Shown here: piece after piece, positions 1-59,642 of the stretch
Layout of the letters: every line of letters starts with the position of its first letter
Position numbering within the stretch: position 1 is the first letter of the stretch
The notes under the pieces: generated by a model
What the model was told of the DNA's origin: nothing
Databases searched by the model: none
The model's input: the letters and a program-made list of their open reading frames with translations, nothing else
Translations under genes and position numbers: made by a program
IMG/VR virus record: IMGVR_UViG_3300037248_000128
Location: 1-59,642 of that record
Source of the DNA: a virus
Taxonomy: Duplodnaviria > Caudoviricetes
Direction: 5' to 3' (one strand)
Length of the DNA stretch: 59,642 bases

Positions 1-1896
1 CCTCGGGTCGATCTCCGCAGCCTCTTGCTCTTTCGATAGCAGAAACCGCGCGACCAACCCGTTTAAACTTCGGCTGTGCAAAGTGGAAGTCCCCGCTTCT
101 TCCGCACGCACGCGTTCATAAGTGAGCCCACGCGAAAGCAGCGGCCCCCGCCGCCAGTTCGTCCAAGCCCGGATCGCGAGCGCCGTCGCGATCACCCGGT
201 CGTCGTTTTCGTTGTTCGGCGCCGCGATCTGGTCGCCGTTCTGCTCGACGATCCGCATCTCCTCGAGCAGCGGCTTGGAACGAATCGCTAACTCGCGGGT
301 CGTGTAGGCCCCGCGCATGCCATACATGATCTCCTGCTTCGTGCGCCAGGTGGACTCAAAATTTGCACAATAGCCGCGCCCCATCGTGTCGGGACGGTTG
401 TACAGATACCAGCGGGCCATCTGCATGGCCGACTCCCAATCGCGCGCGCGGACAGCAGCGAAGTTGGCATCGGCTTGGAGCTGCTGCCGCAGAGTATCCC
501 ATTCCATCATGATGACGCGGCCCGCTCCGCCCGTCAGTTCGACGTTGCAAATACAGTCGACGTATGCGCCAGCGAGGTGCGCCAGAACCCACGCCGCGTG
601 CTTCACCTCGACGTTGTTCGCCGCGTACTCCGCGACTTGAACCATCTTGTCGGCGTAGCAGCGCCAGACCGACGCGACGTGGCAGTCCGAGTGCTCGTTC
701 AGACCCCACGCCGGGTCCATGCCGATCACGTACTCGCCGCCGTCGACCGGCTGCTCCCAGATCCGAAGCTCGACGGTCTCGATGTCAAAGTCCTCGTCCG
801 CCGGGTCGCACTTCTCCAGCTTCATGTCGAAGAACGTGCCGTCCAGCCGATACCGCCAGCCCGTGTACGCGAACTCGTTCTCCGCGGTCGCTCCAATGGT
901 CTCGGCGGCTTCCTCGATGGTCTGGAAGTCCTTTTGAATCATGCGGGTCTGGAAGAAGCTCGTCCCGCTCATCACGAACGCGTCTTCGGCTATCCAGGGC
1001 TGGTTCTGCTCCAGCATGCCTTCGGTGTCGGCGGTGACCGTCGCGTCCTTCCAACGACGCCACGCTAGCTGCTCGGGTGTGATTTTGTGGCCGTAGCGCT
1101 CTTGCACGGCGAGGATGCGTTCGCGCTCGGCGCCAGACGCCGGAGCGGTTCCATACTTCAAGTAGTTCGGGTCGCTGCGCGGGATACGGTTTACGTTTGA
1201 CGACCACCAACCCACAAACGCCGAGCGCTTCGAATAGACATCTTGGAACCCGGAGTACCACTTGGTTCGCCAGTGCCCGAACCCCTTGGCGGTCGATTCG
1301 TAGATGTAGAGTCGGTCAGGATTTGCCTGAGAGAACGCTTCCTCGAACGACGCGAGCGCTGCCGGGCTTCCATAGCTAGCGCATTCGGTCAGATGGGCCA
1401 TCGCATAGCCCTCGCCTTCGGCCCACGACGACCCTTTTTCTCGGGTGCCAGCAACTTTAAAATCTATGCGTGACCCATTGGAAAACCTCATGAAATTCCT
1501 GTTGTCACCGCCCTTGACGATACGAAATTCGTCTCCGAAGTAGCCCTGCGGGAACGACTCGATGTAGCGGCGCAAAATCGCCCGGTTCTTGTCACGGTTC
1601 TTCTCGTCCTCAGTGACCAGCGCGGCCGTGAGATTGTCGTGCATCGCCAGCCAAAAAAGGTCGACAGCCAAGCTGACGGTTGTGATCCCGAGTTGCCTAC
1701 TCTTGAGGAAGTAGAAGATGCGCACGCCCTGCTCGAGGCCGGTCGCTAGCTCCTCCAAAAACCGCTTCTGGCTGTCCCAGAGTTCAAGCGGCACCCCGCG
1801 TTCATCCGGACTCGAAATCTCTTTCGAACTGATGCGGAGATCGCGGATGAACTCCTCAAACAGCGGAAGCCACCGCGTCGCGGCCGAGCGCGCCAT
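1..1896 (-). CDS. terL: Terminase large subunit (3' end runs off the window)
   Basis: Absent from the ORF track (no stop in window). Manual translation from ATG at 1896: MARSAATRWLPLFEEFIRDL...FYFLKSRQLGITT (Walker A-like)...AHLTECASY (Walker B)...YIYESTAKG (motif III); both ends of the span are in the same frame down to base 1. Confidence 0.92.
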   Translation of the reverse strand, partial: MARSAATRWLPLFEEFIRDLRISSKEISSPDERGVPLELWDSQKRFLEELATGLEQGVRIFYFLKSRQLGITTVSLAVDLFWLAMHDNLTAALVTEDEKNRDKNRAILRRYIESFPQGYFGDEFRIVKGGDNRNFMRFSNGSRIDFKVAGTREKGSSWAEGEGYAMAHLTECASYGSPAALASFEEAFSQANPDRLYIYESTAKGFGHWRTKWYSGFQDVYSKRSAFVGWWSSNVNRIPRSDPNYLKYGTAPASGAERERILAVQERYGHKITPEQLAWRRWKDATVTADTEGMLEQNQPWIAEDAFVMSGTSFFQTRMIQKDFQTIEEAAETIGATAENEFAYTGWRYRLDGTFFDMKLEKCDPADEDFDIETVELRIWEQPVDGGEYVIGMDPAWGLNEHSDCHVASVWRCYADKMVQVAEYAANNVEVKHAAWVLAHLAGAYVDCICNVELTGGAGRVIMMEWDTLRQQLQADANFAAVRARDWESAMQMARWYLYNRPDTMGRGYCANFESTWRTKQEIMYGMRGAYTTRELAIRSKPLLEEMRIVEQNGDQIAAPNNENDDRVIATALAIRAWTNWRRGPLLSRGLTYERVRAEEAGTSTLHSRSLNGLVARFLLSKEQEAAEIDPR

Positions 1897-2097
1897 CTAG
1901 TGCACCGTCACCTTAACAAACGGCGCCAGCATCTCGGTCCACCGCTGATTGCGCGTCCCCGCCGTAAACGCGACCGCCTCGGCCGGGTCCTCGGTCTCGT
2001 CCCCTTCCGCGTCGTAGAGGTGCAGGATCGGCACGGTGCGGAGGTCATCGCGCACTGCATAGCCTCGCTCGAGATTCACGGCGATGATCCGCGCCAT
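1897..2097 (-). CDS. Hypothetical protein
   Basis: 66-aa ORF whose stop abuts the terL start. Confidence 0.65.
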   Translation of the reverse strand: MARIIAVNLERGYAVRDDLRTVPILHLYDAEGDETEDPAEAVAFTAGTRNQRWTEMLAPFVKVTVH

Positions 2098-2106
2098 CGC
2101 TTAGGG

Positions 2107-2388
2107 TTACAGCAAATCGGGCGTGGTGTCGTCTTTGGCTGGACTCGTCTTCAGTCCCTTCTTCAGGACGTGCTCGCGCCACGTTATCAGCCACCCGCTC
2201 GCCGCCCACATTGTCAGACCGATAGGCAGGAGCGCCGCAAGTGGTTGCGGGCCGCAACTACCGAAGCCGTGTAGGGCCACCGCTATCATCGTCGCGCCGC
2301 CGCTCAACACGGACAAAGCGATACCCGAAACGCCCATGACCACGAGCGCCTTGAGAAGCGGGTCCATCGGCGCGTCTTCGTCGCTCAC
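2107..2388 (-). CDS. Small membrane protein
   Basis: GTG start overlapping upstream TGA; two hydrophobic segments. Confidence 0.6.
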   Translation of the reverse strand: MSDEDAPMDPLLKALVVMGVSGIALSVLSGGATMIAVALHGFGSCGPQPLAALLPIGLTMWAASGWLITWREHVLKKGLKTSPAKDDTTPDLL

Positions 2389-2567
2389 AGCAATTCGCCC
2401 GCGATGTCGTCTTTGGTCAGGTTGGGGTTCTCGGCGCGGTAGCGGCGGCGGGAGTCCTCGTAGGCGCGGTTGAGCACGAGGGCTTCGGCCTGCGTCAGCG
2501 GCGCCGGTTCTGGCAGCGGTTGCTGGCAGTTGGGGCAGCGGCAGGGCGGGAAGGGGGTGTAGGTCAC
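2385..2567 (-). CDS. Hypothetical protein with CxCxxC
   Basis: Start/stop overlap with both neighbours. Confidence 0.55.
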   Translation of the reverse strand: MTYTPFPPCRCPNCQQPLPEPAPLTQAEALVLNRAYEDSRRRYRAENPNLTKDDIAGELL

Positions 2568-2770
2568 AGCCGCCGCCAGCGGTCGGGCGACCAGCGCTCA
2601 AACCCACGTTCGATGCTGCCTCGAAGCCACGCTGCATCTTCCTGCGACCAGTACATCTTAGCCGTCTGATAGCGCATCTTGCCGGTCCAGTGGTCTGCCC
2701 AGCGGCGCTGACCCATGACCCACATGCCGGACTTGGGCGCGGTTTCCATCGACTCCCACAGATATTTCAC
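2564..2770 (-). CDS. Hypothetical protein (DUF551-like WxxMETAPK)
   Basis: WESMETAPKSG...WRRL pattern common in small phage proteins. Confidence 0.6.
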   Translation of the reverse strand: MKYLWESMETAPKSGMWVMGQRRWADHWTGKMRYQTAKMYWSQEDAAWLRGSIERGFERWSPDRWRRL

Positions 2771-3318
2771 AGCCCGTAATACTCCCGCGTCCCCTCGACT
2801 GGCGGCTCGATCGGCAGCTCGTCTTCGATGTCCTCGATCGTCGGCTCTGGCGGTTCGGCCTGCGCTTCGTCTTCGGGGACGAGTCTGTGAGTCACGACGC
2901 GGCCGGCGCAGTGGGAGGTGTGCTTGATGGCGAGGGCAACAGTTTCAGCGGCGGAGCAGCCGGCGAGCAGGCAGGCGTAGGCGAACTCGTGGCAGGAACC
3001 CTCGACAGCGAACGGCGCGTCCGATCTTTCGCGTTCGTACTTGTTTCGGATCAGGAAAATCTCGCCCGCCGGATTGACGAGCACGGCGCCGAACTCGTCC
3101 TTCTTCTCGCATGGCTCGGGCTTTTTGTCGGGCGGGAAGCCCGCCAGGGCCCATTCCTTGTAAGCTTGGATGTAAACGACATCGCCTGCGCAGCCTAGGA
3201 GCGATCCGTCTGGAAGGCGGATCACCTTGTCCGTTGTCTCGTGGACCATGACGTAATCAGTCGCCCAGACGCCTGTGTCGCAGCACATCTCGCCCGCGCG
3301 CCAAACGATAATCGTCAA
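2767..3318 (-). CDS. Ntn-hydrolase / proteasome beta-subunit-like protein
   Basis: TTG start giving N-terminal Thr (M-TIIVW...CDT...KVIRLPDGSLLGCAG...EGS); HslV/beta-subunit-like pattern. Confidence 0.65.
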   Translation of the reverse strand: MTIIVWRAGEMCCDTGVWATDYVMVHETTDKVIRLPDGSLLGCAGDVVYIQAYKEWALAGFPPDKKPEPCEKKDEFGAVLVNPAGEIFLIRNKYERERSDAPFAVEGSCHEFAYACLLAGCSAAETVALAIKHTSHCAGRVVTHRLVPEDEAQAEPPEPTIEDIEDELPIEPPVEGTREYYGL

Positions 3319-3482
3319 GGCTCCACCTCCAGCACCGGCAGCAATATCTGCCGAATCACCTCTGCCTCGGAGATCCCGAGTCGCGCCGCCCGCCGCTTCA
3401 GCGCCTCCGCAGCCGCGCGCTCGACCGTCGCCTTGATCTCGGCGTCCTTGCGGTCGTCCTTGCGGGAGCCGCGGGGCGGCAT
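3315..3482 (-). CDS. Ribbon-helix-helix (CopG-like) DNA-binding protein, 55 aa
   Basis: Manual ORF MPPRGSRKDDRKDAEIKATVERAAAEALKRRAARLGISEAEVIRQILL; fills the gap between neighbours exactly. Confidence 0.65.
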   Translation of the reverse strand: MPPRGSRKDDRKDAEIKATVERAAAEALKRRAARLGISEAEVIRQILLPVLEVEP

Positions 3483-3860
3483 TCAGAACGCGAGTCCCAT
3501 CCCGAACAGCCGACCGATTGGACTCCAGCAGATTTTGCCGGTGCGCTGGTAGTAGCGGAGCATCTTCACCGCCCGCGCCGCCATCTCCTTGCCTTGCCCC
3601 GACCAGTTGAGTATCGGCCATTCGAGGTACGCGCGTCGGCTTTGTCTGCGCGACATGCCCAAGCGGGCGCCGATTTCGGTTTCTGAGTAGCGCCACCATT
3701 CCATGCCCAGCGTGCGGGCCGCCATGCCCATGACGCACACCGATGGATTGTGCATATCGAAGTGGTCGCCGTGGCGCTCGATGAACGCGATCACCTTCGG
3801 CACATTGTCCACGCGGCCGATTTCCCGCGTGTAGACGACTTCAGCCCCATCAAACGGCAT
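3483..3860 (-). CDS. Hypothetical protein
   Basis: 125-aa ORF with GGAGAG RBS. Confidence 0.65.
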   Translation of the reverse strand: MPFDGAEVVYTREIGRVDNVPKVIAFIERHGDHFDMHNPSVCVMGMAARTLGMEWWRYSETEIGARLGMSRRQSRRAYLEWPILNWSGQGKEMAARAVKMLRYYQRTGKICWSPIGRLFGMGLAF

Positions 3861-3869
3861 GTCTCTCTC

Positions 3870-4103
3870 CTATGAGAAAAGGTCTTTCAGGTTCGCGGCG
3901 TAGAACCGGCCTGCCGATGGCGCGTCTTTGAAGGCGTCCCAGAGTTCGGGCGTCATCTGGCTGGTCGAGTAGGTGCGGCCGTCGCGCAGGAAGGTCACCG
4001 TCGCCTCCCCCGTTTCAGAATTGAAACTGGCCGACGCGACGTTCGAACTGTCAAAGACGTGCAGCTCGACCTTGGAGTCGTCGCCTGAGTCGCTGTAGGT
4101 CAA
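3870..4103 (-). CDS. KTSC domain protein
   Basis: SSNVASASFN...VTFLRDGRTY...FKDAPSAGRFY matches KTSC pattern. Confidence 0.8.
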   Translation of the reverse strand: MTYSDSGDDSKVELHVFDSSNVASASFNSETGEATVTFLRDGRTYSTSQMTPELWDAFKDAPSAGRFYAANLKDLFS

Positions 4104-4333
4104 TGCACGTCCTTTCTCAGGGTCCATTCGCCGCAATAGCCCTCTTCGCTCGACATGAGCGGAAAAAAGGACATCTGGCGGGTTGAGGTTTGCGGCTGCA
4201 GCCCGTCGCGGCCGGGGACCATTTTCACGTCGCTCACGACCACCGGAGTCGGCGGAAATCTGCGGCAGATGCCCTCAGTTGGCGGGTCCTCGCTTTGGAG
4301 GAAGAACTTACAGTTGGAACACTGCTCCTTCAT
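4100..4333 (-). CDS. Small Cys-rich protein
   Basis: CSNCKFF...GICRRFPP...CGEW. Confidence 0.7.
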   Translation of the reverse strand: MKEQCSNCKFFLQSEDPPTEGICRRFPPTPVVVSDVKMVPGRDGLQPQTSTRQMSFFPLMSSEEGYCGEWTLRKDVH

Positions 4334-4953
4334 GGCCGCCCCGCTAGGCCGCAGTAGCCGTGGCGCCCACTGTTTGGGCGCGGCCCTTCGTTCAGTCGGG
4401 CATACTCCCCGTGAACATCCCTAGCCGCTGCATCGTAGGCCGCCGCTGCAGAGTCTTCGTCCGCGAAGGTCCCTAAGTGAAGGTGAACCCCCGACTTGGC
4501 TATTTGGGCCGCCCACTTACCGCTTTTGGTCATGAAAACTCCGCGATGCCTAGACCGACCTCCACGCGCCGCTGAGTTAGCTGCGTTTTGGGCGGGCGTG
4601 ACGAGTCGTAGGTTTCCGCGACGATTGTTTAGGGTGTCGCCGTCCCGGTGATCCACAAACATGCTCTTCGGGATCACGCCCCAGATGCGGCTAGCGATTT
4701 CGCGGTGCAGGTATCCCGCATCATTTTTCGCGTAGCGGCCAGACCACCAATATCCCCACCCGGCCACGTCACTATCGATCCTGTCGATGACTACCGACCG
4801 GTCGCCGCTTATCAGAAACCGCCAATCAGGCTGCCAGCGGAACGCCATGCAGGCCGACCCGATGCAAAACCCATCTGCATCGTGCGTGCCGCCGCGATAG
4901 CCCTCAACGGGACACGCCTTGGCTTTCGCTTCATCTTCGGTCATCGGGTCCAC
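4330..4953 (-). CDS. HNH endonuclease with AP2 domain, inside a small Cys-rich protein
   Basis: VDHRDGDTLNNRRGNLR (HNH_3); RGV..KWAAQI..HLGTF..AAAAYDAAA..HGEYARLN (AP2). Confidence 0.85.
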   Translation of the reverse strand: MDPMTEDEAKAKACPVEGYRGGTHDADGFCIGSACMAFRWQPDWRFLISGDRSVVIDRIDSDVAGWGYWWSGRYAKNDAGYLHREIASRIWGVIPKSMFVDHRDGDTLNNRRGNLRLVTPAQNAANSAARGGRSRHRGVFMTKSGKWAAQIAKSGVHLHLGTFADEDSAAAAYDAAARDVHGEYARLNEGPRPNSGRHGYCGLAGRP

Positions 4954-4995
4954 CTCTCGCCCATTCTTGGGCTAAATATGCGTCTGTCGCAAGGG

Positions 4996-5430
4996 CTAGA
5001 ACTCGCCGTCCGCGACCTGAAAGCAGGCGATCCCCTCGCGCCGCCACATATCCACGACCTGCTTGCGATCATCGAAGATCACGTCCGGGCGGGCATCGCA
5101 CGCCGTCAGAAACTCGCGCTTGATCACATGGTCGGGCCGATGGTCGCCGGCCTTGCGCATCCGCGTTAGGTAGGCGGGGGGAATCTTGGCGCGGCGCCAC
5201 AGCCAGCGCTCAGTCTCTTTGCGCACCGCATCGGAACGGCCAGACCAAATCTCGACCCTATGATCACCGTCCGTGAGGTTGAGCAAAAGATCGATGGCTG
5301 GCCGGATCAGTCCGTCCATACCGCACGCCGCGAAGAACCCGTCCCAGTCCTTCGTCTCGCCCTGGATGAAGTGCAAGCGGTGCGTCAGGTCGGCTAGCGT
5401 GCCGTCCAAGTCGAACACGTAGAACGCCAT
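4996..5430 (-). CDS. HAD-superfamily phosphatase (PNK 3'-phosphatase-like)
   Basis: FDLDGTLAD, SGR, IFDDRKQVVDMWR motifs. Confidence 0.85.
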   Translation of the reverse strand: MAFYVFDLDGTLADLTHRLHFIQGETKDWDGFFAACGMDGLIRPAIDLLLNLTDGDHRVEIWSGRSDAVRKETERWLWRRAKIPPAYLTRMRKAGDHRPDHVIKREFLTACDARPDVIFDDRKQVVDMWRREGIACFQVADGEF

Positions 5431-5431
5431 G

Positions 5432-6055
5432 CTAAGCTCCTAGCCTCTGGAAGCCCCAAACCTCGCCGACAGTCGGCTCCGGCTCGTCCCACTCGAACTT
5501 GTGCTCTTTCAGGAGCGAGATGGCGGCCTTGTGGATCGCCTCGCCGCGTTCCTCCGCTGAGATGGCGGCTTGGATTTGCGCGGCCTGAGCCTCGAACATC
5601 GGGCGCAGGCGATTCGGGTTTTTGCCTTTCGGCTTGAAGCGGGCCGCGATGCCCTTCACGCGCTTGAAGTCGGTCTTGAAGCCCTTCTGCTTCTCGACGT
5701 TCTGGCGGATGCGCTCGTTCAGGATGCGGACAGCATCGGCGATCAGGTCGACGGTCTCAGTCTTGCGACCACGGGCTTCGGCTTGCTGGGCGGCTTCGGT
5801 CAGAGCGCCGAACGCCGCGCTCTGGGCGCCGGACGCCAGCGTGTCGGGCTCGAGGTTGTAGACCATGCCCGTCTCGTCATAGCGCGCGCGGCGGCGGTCG
5901 CTCGAAAGCACCTCGCTCGCCAGGCACAGCAGCGCGAACGCCTCGGCGGACCCGCCAGCGTCAGGATGGAGCGTTTTTGCCTTTGCTCGGTACGCCTTGC
6001 GAATCGTCGCCTTGTCGGCGTCGCGCTTGATGCCGAGCACGTCGTAGAGGTTCAT
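5432..6055 (-). CDS. DnaJ (J-domain) protein
   Basis: LYDVLGI...IRKAYR...HPD...RRARYD. Confidence 0.9.
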   Translation of the reverse strand: MNLYDVLGIKRDADKATIRKAYRAKAKTLHPDAGGSAEAFALLCLASEVLSSDRRRARYDETGMVYNLEPDTLASGAQSAAFGALTEAAQQAEARGRKTETVDLIADAVRILNERIRQNVEKQKGFKTDFKRVKGIAARFKPKGKNPNRLRPMFEAQAAQIQAAISAEERGEAIHKAAISLLKEHKFEWDEPEPTVGEVWGFQRLGA

Positions 6056-6106
6056 GAGTCCACCTTCGCGCCATTTCTGGCCCAAAAATGAGCGGCGGGC
6101 AAGCGG

Positions 6107-6745
6107 TTAGGCGACGGGCTCGGTCTTGATGATGTGCGCGGGGTTGCCGACCACCGTGCAGCCGGGCGGAACGTCCTTCAGCACGACCGCGCCAGCGCCG
6201 ATTGTCGCCCACGCGCCGATCTTAACGTCCGGCAGGATCGTCGCCGCGGCGCCGACGTAGACGCCGTAGCCGAGCGTGACGCGCCCGCAGATCGTGGCGC
6301 GCGGCCCCACGAAGCAGCACTTGCGCACCCGCGTTTCGTGACTCAGCAGCGCGCCGGAGTGAATCGTCGTCCAGTCCCCGACTTCGCAGCCGGCTTGGAT
6401 GCGCACGTCTTCTTGGATGTAGCGTCCGCCGTTCGCCCGCTCACGCGCGGCGCCGGGCCAGATCAGATCGATCAGATAGCCGCCGAGGTCAGTGACTCGT
6501 TTCGAGGTTTCCCAGCGCGCGCGGGTCGAACCGGAAATCTCGTTCGCGAAGACGTAGCCGTCTCGGATCAGCGGCGGCACCGCGTCCCAATCGAAAACGT
6601 CGGGGCCTTGCTTCGCCGGATTGCCGTCGATCGCGCAGTTGAACGCGTACCGCGGCTCGCCGACCAGCCTGTCCGCTTCCTCGATGGCGTCGATGATCGT
6701 CCGCGTATGCGGGTTGTTAGCCCCGAGCACGCAGACCTTGATCAC
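6107..6745 (-). CDS. Hexapeptide-repeat sugar acetyltransferase (NeuD/PglD-like)
   Basis: Left-handed beta-helix repeats, IGAGAVVLKDVPPGCTVVGNPA. Confidence 0.85.
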   Translation of the reverse strand: MIKVCVLGANNPHTRTIIDAIEEADRLVGEPRYAFNCAIDGNPAKQGPDVFDWDAVPPLIRDGYVFANEISGSTRARWETSKRVTDLGGYLIDLIWPGAARERANGGRYIQEDVRIQAGCEVGDWTTIHSGALLSHETRVRKCCFVGPRATICGRVTLGYGVYVGAAATILPDVKIGAWATIGAGAVVLKDVPPGCTVVGNPAHIIKTEPVA

Positions 6746-6866
6746 GACGCCTCAGGCTTCGCTTTCTCAGCGCGCGACTGTCGGTTCAGCCAGCGCTGAA
6801 GGTTCTTCACGCTGTTGATCGGCTCCTTGCGATCCGAGTTGCCGTGTTTCGGCTTCTGGAACGTCC

Positions 6867-7139
6867 TCACGACGCAGCGATCTGCGCCGCCAAAGTCGCG
6901 TTGGCCGCCTGGAGCTTGGCCTGAAGCGCGGTGATAGCCGCCAGGTTTCCGCCCTGGATGATCGCCGCGTCGCCGCCAATCTGCGTGACGATCGTGTCGA
7001 CGGTCGAGGCGATCTGGCCGACGGCCGTTCCGATGGCGCCGGCTGCTGGGCCGCCGAGCGAGGCGAGCGGGGCGAACTCGCTGATCAGCGCGAGAGCTTG
7101 TTCGGCGGCGGATTCGATTTGGGCGAGAGTGATGGCCAT
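6867..7139 (-). CDS. Ala-rich lysis-cluster protein
   Basis: 90 aa, RBS, downstream of a lipoprotein. Confidence 0.6.
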   Translation of the reverse strand: MAITLAQIESAAEQALALISEFAPLASLGGPAAGAIGTAVGQIASTVDTIVTQIGGDAAIIQGGNLAAITALQAKLQAANATLAAQIAAS

Positions 7140-7148
7140 GAGCGTTCC

Positions 7149-7466
7149 TTACTTGAGGTCGGCGGCGATCTGGGCGGCAAGCGCCGTCACGGCCGTAAGC
7201 TGAGCGGAGACGGTCGCTGAGTCGCCTTTCGCGGCGGCGGCGTCGGCGAGCTGCACGGCGGCGTACGCCTTCACGAGCAACGGCTTGACCGTCGCCTTGG
7301 TGGCCGCCGACATGGTGGGCAGCGCCGCGAGGTAGGCTTGCGCGGCGCCGTTGTAAGCGACATCCACGGAGGTATCGCCCTCGGCAATCGCCAGCGTTGT
7401 CGATGTGCCGGATGCGCACGCGGCGAGACTCAGCGCCGCGGCGCCGATCAGGAAAAGTCGTTTCAC
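7149..7466 (-). CDS. Lipoprotein (possible spanin component)
   Basis: MKRLFLIGAAALSLAAC lipobox; follows the endolysin. Confidence 0.75.
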   Translation of the reverse strand: MKRLFLIGAAALSLAACASGTSTTLAIAEGDTSVDVAYNGAAQAYLAALPTMSAATKATVKPLLVKAYAAVQLADAAAAKGDSATVSAQLTAVTALAAQIAADLK

Positions 7467-8638
7467 GTCGTCGTTCCTCCGATTTGGCTGAGACGATTTG
7501 TCGCAAGCGCGGCCAACTGAGCCGGGGTGATGCCGGATGCGGCGATGCGACCCGGCACGGTGCTGTTCGCGTAGGAGAGCACGCTCGCAACGTAAGCGTT
7601 GTGCACGTCAGCGGTCGCGTGCGCGTCGGCGTACGTGACGCCTTGGGCTGCCAGCGCGTTCACGCCGTTCTCGATCGCCTTCACGACGATCTGCCCAGCC
7701 GCCGACTGCGTTTGTACGTGGAAGTACTGCATCGCGCGGCCTGCGAGCCAGATCGCGAGCGGCAGGACGATCCCAGTAATAATGTAAGGCGCGAGCGCGT
7801 TGATCAGCGCGGTGAAGTCGATCACATGCGTCGTGGCGCCCGTCGCTCCGGCTCCCGCGGCGGCAGCGGCCGTGGCGGCGGCGGCGATGAGCGGGCCGTG
7901 CGTCTGGATGATCGGCTGCTTCGGGGGAGAAGGCGGAACAGTCGACAGTGGCGGGTCCGGTAGGTTGGGGATGTGGACGGGTGTGGGGGTCGGTGTCGCC
8001 GGCGCCTGCACTGGCTGCGGGACTGGCTGACCGGCCGCGGCGGCCGGATCGGCTACGGTCGAGACATCGAGGTCGACGTTGAGCGTCTGGCCCGCCGCAG
8101 TGATGTTCACGCTCTGCGCGTATTGAACGATCGGCGCGATGAGCGATTGCTCGCCCCCGGAGCGGAGGTCCCAGCACCAGACGTTCGCGGCGCCGAAGAT
8201 CGCGGCCATCGCCGCTTGGTTTTCATGGCTGCAATAGACCATCGCGCGGAAGCCGCCCGCCTTCACGCCGCCGCACCACGCAGTCAGGTGGTCGGTCTGA
8301 TTCTGCGGAACCGGCGCTCCGTTCTCGGTGTCGAACGCCACCCCGAAACCGACTGGGTAGCCTTTGGCTTGGAGTTCGTTGACGCAGGAAGTCGCCTCGG
8401 CCGCGCCAGCCGGTCCGCTGACGAGGTAACTGCCGGGCCCTGTTATCTGACCGCCGACCCAAATCGGGATGACGTTCAGGCCGGATGCGGTGATTTCGGC
8501 GAATGTCGGCCAACTCGCGTTCGAGTGACTCGGGGCCTCGAGATAAGAGGCTGTCCAAGAGAAGCCCTGCGCTTTCAGATCGGCGAGCGCTGCTGCGCCT
8601 GGGTAGATGTCTGTGTCGATTCCGCGGAAGGGCATCAA
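7463..8638 (-). CDS. Endolysin (DUF1906/GH25-like glycoside hydrolase) with C-terminal membrane domain
   Basis: GIDT..YPG, VAFDTE, MVYCS, IVQYA, NVDLD; Pro-rich linker; hydrophobic C-terminal domain. Confidence 0.75.
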   Translation of the reverse strand: MMPFRGIDTDIYPGAAALADLKAQGFSWTASYLEAPSHSNASWPTFAEITASGLNVIPIWVGGQITGPGSYLVSGPAGAAEATSCVNELQAKGYPVGFGVAFDTENGAPVPQNQTDHLTAWCGGVKAGGFRAMVYCSHENQAAMAAIFGAANVWCWDLRSGGEQSLIAPIVQYAQSVNITAAGQTLNVDLDVSTVADPAAAAGQPVPQPVQAPATPTPTPVHIPNLPDPPLSTVPPSPPKQPIIQTHGPLIAAAATAAAAAGAGATGATTHVIDFTALINALAPYIITGIVLPLAIWLAGRAMQYFHVQTQSAAGQIVVKAIENGVNALAAQGVTYADAHATADVHNAYVASVLSYANSTVPGRIAASGITPAQLAALATNRLSQIGGTTT

Positions 8639-8832
8639 GGCTCCAGGTTGCGCCGTCAGAGCTTCGAGGGGTGTACAGGGTTGGGATTCTTAGGCCCCGA
8701 CGGCGCAAGCGGATGCTTAGGCCAAAAATGCGCGGCGTCAATCCGCTGTCTGGCAAAGGCGGGGCAGATATGTTGACCTTGCGGGACAGCAACCGCCCTG
8801 ACTTTCGAGGCGGAAGCCGAGATCGGGATCGT

Positions 8833-9216
8833 CTAAGCCAGCGCCGCCGCGACCGCCTGGCGGCCAGCTTCGGTCAACCGGTAGCCGCACATATGCCAGC
8901 CGTCGCCTTGGCGCTCGATGGCATCTTGGCCGAGTCGGCGCTTGAGCCTCGAGATGTAGACCGCGACGTTATTGGTGTGAGTGCTGCGGTCCTGCGTGCC
9001 CCACTTCGGCGGCATCTCCTCGTCAACTTTCCACTTCGGGATGAAGCGCTGGCAGCGGTTCAGCAGCAAGAGCACGCGCGCTTCGTTGGGCGAGATTTTC
9101 AGCCGACAGCGCAGCGTGTGAATCTGATCGTCCAGCGTTGAACCGTAGAGAATCGTTCGAAGTTCAACGATCTCCGCTTCAAGCTCGGCGCGCGTCATCT
9201 TCGCTGGCGGCTTCAT
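8833..9216 (-). CDS. Stand-alone OmpR/CtrA-type winged-helix DNA-binding protein
   Basis: EARVLLLL...NVAVYISRLKRRLG...IE...GYRL (Trans_reg_C pattern); no receiver domain. Confidence 0.7.
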   Translation of the reverse strand: MKPPAKMTRAELEAEIVELRTILYGSTLDDQIHTLRCRLKISPNEARVLLLLNRCQRFIPKWKVDEEMPPKWGTQDRSTHTNNVAVYISRLKRRLGQDAIERQGDGWHMCGYRLTEAGRQAVAAALA

Positions 9217-9464
9217 CGCCACATGACCCAGATCAGGAACAGCAGCACGCCGACGATGGTGAGCCAGACGCCCGGTTTCATGCGATCCCCCGCCACTTCG
9301 CCAGATCGGCGTTCGCCGCCTTGTCCAGCCCAAGCCGAATCAGCAGCGCGCGCTCGGCGCCGTACTTCCATACGAGGACTCTCGCGTGCAGCGACATCTT
9401 CGGAACCGGCGCGAGTTTGAAGGCAGGCGCGGTCATCCTTCGCCAGCTCCTTCTGGGCGGTTCC

Positions 9465-9656
9465 TCACTTCGCTTTCTCGCAGCCGGCGTAGGTGATCAG
9501 CATGTCCTCTATCTGCTCGGCCATGTTGTCGAGACCCGGCTGGTTGTCGATGTAGCCGTCCTCGTAGAGGTCGCGCAGCACGCGCGCGGCGGCGATAAGC
9601 TGCGAGGCTTGCGCGGGTCGGATCAGTGGTTCCCGGGATAAACTCTCATCACTCAT
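9465..9656 (-). CDS. Hypothetical protein
   Basis: 63-aa ORF with GGAG RBS. Confidence 0.6.
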   Translation of the reverse strand: MSDESLSREPLIRPAQASQLIAAARVLRDLYEDGYIDNQPGLDNMAEQIEDMLITYAGCEKAK

Positions 9657-9680
9657 TCTGGTTGTCTCCGCTTGGCTCGA

Positions 9681-9938
9681 TCATCGCGGGCCGCCGAACG
9701 TGGTCTGCGCGTCCTTCGTCAGGCGGTCGGATTGCTCTGGAGTCAGTTCCGCGGGCCGGATTTGCGCCTCAAGGTCTGCGATTTCCTTGTCGATGGCCAG
9801 ACCGCGCGCCCTGATCGCCTTCAGCATCGCGAGGCGGGCGTGCCGCTGCACGATGTCGTGCGCTTCGTAGCAGACCACGCGCTCCTCAGGCGTGGTCCAG
9901 CCGCAGTGGATGATCAGGCGGGCCTCGTCGAGAGTCAT
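9681..9938 (-). CDS. Hypothetical protein
   Basis: MTLDEARLIIHCGW..., GAGG RBS. Confidence 0.55.
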   Translation of the reverse strand: MTLDEARLIIHCGWTTPEERVVCYEAHDIVQRHARLAMLKAIRARGLAIDKEIADLEAQIRPAELTPEQSDRLTKDAQTTFGGPR

Positions 9939-10086
9939 CGCTTCCTCGCACTGAGCTGCGCGCTCACGCTCCAACAACCGCCGATGATCCACACCATCCA
10001 GCCTTCGGGCGTTATGTGAAACAGCCCATATCGTTGCCAGAACAGCACGCAGCCCGTCAGGCCGATTACGATAGCCAGCAGCATCC

Positions 10087-10362
10087 TCACGGCTCCCTCC
10101 GCTCGACAGGTGGGCGCATGAACTCGCGCCGCACCAGTTCGACGAAATGGGGGTCAATCGGAATGCGATTGTCGAGCACGAGTTTCAGCATGGGCATGGG
10201 CGTTTTCCACCGTCGCGTCCGCAAAAGGCTCCGAACCGCCGAGTCGATACGGTCCATGCGCCGCAGCGCCGCCTCGTCTTCGTCCGACATCTCCACATGG
10301 TCCGGCGTCATCCCGTGGGCATCCCAAAGGCGTCGCATCGTTGCATTCGGATGCTCGCTCAT
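10087..10362 (-). CDS. Hypothetical protein
   Basis: Start overlaps the upstream stop. Confidence 0.6.
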   Translation of the reverse strand: MSEHPNATMRRLWDAHGMTPDHVEMSDEDEAALRRMDRIDSAVRSLLRTRRWKTPMPMLKLVLDNRIPIDPHFVELVRREFMRPPVERREP

Positions 10363-10829
10363 TCCTTCGGCGCCTTCTTCTGCCAGTCGAACCAGTCCTT
10401 CGCCTCCGCGTCGACCCAGATCTCACGGTCGCCATCGTAGCCTTTGAGCTTCCGAAACACCGCCAGCGGGGCTCCCGTACGGCCGTCGGTACCCATCGTC
10501 TTCGTCACCATGCCAATAGGCCGCGTGGTACGCCCGGCTGGGCTCGAACCAGCAACCAGACCGTTATGAGCGGCCGGCTCTACCTCTTGAGCTACGGGCG
10601 CTTCGTCGACCGCATCCATCGGATCGATCTTCGGCGCGGCCTTCGCGACAGGCGGCGGCAAAATCGGCGTCTTCGATAGCGCCTTCTTCCCCGAACCCAG
10701 TCCAGCCTCAATCAACTCCACAATCGCGGCCATCCGAGAGCCAGTCCCACGCCAAACCTCAAGGCGCTCAAACACGCTCGCCGGTATCTTCACCAGAACC
10801 GAAACCCGCGCCTCCGCCATCAGGTCCAA
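10359..10829 (-). CDS. Hypothetical protein, RHH-like N-terminus; contains a nested tRNA
   Basis: VSVLVKIPASVFERLEVWRG.GSRMAAIVELIEAGL; overlaps both neighbours. Confidence 0.6.
   Translation of the reverse strand: MDLMAEARVSVLVKIPASVFERLEVWRGTGSRMAAIVELIEAGLGSGKKALSKTPILPPPVAKAAPKIDPMDAVDEAPVAQEVEPAAHNGLVAGSSPAGRTTRPIGMVTKTMGTDGRTGAPLAVFRKLKGYDGDREIWVDAEAKDWFDWQKKAPKE
10526..10601 (-). tRNA. tRNA with CAT anticodon (Ile2-like, or Met)
   Basis: GCGCCCGTAGCTCAAGAGGTAGAGCCGGCCGCTCATAACGGTCTGGTTGCTGGTTCGAGCCCAGCCGGGCGTACCA: 76-nt cloverleaf with encoded CCA. Confidence 0.88.
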
Positions 10830-11221
10830 TCCCCGTATTTGACCGGTTGCACCCGATCACCTGTCGCATATCGCGGCGTCGGGTCATGCGCTCCCGCGCT
10901 CATCGTCCTGATCCGCCCCTCGGCGTTCAGCAGCGCGCCTTCATAAATCGCCTGGATGACCCGATGATCAAAGACGAGCTTTCCCGTCCGACCGTGAGTC
11001 TCTTCGGCAAACGACCGCGACCGGTAGACCAGAACGTCGGCGATCTTTCCGAGCGACCGAAGCGCCTCGCGCGCCCACGCCCGCTCCTTTTCGGTCATCA
11101 CCACGAACGCGTCGCCGTCCTCAAGCAGCTTCATCGCCGCAGTCGAGCGACCAGTCTGACGACACGCATCCTCGTAGACCCGCATCCCCACCATCGCAGC
11201 CGCTTTGATCCCGAAGTCCAC
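10820..11221 (-). CDS. Hypothetical protein (RQTGRST P-loop-like)
   Basis: First gene after the promoter region, 133 aa. Confidence 0.65.
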   Translation of the reverse strand: MDFGIKAAAMVGMRVYEDACRQTGRSTAAMKLLEDGDAFVVMTEKERAWAREALRSLGKIADVLVYRSRSFAEETHGRTGKLVFDHRVIQAIYEGALLNAEGRIRTMSAGAHDPTPRYATGDRVQPVKYGDWT

Positions 11222-11230
11222 CCGTCTCTC

Positions 11231-11305
11231 CCATATATACGTATATACGACAGACCATATATACGGACGCCATATATACGGGTGTCAAGCGGTTTCGTAT
11301 ATACG
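11231..11305 (-). promoter_or_regulatory. Leftward promoter with clustered TATATACG operator-like repeats
   Basis: TTGACA on minus strand at 11283-11288; five TATATACG copies including palindromic CGTATATACG. Confidence 0.6.
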
Positions 11306-11903
11306 GGCGATTTTTGGGACGGGTCTAAGGTGACGCCCTCGCGCCGTTCAGGACCGCGACCCAACGCCCGGCCGATCCGCGGCGCCTGCTCGAGCCCTGC
11401 CTGGCCGCAACGCCTTGCAGAACAAGGGTTTGCGCGGTTCTGCATGCTGAGTCGCTTGTGGTCGCGTGAGCTGGCGATTAGGAATGCTTTACGCTGTAAC
11501 GGTCGCGTGAACTTCGCGTCTAATCTCGTTTATGCGCACCGTTATCAGGCATTCGCAGGCCTGCTTTGAGCCTTCGCTAAGTCGATCCGCCGCGCGTCGA
11601 TTGCTCTACGATCTAAGCGGCTTTCTGACGGCTCGGTTAGTCTTGCTCGCATTGCGGTGCAGCGACGGCGTTACTTGCTGGCGCAATGCCGATGCTAAGC
11701 GAAATGGCGACGCGTGGAAAGCCGGTGGCGTCGTACCGCTATTCCCTCGCCTCTCACACGTACGCGCGTGTACGCGTAGCTATGCGTACGAACGGCTATG
11801 CGAAACGGCTAGCGCTTCGGTTTGTTTAGGCTGAAGGGAGGTTGAGAGGTGGGAGGATAGGCCTGAAGCTCGGAGATTGCTGGTTAGGCTTACGTTTGCG
11901 GCG

Positions 11904-12362
11904 CTATGTGAGCAGGGATGCGGGCGCCTTGGGTGGTTTGGGGGTTCGGTAGCGGTCGGGTGACTGGTGCGGGATTAGCGGACCTTGAGGCGTCTCGGTT
12001 GAGGGGAGTGAGACTTCGATCGCTCGGGCTCGCCGTATGGCGTTTGTGGTCGCGGCGCCGGCTTTCTGGGCGAATTTGATATGCGTTAGCCGATTGTCGC
12101 GGGCGTGCTTGTAGGCCGCGAGCTCGGCTTGTGACGCATTGAATATGCGGAGAATCGTTTCGCGATGATGGCGCCAGGTCGGTCTATGGGCTCGAGCGAC
12201 GGCGAATAGCTGATCGTCGGCTATGGGAAGCGGTTTGCAGTCGGTTCGCCAGAAATGTTCAAAGAGGCTCCAGAGCATGCCGCGGCCGGCGACGGGAAGC
12301 GCGATATAGTCGGGATTCTCGAAGATCCCCTGAACGGGAAGCGGCCAGAGCTTTTTAGGCAT
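11904..12362 (-). CDS. YdaU/DUF1376-like replication protein
   Basis: GMLWSLFEHFWRTDCKPLPIADDQLFAVAR pattern. Confidence 0.65.
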   Translation of the reverse strand: MPKKLWPLPVQGIFENPDYIALPVAGRGMLWSLFEHFWRTDCKPLPIADDQLFAVARAHRPTWRHHRETILRIFNASQAELAAYKHARDNRLTHIKFAQKAGAATTNAIRRARAIEVSLPSTETPQGPLIPHQSPDRYRTPKPPKAPASLLT

Positions 12363-12693
12363 GGTTTTAGGTTAAATTTACGGATAGGCGTTGACAAGTT
12401 CTCGCGTCGGGCGCATGGAAAGAGCGTGGCGACGGGCCACAAACCGAAGGGAATGGACCCTATGACAAAGCCAACCAACATCCCGCCGAACGGAGCGCTG
12501 ATCCGCTTCACTCGCCAACCGCGCTGCTCTTACGCCCGCGTCGGCGGATTCGAGGTGTGCGGCAAGATCGGCGAGCAAGACATCGGCCAGCACATTTGCG
12601 ACGCGCTGACTGTGCGCTTCACTGGCCGAATGAACCCGCGCCCTTAGCGCTCCAGCGGCATCAGCCGCGCAAACAGTGGAAAGGACCACGAAA

Positions 12694-13074
12694 ATGGACA
12701 TTTACGAGCAACACGACAAAGCATTCTCGCGCGTCTCGGCATGGATCGTGCTGAAGGACGGCGAGCGCGTCGCGACGGTCGCGATTAAATATCCGGCCGA
12801 TGGCGCGGGTCGTCTCTGGGCCTACTGCCACCTGATCGGCTTGCCGATGGAACGCGGCTATTCGGGCGGGTACGGCTACGACAAGCGGTCGCCCGCAGTC
12901 GCCAGCGCGTTCGCCAAAGCGCATCGGCGCGACTCGGACTCGCGGCCGGTTGAGGCGATGGACGACACGCTTGCGAACGCTGCGGCGATCAATGCCGCGC
13001 TCGCTGGCGATAGTGGCGAGTACTGGGATCGTCGGCTCGAGAACGCCGGCTTCACCGTGCTGCAGGCGGTTTGA
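12694..13074 (+). CDS. Early hypothetical protein
   Basis: AAGGA RBS; GYSGGYGYDKRS motif. Confidence 0.7.
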   Translation: MDIYEQHDKAFSRVSAWIVLKDGERVATVAIKYPADGAGRLWAYCHLIGLPMERGYSGGYGYDKRSPAVASAFAKAHRRDSDSRPVEAMDDTLANAAAINAALAGDSGEYWDRRLENAGFTVLQAV

Positions 13075-13075
13075 C

Positions 13076-13711
13076 GTGACCGAATCCGCCTTCAATCTCT
13101 ACCGCATCGCGTGCGCCAGCCATCGAAGGGCGGACTGGCGTCGCGCTGCAATCGCCTTGGCGGACGCGCTAGAGCGGCTTGAGGCTGAACGCGCGTTGCC
13201 GCATATCCCTGAGACTGCTTATGCGGCTCCGGCCGCTTACGAGACGCTGCAAGCGCCGAATGGTAGACGGCTCGGCGCCGAACCGGTGCGGACGAATCCG
13301 GAGGGCCGTGAGAGTCGGCCCACTTCACCCGAAATGGACTTACCGGACGCGCTCGAGGCGCAAGAGCGTGCTGGCGTCGCGCCGCCGCGGCCGATCCGCA
13401 AGCCGTCGCTGATCAAGTTCCTGGCCGATACGGGCGGGATCCGTGACGACGGCGGCGAGCTCGCGAACCGCGACCTGCAGCTTTGGCATCGGTTCAAGCC
13501 GTTCCAGCGCCGACTCTTGAACCCGAACGGCCGCAGCATGGAGCACGCGGCGGAGGCGGCTTGGGAAGCCGGCTTTTGGGGCCGCGACTTGCCGGCGCGC
13601 GGCGAATGCCCGGTCGACTCGGCGATGCTTATGGATGCGATCGAGCGCGAGCTGCGATCGGACGACTTTCACGCCTTGGAGCCCGAGGAGATCGAACAAT
13701 GGAACGCCTGA
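13076..13711 (+). CDS. Hypothetical protein
   Basis: GTG start after upstream stop; SLIKFLADTGGI...AAEAAWEAGF. Confidence 0.65.
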   Translation: MTESAFNLYRIACASHRRADWRRAAIALADALERLEAERALPHIPETAYAAPAAYETLQAPNGRRLGAEPVRTNPEGRESRPTSPEMDLPDALEAQERAGVAPPRPIRKPSLIKFLADTGGIRDDGGELANRDLQLWHRFKPFQRRLLNPNGRSMEHAAEAAWEAGFWGRDLPARGECPVDSAMLMDAIERELRSDDFHALEPEEIEQWNA

Positions 13712-13896
13712 AAAGCGAACCGGTGCGCCTCGCGGACGGCGTGGCTCGCCAAATGCTTGTGCCAGGCGTCAAGCCGGTGTCGCTGACGGCGCGCGAGATT
13801 GCGCTTGAGCGTGAGCGTCGGAACGCTAGGCGCGGTCATGCGCCAGCGGGCGGCATGTTCGATGAATGCGAAACCAAGCAAGGGAGGTTGCTCTAA
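13699..13896 (+). CDS. Hypothetical protein
   Basis: Overlaps both neighbours. Confidence 0.5.
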   Translation: MERLKSEPVRLADGVARQMLVPGVKPVSLTAREIALERERRNARRGHAPAGGMFDECETKQGRLL

Positions 13897-14414
13897 TGGG
13901 ACTCGACATCACGGCCTATCGTCACATCCGCGCGGCGCCGAGGGCCGCCGTCGATAGTGAGGGCTACCCCGTCAAATGGGAGAAGTATGGCCGCCTCTTT
14001 CCGAATGATGCGGCGTTCGCCGGGCGCGAGGCGGGACTCAAGCTGGCGCCCAAGGCCGTATTCGCTTGGGCTGAAGAACTGCGGTTCCGCGCCGGTAGCT
14101 ACAGCGGTTATGGCGAATGGCGCGACGAGCTGGCGCGGCTCGCTGGATACGAACCGGTCGACGGGCTTACGCATCCATACGCTCGCGGGGCGTGGGACGC
14201 CGCTAACGGCCCATTCTGGGAGCTGATCAACTTCGCTGACTGCGAGGGCGTCATCGGCCCTGTGGTCGCGGCGAAACTGGTCGACGACTTCGACCGGTAC
14301 GCCGAGAGGGCCGCTGAGCACAAGGAAGGCTGGTTTCGCGACCTCTACAAGACATGGCGCGACGCTTTCGCGATGGCGGCTGACGGCGGCGACGGCTGCG
14401 TGGTGTTCCACTGA
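13896..14414 (+). CDS. Conserved phage protein (MGLD-type N-terminus)
   Basis: GGAGG RBS; MGLDITAY...FRAGSYSGY..WR...LINFADCEGVIG. Confidence 0.75.
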   Translation: MGLDITAYRHIRAAPRAAVDSEGYPVKWEKYGRLFPNDAAFAGREAGLKLAPKAVFAWAEELRFRAGSYSGYGEWRDELARLAGYEPVDGLTHPYARGAWDAANGPFWELINFADCEGVIGPVVAAKLVDDFDRYAERAAEHKEGWFRDLYKTWRDAFAMAADGGDGCVVFH

Positions 14415-14556
14415 TGCACGTTCATTTCGAATGGAACGCCAAGCGCGACCGGTTCGAGCGGAAGCTGTTCGACCACTACGAACTGCAGGCGATGACGATC
14501 GCCGCCGCATTGGTCGGCGCGCCGCTTGTGACGCTCGCGCTGGTCGCGCTGTTCAA

Positions 14557-14793
14557 ATGACCCCGACCCGCGCCGTTGTGACCGCCGCCGAGGCGCTGTT
14601 GCCAGGCGTCAACACCGAGGAGCTGTCGGCTATGGCACGCGTGAACCCCAGGACCGCTAGGCGGCTGCTGGCGGCGGCGAAGGGCGGGGACGACATACCA
14701 AGCGCCCGAGGCGTGGCGGCGGCGCTGCATGACCGGCTTACGGCCGCGCTGGTGTATCTTGAGCCGTTCAAGAGGGGGGCGCCGCATGCTTAA
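14557..14793 (+). CDS. Small HTH-like protein
   Basis: EELSAMARVNPRTARRL. Confidence 0.55.
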   Translation: MTPTRAVVTAAEALLPGVNTEELSAMARVNPRTARRLLAAAKGGDDIPSARGVAAALHDRLTAALVYLEPFKRGAPHA

Positions 14794-14962
14794 GTTCTGG
14801 CTCAAGGTGCTGGCCGTGCTGGTCGCGTGGCTCGTGATGGGCGGCGGCATCGGGATCGTGTCGGAGTTCTGGCTTATCGCGCAAGCGGCGACCTTTGCGC
14901 TGTCGCTTTGGGTCGCGTTCGGCGTCGCGCTTGCGATCATGGATACGGAGGGGGCGAAATGA
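14786..14962 (+). CDS. Small membrane protein
   Basis: Two hydrophobic helices. Confidence 0.55.
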   Translation: MLKFWLKVLAVLVAWLVMGGGIGIVSEFWLIAQAATFALSLWVAFGVALAIMDTEGAK

Positions 14963-15117
14963 GGCAACCACTACGACCGGACGACGCCGTGATTTTCGCG
15001 GTCGGCATTCTCGCCGGCTTCGTGATCATCGCTGCTGGCGGGCTGCTCGCTTGGGCGCTGGCGGTGCCTCTGGGCTCGCGCGCGCTATGCTCTAGCGCTC
15101 ATTCTGGCGGCGCTATC

Positions 15118-15375
15118 GTGACCTTCCGCGCCGTCTCTGGCTCCGTCATGTGGGACTCAACCACGCTGGACCGCGAGTCGGTCATGCGGCTGCTTGGGCT
15201 GTTCGAGCGCGCGGCGGGCGAGGCGGCCCGCGATGGCGACCGGCCGTCCATGCTGGTCGCGGCGAGCCTTTGGGCTGAACTGCACTGCGCAGCGGTCTCG
15301 GCTGGCGCGATTGCCCTGCGGCCCAGCCTTGACGCGCGGCTGGACGGCGCGAGCGGGTTCTACGTCATAGGGTAG
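15118..15375 (+). CDS. Hypothetical protein
   Basis: C-terminal part of ORF 14827..15375; start uncertain. Confidence 0.4.
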   Translation: MTFRAVSGSVMWDSTTLDRESVMRLLGLFERAAGEAARDGDRPSMLVAASLWAELHCAAVSAGAIALRPSLDARLDGASGFYVIG

Positions 15376-15511
15376 GCGCCGGGGCTTCTCGGCGATTGGC
15401 GGTACGATCATGGCCAAAACGCGCGCCACGCCCGCCAGAGAGACGACCTCACCGAGCCTCGCAGCGTCGCCCCGGCTGGGCGCTGTTTGAAGTGCGAGGC
15501 GCGCGAACTGG

Positions 15512-16390
15512 TTAGCTGATCGTGACCGAGACTTCGGCCGACTGAGGCGGCGTCGAGGAGTCGGTGACGGTGATGGCGCCCGTTTCCGCCGCCGCCGGCG
15601 CGCCCGCGACTTCACCAGTCGCCGTCACGGTGACGTCGCCGAGGCCCGAGGCGTACGTGTACGGGGGAGTCCCGCCGCTGGCCACGATCGGGACCGAGAT
15701 GGACTGGCCCACGCCACTTGAGATGGAGGGCGGGCTTAGCGTCAAAGGGGACGGGGCCGCGACCGCGATGGTGACCGCAACCGTCGCCGTTTGGGGCGGC
15801 GTCGAGGAATCCGTCACCGTGATCGTTCCGGTTTCGGCCGAGGTCGGCGCGCCGCTGACTTCGCCGCCAGCGTTGACGGTCACGTCCGCAAGGCTGGAAC
15901 TGAAGGTGTAGGGCGCGGTGCCGCCGCTCGGAACGAGCGTGGTGCTGATCGACTGGCCGACGCCGCTTGCGACGGACGCTGGGCTGACGGCGAGCGCGGG
16001 AGGCGGCGGCAGAGAGCTGGAAACCGAGGTCGAGGTCGACGTGGAAACGCCGCTGAGCGAACTCGACACGCCCGTAAGCGAGCTGACGGTCGACAGAAGG
16101 CTGGACACCTGAGTCGACAGGCTCGCCGTCGCGGTGGAGATCTGCGACTGCGCGTCGGCTTGGTCGGTCGCGATCTGGCTGGCCAGCGAAGACGACAGCG
16201 CCGCTTGGTCTGTGGCGACTTGCGTCGACAGCGCCGAAGACAGCGTAACCGCGTCCGCGGCCTGCGTGGTCGAAACCGCCGATGACACGGCGCTCGACAC
16301 GTCGGTCGAAATATCGCTCGCCAGCGCGGCGGCGAGTGCGTCCAGTTCGGCGCCCAGCGCCGAAAGAGCGGTGAAGTCCAAATTCAGCAT
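15512..16390 (-). CDS. Ser/Thr-rich protein with two tandem Ig-like domains
   Basis: Duplicated ~80-aa unit SGVGQSIS..SGGT.PYT...GEV.GAP..AETG.ITVTDSSTPPQ. Confidence 0.75.
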   Translation of the reverse strand: MLNLDFTALSALGAELDALAAALASDISTDVSSAVSSAVSTTQAADAVTLSSALSTQVATDQAALSSSLASQIATDQADAQSQISTATASLSTQVSSLLSTVSSLTGVSSSLSGVSTSTSTSVSSSLPPPPALAVSPASVASGVGQSISTTLVPSGGTAPYTFSSSLADVTVNAGGEVSGAPTSAETGTITVTDSSTPPQTATVAVTIAVAAPSPLTLSPPSISSGVGQSISVPIVASGGTPPYTYASGLGDVTVTATGEVAGAPAAAETGAITVTDSSTPPQSAEVSVTIS

Positions 16391-16536
16391 GTCCCAGGCC
16401 CTCGCCTCTAGATGTTCAATCATCCGAACGACGAGGCGCTCAATGTCGCGGGCGATGTGCTCGAGGCGGCGTGGCTCGTCCATGACTCCCTAATGCTCCA
16501 CTTTCATCTCAGTTTCTAGACAGCGGCGTTATGTCG

Positions 16537-17043
16537 CTAGAGCATGTCGATCAGGTCGGCGGGGTCGACGCGGCGCGGCGGCAGCGGGCGGCTTTCCGGC
16601 GCGGGCTTCGGCAGCATCGCGCGCAGCTCGGCGGAGATTCCCGTTCCATCTGTGCGGGCTTGGATGCTCGGCACGCCGCGGAACAGCTCACGATCGCGCG
16701 CCGCCTTCGCCTCGAACGCCTCGCGCATGTCGATCAGCATCCCGCGAACCATCGGCAGTTCGGCCGCTTCGATGCGCTTGCGCTCTGGCGGCCCGGCCAC
16801 CACGCGACCGTTGGGGCTGACGAGCGTGATTCCAAGCGCGCGAAGCATCGTCATCGCATCGAAGTTCTGCGCGACTCGGTCGAACGCGATGTTGGTTTTC
16901 GTGATCAGGCGACGGTTCACCAGCGTCGCGCCCGACAGGTAGCTGTCGGCGAACGCTACCGACGTTTTGCCGGCCATCTCCTGCCAGAACGGCAGCGCCA
17001 CGGTCAGCGGAAGCTTCGGTTGCAAGTCAACGTCGTCGGTCAT
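16537..17043 (-). CDS. Hypothetical protein (replication operon)
   Basis: ATGA-coupled to the initiator-like gene. Confidence 0.65.
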   Translation of the reverse strand: MTDDVDLQPKLPLTVALPFWQEMAGKTSVAFADSYLSGATLVNRRLITKTNIAFDRVAQNFDAMTMLRALGITLVSPNGRVVAGPPERKRIEAAELPMVRGMLIDMREAFEAKAARDRELFRGVPSIQARTDGTGISAELRAMLPKPAPESRPLPPRRVDPADLIDML

Positions 17044-17672
17044 GATTCATCCAGAATTGAATTGAGAAGGGCGAGTCGGTCTTCCTCTCTACCTGGCAAC
17101 GGTAGCGGCTCATGCCGGGCGCGGCTCGGCATGGTGGAGTGTTCAGCCTCGTCCAGCCAACTATCGGAGTTCAGCCAGCTCGCTGGATAAAGCACCTTGT
17201 CCCGCGGTCGGCTGGCCGTTTCCCGAGAATACCGCTCAGCAACCGCGATTAACGATTCGACGGTTGCTCCCCGGTTTAGGGCCGCCAGAAACGCCCGCTC
17301 AGCGTCTCGTGGCTTTTTGTGTATCGGGTAAACCCTGTACCACCGATCAAAATCGGGCCGGTGGCCGTTCAATTTGGAACCATGAGCCCCCGTAGGGGGC
17401 GAAGGAGGAAATGGGAGAGGTTGAGTTTTTGAAGGGGGTGTGGGGGAAACTTTTTCCTTGGGGAGGGGTCCGGCATTGTCCGCGGACAGTCCCGTGACCG
17501 TCCCGTGACCGTCCCGTGACTTCGCTCTATTACGTTGTTTTCTTTCACGTTCTATAGCGCGCTTGGATTCGATGATCGCCTCTTTTTCCTCAATCGCACG
17601 CACCGCAATCACGATTGCGGCCATAGGCGCGCCAGCTTCGGTCATCGCTTGGATGAGATCCGCGACGCTCAT
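17040..17672 (-). CDS. Replication initiator-like protein
   Basis: FDRWYRVYP...YPASWLNSDSWLDE C-terminal motif; internal direct repeats. Confidence 0.7.
   Translation of the reverse strand: MSVADLIQAMTEAGAPMAAIVIAVRAIEEKEAIIESKRAIERERKQRNRAKSRDGHGTVTGLSADNAGPLPKEKVSPTPPSKTQPLPFPPSPPTGAHGSKLNGHRPDFDRWYRVYPIHKKPRDAERAFLAALNRGATVESLIAVAERYSRETASRPRDKVLYPASWLNSDSWLDEAEHSTMPSRARHEPLPLPGREEDRLALLNSILDES
17477..17520. repeat. Palindrome plus three tandem GTCCCGTGAC(C) copies (iteron-like)
   Basis: TGTCCGCGGACA at 17477-17488; repeats at 17489, 17500, 17511. Confidence 0.7.
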
Positions 17673-18163
17673 TGCGTCGGTTTCTCCATGCCGAGCATCG
17701 CTCGAATATTGTCCTGAGTTTCAGCTTCATAGCCGGACGCCGCTAAAATCTCCTCCATAGCCCAATCAAGGGTGGGTGCGCTGTTGACCGCGCGAATGAG
17801 TCGCGTCGGGTTGAACGGGGCATTAGCGCCAACGAGTTGGAGAGCCTCAAAGATGTGACTGAGCGTAAGGCCCGCATCGTGAAAGCGAGCGATCAAATCG
17901 CAGACGATAAGTCCCTCTGCAGCCCACTCGCGGTAGCCAAAAATTGGCTGTAGTTCGTTAGCAGCTTTGCCAAGATTGCAGTCTTGGCAGGCTGTGGCGA
18001 GGTTGCGCGGTTCGTTCGTTCCGCCGGACGCTACCGGTTTTACGTGGTCGACGTGGAGTCGGACATCAGCGTCGTTCACACTGGCGCCACAGTATCGGCA
18101 TCGGAACCCGTCGCGCTCCAAGATAGCGAAGCGTAGTTGCAGCGGCACTGAGCGCCTACGCAT
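17669..18163 (-). CDS. HNH endonuclease (Zn-binding type)
   Basis: RDGFRCRYCG...LHVDHVKPVASGG..NLATACQDCNLGK. Confidence 0.9.
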   Translation of the reverse strand: MRRRSVPLQLRFAILERDGFRCRYCGASVNDADVRLHVDHVKPVASGGTNEPRNLATACQDCNLGKAANELQPIFGYREWAAEGLIVCDLIARFHDAGLTLSHIFEALQLVGANAPFNPTRLIRAVNSAPTLDWAMEEILAASGYEAETQDNIRAMLGMEKPTQ

Positions 18164-18434
18164 TGGCCCGCGCCTCGTACCGCTGGAAAGCGACAACGCA
18201 CGTCGAGTGGTCTCGGTTGAAGAACTGGCCGATCCGCGGGTAGGTCCATCCCTTGGCGCGCAGATGGGCGATGGCTTCGTCGCGGGCGCGGACGATGTGC
18301 CGGTCGCGATTGGCGGATCGAATGTCGCCGATCGTGAGCCCGTGCCAGCGGGCTATCTCAACCAGCTCTTCACACGTCCGCTCGTACGGCGTCTTGAAAA
18401 CGCAATGTTCGGAGGGTATTTCTAGGCCAGTCAT
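18156..18434 (-). CDS. DnaA C-terminal domain-like HTH protein
   Basis: IVRARDEAI..LR..TYPRIGQFFNRDHST. Confidence 0.75.
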   Translation of the reverse strand: MTGLEIPSEHCVFKTPYERTCEELVEIARWHGLTIGDIRSANRDRHIVRARDEAIAHLRAKGWTYPRIGQFFNRDHSTCVVAFQRYEARANA

Positions 18435-18526
18435 GGCGCGCTGAGGTCCAGCAAAATTAAGCGCGTCCTGTGATTAGGACGGCGGGACTGGCGCTGCTAA
18501 CGCCTCCCCCGTCCGTCACACTGCCC

Positions 18527-18772
18527 TCACGAATCGCCTAGAGCAAGCCAGCGCCGCTGGTGCGGCAAAAACGAATCTGGCGCGTGTTCCGTGCAGAACC
18601 ACGTCCGCCCAAAATCGTCGGAATAGTGTGCCGAGCCGCCGCCGACCCTACATATATGGCCACCGACCTCCGCCGCCCTCCGGCACGGCACGGGCGCCGC
18701 GTCGAATGCGTCGAGCGGATCAAGGGGCGCGGTAACGTAAATTTGATCGAACGCGTCTAGGGGGTCAGACAT
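18527..18772 (-). CDS. Hypothetical protein
   Basis: 81 aa, WFCTEH motif. Confidence 0.55.
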   Translation of the reverse strand: MSDPLDAFDQIYVTAPLDPLDAFDAAPVPCRRAAEVGGHICRVGGGSAHYSDDFGRTWFCTEHAPDSFLPHQRRWLALGDS

Positions 18773-19494
18773 AGCGGCAACAGTTCCGCAATCCGGTCAC
18801 GCGCGATTTGCGCCATCTCCGGGTCGATTTCGCAACCGACATAGCGGCGGCCCGCCATCGCTGCAGCCTCGCCCGCCGCACCTGACCCCGCGAAGAAGTC
18901 ACCGACCAGCCCGCCAGCAGGGCAAGACGTGCGAATCAGGATTTCCAGCAGCGCCGACGGCTTCTCTGTGGGGTGCAGCGCGCGACCGTGGCGCGAACGC
19001 ATGTAGATCACTGAGCGAGCGATACGCGGGCCGCCGTCAACGCTGGCGTACGGAACGGCGTCGATCTTGCCCATGTGAGTCGGGCGACCCTTGCGGCGGC
19101 GAACCTCGCGCGCCACGGCATCGGGGGTGGTCTGAACCTCGTTGAAGACATCGGCCCAAGCGGCGTCGTCGCGATAGAATTGGACTGCGTGCTCATGCAC
19201 CCGCTTGAAACGGTCAGCATGGAAGCCGGACCCGTTGTGCTTTTCCCACACGATGTCTTGGGCGAAGCGCCAGCCAGACGGCACGCCTTGCGTCAAAAAG
19301 CAACGCATGGATCCGAACACCCACATGGAACCGGTCGGCTTCAGCGCCTCGCGCGCCGCATCGGCCCACATGCTGACTTTGCGATCCCAGCCCAGCGAGG
19401 TTTCGCCGTAGGGCGGGTCGGCGATGATCATGTCAAACGGGCCATGCGCCGCCATCGCTTCGCGGCAATCGCCAACGATCAGCCGGACGCTCAC
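18757..19494 (-). CDS. DNA N6-adenine/N4-cytosine methyltransferase (beta class)
   Basis: DPPY, HPTEKP, DFFAGSG motifs. Confidence 0.92.
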   Translation of the reverse strand: MSVRLIVGDCREAMAAHGPFDMIIADPPYGETSLGWDRKVSMWADAAREALKPTGSMWVFGSMRCFLTQGVPSGWRFAQDIVWEKHNGSGFHADRFKRVHEHAVQFYRDDAAWADVFNEVQTTPDAVAREVRRRKGRPTHMGKIDAVPYASVDGGPRIARSVIYMRSRHGRALHPTEKPSALLEILIRTSCPAGGLVGDFFAGSGAAGEAAAMAGRRYVGCEIDPEMAQIARDRIAELLPLCLTP

Positions 19495-19676
19495 AGCCAG
19501 CCCTTCGCGCCTAGCCAGCAGCGCACGTAGCGCCAGCGCCACCAAGGGAAGACCTTGCGGTCTTGCATCAGAAAATAGAGCGAGACCGCGTACAGCTCAC
19601 GCTTCGTCGGGAACATCTCGTTCGGGATCGTGTACGCGTAGAAGGTCTTCATCTTCACACCGCCGTCGTCGCTCAC
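19491..19676 (-). CDS. Hypothetical protein
   Basis: Overlaps both neighbours. Confidence 0.5.
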   Translation of the reverse strand: MSDDGGVKMKTFYAYTIPNEMFPTKRELYAVSLYFLMQDRKVFPWWRWRYVRCWLGAKGWL

Positions 19677-20227
19677 TCTACCGCCTTCACGATCACGTCG
19701 ACTCCCGCTGTCTCAATCAGCGGCAAGTCGTAATCGTCCTGTCTGCGAGGCGCTGGCGTCACTCGATAGCCGTACAGCGCGATCAGCGCCGCCTCTGCGC
19801 GGCCGTCGTGCTTCTTCAGAGGCCAATTGGACGAGTGCCGCGGCAACAGCACCGAGGCGCGCGCTCGAGCCCCGTCCTTGTCCTTCGGCACCGCCAGAAG
19901 CTTCTTCCACGCCATCGGCGACACGCGCTCAATCACGAGCTTGTTGGCCGCGCAGACGCCGTAGAGAAGCCCGAACGTCTTGCCGAACGAGAACGTCGAT
20001 GCGAGCCCGCCGCCTGGCATTGGCGTCGAGTTTTCGATGAAGACGGTCGGCCGCAGCTTCGCCATCCAAAGGATCAGGTCGACCAACGCCTGAACGTCAA
20101 CCTCGCGCTTGTTCTTCGCGTTGCGCGTCAGCAAGAGCGTGGGCACGTCTCGCACGTCAAGGCGATCGGTCGCCGGGTCGTAGAGGGCGAGGGCGCCGCT
20201 CAAGCCGGGATCGATGCCGAGGATCAC
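19673..20227 (-). CDS. RuvC-like Holliday junction resolvase
   Basis: ILGIDPGLSGA, VFIE, FSFG, WKK, DGRAEAALIA. Confidence 0.85.
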   Translation of the reverse strand: MILGIDPGLSGALALYDPATDRLDVRDVPTLLLTRNAKNKREVDVQALVDLILWMAKLRPTVFIENSTPMPGGGLASTFSFGKTFGLLYGVCAANKLVIERVSPMAWKKLLAVPKDKDGARARASVLLPRHSSNWPLKKHDGRAEAALIALYGYRVTPAPRRQDDYDLPLIETAGVDVIVKAVE

Positions 20228-20520
20228 GCGGCGTCCGGCTCGGCAGCGTCGAGCATGTCGAGGATGCGCCCGCTGATGGCGACGCGATACATCGCGATCT
20301 GATCCTGTTCGGACTTTAGCGCGAGTTGGTCCTTGCGTTCCTCGGCGATGGCCTTGCGGAGAATCTTGGTCTCGAATCCCGCCTCCTTGGCCTCGTGGAA
20401 AACCTCGCGAAGGTCTTCGTTCACCGCGTCGCGATCATTGAGCAAATTCATCGCGCGCTCAGCCAGCGCCTTAAGCTGGCCGGCAGCTTGGCCGCTCAGC
20501 ACGCCCGGTTCGTCATCCAT
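20224..20520 (-). CDS. GapR/DUF2312-family DNA-binding protein
   Basis: QLKALAER...DLREVFHEAKEAGFETKILRKAI. Confidence 0.85.
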   Translation of the reverse strand: MDDEPGVLSGQAAGQLKALAERAMNLLNDRDAVNEDLREVFHEAKEAGFETKILRKAIAEERKDQLALKSEQDQIAMYRVAISGRILDMLDAAEPDAA

Positions 20521-20719
20521 TGGTCGACTCCTTGATGAAGTAGATGGTCTTGCGCTCAAGGCCGAGCGCGTCCAGCACGCGGTCTGAGGGCATCGCCTCG
20601 CCGCTCTTGATTCGGCTCAGATAGGCTGGCGAAATGCCGATTTGCGCGGCCAGCGTCGCCGCAGAGCCAACGCGGGCTTCTGCTTGTTGCAGCAAGACTA
20701 TCATCTGCTCGTGATCCAT
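20513..20719 (-). CDS. Cro-like HTH regulator
   Basis: LAAQIGISPAYLSRIKSG; next to the divergent intergenic region. Confidence 0.8.
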   Translation of the reverse strand: MDHEQMIVLLQQAEARVGSAATLAAQIGISPAYLSRIKSGEAMPSDRVLDALGLERKTIYFIKESTNG

Positions 20720-20820
20720 AGGCGCGGACGATAGGCTTAGCTAAATATTGCAGTCAATCGCAAATCGCGCTTGCAATCCACGCGAGAGGCGACTAGGTGG
20801 GGGCAGAGGTGGAGACGAGC

Positions 20821-21186
20821 ATGGGAATTTTCAGCGGGCGCGATCACGCCGAAACGACGCCAAGCGGTATGAACGTCGAGAATGTGCGGGAGGATGTGCC
20901 CGCTTTCGGTCGCCACTATTCCGCTCAGTTGGACGATGGCCGTTCGATCAAGGTCACCATGAAGACCTTCATGGGCTCGCGCATGTGCGACGGCGAGCTC
21001 GATCAGGCGTTTGGTCGATGGGTGTTGTTCGATCCCCACGCCATAGCCGACAAAATGCTCGACCCGAACCTCGTTCCGAAAGTTAAGGCGGCGTGCGAGG
21101 AAATTTTTGCGCTCGACCGCGCTTACATGGCGTCGAATCGGCCAGAGTTCGTGGATGAGCACGGCACGACATGGCGCCGAGACTGA
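20821..21186 (+). CDS. Hypothetical protein
   Basis: GGAG RBS, first gene of the rightward operon. Confidence 0.65.
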   Translation: MGIFSGRDHAETTPSGMNVENVREDVPAFGRHYSAQLDDGRSIKVTMKTFMGSRMCDGELDQAFGRWVLFDPHAIADKMLDPNLVPKVKAACEEIFALDRAYMASNRPEFVDEHGTTWRRD

Positions 21187-21410
21187 CCCCCCGCGATCAG
21201 AACCTCGCCAAGATGCAGGCGTTCGTCCGCCAGATGAGAATCAACGCGGCGAAGCAGCCCGATCCCGACGCCTTCTTGATGAGTTGGCACACGGAGTTGG
21301 GGCTGCTCATGTCGCATTTGCCTAGTGACGCGCGCGAGTTGGAAGGTCTTACAGCTTGGGACCTCGGGGAGGCGCAGATTGCGCTGATTAAGCCGCTGGT
21401 GAACGCATGA
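21171..21410 (+). CDS. Hypothetical protein
   Basis: 79 aa, coupled to next gene. Confidence 0.55.
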   Translation: MAPRLTPRDQNLAKMQAFVRQMRINAAKQPDPDAFLMSWHTELGLLMSHLPSDARELEGLTAWDLGEAQIALIKPLVNA

Positions 21411-21958
21411 GCGAGGAACGCTGGTTGCCGGTCGTCGGGTTCGAGGGTCTGTACGAGGTAAGCGACTTCGGGCGTGTGCGCAGCCTGGACCGGCTAGCGA
21501 CATACACCACGCCGAAGGGCACGGTGGTGATCCGTCGCCACAAGGGAGTCCTTCTCAAGCCGGGCATAGCGAGCAACGGCTATCCACTTGTCGTTCTCGG
21601 AAAAGGCAACAGTCGTCTTGTGCACGCCCTTGTACTGACAGCGTTTGTCGGCCCGCCCGCCCCTGGGTTCGAGGTTTGTCACGCCGACGGCACTCGCACG
21701 AATAACTGCCTAACGAACCTCCGCTGGGGCACGCGAACGGACAACATGCGAGATGCAGTTCGGCACGGGACGGCGAACGGCTACTCGTCACCCGGTTCCA
21801 CGAACGGAAGCTCGGTACTGACCGAGGGCGACATTCCCCTGATCCGACAATTGGTGCGCAGCGGGCTTCGCTACACCGAAATCGCGCCTAGGTTTGGTGT
21901 CGGGCCCGACACGATCGGGCTTATCGCCCGCGGTCGTACATGGAGCCATGTGCCGTGA
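21407..21958 (+). CDS. NUMOD4-HNH homing endonuclease
   Basis: ERWLPVVGFEGLYEVSDFGRVRS; VCHADGTRTNNCLTNLRWGT..DN. Confidence 0.92.
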   Translation: MSEERWLPVVGFEGLYEVSDFGRVRSLDRLATYTTPKGTVVIRRHKGVLLKPGIASNGYPLVVLGKGNSRLVHALVLTAFVGPPAPGFEVCHADGTRTNNCLTNLRWGTRTDNMRDAVRHGTANGYSSPGSTNGSSVLTEGDIPLIRQLVRSGLRYTEIAPRFGVGPDTIGLIARGRTWSHVP

Positions 21959-22947
21959 GCCTCAACATCATCAAGTGGAACGGTAACCCGATAAGTGAGC
22001 CGGGGATTTACTCGCACGTCCCGATCCTCACGTATCATGGCCCGGGCCTATGCGTCGGCCCCTCAATTAGCTCTTCCGGGTTGCGTACGATCTTCAGCGA
22101 CTCGCCGATGCAGTACTGGATCCGGTCGCCCTATAACCCGCAGCGCCTCACCGAAGAGGAAAGCCGCGCGTTGATTCTCGGACAAGCTGCACACCACCTC
22201 TGTTTGGGCGAGGTCAACTTTAAGAAGGTCTTCGTCGTACGCCCCGACGAGTACCCCGATCAACGAACTGGCGAACTCAAGAAGTGGACCCGGGCCGCCA
22301 ATTACTGCAAGGCGTGGGAAGCCGAGAAAGCGGCCGCAGGGCTTGCGATTCTCACGCCCGCCGAGTTGGAAACGATTAAGGGGATCGCCGGCATCTTGCC
22401 GTGGCAGAAGGGTCTTGAGGACTCCGGGCTGCTGAACAACGCCGTGGTTCGCGCGGGTGCTCTGCAGGGCCTCGTTGAGCACACGATAATCGCCTACGAC
22501 AAAGAGACCGGAGTGTATCTGCGCGCCAGGCCGGACGTGATTCCGACCGCCAGTACCGAGGCGGTCGACCTGAAAACGACGGCGGCGATTGATGACCGCA
22601 GTCTCCAACGCACCCTCGATGACTATAGGTATGATTTCCAAGCCAGTTTGATTAGCCGGTGCCTTGAACAAGCGGCCGATTTCCGCCTCACCAATTTCGC
22701 GCTCGTCTTCGCCTGCAAGAGTCCGCCATACGAAGTCGCCGTCCGCGAACTGAAGCCGTTCGACATGGACGAAGCCGCCAAGGACGTACAGGCCGCCATC
22801 CGCACGTTTGCCCTCTGCATGGAGCGCGGGAAGTGGCCAGGCGTCGGCGGCGGCGAGACAGACGCTAAGTACCTCGAACGCTCCGAATGGAGCCGACAGC
22901 GCGCCGCTGAACGGCGCACGCAGCTCGCGCGGGACATCTTCGGATGA
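21955..22947 (+). CDS. RecE/exonuclease VIII-like PD-(D/E)XK nuclease (DUF3799)
   Basis: ISSSGLR, GQAAH, RARPD, VDLKTT, YDFQA. Confidence 0.85.
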   Translation: MSLNIIKWNGNPISEPGIYSHVPILTYHGPGLCVGPSISSSGLRTIFSDSPMQYWIRSPYNPQRLTEEESRALILGQAAHHLCLGEVNFKKVFVVRPDEYPDQRTGELKKWTRAANYCKAWEAEKAAAGLAILTPAELETIKGIAGILPWQKGLEDSGLLNNAVVRAGALQGLVEHTIIAYDKETGVYLRARPDVIPTASTEAVDLKTTAAIDDRSLQRTLDDYRYDFQASLISRCLEQAADFRLTNFALVFACKSPPYEVAVRELKPFDMDEAAKDVQAAIRTFALCMERGKWPGVGGGETDAKYLERSEWSRQRAAERRTQLARDIFG

Positions 22948-23189
22948 GGATCGGTCGCTACGACCCGTCGAAGCCGCACAAGCCTCGGTCCGATAAGCAG
23001 AACGAGCAGTTCCGCCTCGCGCGTGTTCGCGGCCTTTGGTTTCACGCCTACATGCTGACAGGCGAGCGCCGCGAGGCGATGCAGCAAATCGTCGACGACG
23101 AACTGACCGCGCACGGCGGCGAAAGCCAGACTGATCGCGCTCGACGCCAGCGCGCCGAACTAGAAGCTCGATTTGGAAAGGACCACTGA
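22944..23189 (+). CDS. Hypothetical protein
   Basis: Coupled between recE-like and recT-like genes. Confidence 0.6.
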   Translation: MRIGRYDPSKPHKPRSDKQNEQFRLARVRGLWFHAYMLTGERREAMQQIVDDELTAHGGESQTDRARRQRAELEARFGKDH

Positions 23190-24727
23190 TGACCGACGCC
23201 CAACTACCCGCCGTAGCCGAGAAGCCCAAGCCGCAGATCGCTGGCGGCGGCGCCGTGGTCGCGCTCGTGCCACAGACGCTCGACGAGGCGTATCGGCTGG
23301 CGGACGCGATGTCGCGCTCCGGGCTCATGCCGAGCAGCTTCAAATCACCCGAGGCGGTGATGGTCGCGATCATGGCCGGCGCCGAACTCGGCTTCGCTCC
23401 TTTTCAATCTTGCCAGAGTCTGGCTGTGATTTCCGGGCGGCCCGTACTTTTCGGCGATGCGATCCCGGCCCTGATTTGGTCGAACGGCTTCAAGCTCAAG
23501 GAGTGGTTCGAGAACGAGGCGGCTGACTACCCCGACGAGATGGCCGCGGTCTGCGAAATCACGCGCCCTGACGGCCAAGTGATTGCGGGGCGGTTCTCGG
23601 TCGCGGACGCGAAGGAAGCGCGCCTGTGGTCCAAAGATGGGCCGTGGCAGACCGCCAAGAAGCGGATGCTAAAAATGCGAGCCCGGAGCTTTGGCGCCCG
23701 AGACGGTGCCGCCGACTTGCTCCGCGGTCTGTTTGTCGCAGAGGAAGCCCAGGACATCCCGCCCGCCGCCGACAACGGGGCCGGAACTGGCATGGTCGGC
23801 CGCCTGCAAGCCCGAGAGGTCAACGTCGATCCCGACGTACTGAACGTCCGCGAGATCGCCAACGCGGTCGACGGCCAGCCCAAGCGCCGCACCCGCCGCA
23901 CGAAGGCGCAGATCGACTTGGACGGACGAGTGGCCGCGTTCCTCAATCTACTGCCGAGCGACGAGCCCATGCCAAGTGCAGAGTACGTCGCCGAGAAGAT
24001 CGACGCGCCGCTGGCCGATGTGATCGAGTCGCTACAGCGCCAAGACATCGAAGTGGTCGGTGCGCCCGACGCTGGCTCGCACATGGAGAACGAGATCGAA
24101 GCAGAATTTGAAGCAGGAGGCGAAGATGCAACGGACGTCGGGAAAGCCGGCGAGCAGTCGACCCCGGTGGAGACGCCGGGGGAGCCTGCCCCCGCTGCGG
24201 AACCTCCCGCAGAGCCGTCGCCCCAAACGCCGTACGCTGTCGGTGACGAAGTGACCTACGCCAACGGCGAGTCTGGCACGATCGTAGGCACCATGGAGTC
24301 AGAACCCGAGCCTGCGGAGGAAGCTGAAGTCGACGAGGGGGAGCCCTCCCCTCCTACCTCCGCCGCCTCGCCGGGCCCGGTTGACCTCTACCGCATGGCC
24401 TTGGCGAATGCTGGGGACTTCGCGAGCGTGCGCGGCATCGTCACCGAGTTCCGCAAGACGACAGCGTTCGGCGACATGGACGCGAGCGAGCGGATCGAAG
24501 TGAACAGGGCTGCCGTCGAACGTCTCAACGATCCGAGCGTCATCGGCGTCCCCGGCGTCGACCAGAACGTCTGGCTGTTCTCGCTCTGGATGGCGACCGC
24601 GGACAACGAGGCGGTCGCGCAGCGGTTCGAGATGCTCAAGCAATCTGGCGACTGGCAGGCGATCCCGCCCGAGCGGCAGGCCATCATCGCCAGCGCCGTC
24701 CATGAGCGGACAGGAGCGATGCTATGA
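23189..24727 (+). CDS. RecT-like single-strand annealing protein with long acidic C-terminus
   Basis: AIMAGAELG..P.QS..ISGRP, GPWQ...RML.MRAR.F..RD...DLLRGL..EE. Confidence 0.8.
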   Translation: MTDAQLPAVAEKPKPQIAGGGAVVALVPQTLDEAYRLADAMSRSGLMPSSFKSPEAVMVAIMAGAELGFAPFQSCQSLAVISGRPVLFGDAIPALIWSNGFKLKEWFENEAADYPDEMAAVCEITRPDGQVIAGRFSVADAKEARLWSKDGPWQTAKKRMLKMRARSFGARDGAADLLRGLFVAEEAQDIPPAADNGAGTGMVGRLQAREVNVDPDVLNVREIANAVDGQPKRRTRRTKAQIDLDGRVAAFLNLLPSDEPMPSAEYVAEKIDAPLADVIESLQRQDIEVVGAPDAGSHMENEIEAEFEAGGEDATDVGKAGEQSTPVETPGEPAPAAEPPAEPSPQTPYAVGDEVTYANGESGTIVGTMESEPEPAEEAEVDEGEPSPPTSAASPGPVDLYRMALANAGDFASVRGIVTEFRKTTAFGDMDASERIEVNRAAVERLNDPSVIGVPGVDQNVWLFSLWMATADNEAVAQRFEMLKQSGDWQAIPPERQAIIASAVHERTGAML

Positions 24728-24969
24728 CGATAAGCCCAGTCGATCTCCGCGATCCCGTTGACGTGCACATCGCCGCCCGTCTTCGGGCTCGGCGCCAAGA
24801 ACTGCACATCAGCCAAGGCAAGCTCGGCGTTGTGTACGGCGTCTCCTACCAGCAGACTCAAAAACACGAGACGGGCGCGAACCGCTTGCTCGCCTCGCAG
24901 CTCTGGCTGATCGCTCAAGCGCTCGGGGTGCCGATCGACTACTTCTTCGAGGGGTTGGGCGCGCCTTGA
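24724..24969 (+). CDS. XRE-family HTH regulator
   Basis: DVHIAARLRARRQEL.ISQ.KL...VSYQQ.QKHE.G.NR. Confidence 0.85.
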   Translation: MTISPVDLRDPVDVHIAARLRARRQELHISQGKLGVVYGVSYQQTQKHETGANRLLASQLWLIAQALGVPIDYFFEGLGAP

Positions 24970-25388
24970 TTCAAGATCCCGACCTCCGCGCTGCCCGCGA
25001 CATCATCCGCGCAGACAACCGCTCTCGTGCGCGCGCGAGGAAGGCGGAGAGAGAAAAGCGGTCGGCGCCGACGGGAGAGGGCCAGCGGAGGCCGAGAGTG
25101 CGCGAGCCGGCCTATCTAGCGTGGCTCAGGAGACAGCCGTGCGTCTTCGCGTTCACCGGACAGTGCGAAGGGCCAATCCAAGCCTGCCACATCCGAACGA
25201 GTCCGCCAGGCCAGCCGCCGACCGGTCTACAGACGAAGCCTGACGATCGCCGCGCGTGGTCCGGTTGTGCGAAACATCACGCCGATCAGCACGGCATGGC
25301 AGAACTGCGCTTTTGGGCCGCCTACGGGCTGGACCCCTACGAGACGGCCGAAAGGCTGCACGCTCAATTCGAGAGAGGTGACCCATGA
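24966..25388 (+). CDS. DUF968-like protein
   Basis: YLAWLRRQPC...ACHIR...KPDD...C..HH.DQH..E..FW. Confidence 0.7.
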   Translation: MIQDPDLRAARDIIRADNRSRARARKAEREKRSAPTGEGQRRPRVREPAYLAWLRRQPCVFAFTGQCEGPIQACHIRTSPPGQPPTGLQTKPDDRRAWSGCAKHHADQHGMAELRFWAAYGLDPYETAERLHAQFERGDP

Positions 25389-25726
25389 CCGACAACGCGC
25401 GAACGGAACAGCCAGTTAGAGTGCAGCGTAAGCGTACGAAGGGCTGGCGGATGCCTGAGAACACAGTCTACGTCGGTCGTCCGACAAAATGGGGAAACCC
25501 GTTCAGAGTTGGTTGGGCCAACGCCTACACTGGCGGTCGGCCCGTGCAGGATAAGCGCCACGCCTTCGTGCTTTACCGTTCCGTCGCGCCCGACAACGAA
25601 ACGCTGGTGACCGCCGCTCGCGCGGAGCTTCGTGGCAAGAACCTCGCGTGCTGGTGTCCCGTCTCGCTCTACTCCAACGACGGCTGCCACGCCAATGTGC
25701 TCTTGGAGATCGCAAATGCCGACTGA
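25385..25726 (+). CDS. DUF4326 protein
   Basis: VYVGRPTKWGNPF...LRGKNLACWC...CHANVL. Confidence 0.88.
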   Translation: MTDNARTEQPVRVQRKRTKGWRMPENTVYVGRPTKWGNPFRVGWANAYTGGRPVQDKRHAFVLYRSVAPDNETLVTAARAELRGKNLACWCPVSLYSNDGCHANVLLEIANAD

Positions 25727-26411
25727 CCCTAACGCGCGAACGGAACAGGTGGCCACGGACGTACAGGGGATGGTGGAGGAACAGCCCCGAGATCGCGCCA
25801 TCGTCACAGAGGCGCGGCAATTCGCCCATGCGAAGTTCAACGGCAGAGTGGCCAAGGCGAAGGAACTCATCCGTCGTCTCGCTGACACCATAGAACAACA
25901 GGCCCACCGAGAGGTTCAGTGGCATAGCGGCCTCTCTAAGGCTGGGCGAACTATCCTTGATCTAACCGCGCGCGCTAACAGAGCGGAAGCAGCTCTCGAA
26001 TCCTCCCAATCCCCCAGCCCGGTGTCGGAGAAGCAGAGCGCGAACGGAGTTATCTCGATTAAGGCGGAACTGGAACGCGCCAGAAACTACATGGCGGATG
26101 CGAAGGATATGGTTGGAACCCCTGCTGGAACGCGAGCGAGTTGTTGTGATGCGCTGGGTTGTATTGAACGCGCTGAATACGCTCTCTCCGCTCAACCCCC
26201 TGTATGGACGCCAACCGACGAACAGGGCGCGATGGTGAGGGAGGCGCTCACGAAGGCCGCTGGCTGGTTTCGTGACTATCAGCGACAGCACAAGGCTAAG
26301 GGAACGTCCGAAGGTGATGTAAAGGCCGCGACGAACGCCGCCCGCGCCATCATGTGCGAGTCTGTGCTCCTCGCCCTCAACCCGCTCAGTAAGGGGAACG
26401 CAGATGCTTAG
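25716..26411 (+). CDS. Hypothetical protein
   Basis: Coupled ORF, 231 aa. Confidence 0.6.
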   Translation: MPTDPNARTEQVATDVQGMVEEQPRDRAIVTEARQFAHAKFNGRVAKAKELIRRLADTIEQQAHREVQWHSGLSKAGRTILDLTARANRAEAALESSQSPSPVSEKQSANGVISIKAELERARNYMADAKDMVGTPAGTRASCCDALGCIERAEYALSAQPPVWTPTDEQGAMVREALTKAAGWFRDYQRQHKAKGTSEGDVKAATNAARAIMCESVLLALNPLSKGNADA

Positions 26412-27075
26412 GGCGCTCGATCTGTTTTGCGGAGCGGGCGGGGCTTCAATGGGCTTGGCGAGGGCCGGGTTTGATGTGGTTGGCGTCGATCTTGTTCGGC
26501 AAGCCAACTATCCCTTTCCATTCGTCCAAGCCAATGCGCTCGAACCGCCGTTCGACCTGGGCGAGTTCGATCTTATCTGGGCGTCTCCGGTATGCAAGGG
26601 CTACAGCATTACCGCGAAGCTCTGGCCTGGCCGGGAGCACCCGATGCTGATCCCAGAGACGCGGGCCATGCTGAAAGCGTCTGGCGTGCCCTACGTGATC
26701 GAGAATGTTGTCGGAGCGCCGCTGGTCAATCCGCTCAGGCTTTGTGGGACGATGTTCGGCCTTCGGGTTTTCAGACACCGGCTGTTTGAGTCCAGCTTCT
26801 GGATGATGGAACCAAGTCACGCGGCACATCGCGGCACAACGAACTCTTCCCGCGCCTACAGCACGTTTGATAGCGGCGCGGACATGATCTGCTTGGCGGG
26901 ACACAACTTCCGCCGCACAGACGGCGCGAAGGCGATGGAGATCGATTGGCACACAACCCGCGACGAACTCGCCCAGGCCATCCCTCCCGCCTACAGCGAA
27001 TACATCGCCCGCGCCTTCATCGCCGAGAACTCTAACTCTCGCCAAGCCCTGAAGGACAACGCAGATGCCGGCTGA
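26404..27075 (+). CDS. DNA cytosine-5 methyltransferase (short form)
   Basis: LDLFCGAGG, WASPVCKGYS, IENV, RHRLFE, QAIPPAYSEYI. Confidence 0.88.
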   Translation: MLRALDLFCGAGGASMGLARAGFDVVGVDLVRQANYPFPFVQANALEPPFDLGEFDLIWASPVCKGYSITAKLWPGREHPMLIPETRAMLKASGVPYVIENVVGAPLVNPLRLCGTMFGLRVFRHRLFESSFWMMEPSHAAHRGTTNSSRAYSTFDSGADMICLAGHNFRRTDGAKAMEIDWHTTRDELAQAIPPAYSEYIARAFIAENSNSRQALKDNADAG

Positions 27076-27361
27076 CGAGAGCAAGAAAATGACAATCGAA
27101 ACCCTGGCCTACTTCAAGCACCACCCGGAAGCGTCCGACGACTTCTGCATCGAGGTCGATTGCATACGCGGCATGGCCTACGACGCGGCGAACGGCATCC
27201 GCTCTCAATGGCCCTTCTGGAGTCGCCTCTCTGCTGCTCTCGGCTGGGCGAGACGCAATCCAATGGCCGATGACTACATGGAAAGGGCTCACGCCCAGCT
27301 TGTCACGATCGAGCCTGACTACCAAGCCGGCCGCTTCGACGCAGCGAACTTTCGCCCATGA
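27065..27361 (+). CDS. Hypothetical protein
   Basis: Coupled ORF. Confidence 0.55.
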   Translation: MPADESKKMTIETLAYFKHHPEASDDFCIEVDCIRGMAYDAANGIRSQWPFWSRLSAALGWARRNPMADDYMERAHAQLVTIEPDYQAGRFDAANFRP

Positions 27362-27729
27362 CCGACCCGGCTGACGAGAGCGAGGAACTAGCGGAAGCGG
27401 TGGCGCATCTTACAATGTGGGCCTCAAGGCTTGAGGAGATACACCCGCTTGGCCACGGAGGCGCGAAGGGGATTCGCCGCCTCCTCTCCGCCCTCTCCGA
27501 CCGTGACAAGCGGATCAAGGCGCTGGAGGAAGGGCTGAGGCCGTTCGCCAAAGAACTGCCCGCGCCGTTCATTGGAACGCACGACACCGATCAGGTGTGG
27601 CTCAAACCCTGGCCCACATCTTACCTAAACGACACCCCAATCTACGCCGGCCAGCGTGTGGGCGACTTCCGCCGCGCCCGCTCCCTTCTCAAGTCTACGC
27701 CCGAAAGCATGGGGAACGCAGATGGCTAA
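27358..27729 (+). CDS. Hypothetical protein
   Basis: Shares VGDFRRAR with 28289..28582. Confidence 0.6.
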   Translation: MTDPADESEELAEAVAHLTMWASRLEEIHPLGHGGAKGIRRLLSALSDRDKRIKALEEGLRPFAKELPAPFIGTHDTDQVWLKPWPTSYLNDTPIYAGQRVGDFRRARSLLKSTPESMGNADG

Positions 27730-28036
27730 AAGAACCTACCACTGGTGTTCGGTTGGTCGGGCGCCCTTGGAGCCCTGCGCAGTTGACACAGATGTAGATA
27801 AGATGGGCCTGCCAACAAAACTGGCTTATACCTGCGGATGCGCTGATGCCTTCGATTTGAACAACCCTGACTGCAAGCTCGTATTGTATAGGTTGTTCGA
27901 CTGGGCGCATAGCGACAGTACGTCACAAGAACTATACCCGCCGGAGTTACCCGAAGGCATGGGCGGCAGGCGACAAGCAATCTCCCGTTCGCACGGTTGG
28001 AGACCCCCCCCAACGGGGAACGCAGATGGCGGGTGA
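27722..28036 (+). CDS. Hypothetical protein
   Basis: Bounded by repeated GGGGAACGCAGATG junctions; lower GC. Confidence 0.55.
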   Translation: MAKRTYHWCSVGRAPLEPCAVDTDVDKMGLPTKLAYTCGCADAFDLNNPDCKLVLYRLFDWAHSDSTSQELYPPELPEGMGGRRQAISRSHGWRPPPTGNADGG

Positions 28037-28253
28037 GGGATACGCAATCATCGATGCAAGCGGCTTGGATGTAGCGACCGTCTCGCCAGACCGACGAGGG
28101 GCCATCGTGAACTGGCTCGTCCGAAACGGGCTGTTCATCTCGGCGCGCATGTCCGACGAGGCCATAGAACTTGCGTGGGAAGATCGCAAAGGAACGGCCC
28201 GCTGCGTCATGGTCGATATCGAGGAACAGCCGTGGCCCGTCCTGAGCCGTTGA
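28026..28253 (+). CDS. Hypothetical protein
   Basis: Starts at the repeated junction. Confidence 0.55.
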   Translation: MAGEGYAIIDASGLDVATVSPDRRGAIVNWLVRNGLFISARMSDEAIELAWEDRKGTARCVMVDIEEQPWPVLSR

Positions 28254-28288
28254 GCGCGGAACTGCGGGCCGCTTTGGAGAGGGTGCCG

Positions 28289-28582
28289 ATGACCGAGCAA
28301 CCAGACTACGCGGGAGCGGTGGAGAGGGTGAGGGAAAGCCTCACGGACTACTACGGCGATATACCCAGCGTGGCGATGATCGAGCAGCAAGCCCTCGACC
28401 TCCGTCTCCTCCTGGCCCTGATCGAGAAATACGAGGAAGCGCTGAAGCCGTTCGCGGCGGTGCAAGATTGGCTGAATCTCGATACCCGAGGCGACCAAAG
28501 CATGTGCTCGCCAACCACCATAACCGTTGGCGACTTCCGCCGTGCTCGTGCTGCTTCTGCCCTTGTGAGAGGGGAGAGATAG
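28289..28582 (+). CDS. Hypothetical protein
   Basis: EEALKPFA...TVGDFRRAR. Confidence 0.55.
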   Translation: MTEQPDYAGAVERVRESLTDYYGDIPSVAMIEQQALDLRLLLALIEKYEEALKPFAAVQDWLNLDTRGDQSMCSPTTITVGDFRRARAASALVRGER

Positions 28583-28746
28583 ATGTCGCCTAGGCGCCGC
28601 CTCGCCCCGATGCCACCAGCCGGGAGGATGCTGCGGCGCTGGCGGGGGCTGATCGCTCATCGGCGCATGATGCCCGTCGCTCGCTGCTTCGGCTAGTGCT
28701 CAGGCGGCAGCTTTATGGGCGGGAAGGGATTGGGCATTCACGTCAG

Positions 28747-30591
28747 TCAGGCCACGAGCAGCGTCGTCGAGGTCAGCGCCGTTCCCGCCAAGTGGCCCGT
28801 GTTCGCCGTCGTCACCGTGCCGTCGCCGTTGTGGTAGTAAGCGAGGCCAGGCGTTAGTCCTGTGAGGTTGGCGCAGACTTGGCCCGGCGGAACGATGGTC
28901 GCCGTACCGCTGGAACTTACGGCAGAGGCGGTGAGGCCGATGGGGCCTTGGCTCAGATTCGATACTGCGGAGATGATGCGCGTGCTTATCGTGTCGTCCA
29001 CGTTCCAAAGAACGGCAAGAACTGTCGTGGAACTAACAGCAAACACCCAGTATTGAATTACGTTATGGGCGATACCCCCCGAGACGACGCCGGCTGTAAC
29101 TTGGAAGACTGTTCCATCCGTGTCGTTGAAGATAAACGATCCCGCGCCAAGAACCGCCAAGGTCATTGGCGAGCGTCCAGCTCCCCCCAGTATGTTATTG
29201 AAGTTCGTCGTACTGCCGTGCGGACTCGTCGTGGGCAGCAACGAGCCCTGCGTGATGGTTGTGCCTGATACAGTGAAGATCGGCGGCGCGTTACCGGGTT
29301 CAATCTGAACCACGGCAAACGTCGTGGCGCTCAATGTGGATAAAGCGGGAGCGCCGATTGACTGGCCACCTTTTTGAAGGGTGACTACGCCGGCATCCAG
29401 CACGGCGCCTAACGTGACGGTCGTGCCAGATATGGACCCCGCCAAAAGGCCCGTGGTGGGCGGCTGCGGATCGCCTGATGTAAAAGCAAGCACGAAACTG
29501 GTCGTGCTTAACAGCACCATCGAGAGTTGCCCATTGACAGAAGCGCCGGGGCTGACGGTGGCTGGCGTGTTCAATGTTATCGTGGCGCCCGATACGCTGG
29601 CGATGACAGCGCCCACGACGGGGGATGCGTCATAGGAAATTAGCGCCTCGCTGGAGGAGATAGGCGCAACATTGACTGATAGTCCACCAGTGACGACGGT
29701 TACTGCCGCACCAAGCGTGATGGTTGTACCTGATACAGTTCCTGCAATAGCATAGGTGTTGGTGTCATTAGAGCCAGTGTAGACGATGATGAAGCTGGTG
29801 GCGCTCAGACTGGCAACGCCGATACAGTTGAAACCATTGGTATTTGTATTGAGGCCCTGTGCCGCATCAACAACCGCAGGCGTTCCGGCGGTGATTGTGC
29901 CGCCTGAGACGGAAGCGGCGACGGCCGTGAGGAATCCGCTGTTGGTCGGATCGTTGTAGGCGCAGACAAAAAGTGAAGCGGAGAGGGCGGCTGCGCTTGG
30001 AGAGCCAAAGGGTATATTTCCGGCGGGTCTCACATTGGCCATGCCGGTCGTCGTGTTCGGCGTTCCGTAGGTGATTGATGTGCCCGACACCGTTCCGACG
30101 ACAGCGCCTATGATCCCCGCGTTCGTGAAAAAGTTGGCCGCACCGTTGCCAGCGAACAGGACGAAGTGGGTAGCATCGAGCTGGAGGTAACTGATTCCTA
30201 CCGCGTCGTACCAAAGCAGGGAGCCAAACGGATTGACGACGCCCGCTACATTCGGAGCCGGCCCCCATGTCTGCACCGCATCTCCTGAGGAATTGACAGA
30301 GACAGAAGTTCCAGCGGCGAGGTTGGTTGCGGCGGTGAGGGTGATGGAGGGCGAGCCGCCGCTGATCGTCAGCGTCGCATCAGGCGTAGAGCCGCCGACC
30401 GTGCCGCCGGTGACAGTGATCTGCTCGACGCCATTGACGGTGTGCGTGCCGTCCGTGAGCGAGAGGTTGCCCAAGCCAAGCAGGCTCGTCGCGTTCGCGT
30501 TCAGGGCCGTCGTGTTGCCGGGCCGCGCAAAGGGGAAAAGGTCGGTTCCTAGCGGCGTAACCGTCGTAGCGGCTGAGATTTTAGTGTTCAC
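28747..30591 (-). CDS. Tail fibre / receptor-binding protein
   Basis: 614 aa, G/T/S-rich; repeated blade-like units (VSGTTITLG); GLTPGLAYY C-terminus; atypical codon use in the centre. Confidence 0.7.
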   Translation of the reverse strand: MNTKISAATTVTPLGTDLFPFARPGNTTALNANATSLLGLGNLSLTDGTHTVNGVEQITVTGGTVGGSTPDATLTISGGSPSITLTAATNLAAGTSVSVNSSGDAVQTWGPAPNVAGVVNPFGSLLWYDAVGISYLQLDATHFVLFAGNGAANFFTNAGIIGAVVGTVSGTSITYGTPNTTTGMANVRPAGNIPFGSPSAAALSASLFVCAYNDPTNSGFLTAVAASVSGGTITAGTPAVVDAAQGLNTNTNGFNCIGVASLSATSFIIVYTGSNDTNTYAIAGTVSGTTITLGAAVTVVTGGLSVNVAPISSSEALISYDASPVVGAVIASVSGATITLNTPATVSPGASVNGQLSMVLLSTTSFVLAFTSGDPQPPTTGLLAGSISGTTVTLGAVLDAGVVTLQKGGQSIGAPALSTLSATTFAVVQIEPGNAPPIFTVSGTTITQGSLLPTTSPHGSTTNFNNILGGAGRSPMTLAVLGAGSFIFNDTDGTVFQVTAGVVSGGIAHNVIQYWVFAVSSTTVLAVLWNVDDTISTRIISAVSNLSQGPIGLTASAVSSSGTATIVPPGQVCANLTGLTPGLAYYHNGDGTVTTANTGHLAGTALTSTTLLVA

Positions 30592-30594
30592 GGC

Positions 30595-30777
30595 CTATCC
30601 CCATTGCCAACTGCCAGAGCCGTCTTCTAGCTCCCAAGTGCCGGATGCGTCTTCGAGCTCTATAAGATTCGGCGTCGGCGGTGGCGGGCCGCTACCGGCA
30701 GAGCCGCCCATGATCAGGCCGAGGCCAAGTCCGCCGGCTTGGTTCTCGGGCCAGAGGGTCTGCTGCTCTGTCGGCAT
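30595..30777 (-). CDS. Small virion-associated protein
   Basis: ELEDASG/ELEDGSG repeat preceding the fibre gene. Confidence 0.55.
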   Translation of the reverse strand: MPTEQQTLWPENQAGGLGLGLIMGGSAGSGPPPPTPNLIELEDASGTWELEDGSGSWQWG

Positions 30778-31425
30778 CTACGGCGCCCACTTACAGGCCA
30801 GCACATCGCTGGACGTGCCTATGACCGAGATGCTGTCAGTACTGCAGAACGTCCCGTTGAATGCTAATGGCCCCGTCCCCGAGGCCAAAATCAGCCCAGC
30901 GCTCGTCAGCGCAGGTGTCGCGCAGCCGTAAGGGTCCAGATCACTGTTGGTGATGAACACGTACGGCGCGCAGGCGTAGCCCGAGCCGCCATCGTCGACA
31001 GTGATCGACGCGACGGTCAGCGCCCCTGGCGATCCGCTCATCACGCAGTGCGCCTCGGCGAGATGCGACGGCGCGGGGCCGTTCGGCTGGTTCAGGCCGA
31101 GATAGGACGTATTCAGCCCGCCCTGCCCGACGCCAGTGCTCGTCTGCGGATAGCCGCCCCCAAGGAACCTCACCACGGGCGGCTTGGTGAAGTTGAACCC
31201 CGCGTTGGTCACGGCGATGCTGCTGACCGCGCCGTTGGTCAGCGTCGCCGTCGCGCGCGCCGAGCCAAACTCGATCGCCATCGAATTCGCGCCGAGGTTC
31301 TGAAGGATCAAGCACGAACGCGCCAACGACTGAGCGAGCACGAGCTGCGCTGAACCGCTGAGCGTCAGCGTCGCGTCGAAAAGGGGGCTGCGGATTTGCT
31401 GGTTCGAACTGCCTACAAGGTTCAT
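30778..31425 (-). CDS. Virion structural protein
   Basis: VSSIAVTNAG/ITVDDGGSGY repeats shared with other tail genes. Confidence 0.7.
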   Translation of the reverse strand: MNLVGSSNQQIRSPLFDATLTLSGSAQLVLAQSLARSCLILQNLGANSMAIEFGSARATATLTNGAVSSIAVTNAGFNFTKPPVVRFLGGGYPQTSTGVGQGGLNTSYLGLNQPNGPAPSHLAEAHCVMSGSPGALTVASITVDDGGSGYACAPYVFITNSDLDPYGCATPALTSAGLILASGTGPLAFNGTFCSTDSISVIGTSSDVLACKWAP

Positions 31426-31625
31426 GTCGCTCTCCCCGCCTTACGGCCGCGGCGCTTGTGGCGGTCCTTGTTTCGACTGACCACAGCGTTTGCGGCGCGG
31501 ATCGCCGCGCCCTCTGATGCCCCGCGCTCAAGCATGGAATTCGAGACGTGAGCAAATTGCCTGCGCTTCTTTGCAGTGTTCGCCTTGCGGGTGAACCGCC
31601 GCGCGTCTGAAGGCTTCCAGGGCAT
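31422..31625 (-). CDS. Small basic protein
   Basis: MPWKPSDARRFTRKA...EGAAIRAANA. Confidence 0.7.
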   Translation of the reverse strand: MPWKPSDARRFTRKANTAKKRRQFAHVSNSMLERGASEGAAIRAANAVVSRNKDRHKRRGRKAGRAT

Positions 31626-33046
31626 CAGGCGGCCTCCTGCCGTTGCTCAGCGCTAGCGACGAGCGCCGACATCCAATCGCCTTCCCAAATCCAGCGGCCC
31701 GCGTGCTGCAACGACACCCACGGGGCCACGAGCACCTTGCCGCCGAGCTGCCGCCAGCGGTGACACATCGCGAAATCTTCAGCCAAGTACCGCTTGTTGA
31801 AGATGATCGGGTTGAAGACGCCGAAGTCGTCTTGGCCATTCGGCCCAGAGAACGCCAAATCCGCGTACGACTGACTCATCCGAACCGCGCAGTGGTGCGA
31901 GATCAGCGTGAACGCCATGCCGACGCCGGTCACTTCGATCAAACCAGCCGAGGCATCCGAGAAGATCGGCATCGTCTGCCCGCGGTCGTCGGCGTTGTTG
32001 ACCGCGAACGACGGGTCCTTGCGGGGATCGGTCTTCCGCGGTCCCGCCGCAGCCACGAAGTCCTTGTTCGCAAGCAGCAAGCGGACGACATCGTGGGGAT
32101 CCCACCCCATGTCGTCGTCGATCATCATCATGTGCGTGTCGGACGAGCGCAGGAACGCGCCGAACAGATGATTGCGCGCCAGTACGATGTCGCTCGAGCC
32201 CGGAAGCTCGCTCCGATGCACCTTGGCGCCGAGACTGCGCAGAAGCTCCATCGTGCCCATCATGGAGGCGACGAACACGCGGTCGTAGCTGCTCGAGCCA
32301 CAAGGAGTCGCGAGCATGATCGAATACGGCGAGAGGTCTGGCCGGCTAAACTCGAGCCCGCTCTTGGCCTGAAGCGCCTGAATCCTCTCGACCGTGGCCG
32401 GGAACTCGTCGCGCTGCCAGCGCTCCCAGACGAGGGTGTCGTGCGCCCAGCTTGAGTTCGTCCGCTTGGCGGTGTCGTCCGTGACTCCCGTCTTCAGCGC
32501 GTGATTGTGTCGAACGACGATGGAGAGGTCGCAGGTCCAGCACTTCGTCGCGCGGCCAAGCATCTCCCAAGCGTCGTCGCTGAACATATGATTTACGCCC
32601 GGCAGGTTCATCCAACCGACCGCTTCAAGCAGCGGCGCCGAGAAGACCCAGCACGTTCCGCCCTTCTCTGGAGCGTTCAGGCGATCGTCGCAGGTCGCGA
32701 ACGACCAGCCGTTCAGATGCGCGATGAGCTTGCGGTCCCAATCTGCGGTTTCGCAGATAGCGTCGTCAGCGAGCCACCCGAACCACGTGGCGTCGGGATG
32801 CGCGTTGCGAAGTTGGTCATACGCCCAATCGGATTTGGAGAGCGCGCCGTCGAGCTCGGTGACCATGATCGACCAGTCGGCGGGCAGGGTCAGTGCGTCG
32901 TAGGCGTCCTTATTCTCAGCGTAGTCTCGGTCGTTGAGCACGAGTACGCCGGGCGTCGAGATGCCCGTCTTGATCGCTGAAGCGAGGAACCGCGGCAGAT
33001 GTGTCGCCACCCGGCCTCTCGTGGGCAAAATCCACCAGCCAGTCAT
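31625..33046 (-). CDS. Two-domain glycosyltransferase-like protein
   Basis: LPTRGR, WLADD, FSDD; second domain ARNHL..F, MIDDDMGW, VGMAFTLI, EDFAMC.RW. Confidence 0.8.
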   Translation of the reverse strand: MTGWWILPTRGRVATHLPRFLASAIKTGISTPGVLVLNDRDYAENKDAYDALTLPADWSIMVTELDGALSKSDWAYDQLRNAHPDATWFGWLADDAICETADWDRKLIAHLNGWSFATCDDRLNAPEKGGTCWVFSAPLLEAVGWMNLPGVNHMFSDDAWEMLGRATKCWTCDLSIVVRHNHALKTGVTDDTAKRTNSSWAHDTLVWERWQRDEFPATVERIQALQAKSGLEFSRPDLSPYSIMLATPCGSSSYDRVFVASMMGTMELLRSLGAKVHRSELPGSSDIVLARNHLFGAFLRSSDTHMMMIDDDMGWDPHDVVRLLLANKDFVAAAGPRKTDPRKDPSFAVNNADDRGQTMPIFSDASAGLIEVTGVGMAFTLISHHCAVRMSQSYADLAFSGPNGQDDFGVFNPIIFNKRYLAEDFAMCHRWRQLGGKVLVAPWVSLQHAGRWIWEGDWMSALVASAEQRQEAA

Positions 33047-33423
33047 TGCCGCTTCCGAACCTCTAGGACCGTAGCCGGGATCACGGTCAGACAGGCGTAC
33101 GCGATCAGCACCAGCAGCGGCATGTACCCCTGTCGCAGCATCGCCATCACGGCGAGGGCGAAGGCACCCAGAAGGGCCACCAGAAGCAGCGCGCGGGCGC
33201 TCAGGGCGAACGCCAAGCCTCCGAAGGCAGCGACGATCACTTCAAGGGTCTCCGCCTTGTACGGCGCCGGCTGCGGGTCAGTCGGCTCCGAAGGCGTCGA
33301 GGGGATCGGCGTCTCCTGCGGGGTCGGGTCCGCTATCGTGTCCATTTGGACGATCTTCGGTCGCGGCCGTTCCTCGACCTCTTCGACCGCCAGCCTCACG
33401 GAGCTGAGATTTGAGTCCGCCAA
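33043..33423 (-). CDS. Membrane protein
   Basis: C-terminal hydrophobic helices; start uncertain. Confidence 0.6.
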   Translation of the reverse strand: MADSNLSSVRLAVEEVEERPRPKIVQMDTIADPTPQETPIPSTPSEPTDPQPAPYKAETLEVIVAAFGGLAFALSARALLLVALLGAFALAVMAMLRQGYMPLLVLIAYACLTVIPATVLEVRKRQ

Positions 33424-33622
33424 ACTTCGAGCCCTCTTTCCCGTCTGGGACGATGCGGGAGCGCATCTCAGCCCACTTCATCGCCGACTCCAGCGCAGCG
33501 ATCCGATCGCGTGCTGAAGGCGGGTCTGCGCCTTCGACGGTAACCTCGCCATCGACTGTCTTCAAGACAGCCACCACGGCCGCGTCGATCGCGGAAATCA
33601 GGGGGTCGTTCTTGGCCATCAC
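33278..33622 (-). CDS. Hypothetical protein
   Basis: GTGA-coupled to the 920-aa gene. Confidence 0.6.
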   Translation of the reverse strand: MMAKNDPLISAIDAAVVAVLKTVDGEVTVEGADPPSARDRIAALESAMKWAEMRSRIVPDGKEGSKFGGLKSQLREAGGRRGRGTAATEDRPNGHDSGPDPAGDADPLDAFGAD

Positions 33623-36381
33623 TTGTTCTCGAGGTCGGCCATTTCGGACAACGCGGACGAGGCGTCGCCAGCGGGCGCGTCATCGGGCGCCCGGGCTTCC
33701 CGCTCAGACGGTCCTCGCATCGGCGCGGTCTTGCCAGCAGTGCCTTCCACGCCGATCTGCGCGAGCGCGATCCGGCGAAGCAATTGCCGGTCGTCCATGT
33801 TCAGATGCGCCGAAGGGTCGATGCCGAGCGTCTTGCCGATGGTCTCCGCGTAGGCTTTCGGGTCGTTCGAACCATCTCCTGCCGGCGCCCAGCGGTCGGT
33901 GATGCCGTAGAGCGTATCGATCCCGTGCTTCGTGTAGTAGGCGTGCAGATTCTCGACCGACGCCTGCAAGCCGTGCTCAGGGGTGTCGAAGACCGCAAAC
34001 CGCCCATTCACGCCCGTCTGGCCGACGTAAGACTTTCCATCCTCGCGCGGCTGAAGGTTCGTCGGATTGTTGTTCTCGAACTCGCCCGTGAGCGGCGCGG
34101 TGACGAACGCGGCGTACTGGGTCGGAACGGGGGTCGGGGCTGGCGCGGCCTGCGCTGCTGGCTGCGACGGCGTGTCGCCGCCCTTCTGGCTGTCGAACTG
34201 ATCGAACGGGTTCGCTTCCTTCGGGCCCTTGTCGGCGTCGTCAGCGGCAGGCCCGCTCTGCGCTCCCTTCCCAGCCGCGACCGAGGCGGGCCAGATTGCC
34301 TTCAGTTCAGGCGGCAATCCCTTGGGTACGTTCCCCTTTTCGGCCGCGTCGGCGATCTCGTGCAAAGTCGCTTCCACGTCCTTTTGCTGCACGGCCCACT
34401 CGGCGATCTGCCGCGCCTCGTCCTCGCCCATGCCGAAGTGGTGACGGGCCAGGAACCGCATTCCCTGAACAACGGCTTGGTGATAGCGCCCGCTGATCAC
34501 GTCGAGGAACGTGCGCGTCGCCGTGTCCTTCACGTCCTGATCAATCATCCGGGTCTGCGAGCCGGTGCGAGAGCCGACGAAGTTAGCCTTGTCGACGCTC
34601 TGCCCGATCAAGTCGACGGCGCGCAGATAGCGGTCCGCGACTTCCTTGCCGAGCAGCTCGGTCAGGTTGGCTTTGGCGTTGTAGCCGGTGGTCAGCACGT
34701 CCTCGAGCCCTTGAGCGCCGCGGCTGCTGGTCCCGAACCGGCTAGAGAGCCGCTCGACGACCGCGTGCTGAAACTCCGCCCGCTGCTCGGGCGTCAAGTC
34801 CTTCAGCATCGCCTTGAACTGCTCCGGCCGCATCGTCGACACGTCCTTGTCGAACTCCGCTTGGCGGATGCGCGTGGAGTAGTCGCGATAGCTGGCGCGG
34901 GCCTCTTGCAGATGCGGCGCCTTGTCCAAGTGCTCGTCGATGGCGTCCATGCGCGAGCGGACCGCCGAAGCATTGTCCATATCGCCTCTGTCGGCGAACT
35001 GAGACGCACGGTCTCGGAGTCGGATGCGAACGCGATCTAGAGCTCCGCCAGATATGGTCGGGGGCTGTGGCTCAGGCGGTACGGGTGCCTGTTTCTCAAT
35101 GGCCGCGAGCACCTGTTGTCGAGCAGCGGGTCCGAGATTTGCTGGAATGGCGTCGACAAGGCTCTGATGCTTTGCCGAATCCGCTTTGTATTTGGCACGC
35201 GCAATGGCGTAGCGGTCGAGCGCGTCGAGCTCATGATACTGCTGCGCGGCTTGGGGGTCGGAGATCATCCGCTCTCGCGCGGTGGCCCGAGCAGAACGAA
35301 TTGCTCTGCCCGACTCGGGGCTATCGAGCGCCTCGAACAGCGATGGCTCTGTCTCAATGGGATGAGAGTAGGGCGTTTGATACTTAGTCTCCGCGAGAGA
35401 ATCTCGCTCCTTCTTGAGCGCCGCGACCCGTTGCTCGGCCGAACCTTGTTTTGTCGAGAGGGCTTCGGTCCGCTGCGTCGCCCGTGCACCGACATCCGCT
35501 CGCGCGCGCCGACGGTGTTCCTCGAGGATCGTGTCGGCATCGCCCGCCCGCGTCGCCGCCGTGCGCACGACGCGCTGTGCGGGCGTTTCCATCACGTCAA
35601 GCAGTCGAGGGTCACCCGCATCGACATCGCGGTGTTCCTGAGCCGCCTGACGGGCTTGGCGAGAGTTTAGCTTGCCTTGGCCGATGAGCCTGCGCGCGGC
35701 GCCAGTACGGGCGGTGTCGGCGGGCGTCGGCGGCTCGCGTACAGGAAGGCGCGCGGTTAGCGGCTCGCTGGCCTGCGGCGGGCCCATGACGGGCTCACCC
35801 TTGGGCCCCGCCAAGTAGAGGTCCGACCAGATGTCCTTTTCCAGATCCTCGACGGACGGGACCTGACCGAAATCTTTGTCTTGCTCCGGGGTTACGTCCT
35901 GCCCGCCCGGCAGAAGCGCGCCAAGGCCACGCTCAGCGACGATCCGGCGCCGACGCTCCTTGTCGGACAGCCGCGCCGCCCTCTGATTCGTCGGCATGGC
36001 TGACAGAAGCGCATGCTCGCCTTCAGCCAGCGGCCTCACGACAGCCGTATGCAGCGGAGCCCCGACGATGGCGGTCATCGGCACGTTCGCCGCGTCCGCC
36101 GCCAGGTGGTAGGCGTCGACATAGATGCCCGCGGCCTCTTTGGCCAACGCGAGCGCGTCCATTGGATCGCCGGTTTTCTGGAACCTCGTCAGAGCGTCGC
36201 TGATGCCTTGCGCGCGAGCGGCTGGCTGTTGGGTTACGTCTTTGCCCAACCGCTGCGCCGCGCTAGCGACATCAGCCCCGTAGGTTGAGCCGAGATAGCC
36301 TGTCACGGGATTTCCCGTGTCCAGACCGCTCGCCGGACCGCTAGGCGCGTCGAATTGGTCGAACGGATTTGCGGCGGGCAT
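33619..36381 (-). CDS. Internal virion/DNA-ejection protein with C-terminal lysozyme-like domain
   Basis: 920 aa helical; NPFDQFD twice; NNNPTNL..FAVFDTPEHGLQA..TLYGITDRWAP. Confidence 0.75.
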   Translation of the reverse strand: MPAANPFDQFDAPSGPASGLDTGNPVTGYLGSTYGADVASAAQRLGKDVTQQPAARAQGISDALTRFQKTGDPMDALALAKEAAGIYVDAYHLAADAANVPMTAIVGAPLHTAVVRPLAEGEHALLSAMPTNQRAARLSDKERRRRIVAERGLGALLPGGQDVTPEQDKDFGQVPSVEDLEKDIWSDLYLAGPKGEPVMGPPQASEPLTARLPVREPPTPADTARTGAARRLIGQGKLNSRQARQAAQEHRDVDAGDPRLLDVMETPAQRVVRTAATRAGDADTILEEHRRRARADVGARATQRTEALSTKQGSAEQRVAALKKERDSLAETKYQTPYSHPIETEPSLFEALDSPESGRAIRSARATARERMISDPQAAQQYHELDALDRYAIARAKYKADSAKHQSLVDAIPANLGPAARQQVLAAIEKQAPVPPEPQPPTISGGALDRVRIRLRDRASQFADRGDMDNASAVRSRMDAIDEHLDKAPHLQEARASYRDYSTRIRQAEFDKDVSTMRPEQFKAMLKDLTPEQRAEFQHAVVERLSSRFGTSSRGAQGLEDVLTTGYNAKANLTELLGKEVADRYLRAVDLIGQSVDKANFVGSRTGSQTRMIDQDVKDTATRTFLDVISGRYHQAVVQGMRFLARHHFGMGEDEARQIAEWAVQQKDVEATLHEIADAAEKGNVPKGLPPELKAIWPASVAAGKGAQSGPAADDADKGPKEANPFDQFDSQKGGDTPSQPAAQAAPAPTPVPTQYAAFVTAPLTGEFENNNPTNLQPREDGKSYVGQTGVNGRFAVFDTPEHGLQASVENLHAYYTKHGIDTLYGITDRWAPAGDGSNDPKAYAETIGKTLGIDPSAHLNMDDRQLLRRIALAQIGVEGTAGKTAPMRGPSEREARAPDDAPAGDASSALSEMADLENK

Positions 36382-37779
36382 CTACTGCCCCAGCACCTTC
36401 GCCGCAGCGCCGGGCCCGTACTTCTGGTCGTATTGATCGCGGAGGTCGGGATGCTGCTTCAGGTGATCGACGGCAGCGGGCGGCGGCGCCTCGTAGTTCT
36501 GCGTCAGAGACGGCACAAGATCGGGGTCGTACTCAGGCGGCGTCAGCACGGACGTATCGGGAATCCCGAGCTTCTCTCCGCGCGCTTGAAGCGCCTCGAT
36601 CTGCTTGTCGTAGGCGGCGTCGATTTCCTTCGCGACCGACCCCGCGATCTGGATCATGTCGTTCGCCATCTTCGGCGAGAGTTGCCCCCCGCCGGCCGCC
36701 ACGCGATTTGCCGCCACCAAGAGCGAGTCGACGTAACTCTTGTGCTCGGTGAGCATCTCCATCTGGAAACCGCGGATCGCACGACCGCCGTTGATGATCT
36801 GCGTGAACGCGTCGGCAAGTGAGGCTTGGCTTACGACGCCCGGAGGCGAGGTGGCGTACTCGTGAATCGTGAACAGCTTTTGCGCCACGGTGTTATAGGC
36901 GGCTCCGACAGTGTTCGGCCGCTGCAGGGCCGCGATCTCGCGGTCTGCCATCGAGGCGACCTCTGACGGCGACCATTCATGAGACGGGGCCAGCCTCGCG
37001 CGGCCCGTCGCAAACGCGTCCAAGCGCTCCTCTGGCGTCGCGTGCGGGTGCTGCTTGTCCCAGTCGGCCATGTACGAGGTGAGCGCATGCTCCTCCTCGG
37101 CCTTGCCTTGGGCGATCTGCGCTTGGCTGACCTTCAGCGCGTAGTCCTCGGTGAAGTTGAAGATCGAGCGGATGTCGCCCGACTGAGCGACTTGTAGCGC
37201 GAGGTCGTTGTGCATCGCGGCCGCGACGCCCTGGAACTTCGCCACGGCCTCACGAACCTGCGCCGCGCCCTCTCGATCGAGAGAATTCGTGCGGCGATCG
37301 ATGCTCGCCAGCGCTTCGTCGTAGGCCTTCTGTTCGAAGTCGGCGGCCTTGACGGCGTTGTCGCTGGCGACCTTCCACGTCTGGAACGCCTGATTCGCCG
37401 CCGCTTGGTCGTTCGCCTGATAGGCTTTGATGACTCCCGCAGCCGCGTTCAGCGCCGTCGTCATCGGTTGACGTGTGAGAAGCCCTCCGAACGCCGCGAT
37501 GAACATCGCAGCCGAGCCCCAGATTTGCTTCGGGTCGGTCGGCTGCACCGTCGGCGGCGGGATGGGCTGGAACTTCGGCGGCGTCAGCTTGCCCGCTTCG
37601 TCCTGAAGCCGCGCCTCGCCAGCCGCGGTTCGGCCCTCGATGCCGGCGATGTCCTGCGATTCCTGGCCCGCCGCGTCGTAAAGCTGGCCCTCCTCGCCCT
37701 TCTCGCGCTTGGCGATGCCAACGATCGCCGAGGAAGCCGACGAAAGAGGATCGGCCGGTGTGAGTTGAGCGTCAGGCAT
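36382..37779 (-). CDS. Internal virion/ejection protein
   Basis: Ala/Gln-rich; C-terminal AVDHLKQHP.LRDQYDQKYG. Confidence 0.7.
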   Translation of the reverse strand: MPDAQLTPADPLSSASSAIVGIAKREKGEEGQLYDAAGQESQDIAGIEGRTAAGEARLQDEAGKLTPPKFQPIPPPTVQPTDPKQIWGSAAMFIAAFGGLLTRQPMTTALNAAAGVIKAYQANDQAAANQAFQTWKVASDNAVKAADFEQKAYDEALASIDRRTNSLDREGAAQVREAVAKFQGVAAAMHNDLALQVAQSGDIRSIFNFTEDYALKVSQAQIAQGKAEEEHALTSYMADWDKQHPHATPEERLDAFATGRARLAPSHEWSPSEVASMADREIAALQRPNTVGAAYNTVAQKLFTIHEYATSPPGVVSQASLADAFTQIINGGRAIRGFQMEMLTEHKSYVDSLLVAANRVAAGGGQLSPKMANDMIQIAGSVAKEIDAAYDKQIEALQARGEKLGIPDTSVLTPPEYDPDLVPSLTQNYEAPPPAAVDHLKQHPDLRDQYDQKYGPGAAAKVLGQ

Positions 37780-39226
37780 TGGGGGTCACCGCGCGGCCCA
37801 TCCCAGCAAGCGCCGTGGCGAAGTTGCCGAACGCTTGGTTCAACTGGTTGTCTTGGTTGATCTGCTCCTGCATCAATTGCACGTAGAGCTGGTCGCCCGC
37901 GTTCGTCTCTTGGACCCCTTGGGCGAACAGTTGCGTGGCGATCTGCGCTTGGGCGGCGACCTTACGCTCCTGCACCGCCTGCTGGTCCTGCGCTTCGGCG
38001 CTTGAGGCGGTCATTCCGCGCGAGGCGTATTCCGAGGCGATGGAAGCGTCGGCGCCCGCCGCCTGCGCGTTCAGCGCCTCTTGCTCCCCAGGGGGTAGCG
38101 TGCCGTTCTCGAGATAGCCGCGGAGCTGCGCGCCCTGTTGGCTGAGCGCACCCGCTTCTGAGCCCAAGATGCCCGAGTACGGCGTCTTTGGCTTGTTCAG
38201 CGCGTCCAGCGCCAAGCCGGCGAGCGGTAGGAACGGGGCGGCCTCTTTCAGGAACCCGCCAACGCCGCCTGTGGATGCAGCCCCAGCCGCCGGGGCGTTG
38301 AGCGTGATGCCCGGATCAAAAGCGCTTACTGGACCTGTCACGGTCGGCGCCGCCGTCGCACTCGGCACGCTAGCCGTGGTGTCGAACGGGACCGGGCCAG
38401 CAACGCTGGACAAATCAGCCGGACCGGCCGCGCCGACATCGCCGCCCGCGCCCACCGTCCCGCTGGTCAGCGACAGCGTGCTCGGCACGCCGACGTTCGT
38501 AGCGCCAGCCGCGCCCGTCCCGACATCGCCCGGAAGCTGCGCGCTTGCAGCGCTGGTCGGAGCAGTGATGTCGCTCGGCGAACTGAGCGCGACAGTCCCC
38601 GTGCCGCCGGTCAGCGTCGGGAAACTCGGCTGCGTCAGCGTCGCGTCGACCGTCGGCGCCGCGATAGCTGACGGCACGCCGCCAACATCGGCGCCCGTCG
38701 CAACGCTTGCCGGCGGCGGAGCAGATACGCTCGGCGACAGTCCGCCCGGAGCGGCAGAGGGACCGCCAGCGGGAGCAGCGCCTCCACCCCCGCTTGGTGT
38801 GGTGAAGCCTGTCACGCCGCCAGCGAGCGCGCCGAACGCAGCGCCTTCCAGCGGGTTCTGGTGCGTAAGCTCGGCACCGAGCGCACCGCCGGCCCCACCG
38901 GCCAGCACGTCGCCCGCCGTGGTCCCCAGGCCCGTCGCAGCGCCGATAGCCGGCCCGAAGCCGCCGATGGCCCCGCCAGTGACAGCGCCGCCCAGCGCGC
39001 CCTCCCAGAGCGGCTCGTGCGTCAGCGCAGCCTCGCCGGTCCCTAGCAGCGCGCCTGTGGCCGCGCCCTCAAGGCCGGTGCCGATGGCTGAAGCGACGCC
39101 AGCCGGCAGCGTCGCGCCGAACAGGGCCGCCGCGTCTGTGGCCGCAGTCGCGCCGAATGTAGCTACAGCCGTACCTGCGGCTTCAAAGCCAGCGATCAAA
39201 CTACCGATGATTGCACTAATTCCGAT
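37772..39226 (-). CDS. Internal virion/ejection (pilot-like) protein; start may be ATC at 39226 or TTG at 39199
   Basis: Gly/Ala-rich N-terminus, Gln-rich C-terminus; AGGAGG 5 nt before ATC. Confidence 0.7.
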   Translation of the reverse strand: MGISAIIGSLIAGFEAAGTAVATFGATAATDAAALFGATLPAGVASAIGTGLEGAATGALLGTGEAALTHEPLWEGALGGAVTGGAIGGFGPAIGAATGLGTTAGDVLAGGAGGALGAELTHQNPLEGAAFGALAGGVTGFTTPSGGGGAAPAGGPSAAPGGLSPSVSAPPPASVATGADVGGVPSAIAAPTVDATLTQPSFPTLTGGTGTVALSSPSDITAPTSAASAQLPGDVGTGAAGATNVGVPSTLSLTSGTVGAGGDVGAAGPADLSSVAGPVPFDTTASVPSATAAPTVTGPVSAFDPGITLNAPAAGAASTGGVGGFLKEAAPFLPLAGLALDALNKPKTPYSGILGSEAGALSQQGAQLRGYLENGTLPPGEQEALNAQAAGADASIASEYASRGMTASSAEAQDQQAVQERKVAAQAQIATQLFAQGVQETNAGDQLYVQLMQEQINQDNQLNQAFGNFATALAGMGRAVTPNA

Positions 39227-39288
39227 GGTCGCCTCCTGGTAGTTTCCGGGGCCAGCCGACTACATCGGAACGTCTCACAGCGCGGTCA

Positions 39289-39316
39289 GGCGGGCAAGAT
39301 AGCCATCCTGCCTGCC
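39289..39316 (-). terminator. Hairpin closing the minus-strand pentamer unit
   Basis: GGCGGGCAAGAT-AGCC-ATCCTGCCTGCC imperfect 12-bp inverted repeat; no U-tract. Confidence 0.5.
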
Positions 39317-39391
39317 TCGCCGTGCCGGGCTATTCTTCTGCGCGCCATGCCATCACGGGCTTCTCCATGCCATTCGAGGCCGCGCCTTGCC
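39312..39391 (-). ncRNA. Single GGY-NN pentamer unit (putative guide RNA)
   Basis: 16 in-register pentamers ggcaa ggcgc ggcct cgaat ggcat ggaga agccc gtgat ggcat ggcgc gcaga agaat agccc ggcac ggcga ggcag. Confidence 0.8.
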
Positions 39392-39395
39392 AAAC

Positions 39396-39572
39396 TCAGG
39401 GCGAAAGTAACCTCTCGCGAAGTATGTGCCGCGCAGCCTGTGGCCGCGTAGCGATTCCTCGATAGGCGTCTAGCGCCGCCAACTCTTCAGGACGCAGGCG
39501 AACTTCAACCACAGTCGCATGGACGGGCGGTCTGCCCGTCTTTTTGCCTGTGTTATCTGTTGACGCCTGCAT
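39396..39572 (-). CDS. Small RHH-like regulator of the cassette
   Basis: KKTGRPP...VVEVRLRPEELAALDAYR...TRPQAARHIL. Confidence 0.7.
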   Translation of the reverse strand: MQASTDNTGKKTGRPPVHATVVEVRLRPEELAALDAYRGIATRPQAARHILRERLLSP

Positions 39573-39602
39573 TAAGCCAATGATACAGGTGGAAACTGTC
39601 AA
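39560..39602. promoter_or_regulatory. Candidate promoters for the two arms of the cassette
   Basis: TTGACG on plus strand (39560) and TTGACA on minus strand (39602) in an AT-rich stretch. Confidence 0.4.
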
Positions 39603-39648
39603 AAGGCAAGCCTGATTGTCGGGCACAGGGCCATGACAGGAGAACGAA

Positions 39649-40380
39649 ATGACGAAAACTGACCGAGAGAGCCTTGCCGGCGCATTGTCGTCCAAGGCAA
39701 CCTTCAAGGGCTTCAGCGTTTGGCTGGTCGGCGATACGCCGGTCATCACTCACGCGTGGAGCGAAAAAGCGCGGCGCGAGATGCTGCAGAAGCAGGTCAA
39801 GGCGACCAAGGGCGGGAAAGAGGCCCGCGATCCCGAGGCCGATTTTGTGTCGAGTCTCTACGAGATGGGCGACGGTGCCTACGGCTTCCCGGCGATGGGC
39901 GTGAAGAACTGCATTCTCAGCTCGGCGCACAAGGACAAGGGCATCCCAAGGTCGGCGGTGATGGCCGGTCTGTGGATCGACGCCGACATGGTGCGCACTC
40001 GACCGGCGCTCGCCGGCGCGGTCTGCGACATGCCGCTGATCCGCATCTACGGCACCGATCCGGAGATGCGGGAGGACATGGTGAAAATCGGCTCTGGCCT
40101 GAACAAGATCGCCAATCTGAGCTACCGCGCGCAGTTCACCGTGTGGGCGATGAAGGTGACCGGCCGGTTCAACACCACGATCCTGACGCCTGAGGCGCTG
40201 GCGTTCCTCATCCAAGAAGCTGGACTCGCGTCTGGCCTCGGCGAGTGGCGCAACGAGCGCCGCGGCATGTTCGGCGCCTTCCACCTCGCCGACGTGGACG
40301 AAGAGGCCGCATGGGAAGCCTACGCCGACGGCAAGGGCGACCTTCCGGTTCCGGCGTCCTATCGGCAAGCGGCGGAGTAA
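39649..40380 (+). CDS. Stand-alone Cas7/RAMP-like protein (VIPR-type effector candidate)
   Basis: N-terminal beta strand + G.TP.I.H; YGFPAMGVKNCI (P...K helix); C-terminal Gly-rich loop AGLASGLGEWRNERRGMFGAF; AGGAG RBS. Confidence 0.78.
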   Translation: MTKTDRESLAGALSSKATFKGFSVWLVGDTPVITHAWSEKARREMLQKQVKATKGGKEARDPEADFVSSLYEMGDGAYGFPAMGVKNCILSSAHKDKGIPRSAVMAGLWIDADMVRTRPALAGAVCDMPLIRIYGTDPEMREDMVKIGSGLNKIANLSYRAQFTVWAMKVTGRFNTTILTPEALAFLIQEAGLASGLGEWRNERRGMFGAFHLADVDEEAAWEAYADGKGDLPVPASYRQAAE

Positions 40381-40386
40381 CCAACC

Positions 40387-40890
40387 ATGAACTACGTGTT
40401 CAAGGACGCACCCGTCACGATCTTGAACGCCAAGCGCGCCGATCCCAACCGGATCGGCGCTGCCTTGGCGAAGATCGCCGAAGACGGGCACGGGCGCCTG
40501 ACGCCGAACGCCGTCGTGGAGGCCGCCCGGAATCCGCGTTCGCCGTTGCACCGGCACTTCGAATGGGACGACGCAAAGGCGGCCGAAGCATACCGGCTCG
40601 ACCAAGCTCGCGAAATCATCCGAGTTGTCCGTATCGAGGGCAACGACAATGAAGAACCCGTCCGAGCTTTCCTGTCCGTCAAGGACGCCGCTGGCGTCAG
40701 CTATCGAACGGCCGAAGACGTGCAGGGAAGCCTCGAACTTCAGCTTGCCGTCCTAAGGCAGGCTGAAGCCGATCTCGAGGCGTGGACGAAGCGCTACCGC
40801 GAACTCAGCGAAATCTGCGACGACGTGCTCAAGGCGCGCGACAAGATCAGGACGCGGCGCGAAGCGGCGGAAAGTCGTCTTCACGCCTAG
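40387..40890 (+). CDS. Partner protein of the RAMP-like gene
   Basis: LTPNAVVEAARNPRSPLHRHFEWDDAKAAEAYRLDQAREII; sits between the RAMP gene and the array. Confidence 0.75.
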   Translation: MNYVFKDAPVTILNAKRADPNRIGAALAKIAEDGHGRLTPNAVVEAARNPRSPLHRHFEWDDAKAAEAYRLDQAREIIRVVRIEGNDNEEPVRAFLSVKDAAGVSYRTAEDVQGSLELQLAVLRQAEADLEAWTKRYRELSEICDDVLKARDKIRTRREAAESRLHA

Positions 40891-40897
40891 ACGATTT

Positions 40898-41600
40898 GGC
40901 TGGGACCGGCGGCGCTTTGTCTGAGTGTCGGGCCGGGGCAGGGAAAAGCAGGCGCGGCCACGAAATGTGACGCAAGTCGGCGCGTGTCGCGAACGGGCAT
41001 GGCCGGATGGGCTGGGCTTGGTGGAGCCAGTCAGCGGAGGGAATGGCAGGTCTTTGCTCGGCAGGCGGGGCATCGAAGGTGATGGCGCATTGCGGAGCGG
41101 GAAGGTCATGTTTTGAGCGTCTCGTGTCGGCTCGTGATGGCAAGGCAGGCAGTGCTCGGGGGAGCGGGGCAGAGATCGTTGATGCAGCGCTCGGCCCAGT
41201 TAGGTGAGGCAGGCTCGGAACGGCCAGTCCCAGCAAGTGACGGAACGGCTCGGGCAGGTCGGCTTGGCAGGCGTGGACGGGCTTTGTCCGGCAGAGGCGA
41301 GCTAGTCGCGTAACGCCATGTCTCAGCTTGGCTCGGCAGGAATGGATATGCGAGGCCCGTTGTCGCCCGTCCCGGTAGGGACCGTGATGGCATCTCGCGG
41401 AACGGCGAGGCTGGATAGGAACGGCTGTGCCCGTAGCGGATTGGCTCGGTTGGGCAGGCTGGGAACGGTCGTGAGGGGCGAGCGTCGGCAATGCCCGGAC
41501 GGGAGGTGTTAGGCAAGGCTGGCGGGGTTGGGAAAGGCAAGTAGTCGATAGGACAGTCTCGTCTTCGCATCGCCCGGGCAGTCGTGGCCCAGTAGGGCTG
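40898..41600 (+). ncRNA. Array of about 11 GGY-NN pentamer units (putative guide RNAs)
   Basis: 5-nt periodicity; junction pentamers (mostly GGCAG/GGCTG) + 4-mer at 40947, 41001, 41060, 41144, 41208, 41266, 41335, 41409, 41453, 41517, 41596; no credible ORF. Confidence 0.85.
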
Positions 41601-41603
41601 GCC

Positions 41604-42059
41604 CTATGCGAACCGGCGCGCGTAAAGCGAACCGGTTATCGAGTAGCCCCGCGCTTGGAGCAAGTATTCGAGCGCGGGGTGACCGATACGACTCTCGATC
41701 ACGATGACGCACGGCTCGTCTTTCGACAAGTCCGCCTCCATGAAGTCGAACAGACCGCCCGCCGCGCCGACGTTTCGGTGCTCAGGCGCCACCCAGATCG
41801 TATCGTCGCGGGCGAACTTATGGTTATAGTGGGCGTGCCTCGGCACAACCGTCATGATGCAGTAGCCGATCAATCGACCGTTGAGGCGTGCGGTGTAGGC
41901 GAACAGCAGTCCAGCGCGGTTCGCTCTCTCGTAAAATCCGAAGTCAGGGTCAAGCGGCGTCTCGACAAGCCGCAACCCAAGTTCCGCCCAGTGCACGGGC
42001 AGCAGCGGACGCAACTCGTCGATCACGTCGCTATAGTTTTCGCGGCGGTATTCGATCAT
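41604..42059 (-). CDS. GNAT-family acetyltransferase
   Basis: GRLIGY...IWVAPEHRNVGAAGGLF...RGY. Confidence 0.8.
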   Translation of the reverse strand: MIEYRRENYSDVIDELRPLLPVHWAELGLRLVETPLDPDFGFYERANRAGLLFAYTARLNGRLIGYCIMTVVPRHAHYNHKFARDDTIWVAPEHRNVGAAGGLFDFMEADLSKDEPCVIVIESRIGHPALEYLLQARGYSITGSLYARRFA

Positions 42060-42394
42060 GAGGCGACTCCCGCAGCGGCTTCCTCCGCTTCGTGGATTTG
42101 CCAGTGAGTGTAGACGAATCCGCGAAGGCTGTTCGGGTTGGTGTAGTCCACATCCTGAAGATCGAACAGCGTCGTGCCGAGGAAGCTGGATTCGTCGATG
42201 TGGCTCTGATTGTTGCGCTGCAAGAACCCGGGGAAGTCGCGCAGGTCTATAGGGTCGAGCACATACTCGATGAGTTGCGGCCCGCCTTTGGCGACGATGC
42301 CCTGCCGGATCACGTTGTGGCTGACGCGGTGATGGAACGACCAGCGCAGCCAGTCTTCGGGCGTCTGCGGGACCTCAAGCAGGACCGGGAGCAA
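42056..42394 (-). CDS. Hypothetical virion-module protein
   Basis: Coupled ORF, His-rich. Confidence 0.65.
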   Translation of the reverse strand: MLPVLLEVPQTPEDWLRWSFHHRVSHNVIRQGIVAKGGPQLIEYVLDPIDLRDFPGFLQRNNQSHIDESSFLGTTLFDLQDVDYTNPNSLRGFVYTHWQIHEAEEAAAGVAS

Positions 42395-42397
42395 GGC

Positions 42398-42709
42398 TCA
42401 CTCGGAAGTGCGATTTGACCGTCCGCCCGGCCGCGTCGAGTCCTCGGGCAATTCGCCCATCGAGAACGGGTAAACTTTGTTGAAGCCTGTTCCAACGTCG
42501 TGTCCGGTGCCGTTCGGCGTCTGGCTGGTGAAGCCGTTCGGGTTCTGCCCCTTCGCGTACAGCCCCTCAAGGTCCCACTGACGGCTCATGTTGCCGCCGC
42601 GGGTCGCTGGCATCATCGGCACGCCGGGACTGTGGCCGGCCATGATCTCTGGCTGTCGGCCGAAGCCCACGTCGATCGCGGCTGTCGGAACGTCTCGGCG
42701 GCGGGCCAT
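42398..42709 (-). CDS. Hypothetical protein
   Basis: AGGAG RBS. Confidence 0.65.
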   Translation of the reverse strand: MARRRDVPTAAIDVGFGRQPEIMAGHSPGVPMMPATRGGNMSRQWDLEGLYAKGQNPNGFTSQTPNGTGHDVGTGFNKVYPFSMGELPEDSTRPGGRSNRTSE

Positions 42710-42718
42710 GCGTGTCTC

Positions 42719-44119
42719 CTAGATTCCGACGGCGTTACTGTCCGTGTATCCAATGACCAGATCGCCGACCGTGAAGTCCGGGCTCGTGCTGGTGAACGTA
42801 AGCTGAGCGGCGTTGAAATAAAAGCCCTCGCTGCCTGAGCCCCAGACCGACCAGTAGGGCTGCGGCGCCGGGAGGCTGGGGTTCTGATCCACGAGCGCGC
42901 CCGTCGACAGCGTGAGGTTCTGCATCTCCGCGTAGGTCGGGTCTGCGGGCTGCAGCGCGACGCCTGAGCCGGTGAACGTCAGATCCACCGTCACGCCAGA
43001 TTGGGCCGCGGTGTTGTCCTGCATGGCCGTCCAGAGGCCGCGGAGCTGCTTGGTCACCAGCATCGTGTCGATGCCGTACGTCTTGGTGGTGAGCGTCTTG
43101 GTGAGGTTGCCCGAGGCTTGCTGGAACAGCGGGAACAGATTGGTCCCGTCGGTGCCCCAGGCGGTGAATTTGCTCTCGACCTTCTGCTGGGCGATGCGCG
43201 TCAGGTTCACCGACTGGCTTGTGACTACCCAGTCCTTTTCGTTCCACGTCAGCATGACGTTGCGCGGGTTGTTGCCGAACTGATCTTGGACGCTCAGCAG
43301 CAGCATGTAGTGCTTGATGTTGAAGAGATGCGCGAGCGCCGAGGACGGCGTGATTCCACCGTTCGGCGGGAAGACCACGTTGATCGGGCCCGGATAGGTC
43401 GGCGTCGGCGTGGCGACCGCCGTCCACGTCAGATTTCCCGTTCCCGTCCAAGTTGCCGCAGGATTCGGCGGCGGTGGCGGGGCCATCGAACCGCCGCTGA
43501 TCGGCGGAAAGTCGGTCTGCGGAATATCATTCAGGCCGTAGAAGGCGAGAAACCGTAGACGGAACAGTTCAGGCGGGCCGCCGAAGGTCGAGTTGACGAC
43601 ACCGGGCTCTTGAATAAAGACGGTCTGCACGCCGTCCCCGAGAAAAACGCCGCTGCCGTTGAATGAGATGTACTGCTGCGGCAGCGATGGGTCCCAACTA
43701 CAGACCGCCGTTCCTTGGTAATCGCCGAAGGCGGCCGGATCACCGCCAGCAGCGTAGAAGTTTACCGTCGCGGGAAAGGAGGGAGGGACCGGACCGATGT
43801 ACCCCAGCCCCCGGGTTCCGACGCTATCCAGCAGAAAGACATTGCTTGACGGCTCCTCCGCCGGAACGCCGGGCGTTGCGTAAGCATCGGTCCACGTCGC
43901 CACCATGACGCCGCCGGGGATGAGCGTTCTTCCTCGCAGCAAGCCAACGGCTAGGGCGGTGAAAAATGGGCCCCCGGGACTACCCGGAAAGTTGGGCAGC
44001 AACCCCCCGCCATCCACCGTCGGAGTGTCAAAAATATCGGTTATCGCACAGTAGCCAGTGTCCGCGTTGTAGTAGGTCCCGGCGATGAAGTCGCAGTAGA
44101 TGATGGGAACGACGGTCAT
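42719..44119 (-). CDS. Tail protein
   Basis: ATGA-coupled to the upstream tail gene; beta-rich. Confidence 0.65.
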   Translation of the reverse strand: MTVVPIIYCDFIAGTYYNADTGYCAITDIFDTPTVDGGGLLPNFPGSPGGPFFTALAVGLLRGRTLIPGGVMVATWTDAYATPGVPAEEPSSNVFLLDSVGTRGLGYIGPVPPSFPATVNFYAAGGDPAAFGDYQGTAVCSWDPSLPQQYISFNGSGVFLGDGVQTVFIQEPGVVNSTFGGPPELFRLRFLAFYGLNDIPQTDFPPISGGSMAPPPPPNPAATWTGTGNLTWTAVATPTPTYPGPINVVFPPNGGITPSSALAHLFNIKHYMLLLSVQDQFGNNPRNVMLTWNEKDWVVTSQSVNLTRIAQQKVESKFTAWGTDGTNLFPLFQQASGNLTKTLTTKTYGIDTMLVTKQLRGLWTAMQDNTAAQSGVTVDLTFTGSGVALQPADPTYAEMQNLTLSTGALVDQNPSLPAPQPYWSVWGSGSEGFYFNAAQLTFTSTSPDFTVGDLVIGYTDSNAVGI

Positions 44120-46272
44120 CCGAAAATCTGGTCCAGCTTGGCGCTGATCTTCGTGGCGCCGCCGGCGTATAGACCGAAAATCCCCGTCTCGTTGGCGAAG
44201 ATGATGGAGCGGCCGAAGTCCTGCATCGAATCGCGCCACGAGTTGCCGGTCTGCGGGTCGATGTTCTGGTAGTTGAACGTCGTCGTCGGGGGATTTCCCG
44301 AGGTGGTGACGCTCGAGACGACCGAGGCCGAGCCATCGCCGAAGAAGTAGAGGTAGCCGTTCGACTGGCGAATCTGCGTGTAGTGCGTTTGCAAGAAGTT
44401 GTCGGAGTTGGTGAACAGCACCCCGCCATCCGAGGTCGCGTAGTCGGTGAAGCCGCCGGGAGCCGAGACCTGCCAATTGCCTCCGGCCGGCAGCGTCGCG
44501 TAGTTGGCCTGCTTCGGGTTGGCGATCCAGAGGCGAGAGGCGAAGGTCTCCATTGCCGAGCCTGAGACTCCGAACGGCATCAGTGTCACGGTCGCGTAGG
44601 CCGCATTGTTGGCGCCTGCGGAAATCTCGATAGCCGGCGCCGAGGTATAGCCCTCGCCGTAGCTCTCCATGATCGCGCCAGAGAGCGTGGTCGGCGTGTA
44701 GACCACCGTGGCCCCCGCTCCCGTTCCTGGGTCGCCGGAGACGGGCGCGATGAGCACTTGGCTGTTCTGCGTGAAGCCGGAGCCGGGGTTGGTCACGTTG
44801 ATCTGCACGACGCCGCCGCCCTGCAGGACAGGAACGGCCACGCACCCGCCGGAGCCGAAGACCACGATGGGCGGGACGACGTTGTTGTAGCCGGTGCCCC
44901 CGTTGGTGATCGTGACGCCTGTGACAGCGCCACCGGAGACCGTTGCGACGCCTGTGGCCCCCTTACCCCCGCCTCCGACGAAAGCCACCGTCGGAGCTGT
45001 CGTGTAGCCTGACCCGCCCTCGAAGATGATCACCGCGATGAGAGCGCTCGTGCTGTCGGAAGCCGTGGGGCTGGCGATGGCGCCCTGGCCGTTTCCGCCG
45101 CCGATGATGATGATCTGCGGAGGCTCGATATAGTTCTGGCCGGGCGCGGTCACGTTGATGTGGGCGACCGTCGTCGGGGTCAGGGTCGAGATCGCCGTCG
45201 CTCCGGCCCCCCCACCGCTCACGAAGGTCAGAAGCGGAGCCTCCGTGAAGTTCGAGCCCGGATTCACCACGGTCACATTCGCAACCGTTGTGGCGTTCAG
45301 GATCGCCTGCGCGAGCGCGCCTGAGCCGTCACCTGTAATCGTGACCGCCGGAGCCCCAGTGTACCCCGACCCCTCCACGGTCACGTTGATGGCGGTGATC
45401 ATGCCGCTGTTGATGACGGTGGCCGCCGCAGCTCCGGTTCCGCCTCCACCGGAGAAGGCCACGGTCGCGGTCGAATAGCCGGTCCCCTGCGCGATCACCT
45501 CGACCGCGGCCACTGCCGTCGCTGTCAGATTGGCCGTCAGGATCGCGCTCGTATCCGAGCCCCCGCCCGTGAAGGCGAGCTGCACGATGTCGCCGATCTT
45601 GTAGCCTTGGCCTGGATTGGTGATCTCGACGTTCACGATGCCGCCGTTGAGCACCGTTGGGCTGAGCACGAGTCCCGTGCCCCCGCCTCCGAACGGAACC
45701 ACCGTGGGCACGCCCTGGTAGTCAGATCCGACCGACTGAAGAACCACCCCGTTCGGAGCCGCGGAGCCTGACAGATAGAGCAGCGCCCCGTCCCACGCCC
45801 AGAAGTCGTTGGTCGTGTTGTTGTTTGAAATCAATAGGTACTGGACGCCCCATTGCGTGCAGTCGGGCACGTTTCCTGTCGCGGTTTGATAGAACGTCCC
45901 CGGCGGGCCGATGGTGACCGGGCTACCGATTGGAGCCAGCGTCGTCGGGTCGATCTGAACTTGGACCGCCGACCCGTCCGACAGGAACACCGCGACGTAG
46001 TAGTTCGAGGCGATCGTGTAGAAGTAGAAATAGACGATCGTCAGCCCGCCGGTGGCGGTATAGGCGGCCGTGCCGAGGTCCCACGCCGTCCGAAGATACC
46101 CCTTGCCGAGGTGCAGATAGTTCTCGCAGTACGCCAACTCGGTGTTGTCGATCGCGATGTTGGCGTCTTGGAGATTGATGCCCGCCCACGGGAACGGCGA
46201 GTAGGTCTTGAACCCCGGAGGAAGCCCAAGCTGGCGCTGCGCGGCGGTTGAGAGGTCGGCGCCCCGGGCCAT
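44116..46272 (-). CDS. Tail (nozzle/tubular B-like) protein with Gly/Thr-rich repeats
   Basis: 718 aa; multiple V..I.V...G.GYT..P.V...GGGG.GA repeats. Confidence 0.7.
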   Translation of the reverse strand: MARGADLSTAAQRQLGLPPGFKTYSPFPWAGINLQDANIAIDNTELAYCENYLHLGKGYLRTAWDLGTAAYTATGGLTIVYFYFYTIASNYYVAVFLSDGSAVQVQIDPTTLAPIGSPVTIGPPGTFYQTATGNVPDCTQWGVQYLLISNNNTTNDFWAWDGALLYLSGSAAPNGVVLQSVGSDYQGVPTVVPFGGGGTGLVLSPTVLNGGIVNVEITNPGQGYKIGDIVQLAFTGGGSDTSAILTANLTATAVAAVEVIAQGTGYSTATVAFSGGGGTGAAAATVINSGMITAINVTVEGSGYTGAPAVTITGDGSGALAQAILNATTVANVTVVNPGSNFTEAPLLTFVSGGGAGATAISTLTPTTVAHINVTAPGQNYIEPPQIIIIGGGNGQGAIASPTASDSTSALIAVIIFEGGSGYTTAPTVAFVGGGGKGATGVATVSGGAVTGVTITNGGTGYNNVVPPIVVFGSGGCVAVPVLQGGGVVQINVTNPGSGFTQNSQVLIAPVSGDPGTGAGATVVYTPTTLSGAIMESYGEGYTSAPAIEISAGANNAAYATVTLMPFGVSGSAMETFASRLWIANPKQANYATLPAGGNWQVSAPGGFTDYATSDGGVLFTNSDNFLQTHYTQIRQSNGYLYFFGDGSASVVSSVTTSGNPPTTTFNYQNIDPQTGNSWRDSMQDFGRSIIFANETGIFGLYAGGATKISAKLDQIFG

Positions 46273-46517
46273 TAGACCCTCGCCCGCTCAGCGTCCTCGG
46301 CCGCAAATCTCTGTTCGAGCTCGACCTTCCCGATGTGGTCCTCGACGGCTTTCTCTGCGGCCACTCCAAGCGCCTTCGTCTGCGCCGGGGTGCCGTAGTC
46401 GATCAGCGTGTCGAGGATCAGCCGAAGTTGCGCGGTGTCGACTTCGGTCCTGAGCCCCGAAAGGCTCATCCGCATCGCGCGCGCGAGGCTGATCGTGCTG
46501 GCGAGTTCGTCGATCAA
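46272..46517 (-). CDS. Hypothetical protein
   Basis: Coupled ORF. Confidence 0.55.
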   Translation of the reverse strand: MIDELASTISLARAMRMSLSGLRTEVDTAQLRLILDTLIDYGTPAQTKALGVAAEKAVEDHIGKVELEQRFAAEDAERARV

Positions 46518-46798
46518 GTCAGTCGTATCCAGCGTCCCATAGCGCCAGCGCCGTCCGGCGTGACCGTCGTCACGCCATTGTCGTCAGCAGCGGTTGAGGT
46601 CGGGTTCCAGTAGAAAAAGCCCTGCCCGCCATCGTTTGGCGTCGCCGTGCCGCTGATCTGCGCGACTTGGCCGTTCACGTTGGTTAGGAAGCCGCGCAGG
46701 CCAGGGACCGAACCCGCCCATTGGATGAACGTGTTGTACGCATCGGCCGAGACCGACCCCTGGCCTTGGATGAACTGCTGATTCTGTGGAGCGCCCAT
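46514..46798 (-). CDS. Tailspike N-terminal-like small protein
   Basis: DGGQGFFYWNPTSTAADDNG...GRWIRL. Confidence 0.65.
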   Translation of the reverse strand: MGAPQNQQFIQGQGSVSADAYNTFIQWAGSVPGLRGFLTNVNGQVAQISGTATPNDGGQGFFYWNPTSTAADDNGVTTVTPDGAGAMGRWIRLT

Positions 46799-46804
46799 GA
46801 TTCC

Positions 46805-47608
46805 CTACACGTTCTGATAGTAGTAGCTGCCCGGTTTCCCATGATCCCGAGCGACGCTCGACACGCCGATGCTGCTGTTGAACCGGTTCTCCATGATCTC
46901 GGCATCGGCAAAGCGGTTCTTACCAAGATAGGCAAGACTCGCAGCGTAGTATTTGATCGCGTTCTGAAAACCGGGCGGAATTGCGTCGTGGTCGGCGTCC
47001 GAATAGATGTCCTTCGGGACGCAGTAGGCCATCGCCTCCATGTCCCCTGTGGTCGAGGGAGCCGGGAACAGCCACGTCTCGCCGTTCTCGCCATCGTCCA
47101 AGACGCTCCAGAAGTACGGATAGGATTCAACCAGCGTCGCGTACGCCCGCGCGTAGGCTTGCAGCTCGTCCCACGGCATCCATGTGATCGAAGGCCGCAG
47201 CGCCCCGCCCCAGTTGATCGACAGGTTCGCCACGTCGATGATGCCCTTGATTCCCGCATACTGGGCCGCCGCGTAGGGGTTCCAGAAGCCCTGGAACGGG
47301 TAGCGCTCGACGCCGGGGATGGTCTGTAGGCTGTTCGTGGCCGCGTTGGCGACCAAGATGCCCGCGCCCGCGGGGAAAGCTCCCGGCAACGCCCCTGGCT
47401 GGGTAGCGCCCGGTATGGCCTGTCCGGGCTGCGCGCTCGCGCCGAACGCCGACTGGCCGCTGATGAGGCGCATGATGCAGCCGGACCGGAGAGCGCACTG
47501 GCGTCTCGCCTCGTTTATCCATCGCGTTAGCTGAGGCTGGCTAACGAATTGATAATTCAAATCATTCAGGAGCGCAGATGTATCTTGCTGGTAGGTGCTC
47601 CAACCCAT
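46805..47608 (-). CDS. Head-tail adaptor-like protein
   Basis: LTRWINEARRQ, LFPAPS, IP..FQNAIKYYAA.LAY. Confidence 0.65.
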   Translation of the reverse strand: MGWSTYQQDTSALLNDLNYQFVSQPQLTRWINEARRQCALRSGCIMRLISGQSAFGASAQPGQAIPGATQPGALPGAFPAGAGILVANAATNSLQTIPGVERYPFQGFWNPYAAAQYAGIKGIIDVANLSINWGGALRPSITWMPWDELQAYARAYATLVESYPYFWSVLDDGENGETWLFPAPSTTGDMEAMAYCVPKDIYSDADHDAIPPGFQNAIKYYAASLAYLGKNRFADAEIMENRFNSSIGVSSVARDHGKPGSYYYQNV

Positions 47609-47684
47609 CAGGGCTGCTCCAAAATGAAAGAGGCGACGGCCTGTTTTAGCCGCCGCCTCCAAGGCTTCGTCAAGTGTCTTGCGG

Positions 47685-48770
47685 CTACGTCGGCCAGATA
47701 AGCGACACGTCGGTTTGCCCGCCGAGCGCGGTGATCAGCGTGGCCGCCGAGGCGCTGCCGCCCTGGATGAAGCCGTAGGTGAACAGCGTCGGCGCGGCTG
47801 GATAGACGCCGCCGTCCTGAATGACGATGCCGGTCGATGTCAGGCCCGTGCCGGAGACGGCGCCGATGATGAAGGCGTTGCGCCCCCGCACCAGCTTCGA
47901 GGTGATCTGCGGGTTGGTCAGAACCGAACCGGCGACTCCGGTCGAGTAGCCGGAGATGATCACCGGGGCGGCGTAGCCGGAGCCAACCGTCGTCGAGGAG
48001 ACGGTGACCGCGGTGATCGACCAGCACATGATCGCCGTCGCGGCCGCGGAGCCGGACGAGAAGGTCAGGGTCGGAACCGCCGTCTGGCCGCCCGTCCCGT
48101 GGTCGAGGCAGAGCAGCGCTGTCACGGTGCCCGAACCAGTGAGCGTGGCGACCGCCGCCGCTCCCGAGCCGACGCCGACGCCATTGACGCCCTCGCGGGG
48201 GTCGTTGGTGAAGATCACCGTCGGCGGGGTGTTGTAGCCCGCGCCCTGGTCGTCGACCGTGATCGTGGAGACCGCGCCGGCCGACAGCGTGCAGTGGCCG
48301 CTGGCCGGAACACCGCCCACCGGCGGAGGCGAGAAGGTCACTTGCGGCGGATAGCTGTAGTTCGACCCGCCGTTGGAAACGGTGACAGAGGTGTTGATCG
48401 CCCCGCCGACAATCGCCTTCCAGACCGAGCCCCCGGCGCTCGCCGAGACGGTCGGAGGAGTCGCGGACGAGTAGCCGGTCCCTGCCGTGGTGACCACCGC
48501 GCCCACCGGGCAACCGGTCTGGTTGGCGAATCGGTAGTTCTCGCCATCGGACACGATCCGAAGGTTCGTGCCGTCGGTCGTGCCGGCGCCGATCGAGCGC
48601 CAGATCGTCGTGATCGGGTCGTACTCTTGGATCGTGGTGTAGATCCCCGGCTTGCACTCCCAACGACCGCTGGGAATGATCGCGACCTCGCCCGACTGCA
48701 GGCTGATCGTGGTCGAGTTGAGGGCGCCTAGACTTGGGACAACCCCGGGTCCTCCGATATTTACGGGCAC
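47685..48770 (-). CDS. Virion structural protein
   Basis: 361 aa, strong codon bias, G/T/S-rich repeats. Confidence 0.7.
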   Translation of the reverse strand: MPVNIGGPGVVPSLGALNSTTISLQSGEVAIIPSGRWECKPGIYTTIQEYDPITTIWRSIGAGTTDGTNLRIVSDGENYRFANQTGCPVGAVVTTAGTGYSSATPPTVSASAGGSVWKAIVGGAINTSVTVSNGGSNYSYPPQVTFSPPPVGGVPASGHCTLSAGAVSTITVDDQGAGYNTPPTVIFTNDPREGVNGVGVGSGAAAVATLTGSGTVTALLCLDHGTGGQTAVPTLTFSSGSAAATAIMCWSITAVTVSSTTVGSGYAAPVIISGYSTGVAGSVLTNPQITSKLVRGRNAFIIGAVSGTGLTSTGIVIQDGGVYPAAPTLFTYGFIQGGSASAATLITALGGQTDVSLIWPT

Positions 48771-48771
48771 G

Positions 48772-49476
48772 TTAGTTGCTCCTTATGTAGCAGTCGCCCT
48801 CAGCGACTGTATGCAGGGGGACGCTCTCGAAGTATTCGGTTGCTTCCTGGCTTTCGAGCGCGAGCAACCGATGGCCTTCTTCGGCGACGAGTTCGGGGTA
48901 GTCCTTAAGCAGGGCGATGGCTGCTCTAACCCGGTCAACTGCGCGCTGACCCGGCGGCTGGCGTTTCACCCAAAGCTCTAGATTGCTGGGTTCGTTGTTC
49001 AGCCTGTCACCGTCCTTGTGGTGGACATTCTCGTTGGGACGGAGAGCGCGGCCAATCATCAACTCCATGACGAGGCGGTGCTCCGCAACGGATTTTCCAC
49101 CGTACTGGATGTAGCGATAACCGCTGTGGTGAATCGCGCCCTTGCCCATCTTGGTTTCGGCGCCACCGACGTGGCCGGTGTCCATCATTCGATCGTAGTG
49201 CATCCCGCACAGTCCCCGCGCGCTTATCGCGCGCGAGCACCCAGGGACACTGCAAAGGCCGACCCGCGGCTGCTTCATGCTCACGAGAGAGATCGCGGTG
49301 CCGTACTTTCTGATTCGCTGGTCGTGCATGGAGCAATAGTGTTCGCGGTGCTGCGGCTTGCGATCACATCCGTCCACCAAGCACCGCCCCCTGTGTTCCA
49401 AGCAAAAGCGCTCGTTCGGGGATTTAACCTCGAACGGTGTGTTGCAAAAACGGCAGAGGCGCGGTGCTACGGTCAT
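48772..49476 (-). CDS. HNH homing endonuclease with Zn-finger repeats
   Basis: AEHRLVME..IGR.L..NENVHHKDGDRLNN...NLELW. Confidence 0.9.
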   Translation of the reverse strand: MTVAPRLCRFCNTPFEVKSPNERFCLEHRGRCLVDGCDRKPQHREHYCSMHDQRIRKYGTAISLVSMKQPRVGLCSVPGCSRAISARGLCGMHYDRMMDTGHVGGAETKMGKGAIHHSGYRYIQYGGKSVAEHRLVMELMIGRALRPNENVHHKDGDRLNNEPSNLELWVKRQPPGQRAVDRVRAAIALLKDYPELVAEEGHRLLALESQEATEYFESVPLHTVAEGDCYIRSN

Positions 49477-49488
49477 GTTTTCCTTATA

Positions 49489-50559
49489 CTATACGACGGC
49501 GGGTTGAGTCCCGGGCAGAGAGGGCCAGGCCGCGCCAGTGATGCCAGTGACTTGCGCACCGCTCGACGGCTTCGAGCACACGAGGTCGGCGGCGCTGATC
49601 AGAACGCCGATGTCCGCGATCTGCCCGACCGGGATCTGGCTCTCGAAGCCAGAGAAGGTCAGCGGCGCGAACTCGCTCATGAACAGGCCCATGTAGCGCG
49701 AGTTGATGAAGAACGCCGACCCCAGCGGACAGAACGGGTCGGGGAAGATCGGCGTGTCCAGCACCATGATGCCGCGGAAGCCCGCGTTCACCACGTCGTC
49801 GGCGCCGTAAATCGACCGCGGCCGCGTCGTGAACATCTCGAGGTTCATGAAGTCGCCCATGAGCGCCGCCCAGTTGGCCGGGTTCATGGTGACGAAATCG
49901 ACCGCCTCGCCGCCCGCACCGTTCTGGATGCGGGTCAAGAGCTGCGCCATCCCGACCCGCGTGGTCGGAACCGCGCCCGCCGAGGTGATCAGTTGGCCGT
50001 TGAAGAAGTTGTTCCCCGCCCGCGTGATCCCGCCGTACGCCGGAACGTTCGTCCCGTCGTCGTACGCCTGCGTCAGCGAGTCCCACGCCTGCGCATTCGC
50101 GTAGTTGTTCGAGTAGATCGTCTGCGCGAACGCCTGCTTGATCACCACCGCCGCGTCGCTCATCACCGCGCGCAGCTTCGGAATCACCACCTCGCTCGAC
50201 TGCAGAATCGCTTCCATCCCGAAGAAGCCGATCGGCACCATGCCCAGCTTCAGATTGAACTGCGCGTCCTGAATGGCCGCCGCATCCGTCGGGATCGGGA
50301 AGTCGCCAGCGAACGAGCCCCACGAGAAGGACACGAACGAGCTGCCCTGGATCGGGATCGTGATCTGCGAGACGCCGCCGCGGGCTGCTTTGGCATTGGC
50401 CAGAAGCAGGCTCAATAAGGGGTGTGACTGGTATATCTGGACGTAAACACTCGGTAAAAACGCCCTCCTGGTTATGGCGGCTAATTGCGACCCAAGAGCA
50501 CCCCCAGGCACCAGTCCAGAGCCAGTGATCGGGCCTACAGGCGTGTTAGGATAAGCCAT
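49489..50559 (-). CDS. Major capsid protein
   Basis: 356 aa, strongest codon bias, downstream of the scaffold-like gene; YGGITR, IFPDPFCP, FFINSRY. Confidence 0.8.
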   Translation of the reverse strand: MAYPNTPVGPITGSGLVPGGALGSQLAAITRRAFLPSVYVQIYQSHPLLSLLLANAKAARGGVSQITIPIQGSSFVSFSWGSFAGDFPIPTDAAAIQDAQFNLKLGMVPIGFFGMEAILQSSEVVIPKLRAVMSDAAVVIKQAFAQTIYSNNYANAQAWDSLTQAYDDGTNVPAYGGITRAGNNFFNGQLITSAGAVPTTRVGMAQLLTRIQNGAGGEAVDFVTMNPANWAALMGDFMNLEMFTTRPRSIYGADDVVNAGFRGIMVLDTPIFPDPFCPLGSAFFINSRYMGLFMSEFAPLTFSGFESQIPVGQIADIGVLISAADLVCSKPSSGAQVTGITGAAWPSLPGTQPAVV

Positions 50560-50646
50560 TCGTCAGGCCCCCATTGCGAAAGTCGTTGCGGAGCGCAGTG
50601 GTGTGTGGCACTGTCTAATCGTCACAACCAAACGGAGCCACACACC

Positions 50647-51435
50647 ATGCGTTTCACGCCAATCGACGTGCCGTGCCAGCATTGCGGCACCAACATGCAC
50701 ATCACGCACAAGCGCGATGCTACGAAGAAGTTCTGCAGCCCGACCTGCTACCACGCCTACGAGGCGGAGCACGGCGGCCACGGCGTTGTGGAGGCGGTCA
50801 CCTTCCACTGCAAGCGCTGCGGAAAGCCCTTTACCCGAAAGCCGGGCTCCCTGCGACAGTACCGAAAGACGTTCGGTCGCGACCCGCTTTACTGCTCCCG
50901 CGCGTGCGGCTGGATCGGCAAGCGGAAGACTGAGGGTAGGCCGTGTATCGTCTGCGGCAAACCTGTACCGACCGTTTGGGTTGCCCGCAGCGGGCGCACC
51001 CCGCGCACCGAAGGTCGCCGCAACACCATCTGCAGTCCTGAGTGCCGATCGGCCTTCAAGGTCGCCGAACTGGCGCGCCTCAAGCCCATTGACAGTCGGC
51101 AGATCACCAAGCGTGTCGAACGACGCACTGGCTACATTCGTCTGCACATTCCGCGGACGCCAGATCGGAAGGGGTACGACATCCTCGAGCATCGCTACGT
51201 CATGGAGCAGATGCTCGGCCGACCGCTCACGAGCGAGGAAACGGTGCACCACGTCAACGGGCAAAGGACCGATAATAGGCCGACCAATCTCAGCCTCCGT
51301 TCGGGACGACACGGCCCCGGCGGCGACGTTCCCGGCATGATCCGCTGGGCGCACGAGTTCATCGCGCGCTACCCTCAGTTCGACGCCGAGGGCAACTTCC
51401 ATCCGGTCAATGCTGGCGAGGTGGTTGATCACTAG
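50647..51435 (+). CDS. HNH homing endonuclease (antisense to head operon)
   Basis: CxxC/CSxxC repeats; LEHRYVMEQMLGRPL...ETVHHVNGQRTDNR..NL. Confidence 0.9.
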   Translation: MRFTPIDVPCQHCGTNMHITHKRDATKKFCSPTCYHAYEAEHGGHGVVEAVTFHCKRCGKPFTRKPGSLRQYRKTFGRDPLYCSRACGWIGKRKTEGRPCIVCGKPVPTVWVARSGRTPRTEGRRNTICSPECRSAFKVAELARLKPIDSRQITKRVERRTGYIRLHIPRTPDRKGYDILEHRYVMEQMLGRPLTSEETVHHVNGQRTDNRPTNLSLRSGRHGPGGDVPGMIRWAHEFIARYPQFDAEGNFHPVNAGEVVDH

Positions 51436-52049
51436 CGATCGGGGTCGAACCCGGCCTCCTGAATGTACTGCCGCGGATTGTCCATGAACGCTGTGAACTC
51501 GGCGTCCAAGAATGAACCGGCAGGGTCGCGCCACAGGGTCGCGTACTGCTCGTCCTTGTTCTTCGAACCGAAGAGGTCGAGCGACTGCGGCCCGAGATAG
51601 GGTCCGGGCTGCACGGGCTTCGGCATTTGGCCGGCGACCCAGGCGGCGGCGCCCTCGAAGTCGGTGTAGTTCTGCGTCTCCTTCATGTGTTCGATCATCT
51701 TGTCGAACCCTTCGGGAGTAAGGGCGTAGGCGTTACGTGCGGCGGCGGCGCGTTCCTCGAAGTTGCGCGCGGCGGCGGCCTCGGCGGCCTCGGCCTCCTT
51801 CTTCGTCCGCTCCTCGCGTTCGGCGGCGAGCGTCGAGGTCAGTTCCTCGATCTGCGCCTTCAGTGGCGCGATGACCGGCGCGAACTGCTCGTCGGGCAGC
51901 GTGATGTCCGGGTAGACCTCTTTGGCCTTCGCGCGGACGGCGGCGCCGAGCTTGTCGTCGTTCCAGAGCTTCTGGAACAGCTCGCGGGTGCGCTGCTCGC
52001 TTTGGCTAGGAGCGGGCGCGGCGGGAGGTGTGTTGGGCGCTTCGGGCAT
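51432..52049 (-). CDS. Scaffold-like protein
   Basis: Coiled-coil, upstream of the capsid gene. Confidence 0.6.
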   Translation of the reverse strand: MPEAPNTPPAAPAPSQSEQRTRELFQKLWNDDKLGAAVRAKAKEVYPDITLPDEQFAPVIAPLKAQIEELTSTLAAEREERTKKEAEAAEAAAARNFEERAAAARNAYALTPEGFDKMIEHMKETQNYTDFEGAAAWVAGQMPKPVQPGPYLGPQSLDLFGSKNKDEQYATLWRDPAGSFLDAEFTAFMDNPRQYIQEAGFDPDR

Positions 52050-52258
52050 CAGGAGTGATTCACGCCCTTAGCGGCGGAGCCGCCGGCGTTTCCGCCCACG
52101 TGGGACAGGCTCTTGATATTGTTGGCCCCGCCCTTGGGCATGGCCGACTTGCGCGCGCCGATCGATAGGTTATCGAAAGGCACGTATTCCATCATCGATT
52201 CAGTTCCCTCCTTGCCAACCGTGTTCTGGTAAGCGCGGGGGAAGTTGCCTTCGGCCAT
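52049..52258 (-). CDS. Hypothetical head-module protein
   Basis: AGGAG RBS. Confidence 0.65.
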   Translation of the reverse strand: MAEGNFPRAYQNTVGKEGTESMMEYVPFDNLSIGARKSAMPKGGANNIKSLSHVGGNAGGSAAKGVNHS

Positions 52259-52268
52259 CTGACTCTCC

Positions 52269-52682
52269 TTACGCCGCCATGCCGCCGCCCGCTTGAGCGG
52301 GTGCCGGTGCTGGCGCGTTCTGGTTGGCGGGGAACGCCCGCATCATTGCTTGCTGCTGCGGCTGTTGCTGCGCGGATCGCGCCATCGCAACGAGCTGCTG
52401 CATCTTGGCGGACTGGTCCTGGGCCGCGCCAGCTTCGGCGACGGCCTTGGACAAGTCCTGCACGGCCTTGAGAACCTTCGTGTGGAGTTCGGAGCCCATC
52501 GGCAGGCCCGGAAGGGCTTTCTGCATCGCTTCGAGGCCGACCTGCAGCGCCGTCATGGCCATCTGCTGGCCGCCCATTTGCGGCGCCGGAGCCGCAGCCG
52601 CGCCTGTCCCACCCGGAAAGCCGGGCGGTGGTCCGCCGGCCCCTTGAGGCGGTGTCATCATTGGCGCGCCCGGCATGGGCAT
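52269..52682 (-). CDS. Pro/Gln-rich head-module protein
   Basis: ALPGLPMGSELHTKVLKAV. Confidence 0.65.
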   Translation of the reverse strand: MPMPGAPMMTPPQGAGGPPPGFPGGTGAAAAPAPQMGGQQMAMTALQVGLEAMQKALPGLPMGSELHTKVLKAVQDLSKAVAEAGAAQDQSAKMQQLVAMARSAQQQPQQQAMMRAFPANQNAPAPAPAQAGGGMAA

Positions 52683-52743
52683 TCAGTCTTCTCCGGTCAT
52701 CGGCGGCCGGGCGAGAGGTGGACCCGCGCCCGGCCGTGCCCGA

Positions 52744-52785
52744 CTACTTGCGGCCCTTGCGGCCCTTGTGCCGACGATGAGTCAT
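52744..52785 (-). CDS. 13-aa basic peptide MTHRRHKGRKGRK
   Basis: AAGGGAG RBS, ATG..TAG, first ORF of the head operon. Confidence 0.5.
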   Translation of the reverse strand: MTHRRHKGRKGRK

Positions 52786-52923
52786 CGGGGGGTCTCCCTT
52801 GCGGTTGATGGGACGACCTGGGGACCATTACCAACCCAAGCCGTTGCAGTCCGCGAAACTAGGGTTCACAAACTCGCTGTGTCAATATAGCCCCATCGCT
52901 CCATTATTGGGCCGAAAACGATC

Positions 52924-54693
52924 ATGCGGATACCCGGGCGCGGCAAAGAGAAGTTCGTTCGCGAAATCGTAGACAGTTGCACCGTTTCTCAAACAGAGCG
53001 AGTGCAACGCGGGAGCTATTTCAAGAATTACTTTCTGTTCGGCTCGCAAAACCCGCAGGGCGCGGCGATTTATAACAAGACCTTCTCGTATCTCGACGAC
53101 CTCGAATCTCTACTTTATTCGCCCGTCTCATTGCGCTTCCACATCGGCGACCCGGATTTGCCCAATGTGGTCGAGCGCGCGAAGGGCCAGGCGGCGGCGG
53201 CGAAGCTGCGCCAGTTGTGCCGCTCGACCGAGACCGACACGGTTATCTCGTCCGCGGTGTGCTGGGCGCTGGTCAAGGGCAAGACCTTCACGAAGGAGCT
53301 TCCGCGCGGGAATGAGCTGAAGTCGATCCTCGTGCAGCCGGAAACGATAGGCGTCCTGCATGAGAATCACGGATGCCTCGACGAGGACATGGAGGCGTTC
53401 ACGCACTCCATGTACATCACGCTCAACCAACTAGAGCGGCTGGTCTGGGCGCATCCCGAGCGGGACAAGATCGTCGCCAGGGCAAAGCGCCACGCGATCA
53501 TCACCCGCGATTCTCTCGGCGAGCTGAGCGGCGCGCAGAGACAGGTCGTCGTCGGCGGTCTCTATCCGTTCCAGGCTGGCGGCGGGACGCCGACGAATCA
53601 GCGCGGAATCGTCGACTGGATGGGCGGGGCGACGCCTCAGATCGCACCTGCGGTCATCAACGAGGTCGTGCGGCTGGACGAGGTGTGGGTCTGGGATACC
53701 GAGCGCGGCGACTGGTCGACGTTCCAGCAGATCGGCGACGACATCCTGCTGATCGGGAAATACCAGATTTACAATGCCTTCGCGTGGGACCCTCAGACGC
53801 AGCAGGAAAACCCGGAGCTGAAGGGCAAGCATCCATTCACCGAGTTCTGCCCCTCGCCCCTTGATGGCTACTTCTGGGCCCAATCGGAGATCATGCACGT
53901 CGCGCTCTTGCAGGAAGCGATCAACGCGCGGGTCAACGGGATCAACGCGCTGCTCCGCCGGCAGGAAGACCCGCCCGTGCGGTTCATCGGCGGCTCCGGC
54001 GTCAACCAACTGGCGCTGTCCAAGTTCCGCAAGCCGGGCGGGCACATCGTCGACACAAACCCCGGCGCCAAGATCGAGCCGATGCCGCCGCAGATCAGCG
54101 AGGACCTGTGGAACTCTCTGCACGAATACGAGCGGATGTTCGACGACATGGGCGGGCTTCCGCCGATCGCTCGAGGACGGGGTGAAGCAGGTGTCCGCAG
54201 TCAGGCGCACGCCGAGACGCTCGTTCGGATGTTCTCGCCCAGGTTCAAGGACCGGGCCCTCTTGATCGAGCGGTCAGTCGAGCGCCTTGCTTCTCTCAAG
54301 CTGGACCTCGCCAAGGCGTACATCCCGCAGAAGCTAACGGCATGGGTTCCGGAAGCGATGGCGGGTGCAGAGGCGGAGGTCGTGAAGAACCCGTTCCTCG
54401 TCCCACCCGCGCCCGGCATGGTCGCGATCAACTTCATGTACGGCGACCTCGACGACGACATGACGCTGACAGTCGATGCGCACTCCTCGTCGCCGGCGTT
54501 CGCCGCCGAGGCGCGCGCGCTGCTGTTCGATCTGTTCAAGATTCAGGCGATCGGCCAGGAAGACGTGCTGGTCCGCTCAGAGGTCGACGATCCCGAAGAC
54601 CTCATCGCTGGACTGGAACGCAGGCGAGCCGCGCAGGCTGAAGCCGCGGCGAAAGACCAGCAGCTCAAGCTGATCTCAGGCGGGAAGCGCTAG
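52924..54693 (+). CDS. Portal protein (opposite orientation to other virion genes)
   Basis: 589 aa, next to head genes; YNK...LYSP, P.DGYFW.QSE...LQ..IN, GRGEAGVRS. Confidence 0.75.
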   Translation: MRIPGRGKEKFVREIVDSCTVSQTERVQRGSYFKNYFLFGSQNPQGAAIYNKTFSYLDDLESLLYSPVSLRFHIGDPDLPNVVERAKGQAAAAKLRQLCRSTETDTVISSAVCWALVKGKTFTKELPRGNELKSILVQPETIGVLHENHGCLDEDMEAFTHSMYITLNQLERLVWAHPERDKIVARAKRHAIITRDSLGELSGAQRQVVVGGLYPFQAGGGTPTNQRGIVDWMGGATPQIAPAVINEVVRLDEVWVWDTERGDWSTFQQIGDDILLIGKYQIYNAFAWDPQTQQENPELKGKHPFTEFCPSPLDGYFWAQSEIMHVALLQEAINARVNGINALLRRQEDPPVRFIGGSGVNQLALSKFRKPGGHIVDTNPGAKIEPMPPQISEDLWNSLHEYERMFDDMGGLPPIARGRGEAGVRSQAHAETLVRMFSPRFKDRALLIERSVERLASLKLDLAKAYIPQKLTAWVPEAMAGAEAEVVKNPFLVPPAPGMVAINFMYGDLDDDMTLTVDAHSSSPAFAAEARALLFDLFKIQAIGQEDVLVRSEVDDPEDLIAGLERRRAAQAEAAAKDQQLKLISGGKR

Positions 54694-54881
54694 GCGTGTC
54701 CGCAGCCTGAGCCGGCGCCGAACACCAGCCACAGGATTTCGCAGGCTAGGACGAACAGCCCCAATCCGTTGGCGAACGGCGCGTAGGGCGCGACCGTCGG
54801 CGCTCGCATCCAGCCCCAACCGCCACCGGTCAGGATGCAGTAGACGAGGGTCGCAAGAATCAGGAAGGGTAGGAAGGACAT
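54690..54881 (-). CDS. Small membrane protein
   Basis: Two hydrophobic helices, GAGG RBS. Confidence 0.6.
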   Translation of the reverse strand: MSFLPFLILATLVYCILTGGGWGWMRAPTVAPYAPFANGLGLFVLACEILWLVFGAGSGCGHA

Positions 54882-54894
54882 TTGGCGTTTCCTC

Positions 54895-55473
54895 TTAGTG
54901 GGCCGGCGTTGGGGTCGCTTGTGACGGCGGCGCGACAAGGCCAGCGGGCCCCGGAAATCCACCGGGAATATAGGTGACAGGGTTAGAGACAGGCAGCGCG
55001 CGTGTGCCCGAGAAGAAGGTCGACGCGCCGAACAAGAGCGATCCTATAACCCCAGCGGCCAGCAACAGTTGCATGATGGTCGCGCCGGTTAGGCCAAGCC
55101 CCTCGGACTTGCCGGTCTGGATGTTGGTCGCACGCTGCGTCGACTCCTTGTAGGCGTTGAACGTCGCTTCGGAGAGCGTCTTACCTAAGCGCTCCTCGGT
55201 GGTGCGGCGCCACTCCTCGCCGGATTTCCTATCGGCGTCGTAGAGTTCGCGCGGCACGCTGGCGGCGTTCGCTGCGAGAAGGCGCTGACCTTCGTGGTTG
55301 AGCGAGTCGAAGTGGACCTTGTTCGCCTCTGCTTGCAGCTTCAGCGCCTCGTCGGCCGCGTCCAGCCGCGCCTTGAGCAGATCAACCGCAGCCTCGCGCG
55401 CAGCGACCTCGGCGTCGATCTTCGCTTGGAAGAACTCCTTCAGAGTGTCGATGGTCCACTGACTCTCGGCCAT
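54895..55473 (-). CDS. Coiled-coil protein with C-terminal TM helix
   Basis: MAESQWTIDTLKEFF...; hydrophobic segment near the C-terminus. Confidence 0.65.
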   Translation of the reverse strand: MAESQWTIDTLKEFFQAKIDAEVAAREAAVDLLKARLDAADEALKLQAEANKVHFDSLNHEGQRLLAANAASVPRELYDADRKSGEEWRRTTEERLGKTLSEATFNAYKESTQRATNIQTGKSEGLGLTGATIMQLLLAAGVIGSLLFGASTFFSGTRALPVSNPVTYIPGGFPGPAGLVAPPSQATPTPAH

Positions 55474-55543
55474 GCTGGAAAATGACGGGCGGAGCGGCGC
55501 TTTGGCAAGACGGCCCCTTGCGCGTGGGCTACGGTGATCACCG

Positions 55544-56096
55544 ATGGCCCGAAAGAACAAGACTGCTGTCGCCGGCATCCCGAAGTCGACTCTGCTGACG
55601 CTCGCTAATGAGATGTGCCGCGAGCGGGGCGAACGGCCCAATCGCGGAGTCGTTGCGACCGTTCAGCTAATGACCGGTAGGACTAGGGCGCGCTCTGCCG
55701 CGTGGAAGTGGCTGGCGAGTGAGTATCGCCGGCGAAACACGATTGCCGAGCCGCCCCGGCAGAAGCGGCGGCCCGCGTCCCGTCCAGCCGAGTCGTTCTA
55801 CAACTCGAAAGAATGGCGGGCGGTTCGGTTTAAGGCGTTGAAGGGCTCTAACGGATGCTGCGCCCTATGTGGGCGCTCACCCCGCGAGCATGGCATCGTT
55901 CTGCACGTCGACCACATCAAGCCCCGCTCAAAGCGGCCCGACCTCGAACTCGCCCTGAGCAACCTTCAGGTTCTCTGTCAGGACTGCAACATGGGCAAGT
56001 CGAACCGAGACGATACCCGATTGGCGGCCAGCGCCGTCAGCGGAGTCAGACGACGACTTCCTAACCGTCCTCGCGATTGCGGCAAACGACCGCTAG
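55544..56096 (+). CDS. HNH endonuclease with a probable +1 frameshift near its 3' end
   Basis: FYNSKEWRAVR..CALCG..LHVDHIKP..NLQVLCQDCNMGKSN; extra C at 56016-56018. Confidence 0.8.
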
Positions 56097-56596
56097 ACCG
56101 CCTGATCAATCCTCGCCTGGATCGCCGCCGGGTTGTTCAGGTAGGCGGTGAGCGAGTCGATGTACGGCTGCGCGTTGCCGATCTGCGTCAGCCAGAAGAT
56201 TTGGTCCTGCGTGAGCATCTGCTCGACGGGGACGCCGGTCGAAACCTGTCCTTGGCGGGACAACCAAGCATGGCCGCCGTCGTGGATGATGCAGCCGGCC
56301 CACCAGAGCGGGTCGCTGTTGATCTGCAGATCCTCGACGCCGATGTAGAAGTTGTAGTCGCCCGCCTGTTGATCGGCCGTCCCCGCGCAGGGCGTGAAGC
56401 TGCGGTTGGGCGCGATCCCGAGTCCCGCGAGCGCGCCGATGTAGCTGATCATCCCCGGCGTCAGCGTCTTGGAGTTGCTCTGCAGGAACGTCGTCGCGCC
56501 GATCAGAACCGCGAGCGCATGGGTCGCGTCGTTCGGCTGCACGGCGGGGTCGACGATCACCGGGACGAGCCGGCCGAGTAGGGCGAGTTGGGTCAT
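56093..56596 (-). CDS. Hypothetical protein with HDGGH (HExxH-like) motif
   Basis: 167 aa in the virion operon. Confidence 0.65.
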   Translation of the reverse strand: MTQLALLGRLVPVIVDPAVQPNDATHALAVLIGATTFLQSNSKTLTPGMISYIGALAGLGIAPNRSFTPCAGTADQQAGDYNFYIGVEDLQINSDPLWWAGCIIHDGGHAWLSRQGQVSTGVPVEQMLTQDQIFWLTQIGNAQPYIDSLTAYLNNPAAIQARIDQAV

Positions 56597-57235
56597 CTAA
56601 CCTCCGTACGACGCGACTAGCGCCAGCACCATCGCTTCGGCGTTCGGCGCCGCGGTGCGGATCTGAGTCGCCGCACCCAAGCCGATGTTGTCCAGCAGGG
56701 TGAAGCTCTGATCCTCGTAGCCGACGAACATCTGCCGCGTGACCCAGTTGTAGGCGACGAAGGCCACGATGTCGCCGTTGATCGGGACGGACCAGAACGG
56801 GTTGATCTGCGGGACGTTGAACTCGCCGAGCGCCTCGAGCTTGCCTTCGCCGGTCATGCTGAAGGCGGCGGGAGCGTTAGCGAACTTGTCCCAGGCGAGA
56901 GTGCCGGAACTGGTCATGGTGGCGACACTGGCGGCCGTGAGGGCGCCAGAAGCGGCAAACGCCCCAGAGCCCGCCCATGCAGCTACGCCGGGCGGTGCGC
57001 CAGTGGCATCGCCCGCGAAGACGCCCTGGCCCGTCAGAGACGCAACCACAGTCGTCACCGCGCTGCCGACGAACGAGAGCGAGCCGATCCCCGTCAGCGC
57101 GCCAACGGTTGGGCCCACCGGGGTCGAGACGTTGCCGACGAATGCGCCGGCGCCAGCCCACGTCGCGACCGCTTGATTCGATTCGCCGACCGCGGCGAGC
57201 GCGCCTGAGCCAGCCCATACGGCGACAGAGGCCAT
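56597..57235 (-). CDS. Virion protein, Ala/Gly-rich repeats
   Basis: WAGSGA-type repeats. Confidence 0.65.
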   Translation of the reverse strand: MASVAVWAGSGALAAVGESNQAVATWAGAGAFVGNVSTPVGPTVGALTGIGSLSFVGSAVTTVVASLTGQGVFAGDATGAPPGVAAWAGSGAFAASGALTAASVATMTSSGTLAWDKFANAPAAFSMTGEGKLEALGEFNVPQINPFWSVPINGDIVAFVAYNWVTRQMFVGYEDQSFTLLDNIGLGAATQIRTAAPNAEAMVLALVASYGG

Positions 57236-57421
57236 CTAGGCTCCGATCACGGCATCCCGGGCGGCGAACATGCGGGCCTTGATCGCGGCGGGGTCGGTCA
57301 CGCCTTCGGCCTGCGCTCTTTGGAGCTCGGCGAGCATCGCCTGTTCGATCACCCTGTCCTGCGGGGTCATCTCGCCGGAAAGCGGCCCGACCATGACGAA
57401 AGCGGCTTCGACGACGGGCAT
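57236..57421 (-). CDS. Hypothetical protein
   Basis: Packed tightly between neighbours. Confidence 0.6.
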   Translation of the reverse strand: MPVVEAAFVMVGPLSGEMTPQDRVIEQAMLAELQRAQAEGVTDPAAIKARMFAARDAVIGA

Positions 57422-57422
57422 C

Positions 57423-57851
57423 TCAGGTGATCGTCAGCGCCGATGCGGTGGTGAGAGCCGGCGTCACGCCGTTCCCGGTCACGATCGAGGGGCTGATCGG
57501 GCCGCTCCACAGGATGATACCTGCGCCGCTCGACAGCATGCCGATCGAGGCGAAGGTCGCCGTACCGGAACCGCCCGTGCCGGTCGGGAAAGTGACGTTG
57601 GCGGCAGGGCTGACGGCGTTCGAGGTCACGGTCCAGCCGACGTTCGAACGCGCGACAGCTACACGGGCGTAGCCGGTGTACGTGACCTCGCTGGTCGCCT
57701 GAGTACCGCCGGCGCCTGGGTCGGCGGTGTGCAAAGCAACGTAGAGATTAGTTGCCGGGCTTGAAGTAGCGTTTATCGCTATTGAAGTCCATGTCGTTGC
57801 ATTGAAGACCAATAACAAGAGCGAATTCGCTGTGGCGGTGGATGTGCCCAT
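57423..57851 (-). CDS. Virion structural protein
   Basis: LYVALHTADPG...EVTYTGYARVAV...VTFP. Confidence 0.75.
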   Translation of the reverse strand: MGTSTATANSLLLLVFNATTWTSIAINATSSPATNLYVALHTADPGAGGTQATSEVTYTGYARVAVARSNVGWTVTSNAVSPAANVTFPTGTGGSGTATFASIGMLSSGAGIILWSGPISPSIVTGNGVTPALTTASALTIT

Positions 57852-57962
57852 CTATACTTCCCCATTGACTAGGGCGCAGCGTCGCGCCAAATTCGGGCGG
57901 CGTGAGAACCTGTTCCGAGGTTCGCCACGCCTAACCGATGAACGACTGACAGGAGTCGCGTC

Positions 57963-58568
57963 ATGGCTGAGAAGCCTCGTACCACAAAAATCTGCGCGGT
58001 GTCGGGATGCGAGAAGCCAGTCCGAACCGCTGGCCTCTGCGTTGCGCACTATAGCCGCTGGTATCGCGGCAAGCCGCTGGAGGGCCCGCTTCGCCTCGTA
58101 GGCGTGCCCGTACAGCAACGATTCGATAGTAAGGTCAGGCGAGGCGCGCCCGACGAGTGCTGGCCGTGGCTCGGCGCCACGAGTCCCAAAGGGTACGGTG
58201 TTCTTCAGCTCGGTACCGCCGTTGAGAGTGACACCCGGTTCGCTCATAGGCTTGCGTGGGAGTACGCGAACGGCCCGATCCCAGAAGGCCAGCGCGTCCT
58301 GCACCGCTGCGACAATCCGCCGTGCTGCAATCCCGGTCACCTGTTCCTTGGAACGGACACCGACAATCAGCGCGACAAGGTGGAGAAAGGGCGACAAGCA
58401 AAGGGGCAGGATTTGCCGCAAACCGTGCTGACGCCCGCCGACGTGCGAGCAATCAGGCGGTCGCTCGCAGCGGGACAAACGCAGGAACTCATCGGCCTCC
58501 GCTACGGTGTCTCCCGGGCGACTATCGGACAGATAAAGCGCGGCGAGACGTGGCGGCATGTCGTCTAA
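57963..58568 (+). CDS. HNH homing endonuclease (antisense)
   Basis: ECWPWLGA...GYG...AHRLAWE...VLHRCDNPPCCNPGHLFLGT..DN. Confidence 0.92.
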   Translation: MAEKPRTTKICAVSGCEKPVRTAGLCVAHYSRWYRGKPLEGPLRLVGVPVQQRFDSKVRRGAPDECWPWLGATSPKGYGVLQLGTAVESDTRFAHRLAWEYANGPIPEGQRVLHRCDNPPCCNPGHLFLGTDTDNQRDKVEKGRQAKGQDLPQTVLTPADVRAIRRSLAAGQTQELIGLRYGVSRATIGQIKRGETWRHVV

Positions 58569-59170
58569 CTGATCTTGCCCAGCGAGCGCAGCGCCTTCTC
58601 GCCCGGCTGACGGCCGACGCCGGCCACGTTCGGGCTGATCGCCATGTTGCGGTAGCGGCCATGGATGGCGCGCATGCCCATCATCTGAGCCTGGCGAGCG
58701 TGCAGACCACCAGCGTCCGCGACCGCCTTGCCCGAGAAGAACTCGTCGGCGGCCTTCTGAAGGTTCATCGGGTTGCCGGCCATGTCGCGGCCGACGCCCA
58801 GCCGCGGCGCCATCGTCTCGCCCTCGCGGATGTTGTCCTTCAGGTCGGTCAAATGATGGTCTTCCATGACGATGTTCGCCGTGGTGTCGATCGCCTTGAC
58901 CACAGGCTTGTCGCCGATCACTCCCGGCGCGCGCTGTTCCTCGAACATCTTCGTGCGGTTGGCGACTTCGCGCTGAATCTGTTCCTCGATCGCCGCAGCC
59001 TTACACGCTTTTCGGGGACAGGGGCGGTCGTCGTCGGTGATGCGCGAAGTGACGTAGCTGTACGGCTGATTGCACCTCAAGCACTGGCAGCGAATGCGAT
59101 AGCGCTTAGGCTTCAAATATCCGTCCGGCGGCAGAGTGTCGCGGCCCTCGTAGGCGAAGAAGTCGGTCAC
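58565..59170 (-). CDS. Hypothetical protein with Zn-ribbon
   Basis: CQCLRC...CPRKAC; LTDLKDNIREGE. Confidence 0.7.
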   Translation of the reverse strand: MTDFFAYEGRDTLPPDGYLKPKRYRIRCQCLRCNQPYSYVTSRITDDDRPCPRKACKAAAIEEQIQREVANRTKMFEEQRAPGVIGDKPVVKAIDTTANIVMEDHHLTDLKDNIREGETMAPRLGVGRDMAGNPMNLQKAADEFFSGKAVADAGGLHARQAQMMGMRAIHGRYRNMAISPNVAGVGRQPGEKALRSLGKIS

Positions 59171-59325
59171 TTAAGCCTCGCGTTCCGGGCTGCGCGACGG
59201 ATGATCGCCATCGCATCGGGAATGCCACACCAGTTGACCAGCCCTTCTTTCAGGGCCAGCGAGGAAGCGGCAATGAGAACCTCGCGGTCGACGTAATCAG
59301 CGCGGCGTTGCTCAGCGGGGGTCAT
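59167..59325 (-). CDS. Hypothetical protein
   Basis: Start/stop overlaps on both sides. Confidence 0.5.
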   Translation of the reverse strand: MTPAEQRRADYVDREVLIAASSLALKEGLVNWCGIPDAMAIIRRAARNARLK

Positions 59326-59642
59326 TGCGCTGGGCGCCACGCCACAGGCTGAGTCGGTAGCTTCGTCCCACCAGCGTTGCGAACGGCCCAGAAGCCCCCC
59401 TGCTGCCATTGGCCACAGACCATGAACCGCGTGTGCCGCCATACCGTCTCTATCGGTAGCCACCCGTTGCGATCGAGGTGCAGCGTCCAGATCGGCTTTC
59501 CATCGTCGGGGGCTGAGTCCATATTGAGGTCCCAGCCCTCGGGCAGACGCGGCGGGAACTTGATCAGCGCGAGGTGACCGTTTGCCTTGGCCGCGACCTT
59601 CGCCGGCTTCGCATCCTCGGGCGCTTTGACGCGATGTTCCGT
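59322..59642 (-). CDS. Hypothetical protein, 5' end outside the window (DUF551-like)
   Basis: Frame open to the right edge; WDLNMDSAPDDG...PVAWRP. Confidence 0.55.
   Translation of the reverse strand, partial: TEHRVKAPEDAKPAKVAAKANGHLALIKFPPRLPEGWDLNMDSAPDDGKPIWTLHLDRNGWLPIETVWRHTRFMVCGQWQQGGFWAVRNAGGTKLPTQPVAWRPAQ

What the first reader, a model, noticed from the sequence alone, without database searches (positions are those of the whole stretch)
39289..41600. Compact RNA-guided system candidate: stand-alone Cas7/RAMP-like gene + partner + GGY-NN pentamer arrays
Seen: a 2.3-kb cassette interrupts the virion operon. It holds a small regulator and one repeat unit leftward, and a 243-aa gene, a 167-aa gene and 700 nt of periodic non-coding DNA rightward. 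The 243-aa protein has RAMP/Cas7-like hallmarks (N-terminal strand with TP.I.H, P...K helix, C-terminal Gly-rich loop GLGEWR...GMFGAF). I see no cas1/2/3/5/6/10 and no CRISPR repeat-spacer array in the window. Established: Cas7/RAMP subunits polymerise along RNA with a fixed nucleotide step. Inference: one subunit binds each pentamer, gripping the GGY-like triplet and presenting NN for pairing. From memory this architecture matches the recently reported VIPR-type phage systems; I cannot verify that here, so the family may already be described, while this instance and its targets may not be.
Basis: partly seen in the sequence, partly recalled or inferred. Interest (0 to 1): 0.97.

Follow-up and report, generated by a model that had tools for sequence, protein, structure and literature searches.

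The report
Phage VIPR RNA-guided silencing cassette
This phage carries a member of the recently described VIPR family, a Cas7-like protein guided by RNAs made of five-base repeats, and three decoded guides point at a rival phage's VIPR gene, a defence-type nuclease gene and the bacterial tmRNA gene.

Summary

I decoded the guides with the published rule (NN, skip one base).
- vr1 matches the vipr genes of relatives: 18/18 once, 17/18 twelve times, against 15/18 for the phage's own gene.
- vr2 matches the coding sequence of the HNH_2 catalytic motif NLILLCPNHH found in defence-type nucleases, including a Cap5-like one.
- vr9 matches the 3' end of tmRNA genes (43 exact hits, 0 for a reversed control).

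The other guides gave nothing. Host, expression and binding are untested. The family is known; the two last target classes are not mentioned in the main texts I read.

The parts
39649..40380 (+). vipr: 243-aa RAMP/Cas7-like protein, the RNA-binding subunit
40387..40890 (+). vap-like accessory gene: 167 aa, winged-helix-like N-terminal domain plus one long C-terminal helix
40927..41601 (+). staggered vrRNA array: about 10 runs of GGY-NN pentamers joined by 4-nt steps (GGCA six times, GGCT twice, GGCC and GGTC once each)
   Evidence: Phase model, parse, junction contexts. The family-wide junction consensus is GGY-AA-GGCA-GGC.
40951..40995 (+). vr1 guide (9 units): predicted to target the vipr gene of rival VIPR systems
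   Evidence: Decoded NN match the codons A-H-K-D-K-G-V/I-A-R of relatives' vipr, with the skipped base at the wobble position. L013 matches 18/18 and twelve loci 17/18. In all, 18 hits at 15/18 or better, against a shuffled-guide mean of 0.28 and maximum of 2. A collection-wide exact scan gave 3 hits, 2 of them in vipr homologs.
39925..39950 (+). site in the phage's own vipr homologous to the vr1 target (residues A93-R101)
   Evidence: 15/18 match only. The mismatches fall at the first base of units 7, 8 and 9. The Arg codon is AGG, where 17 other loci with Arg at this position use CGN; only L001 shares AGG.
41005..41049 (+). vr2 guide (9 units): predicted to target the HNH_2 nuclease motif N-L-I-L-L-C-P-N-H-H
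   Evidence: 93 encode LILLCPNHH, and 82 have a BLASTP alignment of 60 aa or more to Pfam-checked HNH_2 ORFs. PADLOC gives SAVED-HNH, CBASS endonuclease effector, PDC-M68A and SduA.
41457..41501 (+). vr9 guide (9 units): predicted to target the 3' end (acceptor and T arm) of tmRNA genes
   Evidence: 43 exact hits in viral contigs against 0 for the reversed pattern. 24 of the 43 lie inside ARAGORN tmRNA calls. 38 of the 43 share one 26-mer. The best hit in 41 genomes of one family is a tmRNA 3' end with 1 mismatch.
39311..39395 (-). single divergent vrRNA-like array (16 pentamers) directly after the small ORF
   Evidence: It is the only other call of the phase model in the record. Units are listed. 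No target was found in the sequence held.
39396..39572 (-). small ORF (58 aa plus stop), possibly a ribbon-helix-helix-type repressor
   Evidence: Translation. Weak phrog_4738 match, E 0.0029. No Pfam, NCBIfam or PADLOC hit. Not conserved beside vipr in relatives.
39580..39609 (-). sigma-70-like promoter match in front of the small ORF
   Evidence: One match, 9 of 12 positions, where shuffles give a mean of 0.6. This is a consensus match only.

Best explanation
This is a VIPR (Viral Interference Programmable Repeat) system carried by a 59.6-kb phage without an integrase.

Inferred course of action. The rightward operon makes the Vipr protein (243 aa, a single-RRM RAMP) and a winged-helix-like accessory protein (167 aa), and the transcript runs on into a 675-nt array. 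The array is cut at or near the 4-nt GGCA junctions into about ten vrRNAs of 45-85 nt. Vipr polymerises along each vrRNA, one protomer per pentamer. H35 and E199 hold G1, R160 and W200 hold G2, and R201 holds position 3, so the two variable bases of each unit face outward. The filament then reads double-stranded DNA as NN-x-NN-x, skipping one base in three, and blocks transcription or access there.

Predicted targets. In the three guides I could decode, the first nine units after the junction carry the specificity and the last one to three units act as a handle.
- vr1 targets the vipr gene of rival VIPR-bearing phages, with a poorer match to the phage's own gene.
- vr2 targets the catalytic-motif codons of an HNH_2 nuclease of the kind used as an anti-phage defence effector.
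- vr9 targets the 3' end of the tmRNA gene, a classic integration site for prophages and islands.

What is shown and what is inferred. Shown here: fold, homology, residue conservation, array anatomy, synteny and the sequence matches. Inferred from the preprints on SUSP1 and P. fulva: filament assembly, the skip rule applying to this clade, and silencing. Untested: transcription, processing, binding, the host, and what occupying these targets does.
For: Family membership.
- Profile of 27 homologs against SUSP1 gp039: 98.5%, E 2.5e-15, 172 columns. That ORF carries 9 of the 10 residues named in the cryo-EM preprint at the stated positions.
- The equivalents here are H35 (27/27), R160 (27/27), E199 (25 E, 2 D), W200 (25 W, 2 H), R201 (27/27) and K51 (18 K, 9 G).
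- Arrays lie on the gene strand beside vipr in 37 of 39 related loci, and the partner gene is present in 37 of 39.
- Only the coding part, 39668-40697, is alike at DNA level. Arrays and flanks are not.
- Junctions: 324 of 353 phase slips are 4-nt and 221 are GGCA. Runs between slips peak at 9-12 units. This fits the legend of fig. S18, 'staggered arrays, 1 nt overlapping'.
- The record is a virus record, CheckV 100%, without Cas1, Cas2, tyrosine integrase or serine recombinase.

Targets. vr1. vr2. vr9. In all three the match starts at the first unit after a junction and spans nine units. For vr1 and vr2 the skipped base is the codon wobble position, as the discovery preprint reports for natural targets.
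Against: - The scaffold is degenerate: G at 0.73 and 0.78. In vr1 only 2 of 9 units begin with GGY, so Vipr binding to those units is an assumption.
- There is no evidence of transcription or processing.
- The host is unknown.
- vr2's pattern was not found, with up to 1 mismatch, in 61 genomes of the class of the one cellular relative.
- vr9 has no perfect match in 41 genomes of that family; the best has 1 mismatch. Extended to 11 units it gives 5 hits in 401 genomes, about as many as the reversed control (5 by my count). Units 10-12 never match.
- Guides without a convincing target: vr3 (1 hit), vr4 (2 hits from one homologous locus; family scan 29 hits against 59 control hits), vr5 (0 of 101 genomes), vr6 and vr7 (0 hits each). 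vr8, vr10 and the minus-strand guide matched nothing in the sequence held.
- vr1 matches the phage's own vipr at 83%, above the 80% line the preprint uses for a target.
Confidence: 0.9

Rival explanations
1. The cassette is a VIPR system, but only vr1 has a real target. The vr2 (HNH) and vr9 (tmRNA) matches are coincidences with very abundant, highly conserved sequences, found because huge collections were scanned.
For: Both matches were found after the fact among about ten guides. vr2 had no control scan, and about 27 of its 120 returned hits are background. Neither target was found perfectly matched in the genomes sampled around the one cellular relative. Extending vr9 beyond nine units adds nothing.
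Against: The reversed vr9 pattern gave 0 hits against 43. Four other nine-unit guides gave 0, 0, 1 and 2 hits in the same collection, so background there is low. vr2 hits are in frame with the skipped base at wobble, and 82 of 120 belong to one protein family. All three matches start at the first unit after a junction.
Confidence: 0.25
2. vr1 serves mainly to regulate the phage's own vipr-vap operon (feedback repression), not to attack rivals.
For: The best self-match of any guide in the record is vr1 on its own vipr, 15/18 = 83% at 39925-39950. That is above the 80% threshold the discovery preprint uses to call a target.
Against: Relatives match better: 18/18 once and 17/18 in twelve loci. 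The three self-mismatches are clustered and include a rare AGG Arg codon (AGR is 8% of 275 Arg codons in eleven ORFs) where 17 other loci with Arg at this position use CGN; only L001 shares AGG. That looks like avoidance. The second preprint reports the same pattern, with self-match lower than non-self, for vipr- and vrRNA-targeting guides.
Confidence: 0.15
3. The array is a decaying relic: the proteins may work, but most of the periodic DNA no longer yields functional guides.
For: Conformity to GGY is lower than in most relatives (0.73/0.78, against 0.9-1.0 in L008, L009, L015 and L024). Most guides have no target.
Against: The closest relatives (L001, L003, L006, L038) are equally degenerate, so this is a trait of the clade. 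Both ORFs are intact. The most degenerate stretch (vr1) gives the clearest target. The discovery preprint notes frequent internal degeneracy and the motifs NNNGG, YNNNG and NNNNG.
Confidence: 0.07
4. It is an orphan CRISPR Cas7 remnant or a new CRISPR-like RNA-targeting effector, not a VIPR.
For: The best structural matches are type III Csm3/Cmr subunits, which target RNA.
Against: No CRISPR array, Cas1 or Cas2. Sequence-profile homology to SUSP1 Vipr, with its GGY-contact residues. A pentamer array in place of repeat-spacer units. vr9 matches the antisense of tmRNA, so it has the same sense as the RNA and could not pair with the tmRNA itself.
Confidence: 0.02

Closest known systems
SUSP1 / Pseudomonas fulva VIPR (type II), bioRxiv 10.64898/2026.04.26.720920 and 10.64898/2026.04.26.720927
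   Same: A Vipr homolog with the same G1, G2 and Y3 contact residues. A two-gene operon with an accessory gene. GGY-NN pentamer RNA genes on both sides of the operon. Phage-borne. Decoded targets obey the one-base skip with wobble alignment.
   Different: The protein is 243 aa rather than 195 aa, with a 20-residue insertion at about 118-137 that the distant homologs in the alignment also lack. The accessory protein is unrelated to vap1 at sequence and profile level. There is no conserved 3' tail or pseudoknot between guides: guides abut at a 4-nt GGCA step, whereas the SUSP1 array has tails. The scaffolds are far more degenerate.
Staggered vrRNA arrays (fig. S18 legend of the discovery preprint)
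   Same: [quoted passage not shown] A 4-nt unit, a one-base phase slip, at each boundary is what I see here and in 37 related loci.
   Different: I could read only the legend, not the figure or the data tables. So I cannot say whether this clade, its GGCA junction or its type number is the one shown there.
vipr-targeting vrRNAs of SUSP1-family phages (bioRxiv 10.64898/2026.10.15.759431, section 8)
   Same: A guide aimed at a rival's vipr coding sequence, with a lower match to self than to non-self.
   Different: There they are mostly solo guides on phages that have lost vipr, in Enterobacteriaceae phages. Here the guide sits first in the array of a VIPR-positive phage of a GC-rich host and targets mid-gene codons (A93-R101).
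Class 1 CRISPR backbone subunits (Cas7, Csm3, Cmr4)
   Same: RRM core, glycine-rich loop and thumb. One subunit binds per fixed step of guide RNA. These are the best structural matches.
   Different: The step is 5 nt with 3 bases sequestered, not 6 nt with 1 flipped. There are no spacers acquired by Cas1-Cas2. The target is read discontinuously.

Membership tests
VIPR system | Sequence homology to described Vipr proteins | tested here: met
   hhalign of a 27-sequence profile against SUSP1 gp039: 98.5%, E 2.5e-15, 172 columns. gp039 was identified as the published Vipr by its residue numbering, 9 of 10 named residues. The link to UniProt X1U2U4 was not tested because no sequence was held.
VIPR system | GGY-contact residues (SUSP1 H17, R138, D177, W178, R179) and target-backbone contact K33 | tested here: met
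   H35, R160, E199 (a D-to-E change), W200, R201 and K51. Four of these are invariant or nearly so across 27 homologs. The pocket residues E71 and M72 are not conserved (M83 and G84 here).
VIPR system | Adjacent non-coding arrays of at least 4 tandem YNNGG / GGYNN units (9-16 per vrRNA) | tested here: met
   126 units on the + strand in runs of 8-16, and 16 on the - strand. None in 20 surrogates. The scaffold is degenerate (G 0.73 and 0.78; Y 0.66).
VIPR system | Minimal locus: vipr plus an accessory gene, no cas genes, no CRISPR array | tested here: met
   The two genes lie 7 nt apart. The partner is conserved in 37 of 39 loci. No Cas1 or Cas2 and no repeat-spacer array. Other cas families were not searched for.
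VIPR system | Variable NN with conserved scaffold across relatives | tested here: met
   Periodicity is conserved in 37 of 39 loci, but array DNA is not alignable between the window and any relative, while vipr and vap are 65-78% identical.
VIPR system | Guides specify DNA by the one-base-skip code | tested here: inconclusive
   Three of about eleven guides give non-random matches under this code. Other skip lengths were not compared.
VIPR system | vrRNAs are expressed and co-purify with Vipr | not testable with these tools
VIPR type II (SUSP1-like) | vap1 accessory gene, and vrRNAs each ending in a conserved structured tail | tested here: not met
   No similarity to SUSP1 vap1 (BLASTP E 0.2; hhalign probability 0.1%). 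There is no repeated tail: guides abut at GGCA. No Rfam family, hammerhead included, reaches threshold in 39000-42000. Which of types I and III-VII it belongs to cannot be told without the supplementary tree.

The most novel reading that the evidence does not exclude
The array is a multi-purpose silencing kit of a phage with no integrase, not only a weapon against satellites.
- One guide shuts down rival VIPR systems.
- One guide silences the catalytic-motif codons of Cap5-like HNH nucleases, the effector domain of CBASS and related defence systems. That would be an RNA-guided anti-defence function that is hard to escape, because the guide ignores wobble positions.
- One guide occupies the 3' end of the tmRNA gene. 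That could lock ssrA-integrated prophages, islands or satellites in place by covering their attachment core, or it could cut off host tmRNA.

Neither a defence gene nor tmRNA/ssrA appears as a vrRNA target in the main texts I read or in two library searches. The supplements were closed.
Probability: 0.35. Interest if true: 0.8.

Novelty: new member of a known kind. Interest (0 to 1): 0.55.

Why it matters
The family itself is already in print as four 2026 preprints, so the cassette is not a discovery in kind. Its value lies in what it adds.

- It documents a clade of at least 37 related loci with a defined junction (GGY-AA-GGCA-GGC) and guide length. That gives a concrete rule for cutting staggered arrays into guides.
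- In all three decodable guides, the first nine units after the junction carry the specificity.
- The decoded guides widen the predicted target range from satellites, prophages and other VIPRs to a defence-type nuclease gene and the tmRNA gene.

If the last point holds, VIPR would also be a phage counter-defence tool and a way of interfering with integration sites. Both ideas are directly testable with reporter and binding assays already established for SUSP1.

Tried and rejected
Tried without result.
- Tandem Repeats Finder on the cassette found no array.
- Pfam, NCBIfam and PADLOC on the cassette proteins gave no hits apart from PHROGs of unknown function.
- Rfam on 39000-42000 gave only sub-threshold chance matches and no hammerhead.
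- The promoter and terminator scan gave one leftward promoter-like site, and one hairpin at 39521-39541 on the + strand, at or below the shuffle expectation.
- Whole guides of 8-16 units scanned against the window and 40 loci gave nothing above shuffled guides. The signal appeared only with nine-unit windows starting at junctions.
- 928 nine-unit windows from relatives' arrays, scanned against the window and all relatives at 17/18 or better, gave only array-on-array matches. So no relative in hand targets this phage.
- I suspected vr4 of matching a tRNA D-arm because of a 14/18 hit in the phage's own tRNA-Met. A scan of 41 genomes gave 29 hits against 59 control hits, so I dropped the idea.
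- I asked whether the HNH genes hit by vr2 are accessory genes of other VIPR types. tblastn with 28 Vipr sequences found no Vipr in the 120 loci. That does not exclude distant types.
- The VIA-wide search of the 167-aa model was swamped by its long helix.
- Host assignment: the best phage relative of the exonuclease gene is Brucella phage BiPBO1 at 34%, and the one cellular relative of vipr is a Tianweitania contig. Neither settles the host.
Full report
WHAT IS THERE. The window is a complete IMG/VR virus record of 59,642 nt: linear, CheckV completeness 100%. Between minus-strand genes, some with virion-type PHROG matches (33622-36381 and 44119-46272), lies a cassette read mostly rightward. 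It holds an ORF of 243 aa (39649-40380), an ORF of 167 aa starting 7 nt later (40387-40890), and then non-coding DNA up to a convergent GNAT gene at 41604-42059. Leftward there is a 58-aa ORF (39399-39572) with a weak repressor-family match.

THE PERIODICITY IS REAL. In 40891-41600 self-identity at lag 5 is 0.40, against about 0.25 at neighbouring lags, and the signal returns at lags 10, 15, 20 and 25. The only stretches of the whole record above mean + 3.5 SD all lie in 40917-41596. I wrote a six-state model (five phases of G-G-Y-N-N plus background, with fixed parameters and one-base slips allowed). On both strands of the record it calls just two arrays: + 40927-41601 and - 39395-39311. It calls none in 20 Markov surrogates read on both strands. 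Tandem Repeats Finder misses the array because the phase slips.

The parse gives 126 pentamers. G is 0.73 and 0.78 at positions 1 and 2, and position 3 is C 0.53 and T 0.13. Positions 4 and 5 are near uniform. The pentamers are interrupted about every 45-85 nt by a 4-nt unit, mostly GGCA.

The discovery preprint names phage SUSP1 as the founding system (10.64898/2026.04.26.720920; I read the Results, three Methods sections and passages that include the supplementary figure legends). In NC_028808 I found two small minus-strand genes flanked by GGT-NN arrays with tails. The 195-aa one carries H17, K33, E71, M72, R138, C173, D177, W178 and R179 at exactly the positions named in the cryo-EM preprint (10.64898/2026.04.26.720927, sections 5 and 6). 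The tenth named residue, T175, is V in the record. The profile of my 27 sequences matches this protein at 98.5% probability, E 2.5e-15, over 172 columns. The RNA-contact residues map to H35, R160, E199, W200 and R201 here, and these are invariant or nearly so in the family.

RELATIVES. Peptide-pattern scans gave 37 viral loci and 2 genome loci at 29-82% identity.
- The 167-aa gene has a homolog beside vipr in 37 of the 39.
- The phase model calls an array on the gene strand in 37 of the 39. The two without are L002, where lag-5 identity still flags 5621-5757, and the partial L018.
- Many relatives are much cleaner than the window, with lag-5 identity up to 0.74.
- At DNA level only 39668-40697 resembles any relative. 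The genes are conserved while the arrays are not, as expected for programmable guides.
- Across the family, 324 of 353 internal slips are 4-nt and 221 are GGCA. The consensus is GGY-AA-GGCA-GGC, and runs of 9-12 units between slips are the commonest.
This fits the preprint's 'staggered arrays' in which neighbouring vrRNAs overlap by one base. I could read only that legend.

DECODING THE GUIDES. The preprints establish that NN dinucleotides pair with DNA while one target base per unit is skipped, and that natural targets put the skipped base at codon wobble positions. I took the units after each junction and scanned.

vr1 (40951-40995). It matches the vipr genes of relatives at the codons A-H-K-D-K-G-V/I-A-R: 18/18 in L013 and 17/18 in twelve loci. 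In all there are 18 hits at 15/18 or better, where 100 shuffled guides gave a mean of 0.28 and at most 2. An exact scan of 2.9 million viral contigs returned three hits. Two are vipr homologs at that very site, one of them new to me. The phage's own site (39925-39950) scores 15/18. It differs at the first base of three consecutive units and uses AGG for Arg, where 17 other loci with Arg at this position use CGN and only L001 shares AGG. AGR codons make up 8% of 275 Arg codons in eleven ORFs. Guides against rivals' vipr, with weaker self-match, are described in the second biology preprint (10.64898/2026.10.15.759431, section 8).

vr9 (41457-41501). An exact nine-unit scan of viral contigs gave 43 hits; the reversed pattern gave 0. 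38 of the 43 share one 26-mer, and 27 are preceded by the complement of CCA. ARAGORN places 24 of them at the 3' end of tmRNA genes (14 permuted, 10 standard) and 2 in tRNA-Lys. In 41 genomes of the family of the one cellular relative, 17 places match with up to 2 mismatches, against 4 for the control. The single-mismatch hit that was fetched as a locus (of two such hits) is a tmRNA 3' end. Units 10-12 never match. An 11-unit pattern shows no enrichment in 401 genomes.

The phage has no tyrosine integrase, no serine recombinase and no copy of this sequence (best self-match 14/18). So the guide is not aimed at its own attachment site.

vr2 (41005-41049). Read on the other strand, the pattern is L-I/M-L-L-C/W-P-N/K-H/Q-H/Q. 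93 hits encode LILLCPNHH, and 90 of those have N in front, which the pattern does not force. 82 of the 120 have a BLASTP alignment of 60 aa or more to ORFs that Pfam calls HNH_2. PADLOC matches the domain to SAVED-HNH, CBASS endonuclease effectors, PDC-M68A and SduA. One 362-aa ORF matches a SAVED-HNH effector end to end at E 1e-58. No Vipr gene lies in these loci. The pattern was not found in 61 genomes of the relative's class, and I could not run a control scan.

The remaining guides gave nothing convincing.

READING. Membership in the VIPR family is well supported. Of the defining features I could test, the fold, homology, contact-residue, array, locus and NN-variability rows are met. The skip code is supported indirectly by three guides. 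Expression and binding are untestable here. The mechanism is therefore taken from SUSP1 and P. fulva, and it is inference for this clade, whose scaffolds are notably degenerate. For the predicted targets, I hold vr1 at about 0.85, vr2 at about 0.6 and vr9 at about 0.55. What occupancy of an HNH gene or of the tmRNA gene's end would do is hypothesis. It could silence a defence effector, block attachment cores of integrated rivals, or reduce tmRNA.

NOVELTY. The kind is known from four preprints of 2026. The fourth, 10.64898/2026.10.21.760802, I saw only in passages. This is a new member, belonging to a sizeable clade with a describable junction rule. tmRNA, ssrA and tRNA do not occur in the main text of the two biology preprints. 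Library searches for vrRNA with tmRNA, and for VIPR with ssrA and phage, found no relevant paper.

Noticed in passing
L226 (Mycobacterium phage Quico, NC_028751) 2031-2350; L225 (Gordonia phage UmaThurman, NC_031249) 3064-3451: Actinobacteriophages encode 30-36% identical Vipr homologs annotated as 'hypothetical protein': 32 records, 27 Mycobacterium and 5 Gordonia. In Quico a clean GGC-NN array fills the unannotated gap upstream of gene 57. In UmaThurman the periodic tract coincides with the annotated 'gp40 hypothetical protein', which is therefore probably not a gene.
   Followed up: partly
window 39925-39950 and L001 4241-4282: The window and its closest relative L001 share I-P-R with an AGG Arg codon at the vr1 site, where 17 other loci with Arg at this position use CGN. 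This is a possible escape change at one of the few residues where a synonymous change alters a non-wobble base.
   Followed up: partly
window 10526-10601 (-): The phage carries one tRNA-Met (CAT) gene.
   Followed up: no
window 21940-24727 (+): There is a RecE-like exonuclease (phrog_412, E 6e-58) next to a RecT-like annealing protein (phrog_561). The nearest phage relative of the exonuclease is Brucella phage BiPBO1 at 34%.
   Followed up: no
window 41604-42394 (-): A GNAT acetyltransferase (PF00583, E 8e-6) and a 112-aa ORF without matches sit directly downstream of the array, convergent with it. Whether they belong to the cassette is unknown.
   Followed up: no
L021 4613-4779 and 5328-5598; L022; L037 4634-5351; L023, L033, L039 (arrays upstream of vipr): Array position varies within the family. 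It lies between vipr and the partner gene in some distant relatives, and upstream of vipr in others.
   Followed up: no
L095 2153-2178 and L096 4774-4799: The only exact viral hits of vr4 fall in one conserved ORF of unknown function, in frame with the skipped base at wobble. This is one independent locus, compatible with chance.
   Followed up: partly
window 39338-39360 / 41130-41152 and 39341-39358 / 41382-41399: Inverted repeats (83-89% over 18-23 nt) link the minus-strand array to two places in the plus-strand array; all share GTGATGGCA. This could mean shared target sequence or pairing between guides. It was not examined.
   Followed up: no

What the first reader, a model, noticed from the sequence alone, without database searches (positions are those of the whole stretch)
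40898..41600. Array grammar: 5-nt period with a 4-nt phase reset defining about 11 units
The region parses as pentamers whose first three bases are degenerate GGY-like (GGC, GGA, GGT, GTC, AGC, TGC...) and whose last two are free. Each unit ends in a GGCAG/GGCTG-type pentamer followed by a 4-mer GNNN. Junction spacings are 54, 59, 84, 64, 58, 69, 74, 44, 64, 79 nt; all equal 5n+4 except one 1-nt slip near 41257-41260. The units share no ordinary sequence identity, so repeat and CRISPR finders would likely miss them. The junction is a plausible processing or loading signal (inference).
Basis: seen in the sequence. Interest (0 to 1): 0.9.

Follow-up and report, generated by a model that had tools for sequence, protein, structure and literature searches.

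The report
Phage VIPR staggered guide-RNA array
The five-base rhythm is real and marks an array of about ten guide RNAs of a VIPR system, a CRISPR-like phage weapon first described in 2026, so it is a good new example of a known kind rather than a new kind of element.

Summary
The 713-nt ORF-free gap 40891-41603 is 42% G. Its lag-5 G autocorrelation is +0.29 (z 7.7), with a coherent spectral peak at 4.92 nt.

It is the "staggered" vrRNA array of a VIPR system (bioRxiv 10.64898/2026.04.26.720920, fig. S18 legend). The gene just upstream (39649-40380) has SUSP1 Vipr as its only PDB sequence hit (profile E 4.3e-5). It keeps the GGY-binding residues and models as a Cas7-like RAMP. A conserved partner gene (40387-40890) follows.

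Of 88 assessable loci with a Vipr homologue, 77 carry the same downstream array. There, 274 of 289 register slips are 4-mers with consensus GGCA|GGC.

One unit (40951-41004) matches the vipr genes of rival phages in frame at 18/20 bases, but its own vipr at only 15/20. No target was found for the other units.

No RNA ends could be examined, so processing at the junctions is still inferred.

The scan has already noted VIPR arrays in at least 180 other genomes. Verdict: new member of a known kind, of modest interest.

The parts
39313..39396 (-). Solo vrRNA-like unit upstream of vipr, on the opposite strand: 84 nt, 16 pentamers plus a closing GGCA, followed by GGC.
   Evidence: Parse of both strands. 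One of only two places in the window that reach 15-16 of 18 in a 9-pentamer G scan; the shuffle maximum also reaches 16, so this alone is weak. An exact 233-nt contig of a soil metatranscriptome covers 39325-39557.
39649..40380 (+). vipr gene: 243-aa minimal RAMP (Cas7-like) protein.
   Evidence: Its only PDB sequence hit is 36pp 'SUSP1 Vipr protein' (E 9.3e-4 single; 4.3e-5 profile). R160, E199, W200 and R201 align with SUSP1 R138, D177, W178 and R179 and are invariant in 30 homologues. VIA-align Z 5.7-7.4 to Csm3, Cas7-11, Cmr and type VII Cas7. phrog_4652, unknown function.
39925..39953 (+). Own vipr codons 93-102 (AHKDKGIPRS): the site homologous to the predicted target of unit 40951-41004, matched at only 15 of 20 bases.
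   Evidence: The own allele has Pro CCA and Arg AGG where relatives have Ala GCN and Arg CGN.
40387..40890 (+). vap candidate: 167-aa accessory protein with a winged-helix-like N-terminal domain and a long C-terminal helix.
   Evidence: tblastn finds a homologue next to vipr in 84 of 95 Vipr-anchored loci. AF2 pLDDT 95.9. Foldseek gives only weak matches to forkhead/ArsR/BlaI/MarR folds, best E 0.043. No Pfam family. phrog_15946, unknown function.
40893..40950 (+). Leader, or a decayed unit: degenerate pentamers with two 4-mers, closed by AGCA before the first clean unit.
40951..41004 (+). Unit of 54 nt (10 NN + GGCC). Predicted guide against the vipr genes of related phages.
   Evidence: 18 of 20 bases in frame in L009, L010, L013, L023 and L024, and 17 of 20 in 5 more of 79 loci. 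The shuffled-guide maximum is 17.
41005..41063 (+). Unit of 59 nt (11 NN + GGCA).
   Evidence: The antisense decode reads like an HNH-type motif (family name recalled). No target was sought.
41064..41147 (+). Unit of 84 nt (16 NN + GGCA).
   Evidence: The antisense decode ends ...EANWFAAAILMP. No target found.
41148..41211 (+). Unit of 64 nt (12 NN + GGCA).
41212..41260 (+). Unit of 49 nt (9 NN + GGTC).
41261..41269 (+). Mini-unit of 9 nt (one pentamer + GGCA). Too short to guide, so probably a doubled junction.
   Evidence: 9-nt units also occur in relatives.
41270..41338 (+). Unit of 69 nt (13 NN + GGCA).
41339..41412 (+). Unit of 74 nt (14 NN + GGCT).
   Evidence: The antisense decode is SVAIIGLGGTGSYI-like. 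No target found.
41413..41456 (+). Unit of 44 nt (8 NN + GGCA).
   Evidence: A 15/16 match in L072 is out of codon register and at the shuffle maximum, so I take it as chance.
41457..41520 (+). Unit of 64 nt (12 NN + GGCT).
41521..41599 (+). Last unit, 79 nt (15 NN + GGCT). The array ends 4 nt before the stop codon of the convergent GNAT gene.

Best explanation
The region is the downstream guide-RNA (vrRNA) array of a phage-encoded VIPR system, in the 'staggered' architecture. The locus reads: solo vrRNA (- strand), then vipr, vap and the array of 10 units (+ strand).

Shown: the periodic grammar, the Vipr homology, the conserved partner gene, and the conserved association of array with gene.

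Inferred from the SUSP1 work: the array is transcribed with or after vipr-vap. One Vipr protomer binds each pentamer. It buries G1, G2 and Y3 and presents the two free bases. The free dinucleotides of a unit pair with double-stranded DNA, skipping every third target base, and silence transcription.

Inferred here: each unit of 9-17 repeats is one guide. The conserved GGCA|GGC junction, one base short of a pentamer, breaks the protomer register. That ends one filament and starts the next, taking the place of the pseudoknot tail that caps type II vrRNAs.

One unit (40951-41004) is aimed at the conserved AHKDKG[IV]AR codons of rival phages' vipr genes. The phage's own allele falls below the published 80% threshold.
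For: Periodicity and the 5n+4 parse.

Vipr:
- The only PDB sequence hit at E <= 10 is SUSP1 Vipr.
- The four aligned GGY-contacting residues named in 10.64898/2026.04.26.720927 (section 5) are kept and invariant.
- 48 of the 50 VIA-align rows carry CRISPR effector titles, at Z 5.7-7.4.

Same strand, directly behind vipr-vap, as in SUSP1.

Comparative evidence:
- 77 of 88 assessable Vipr loci have a + strand period-5 G array within 1.5 kb downstream. Of control windows elsewhere, 60 of 21,418 do.
- All 4 of 4 loci found through the partner protein alone also have one.
- Slips: 4-mers 100, 6-mers 10, others 2 in the close clade; 4-mers 174, others 3 in the distant clade.
- Unit length mod 5 equals 4 in 77 of 85 and 116 of 116.

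Unit sizes of 9-17 repeats fit the published 9-16. The free positions are near maximal entropy, and no unit is shared with any of 305 relatives' units (best NN identity 0.64-0.75), although Vipr is 75-89% identical.

Target: unit 40951 matches relatives' vipr at 18/20, in frame with the skip at the wobble base, against 15/20 for its own copy. vipr-targeting vrRNAs with lower self-scores are described for SUSP1-family phages (passages of 10.64898/2026.10.15.759431). No unit matches the phage's own genome above shuffled guides.
Against: - No RNA evidence for the array: the one metatranscriptome has no contig on it, and contigs cannot show ends.
- Only 1 of 10 units has a predicted target, and that target was found in a set of loci chosen for carrying vipr.
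- In the all-against-all test the 1-nt skip rule is barely enriched: at >= 0.9, 2 guides against 0 shuffled; at >= 0.8, 49 against 45.
- Exact NNx scans found nothing meaningful.
- The Vipr model is of middling confidence (pLDDT 63.6). Foldseek has no match at E <= 0.001, and Z values below 8 can be common folds (note).
- Sequence similarity to SUSP1 Vipr covers only residues 146-210.
- Only 40 of 120 pentamers are strict GGY, and 23% have A at position 3. The SUSP1 pocket is said to exclude a purine there.
- There is no 3' tail.
Confidence: 0.9

Rival explanations
1. It is a VIPR array, but the junctions are not processing sites. The whole ~700-nt transcript stays in one piece and carries several Vipr filaments separated by register breaks, or units are released by unrelated host RNases at variable places.
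For: No RNA ends were seen here. No nuclease domain was found in Vipr or the partner. The paper did not confirm staggered arrays by sRNA-seq.
Against: The junction sequence is conserved beyond what a bare register break needs: C at 92-97% and A at 89-91% of 274 junctions in two divergent clades. The fig. [quoted passage not shown] SUSP1 vrRNAs are discrete ~100-nt species.
Confidence: 0.07
2. It is a DNA-level element such as G-quadruplex-prone DNA, a packaging site or a replication site. The GG-every-five-bases pattern would act as DNA, not as RNA guides.
For: 42% G on one strand with GG runs every 5 nt could in principle form two-tetrad quadruplexes. This rests on inference alone; no call supports it.
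Against: It does not explain the near-random positions 4-5, the 5n+4 units, the conserved GGCA|GGC junction, the fixed position and strand behind a Vipr homologue in 77 of 88 loci, or the in-frame match of one unit to vipr genes.
Confidence: 0.02
3. It is a structured non-coding RNA or a protein-coding stretch (the - strand ORFs 40847-41491 and 41106-41570), and the rhythm is a by-product.
For: Two long - strand ORFs of 214 and 154 aa overlap the array.
Against: No codon periodicity: power 0.6 at period 3 against 58.9 at 4.92. A G-rich + strand leaves few stop codons on the - strand. The RNA fold is no better than shuffles, z = -0.82, with 6 of 20 shuffles folding as well. No Rfam family matches in 39500-43000 except a sub-threshold hit outside the array.
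Confidence: 0.01

Closest known systems
VIPR systems with staggered vrRNA arrays (bioRxiv 10.64898/2026.04.26.720920, Results and fig. S18 legend)
   Same: A phage-borne minimal RAMP gene plus accessory gene, with a downstream same-strand array of GGY/NN pentamers. Neighbouring vrRNAs share one base, which is the same thing as a 4-nt phase reset. There is no spacer sequence between units, and 9-17 repeats per unit.
   Different: Nothing that I could test. The figure itself and the supplementary data were not visible. I therefore cannot say whether the GGCA|GGC consensus, the degenerate interiors or this Vipr clade are already shown there, nor which of the seven types this locus belongs to.
Type II VIPR of Escherichia phage SUSP1 and the Pseudomonas fulva prophage (same preprint; structures in 10.64898/2026.04.26.720927; PDB 36pp)
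   Same: The locus order is one upstream vrRNA, then vipr, vap and a downstream array. The G-loop and thumb residues that hold G1, G2 and Y3 are kept (R160, E199, W200, R201). A guide is aimed at rival vipr genes with a lower self-match, as reported for SUSP1-family phages.
   Different: - There is no ~40-nt conserved 3' tail or pseudoknot; units abut directly.
- The protein is 243 aa against 202, with recognisable sequence similarity over only 65 residues.
- GGY is looser: A at position 3 in 23% of pentamers, and only 62 of 120 are GG.
- The upstream vrRNA is on the opposite strand.
- The host is probably a soil alphaproteobacterium, not an enterobacterium.
Class 1 CRISPR-Cas effector backbones (Cas7/Csm3/Cmr4 filaments on crRNA)
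   Same: A RAMP fold, with one protomer per fixed number of guide bases, and a thumb that flips bases out at a fixed period. The best structural matches are Csm3, Cas7-11, Cmr and type VII Cas7.
   Different: - The period is 5 nt with three bases buried, not 6 nt with one flipped.
- There are no direct repeats or spacers.
- No cas1, cas2, cas6 or large-subunit genes are nearby.
- The guide information is not contiguous.

Membership tests
VIPR system | A Vipr protein: a minimal single-RRM RAMP with G-loop and thumb | tested here: met
   SUSP1 Vipr (36pp) is the only PDB sequence hit at E <= 10: E 9.3e-4 for the single sequence and 4.3e-5 for the profile. VIA-align gives Z 5.7-7.4, rmsd 3.0-5.0 A over 118-154 residues, and 48 of 50 rows are CRISPR RAMP complexes. 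Foldseek alone is weak, best E 9.4e-3. Model pLDDT is 63.6.
VIPR system | Residues that bind the GGY motif (SUSP1 R138 in the thumb; D177, W178, R179 in the G-loop) | tested here: met
   They align with R160, E199, W200 and R201. All four are invariant in 30 homologues. Asp is replaced by Glu. SUSP1 H17 and K33 lie outside the aligned stretch and were not assessed.
VIPR system | vrRNA genes: tandem pentamers with a conserved GGY and hypervariable NN, at least 4 units (the paper's search rule), 9-16 repeats per vrRNA | tested here: met
   120 pentamers in 10 units of 9-17 repeats. Entropy at positions 1-5 is 1.28, 0.91, 1.69, 1.98 and 1.96 bits. Strict GGY holds in only 40 of 120. The paper notes frequent internal degeneracy and related consensus forms.
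VIPR system | An accessory vap gene beside vipr | tested here: met
   The 167-aa ORF sits 6 nt after vipr. Homologues lie next to vipr in 84 of 95 loci. The winged-helix-like fold rests on weak matches only. I could not assign it to vap1-6, because the supplementary data are closed.
VIPR system | Targets follow the 1-nt skip rule at 80% NN match or more, usually in coding sequence with the skip at the wobble base | tested here: inconclusive
   1 of 10 units has such a target: relatives' vipr, 18/20 bases, in frame. None was found for the others in the sequence I could search. Mismatch-tolerant searches of large collections were not possible.
VIPR system | No self-targeting by the locus's own guides | tested here: met
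   No unit exceeds the shuffled-guide maximum in the 59.6-kb genome. The vipr-directed unit scores 15/20 on its own gene.
VIPR system | vrRNAs are expressed as discrete small RNAs and co-purify with Vipr | not testable with these tools
   One RNA run only, held as contigs. It has no contig on the array, and an exact contig on 39325-39557 that covers the upstream solo unit.
Staggered vrRNA array (sub-architecture of VIPR) | Adjacent vrRNAs overlap by 1 nt, with no tail or ribozyme between them | tested here: met
   All 11 junctions between 40951 and 41599 are 4-mers. No hammerhead or other Rfam family matches. Relatives: 274 of 289 slips are 4-mers.
Type II VIPR (SUSP1-like) | A conserved ~40-nt 3' tail with a pseudoknot after each repeat tract | tested here: not met
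   Units abut directly. There are no repeated sequences of 14 nt or more apart from two chance-like pairs. The fold z-score is -0.82.
CRISPR-Cas array | Direct repeats of 20-40 nt alternating with unique spacers, plus cas genes | tested here: not met
   TRF and the repeat finder find no such repeats. The neighbouring ORFs have no cas families in Pfam or PHROGs.

The most novel reading that the evidence does not exclude
In this tail-less Vipr clade, which spans soil alphaproteobacterial phages and gut Clostridia phages, the conserved one-base-short junction GGCA|GGC would itself be the unit terminator. By breaking the 5-nt protomer register it would stop one Vipr filament and seed the next, and so fix where the precursor is cut. 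Guide length would then be set by a frameshift in the repeat code rather than by a structured handle. A bolder, less likely addition: units 41005, 41064 and 41339 spell enzyme active-site-like motifs and are aimed at genes of host defence or of rival elements.
Probability: 0.35. Interest if true: 0.5.

Novelty: new member of a known kind. Interest (0 to 1): 0.3.

Why it matters
VIPR is a class of RNA-guided DNA silencers published only in 2026, and the experiments so far cover type II systems with tailed vrRNAs. This locus is a compact, complete example of the tail-less staggered architecture: a solo vrRNA, vipr, vap and 10 units within 2.3 kb. The paper inferred that architecture but did not confirm it by RNA sequencing.

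The comparative numbers gathered here give a concrete, mutable signal for testing how such guides are delimited. They are the GGCA|GGC junction at 274 of 289 register slips, unit lengths of 5n+4 in 193 of 201 cases, canonical unit ends with degenerate interiors, and complete turnover of guide content between phages whose Vipr is 75-89% identical.

The vipr-directed unit shows one way a phage can avoid its own guide. The own allele differs by one amino-acid change (Ala to Pro) and by an Arg codon of the other family (AGG for CGN). Skipping the wobble base does not close that second route.

Beyond this, the finding adds an example, not a principle.

Tried and rejected
Ideas dropped early
- A TRAP-like or other ring protein binding a 5-nt-period RNA, and a nucleoprotein coat of unknown kind, were my first thoughts (recalled analogies, no call). 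I dropped them once the Vipr homology appeared.

Similarity searches
- BLAST of 39600-42400 against the phage collection in distant mode: no match.
- Rfam on 39500-43000: only a sub-threshold Mu-gpT-DE hit at 39610-39651.

Target hunting, mostly empty
- Own genome: no unit scores above shuffled guides.
- 305 unique guides parsed from relatives, scanned against this phage: 4 reach 0.85 or more, against 3 for shuffled guides.
- All-against-all over 99 loci: at 0.9 or more, 2 guides against 0 shuffled; at 0.8 or more, 49 against 45. The many skip-3 matches are homologous arrays matching one another.
- Unit 41064, full 16-NN pattern with up to 3 mismatches: 0 of 2 genomes and 0 of 401 genomes of the order of the closest prophage host.
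- Unit 41064, first 11 NN, exact: 0 in viral contigs and 0 in metagenome contigs.
- Unit 41339, central 10 NN, exact: 0 in viral contigs.
- Unit 40951, full pattern, exact: 0 in viral contigs and 2 in metagenome contigs. Neither lies in a vipr homologue (no tblastn hit). About that many are expected by chance for 20 fixed bases.
- Unit 41339 against 30 ThiF-family loci from 41 genomes: best 18/28, and 184 of 200 shuffled guides do as well. The E1/ThiF reading of the sibling note is not supported for housekeeping genes of that family.
- Unit 41413 gives 15/16 in L072. That equals the shuffle maximum, is out of codon register and lies in the distant clade, so I take it as chance.
- The family names attached to the decoded motifs (HNH, ImmA/IrrE, E1) are recalled, not tested.

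RNA
- The soil metatranscriptome X3 has no contig on 40891-41603, and contigs could not show ends in any case. This says nothing either way about expression of the array.

Small ORF
- 39399-39572 (- strand): no Pfam family at E <= 1.

Type assignment and prior description
- Neither could be settled. Figures and supplementary data are closed. 'Staggered' occurs 3 times in the first preprint, 0 times in the second and 0 times in the third. None of the passages I saw states a junction consensus.
Full report
Observation. The window is a single 59,642-base virus record. Between the stop codon of a + strand ORF (40387-40890) and that of a convergent GNAT acetyltransferase gene (41604-42059, - strand) lies a 713-nt gap with no credible gene. 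Its + strand has 301 G, 169 C, 124 T and 119 A. The autocorrelation of G is +0.29 at lag 5 and stays at +0.16 to +0.24 at lags 10 to 30. It is negative at lags 2-3 and 7-8. In 2000 first-order Markov shuffles the lag-5 value had mean -0.001, sd 0.038 and maximum 0.145, which gives z = 7.7. The power spectrum peaks at 4.92 nt (58.9). It shows nothing at exactly 5.0 (0.1) or at the codon period 3 (0.6). A period of 4.92 is what a 5-nt repeat gives if it loses one base every 13 repeats or so. In a scan of the whole window, every strongly periodic 300-nt window lies in this gap.

Parse. A dynamic-programming tiling rewards G, G, Y at the first three places of each tile and penalises 4-mers and 6-mers equally. 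From 40951 to 41599 it gives units of 54, 59, 84, 64, 49, 9, 69, 74, 44, 64 and 79 nt. Each is closed by a 4-mer: GGCA six times, GGCT three times, GGCC once and GGTC once. No 3-, 6- or 7-mer appears. Its single irregular 58 is 49 + 9, so every unit obeys 5n+4. The stretch 40893-40950 is a degenerate leader or a decayed unit.

Over the 120 full pentamers, positions 1 and 2 are G in 72% and 78%. Position 3 is C 53%, A 23%, T 13%. Positions 4 and 5 are almost random, at 1.98 and 1.96 bits. Only 62 pentamers are GG and 40 are GGY. The first two and the last pentamer of a unit are canonical and the middle ones are degenerate. Tandem Repeats Finder and the repeat finder see nothing of this.

What it is. 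A note from an earlier follow-up on this genome pointed to VIPR systems, and I checked that lead independently. The preprint 10.64898/2026.04.26.720920 describes phage loci with a minimal RAMP protein (Vipr), an accessory gene (vap) and vrRNAs. I read its Results, Discussion, three methods sections and figure-legend passages. The vrRNAs are made of 9-16 GGY/NN pentamers. Their NN bases pair with double-stranded DNA, skipping every third target base. It also mentions 'staggered arrays with overlapping vrRNAs', and the fig. S18 legend says that the vrRNAs come 'from 1 nt overlapping positions'. A 1-nt overlap of two pentamer tracts is the same thing as a 4-nt junction.

The protein evidence fits.
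- The 243-aa ORF 39649-40380, two genes upstream on the same strand, has one PDB sequence match at E <= 10: entry 36pp, 'SUSP1 Vipr protein'. E is 9.3e-4 for the single sequence and 4.3e-5 for a profile of 30 homologues.
- The aligned stretch holds the residues that 10.64898/2026.04.26.720927 (section 5) names as holding the GGY motif. SUSP1 R138, D177, W178 and R179 align with R160, E199, W200 and R201, and all four are invariant in the 30 homologues.
- The AlphaFold model is only moderate (pLDDT 63.6), and Foldseek gives no match at E <= 0.001.
- The top Foldseek rows and 48 of 50 VIA-align rows are CRISPR RAMP subunits (Csm3, Cas7-11, Cmr, type I-C and type VII Cas7), at Z 5.7-7.4.

The partner gene.
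- The 167-aa ORF 40387-40890 has no Pfam family.
- Its model is confident (pLDDT 95.9): a small alpha/beta domain and a 50-residue C-terminal helix.
- It has only weak winged-helix-type matches, best E 0.043.
- It is a conserved partner. tblastn finds a homologue beside vipr in 84 of 95 Vipr-anchored loci.

Comparative evidence.
- The Vipr family is large: 1,760 proteins at E <= 0.001 among 2,675 candidates, and the 120 listed are all 75% identical or more.
- I fetched 79 viral and 16 genomic loci anchored on it. Seven have under 400 nt after the gene. Of the other 88, 77 have a + strand period-5 G array within 1.5 kb downstream. Of 21,418 control windows elsewhere in the same loci, 60 do, and some of those are real upstream arrays.
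- The four loci found through the partner protein alone also carry an array just behind it.
- Parsing these arrays gives 100 4-mers, 10 6-mers and 2 other slips in the 20 close loci. It gives 174 4-mers and 3 other slips in the 58 distant ones.
- Unit length mod 5 equals 4 in 77 of 85 and 116 of 116 cases.
- The 4-mer reads G (85/97%), G (100%), C (92/97%), A (89/91%) and is followed by GGC. The parser does not reward the A, nor C over T, so this conservation is real. My filter required GG-rich pentamers on both sides, which inflates the flanking G frequencies only.
- The closest cellular copies are prophages in a Tianweitania sp. (76% identity) and in Ancylobacter polymorphus (42%). The distant clade sits in Clostridia-type gut MAGs. 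The DNA is held by soil metagenome runs. The host is thus probably a soil member of the Hyphomicrobiales; this is an inference.

Guide content. None of the ten units shares its NN string with any of 305 unique units parsed from relatives; the best identity is 0.64-0.75, which is chance level. Guide content therefore turns over completely while the protein stays conserved. No unit matches the phage's own genome above shuffled guides.

One unit has a credible target. The NN string of 40951-41004 reads A-[HQ]-[KN]-[DE]-[KN]-G-V-A-R-[IM]. It matches the vipr genes of related phages at the homologous AHKDKG[IV]AR site, in frame with the skipped base at the wobble position.
- It matches at 18 of 20 bases in 5 of 79 loci, at 17 in 5 more and at 16 in 8 more.
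- Twenty shuffled-order guides scanned over all loci reached 17 at most.
- The phage's own gene scores 15 of 20, because it has Pro (CCA) for the usual Ala and writes Arg as AGG instead of CGN.
- Guides against rival vipr genes with lower self-scores are reported for SUSP1-family phages (passages of 10.64898/2026.10.15.759431).
- The caveat is that my locus set was chosen for carrying vipr.

For the other units I found nothing; the scans are listed under Tried and rejected. The antisense decodes of units 41005, 41064 and 41339 do read like enzyme motifs, as sibling notes said. Their family names are recalled, and the one I tested (ThiF family) did not hold.

How it most likely works.
- Shown: the grammar, the Vipr and partner genes, their conserved linkage with such arrays, the conserved junction, and one in-frame target with self-avoidance.
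- Taken from the SUSP1 work: one protomer binds per pentamer. G1 and G2 sit in one protomer and Y3 in the next. The NN bases are presented for gapped pairing, and the outcome is transcriptional silencing.
- Inferred here: the array is read through from vipr-vap, since no terminator-like site lies between them. Each 5n+4 unit is one guide. The junction leaves one base instead of two between a Y3 and the next G1, so a continuing filament cannot stay in register. The junction would then end one complex and start the next, doing the job of the pseudoknot tail that this clade lacks.
- The conserved C and A at the junction suggest that it is also recognised as sequence, by Vipr or by a nuclease. Nothing here shows which.
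- A rival view, that the junctions are not cut at all, cannot be excluded without RNA ends.

RNA data. One soil metatranscriptome holds a small share of the locus, as contigs. It has no contig on the array. Its one exact contig (233 nt, 39325-39557) covers most of a solo 84-nt unit on the - strand (39396 to 39313, closed by GGCA and followed by GGC). It also covers the stretch up to a promoter-like site at 39609-39580. That is a weak hint that the upstream unit is transcribed. It is no evidence about the array.

Comparison and novelty. The locus meets every VIPR feature I could test, and it meets the definition of the staggered architecture. It does not have the type II tail. It is not a CRISPR array. 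I could not assign one of the seven types, nor check whether the junction consensus is already in the paper's figures, because the figures and supplements are closed. The scan itself has 283 earlier notes on VIPR arrays in at least 180 genomes, several of them calling the array staggered and one naming GGCA as the separator. This is therefore a new member of a known kind. It is real and tidy, and useful as a test bed for how tail-less guides are delimited, but it will not surprise anyone who has read the 2026 preprints.

Noticed in passing
window 39313-39396 (- strand), with 39399-39572 and 39580-39609: A solo 84-nt vrRNA-like unit lies on the opposite strand, upstream of vipr. It starts right after the stop codon of a 58-aa ORF (no Pfam family) that sits behind a promoter-like site. 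An exact 233-nt contig of a soil metatranscriptome covers 39325-39557. Another report of the scan treats this unit.
   Followed up: partly
window 39610-39651 (+ strand): A sub-threshold Rfam match to Mu-gpT-DE RNA (25.1 bits against a gathering score of 49, E 0.0092) overlaps the ribosome-binding region and start codon of vipr.
   Followed up: no
loci L026-L083, e.g. L039 3501-3950 and L053 3451-3950 plus 4251-4700: In the distant (gut Clostridia-type) clade the array sits between vipr and the partner gene, and some loci carry a second array after the partner. The partner's mRNA would then have to be read through a guide array.
   Followed up: partly
window 39925-39953: The phage's own vipr differs from the family consensus (AHKDKGIAR) by Pro for Ala and by an AGG Arg codon, exactly where its own guide would otherwise match. 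Switching between the two Arg codon families is a synonymous escape that skipping the wobble base does not block.
   Followed up: partly
window 41261-41269; also L012 4255-4263: Nine-nucleotide mini-units (one pentamer plus GGCA) occur between normal units, as if a junction had been doubled. They are too short to guide.
   Followed up: no
L029 unit at 4150 against L025 near 1578: A relative's guide matches another viral contig at 21 of 22 bases under the 1-nt skip rule. This was the best hit of the all-against-all scan. I did not identify the gene it falls in.
   Followed up: no
window 41604-42059 (- strand): A GNAT-family acetyltransferase gene converges on the end of the array, only 4 nt away, with no terminator-like site between them.
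   Followed up: no

What the first reader, a model, noticed from the sequence alone, without database searches (positions are those of the whole stretch)
40952..41005. One unit targets homologs of the RAMP-like gene itself
The NNs gc ca aa ga aa gg gt gc cg at read in sense as A-H-K-D-K-G-V-A-R-I/M. The cassette's own effector gene has gcg cac aag gac aag ggc atc cca agg tcg (AHKDKGIPRS) at 39925-39954. That gives six consecutive exact dinucleotides followed by mismatches, including Arg written AGG instead of CGN. Inference: a system-versus-system arms race (silencing rival copies) or weak autoregulation. This guide is sense while the others are antisense to their decoded ORFs, which favours dsDNA over mRNA as the target.
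Basis: partly seen in the sequence, partly recalled or inferred. Interest (0 to 1): 0.9.

Follow-up and report, generated by a model that had tools for sequence, protein, structure and literature searches.

The report
Phage VIPR guide against rivals' vipr
One guide RNA in this soil phage's VIPR array (a CRISPR-related, RNA-guided DNA silencer described in 2026) spells a conserved motif of the vipr gene as related phages carry it, while the phage's own copy matches less well; this kind of rival-disarming guide is already in print.

Summary
Window 40951-41005 is one unit of a staggered GGY/NN pentamer array. Its ten variable dinucleotides are GC CA AA GA AA GG GT GC CG AT. They match the phage's own 243-aa gene at 39925-39954 at the first six dinucleotides (12/12) and then at 3 of 8 bases, 15/20 in all.

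The system is a VIPR system, described in bioRxiv 10.64898/2026.04.26.720920. A profile of the protein family hits PDB 36pp 'SUSP1 Vipr protein' at E=7.7e-15. A vap gene follows vipr, and the array shifts phase by one base at each unit junction.

In all 23 distinct IMG/VR contigs carrying a close vipr homologue, the homologous AHKDKG site scores 15-19 of 20, in sense. It is the guide's best match in each of the 22 loci scanned whole. 22 of 23 reach the printed 80% threshold, and two V-A-R alleles reach 19/20. None of 500 shuffled guides reached 18.

The own allele (I-P-R with AGG) scores 75%, ties for lowest, and mismatches at the guide's 3' end.

The best reading is a guide that silences rivals' vipr-vap-array operon and spares self. 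vrRNAs against other VIPR systems are already published, and this scan has noted many VIPR guides on other DNA. It is a new member of a known kind. Expression and silencing are untested.

The parts
39649..40380 (+). vipr gene (243 aa), a RAMP/Cas7-like Vipr protein
   Evidence: Matches phrog_4652 at E=1.8e-21. No Pfam, NCBIfam or PADLOC hit. The sole PDB sequence hit is 36pp_D 'SUSP1 Vipr protein': E=9.3e-4 with the single sequence and E=7.7e-15 over profile positions 13-197 with the 28-sequence family profile. AF2 model has pLDDT 80. Top Foldseek hits are Csm3/Cas7 subunits of type III and VII complexes, E about 7e-4, TM 0.38-0.46.
39925..39954 (+). The phage's own copy of the targeted site (AHKDKGIPRS). 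It matches the guide at 15/20, with all mismatches in the last four codons (ATC CCA AGG TCG).
   Evidence: AGG makes up 13 of 209 Arg codons in seven genes of this phage and 1 of 15 in vipr.
40387..40890 (+). vap (vipr-accessory protein), 167 aa
   Evidence: Matches phrog_15946 at E=1.1e-23. A homologue lies just downstream of vipr in 57 of the 61 loci checked. AF2 pLDDT is 93.6, with an N-terminal alpha/beta domain and a long C-terminal helix at residues 116-166. Resemblance to winged-helix DNA-binding domains is weak only: Foldseek E 0.08-0.8.
40898..41600 (+). Staggered vrRNA array of about 11 units of GGY/NN pentamers. Each junction overlaps by 1 nt (phase shifts by -1) and reads GGC.(a/t)g|G.
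   Evidence: Phase walk 3,1,0,4,3,2,1,0,4,3,2,1. Unit layout. It fits the legend of Fig. S18, 'Staggered vrRNA arrays ... 1 nt overlapping positions', in 10.64898/2026.04.26.720920. Most of the 17 close relatives' loci scanned carry a GGY-conforming tract downstream of vipr-vap on the same strand.
40951..41005 (+). The unit in question: one vrRNA with 10 informative NNs (GC CA AA GA AA GG GT GC CG AT) plus the junction pentamer GGC.cg.
   Evidence: The target footprint in 23 relatives starts exactly at the GGC.gc pentamer. Mean match is 0.04 of 2 for the pentamer before it and 1.91 for that pentamer. It ends at NN9-10 (NN10 0.70, junction pentamer 0.22).
39312..39401 (-). Minus-strand GGY-conforming pentamer tract upstream of vipr; a candidate upstream vrRNA, not studied here.
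Evidence: Conformity scan.

Best explanation
Window 40951-41005 encodes one guide RNA (vrRNA) of a VIPR system built from vipr (39649-40380), vap (40387-40890) and a staggered array (40898-41600).

By the published 1-nt-skip code, the guide's ten NN dinucleotides specify codon positions 1-2 of the segment A-H-K-D-K-G-V-A-R-(I/M) on the sense strand of vipr genes in related phages. A Vipr filament loaded with this vrRNA would pair with the template strand of a rival phage's vipr, 276 nt into the gene. It would form the gapped R-loop/triplex and block transcription of the rest of vipr and of the co-directional vap and array. That would disarm the rival's VIPR during co-infection, or in a resident prophage.

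The phage's own allele (I-P-R with AGG, then S) loses 5 of the 8 bases at the guide's 3' end. It falls to 75%, below the 80% match that the published work uses for natural targets, so it is spared.

Shown here: Vipr homology, the array grammar, the sequence match to rivals and the lower match to self. Inferred: transcription and processing of the unit, binding, silencing, and that the own allele's differences were selected as escape.
For: 1. Family membership. The profile hits SUSP1 Vipr at E=7.7e-15. The fold is Cas7/Csm3-like. A vap homologue is conserved next to vipr in 57 of 61 loci. The array shows GGY/NN statistics and 1-nt staggered junctions, as in Fig. S18 of 10.64898/2026.04.26.720920 (legend read).

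2. Match to rivals. In all 22 whole loci of close homologues (52-82% identity to the window's Vipr) the guide's best hit anywhere in the roughly 5-7-kb locus, on either strand, is the homologous vipr site, in sense and in codon register. A 23rd contig, L043, holds a partial vipr and matches the same site.
- Scores: 19/20 in 2, 18 in 8, 17 in 6, 16 in 6 and 15 in 1.
- So 22 of 23 are at or above 80%, and 16 of 23 at or above 85%.
- L010, L011 and L012 have identical sites and may be one phage.

3. Null. Over the 17 loci, 500 shuffled guides gave a mean maximum of 14.6, an overall maximum of 17, and 0 of 500 at 18 or more.

4. Specificity within the array. Of the 10 units, only this one exceeds its null on the 22 loci: 19/20 against a null maximum of 16 in 60 shuffles.

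5. Exact search. The 18-base pattern for the first nine NNs has 3 exact matches in 2.9 million IMG/VR contigs. Two are in vipr homologues at this site; the third is unrelated.

6. Footprint. The complementarity starts exactly at the unit's first pentamer and ends at NN9-10.

7. Self versus rival. The own allele scores 15/20 and ties for lowest of 24 alleles. Its mismatches cluster at the guide's 3' end, where SUSP1 VIPR starts unwinding (10.64898/2026.04.26.720927, section 8). Arg is CGN in 19 of 23 relatives and AGG here, a codon used for 13 of 209 Arg in seven genes.

8. Precedent in print. [quoted passage not shown] Solo vrRNAs target rivals' vipr, and vrRNA-targeting guides have self-match scores lower than their match to other phages' vrRNAs (10.64898/2026.10.15.759431, section 8). 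Neither paper found self hits at or above 80%.
Against: - No 20/20 vipr target was found. The tenth NN (at = I/M) fits no allele among the 120 closest proteins or the 23 contigs. The three exact 20/20 hits elsewhere are not in vipr.
- The closest sampled relative, L001 (82% identity), also has I-P-R with AGG but lacks this guide. Fourteen of the 120 closest proteins are I-P-R. The own allele therefore need not have been shaped by this guide.
- A/P switching at this column (12 changes for 15 minority tips) is no more homoplastic than many other columns on the same tree.
- Only 4 of this unit's 11 scaffolds are exact GGY. That is typical here (4-7 per unit), but in SUSP1 perturbing GGY abolished silencing.
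- No other carrier of this guide was found. 23 pentamer-spaced hits in IMG/VR are all non-vrRNA, with conformity 0.21-0.30 and no vipr nearby.
- Staggered arrays were not confirmed by sRNA-seq in the preprint. [quoted passage not shown]
Confidence: 0.75

Rival explanations
1. Autoregulation. The guide binds the phage's own vipr at 39925-39954 through the 12 matched bases of its 5' half and gives weak negative feedback on vipr-vap-array expression.
For: There is one 6-NN exact run, in codon register, inside the phage's own vipr. It is the only such run for any unit in the genome, and 0 of 60 shuffles place one in vipr.
Against: - The run is explained by homology to the better-matched rival alleles.
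- Total identity is 75%, which is at background: 36.8% of shuffled guides reach it somewhere in the genome.
- That is below the 80% threshold under which neither preprint found self hits.
- The mismatches lie at the 3' end, where SUSP1 VIPR begins R-loop formation.
Confidence: 0.08
2. An inert or relic unit. The unit once targeted, or was copied from, a vipr allele but is no longer processed or loaded. Possible causes are its degenerate scaffolds and the lack of a tail. The match would then be history, not function.
For: - Only 4 of 11 scaffolds are exact GGY.
- The tenth NN fits no known allele.
- The guide is unique to this phage in the samples searched.
- No expression data could be obtained.
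Against: - Its scaffold conformity (0.73) is the same as in the other nine units (0.69-0.78).
- The first nine NNs are intact against a motif that is nearly invariant across the clade.
- The footprint coincides with the unit boundaries.
- NN positions turn over quickly: only 1 of 10 units is shared with any of 22 relatives. An unselected match would therefore decay fast.
Confidence: 0.12
3. Chance resemblance between a G-rich periodic sequence and a coding segment.
For: The self match alone is at background. Three exact 20/20 matches elsewhere in very large collections are unrelated to vipr.
Against: - 0 of 500 shuffled guides reach 18/20 on the 17 loci, while 8 of those 17 loci do (10 of all 23 contigs).
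- The best hit falls on the same homologous codon-phased site in all 22 whole loci.
- 2 of the 3 exact 18-base matches in IMG/VR are in vipr.
Confidence: 0.02

Closest known systems
VIPR systems (Vipr + vap + vrRNA), experimentally the type II systems of Escherichia phage SUSP1 and a Pseudomonas fulva prophage (bioRxiv 10.64898/2026.04.26.720920, Results and several Methods sections read; 10.64898/2026.04.26.720927, sections 6 and 8 read)
   Same: - Minimal phage-borne locus of vipr and vap with flanking non-coding arrays.
- GGY/NN pentamers.
- 1-nt-skip code with the skipped base on the codon wobble position.
- Target on dsDNA, sense strand here.
- No self match at or above 80%.
- Vipr is homologous by profile (E=7.7e-15 to PDB 36pp).
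   Different: - Only distant in sequence: the single-sequence hit is E=9.3e-4, and tblastn against 50,697 phage records finds only Mycobacterium and Gordonia phages at 30-36% identity, not SUSP1.
- The array is staggered, with 1-nt overlaps, and has no conserved pseudoknot tail.
- Internal scaffolds are more degenerate.
- Nothing about this type's expression, processing or silencing has been shown.
- I could not assign it to one of the seven types, because the supplements are closed.
vrRNAs that target other VIPR systems: the P. fulva clade (10.64898/2026.04.26.720920, Results) and SUSP1-family solo vrRNAs against vipr and against rivals' vrRNAs (10.64898/2026.10.15.759431, section 8 read)
   Same: The guide is aimed at a competitor's VIPR, and its match to self is lower than to rivals, which spares the carrier.
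   Different: - The carrier here is VIPR-positive, and the guide sits in its main array.
- The printed vipr-targeting solo guides are on vipr-null phages and hit early or late codons of vipr. This one hits a mid-gene conserved motif (codons 93-102).
- Self-sparing rests on allele differences in the carrier's own vipr (Pro and AGG), not on loss of the gene.
SUSP1 vrRNA4 against the satellite recombinase (10.64898/2026.10.15.759431, abstract and section 19 passages)
   Same: The guide's periodicity matches the codon periodicity of a conserved segment, so synonymous third-position change cannot give escape.
   Different: The target there is a satellite's recombinase and was shown at work. Here the target is the rivals' effector gene and is predicted only.
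Cas7/Csm3 backbone subunits of class 1 CRISPR effectors
   Same: RAMP fold (Foldseek E about 7e-4). According to the preprints, the protein oligomerises along a guide RNA with periodic base flipping.
   Different: There are no CRISPR repeats or spacers and no other cas genes. The period is 5 nt with 2 informative bases, and the outcome is DNA silencing rather than cleavage or signalling.

Membership tests
VIPR system | Vipr protein: a RAMP homologue related to described Vipr proteins | tested here: met
   The family profile hits PDB 36pp_D 'SUSP1 Vipr protein' at E=7.7e-15, nearly full length. The single sequence gives E=9.3e-4, and it is the only PDB hit. Top Foldseek hits are Csm3/Cas7.
VIPR system | Tandem GGY/NN (YNNGG) pentamers next to vipr, with a conserved scaffold and hypervariable NN | tested here: met
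   Position 1 is G in 75%, position 2 is G in 79%, position 3 is C or T in 70%, and positions 4-5 are near uniform. Conformity is 0.69-0.78 against 0.42 expected. NNs differ between relatives: 9 of 10 units have no counterpart in 22 loci.
VIPR system | Adjacent vipr-accessory (vap) gene | tested here: met
   A 167-aa gene starts 6 nt after vipr. A homologue lies downstream of vipr in 57 of 61 loci. A DNA-binding fold is only weakly suggested.
VIPR system | Natural target matching at least 80% of NN positions under the 1-nt-skip rule, with the skip on the wobble base | tested here: met
   For this unit, 22 of 23 relatives' vipr sites score 80% or more, with a best of 19/20, in codon register. 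The other nine units found no target above null in the 22 loci.
VIPR system | vrRNA is transcribed, processed and bound by Vipr; the complex silences a dsDNA target | not testable with these tools
   No expression or binding data could be obtained with these tools. The simple promoter/terminator scan was uninformative.
Staggered vrRNA array (Fig. S18 of 10.64898/2026.04.26.720920) | Successive vrRNAs overlap by 1 nt, so the end of one marks the start of the next | tested here: met
   The pentamer phase drops by one at each of about 10 junctions. The target footprint of this unit starts at the junction. Only the figure legend could be read.
Anti-VIPR vrRNA (guide against a rival's vipr) | Identity to rivals' vipr of at least 0.8, and lower identity to the carrier's own locus | tested here: met
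   Rivals score 16-19/20 in 22 of 23 contigs. Self scores 15/20, tied for lowest of 24.
Anti-VIPR vrRNA (guide against a rival's vipr) | The own allele's differences are escape changes selected by the guide | tested here: inconclusive
   AGG is a rare codon (13 of 209 Arg) and CGN is used in 19 of 23 relatives. But L001 shares I-P-R with AGG without carrying the guide, and the A/P column is not unusually homoplastic.

The most novel reading that the evidence does not exclude
The phage keeps a broad 'family-killer' guide against the nearly invariant AHKDKG motif of its own effector family. It protects itself by recoding its own vipr at the guide's 3' (initiating) end, with Ala to Pro and CGN to AGG. 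Self/non-self discrimination in a VIPR-positive phage would then be written into the effector gene itself. The sharp footprint also gives the first natural-target support for the unit boundaries of staggered arrays, which the preprint predicted but did not confirm by sRNA-seq.
Probability: 0.3. Interest if true: 0.5.

Novelty: new member of a known kind. Interest (0 to 1): 0.35.

Why it matters
This is a clean natural example, in a soil phage far from the E. coli and Pseudomonas models, of a VIPR guide aimed at competitors' VIPR effector gene with the carrier's own allele just under the match threshold.

It shows that the 1-nt-skip code and the 80% rule carry over to a staggered, tail-less array type that has not been tested at the bench. 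It also gives a ready pair of natural target sites, 19/20 and 15/20, that differ only at the guide's 3' end. These could be used to measure mismatch tolerance and the direction of target engagement.

It does not change the picture already in print.

Tried and rejected
- Databases: Pfam, NCBIfam and PADLOC gave nothing for vipr or vap. Rfam gave only sub-threshold hits. TRF and the generic repeat finder did not resolve the array.
- blastn of the locus against 50,697 phage records found no match.
- The exact 20-base pattern gave 0 hits in viral contigs, 2 in metagenome contigs and 1 in genome contigs. None is in vipr, and roughly one hit per 10^12 positions is expected by chance.
- A pentamer-spaced search for the same guide in other phages gave 23 IMG/VR hits. 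All had scaffold conformity 0.21-0.30 and no vipr, so they were rejected. No equivalent guide was found in loci L001-L037.
- Reciprocal targeting: a 9-NN sliding scan of the arrays of 17 relatives against all vipr+vap regions found no guide at 16/18 or better against the window's genes.
- Test for recurrent A/P switching as a sign of an arms race: 12 changes for 15 minority tips, which is not an outlier among columns (an earlier fasttree run is).
- One attempt to find natural targets of another unit (41065-41148, nine central NNs) gave 0 exact matches in viral contigs. The claim that the other guides are antisense to real genes therefore stays untested.
- Expression: no RNA holder was listed. 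Two soil-metagenome DNA runs hold the stretch; X2's contigs are identical where they cover it. This says nothing about expression.
- Supplements of the VIPR preprints (data S3, figs S15-S18, type tables) are closed. They may already list this clade, its type, or anti-vipr targets.

Full report
WHAT IS THERE. The window is a complete 59,642-bp contig, and the 'genome' file is the window itself. GC content is 63.8%. Between two minus-strand blocks of genes lies a plus-strand cassette with three parts: a 243-aa gene (39649-40380), a 167-aa gene (40387-40890), and about 700 nt of G-rich non-coding DNA (40898-41600).

The non-coding DNA has a 5-nt period whose phase drops by one at each of about ten junctions. 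Parsed that way it forms about 11 units of GGY-like triplets alternating with free dinucleotides. Each unit ends in GGC.(a/t)g, and its last G is the first G of the next unit. Over the ten units, position 1 is G in 75%, position 2 is G in 79% and position 3 is C or T in 70%. Positions 4-5 are near uniform. Scaffold conformity is 0.69-0.78 per unit, against 0.42 expected from composition.

THE OBSERVATION. The unit at 40951-41005 reads GGC.gc GGC.ca CGA.aa TGT.ga CGC.aa GTC.gg CGC.gt GTC.gc GAA.cg GGC.at GGC.cg. So is the gene segment 39925-39954 (gcg cac aag gac aag ggc atc cca agg tcg, AHKDKGIPRS). There are six exact dinucleotides and then 3 of 8 bases, 15/20 in all.

Taken alone this is weak. 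36.8% of 500 shuffled guides reach 15/20 somewhere in the genome, and a second 15/20 site exists at 30447 on the minus strand. A six-dinucleotide exact run somewhere in the genome occurs in 32% of 60 shuffles of the whole array. None of those 60 shuffles places one in this gene, however, and the observed run is the only one for any unit.

WHAT THE SYSTEM IS. VIPR systems consist of a RAMP-like Vipr protein, an accessory vap gene and vrRNAs made of GGY/NN pentamers. The NNs pair with double-stranded DNA targets while skipping every third target base, usually the codon wobble. Either strand can be targeted, and no PAM is needed. Natural targets are called at 80% or more NN match, and no self hits reach that level (10.64898/2026.04.26.720920, Results and Methods sections 20, 26, 27).

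The legend of Fig. S18 of that preprint describes staggered arrays in which vrRNAs derive from 1-nt overlapping positions. That is the grammar seen here. The preprint confirmed other architectures by sRNA-seq, but not this one.

Membership was tested directly:
- The 243-aa protein has no Pfam, NCBIfam or PADLOC family and belongs to phrog_4652.
- Its only PDB sequence hit is 36pp 'SUSP1 Vipr protein', at E=9.3e-4.
- A 28-sequence profile of the family hits that chain at E=7.7e-15 over almost its whole length.
- The AF2 model (pLDDT 80) is most similar to Csm3/Cas7 subunits of type III and VII complexes.
- The 167-aa gene has a homologue immediately downstream of vipr in 57 of 61 loci. It folds confidently (pLDDT 93.6) into an N-terminal domain plus a long helix. 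Its resemblance to winged-helix DNA binders is weak only.
- Most of the 17 close relatives' loci scanned carry a conforming pentamer tract downstream of vipr-vap on the same strand.

The protein has 1,760 database homologues at E<=1e-5. The best 120, which include the window's own protein, are 75-100% identical to it. At the site in question, AHKDKG is almost invariant. The next three residues are I-A-R in 84, I-P-R in 14 (including this phage), L-A-R in 13, V-A-R in 8 and I-S-R in 1.

DNA came from IMG/VR. There are 23 distinct contigs with a close homologue (52-82% identity to the window's Vipr). In all 22 whole loci, the guide's best hit anywhere in the locus, on either strand, is the homologous vipr site, in sense and in codon register. 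The 23rd contig, L043, carries a partial vipr and matches at the same site.

The scores are 19/20 in 2 contigs (L013 and L043, both AHKDKGVAR with all nine first NNs exact), 18 in 8, 17 in 6, 16 in 6 and 15 in 1. L010, L011 and L012 share an identical site and may not be independent.

Further controls agree:
- Over the 17 loci, shuffled guides never reached 18 (0 of 500; mean maximum 14.6).
- Only this one of the ten units beats its null on these loci.
- Of the three exact matches to the nine-NN pattern in all of IMG/VR, two are these vipr genes.
- More distant Vipr clades (48% identity or less) have a different motif at the site and score 5-9/20.
- The per-position profile shows complementarity switching on exactly at the unit's first pentamer and off after NN9-10. 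This also supports the staggered unit boundaries.

SELF VERSUS RIVAL. The own allele scores 15/20 and ties with L015 for lowest of 24. All its mismatches are in the last four NNs: at for gt, cc for gc, ag for cg, and tc for at. In SUSP1 VIPR, protomers and R-loop resolve from the 3' end towards the 5' end of the vrRNA (10.64898/2026.04.26.720927, section 8). By analogy, the own site is mismatched where engagement would begin. This analogy is an inference, because the array here has no pseudoknot tail.

Arg at the site is CGN in 19 of 23 relatives. It is AGG here, a codon used for 13 of 209 Arg in seven genes.

I could not show that the differences were selected by the guide. The closest sampled relative, L001, has the same I-P-R/AGG allele but no such guide. 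On a tree of the 120 proteins, with the motif columns left out, the A/P column changes 12 times for 15 minority tips. That is no more than many other columns.

MECHANISM. The most likely reading (0.75) is a guide that directs the Vipr filament to the template strand of rivals' vipr, 276 nt into the gene. There it would block transcription of the remainder of vipr and of the co-directional vap and array, disarming a competitor's VIPR. The match and the self/rival asymmetry are shown. Transcription, processing, binding and silencing are inferred from the type II work.

The alternatives are less likely. Autoregulation (0.08) has only the 12-base run in its favour, and homology to the real target explains that run. 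An inert relic (0.12) cannot be excluded without RNA data, but NN turnover is fast, since only 1 of 10 units is shared with any relative, so an unselected match would decay. The null tests exclude chance (0.02).

COMPARISON WITH WHAT IS KNOWN. The idea is in print. [quoted passage not shown] For SUSP1-family phages, solo vrRNAs target rivals' vipr, and vrRNA-targeting guides, some on VIPR-positive phages, have self-match scores below their rival-match scores (10.64898/2026.10.15.759431, section 8). A fourth preprint recovers VIPR arrays at scale (10.64898/2026.10.21.760802, passages only). Two literature searches found no other VIPR papers.

This scan has itself noted VIPR guides many times on other DNA: 329 notes in at least 211 genomes, including one orphan guide against vipr.

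What is particular to this case:
- It is a distant, soil-phage Vipr clade with a staggered, tail-less array.
- The carrier is VIPR-positive.
- The target is a mid-gene, nearly invariant motif.
- Self-sparing rests on allele differences in the carrier's own effector gene.

I file it as a new member of a known kind, with interest 0.35.

LIMITS.
Allele frequencies at the DNA level therefore rest on 23 viral contigs.
- Supplements of the preprints are closed, so I cannot say which of the seven VIPR types this is, or whether this clade's targets are already tabulated.
- No expression or binding data could be obtained with these tools.

Noticed in passing
L001:4586-4640 (+), array of the closest relative: A unit with NNs at tg tt ag gc gc ct gc tc aa ag matches the vipr segment EDMVKVGAGLNK of L007 at 19/22 (20/26 with flanks). 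It scores 17/26 on L001's own vipr. The best hit falls on that same vipr segment in 8 of the 23 targets scanned (22 loci plus the window's own vipr). Here the skipped base is codon position 1, not the wobble. It may be a second, independent anti-vipr guide in this family.
   Followed up: partly
window 41065-41148 and L014:3777: This 16-NN unit is nearly identical (30/32 NN bases at pentamer spacing) to a unit in L014, a relative at 61% Vipr identity. The other nine units have no counterpart in 22 relatives. Guides turn over fast, but this one is kept or was exchanged.
   Followed up: no
window 39610-39651 (+): Sub-threshold Rfam hit to Mu-gpT-DE RNA (25.1 bits against a gathering score of 49, E=0.011), overlapping the ribosome-binding region and start of vipr. 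Probably chance.
   Followed up: no
window 39600-41620 in runs X1 and X2: A second soil-metagenome run from another study holds the locus with no differences where its contigs cover it. Both runs also hold short contigs that match only conserved vipr stretches (40010-40044, 40234-40290) with 3-7 differences. Diverged vipr homologues may therefore share the habitat.
   Followed up: no
Mycobacterium and Gordonia phage records (e.g. hits H1-H32): Thirty-two actinophage records encode proteins 30-36% identical to this Vipr, all annotated 'hypothetical protein'. These well-studied phage clusters probably carry VIPR-like systems.
   Followed up: no
window 39521-39541 (+) and 39609-39580 (-): The only terminator-like hairpin in 39100-41800 lies just upstream of vipr on the plus strand. 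The only sigma-70-like promoter match is on the minus strand, pointing toward the minus-strand pentamer tract at 39312-39401. No plus-strand promoter for vipr-vap-array was recognised by the simple scan.
   Followed up: no
window 41414-41457: The shortest unit (8 informative NNs) has a best self match of 13/16 (81%). That equals its best match in relatives and lies within its shuffle null (maximum 14), so for short units the 80% rule has no discriminating power.
   Followed up: no
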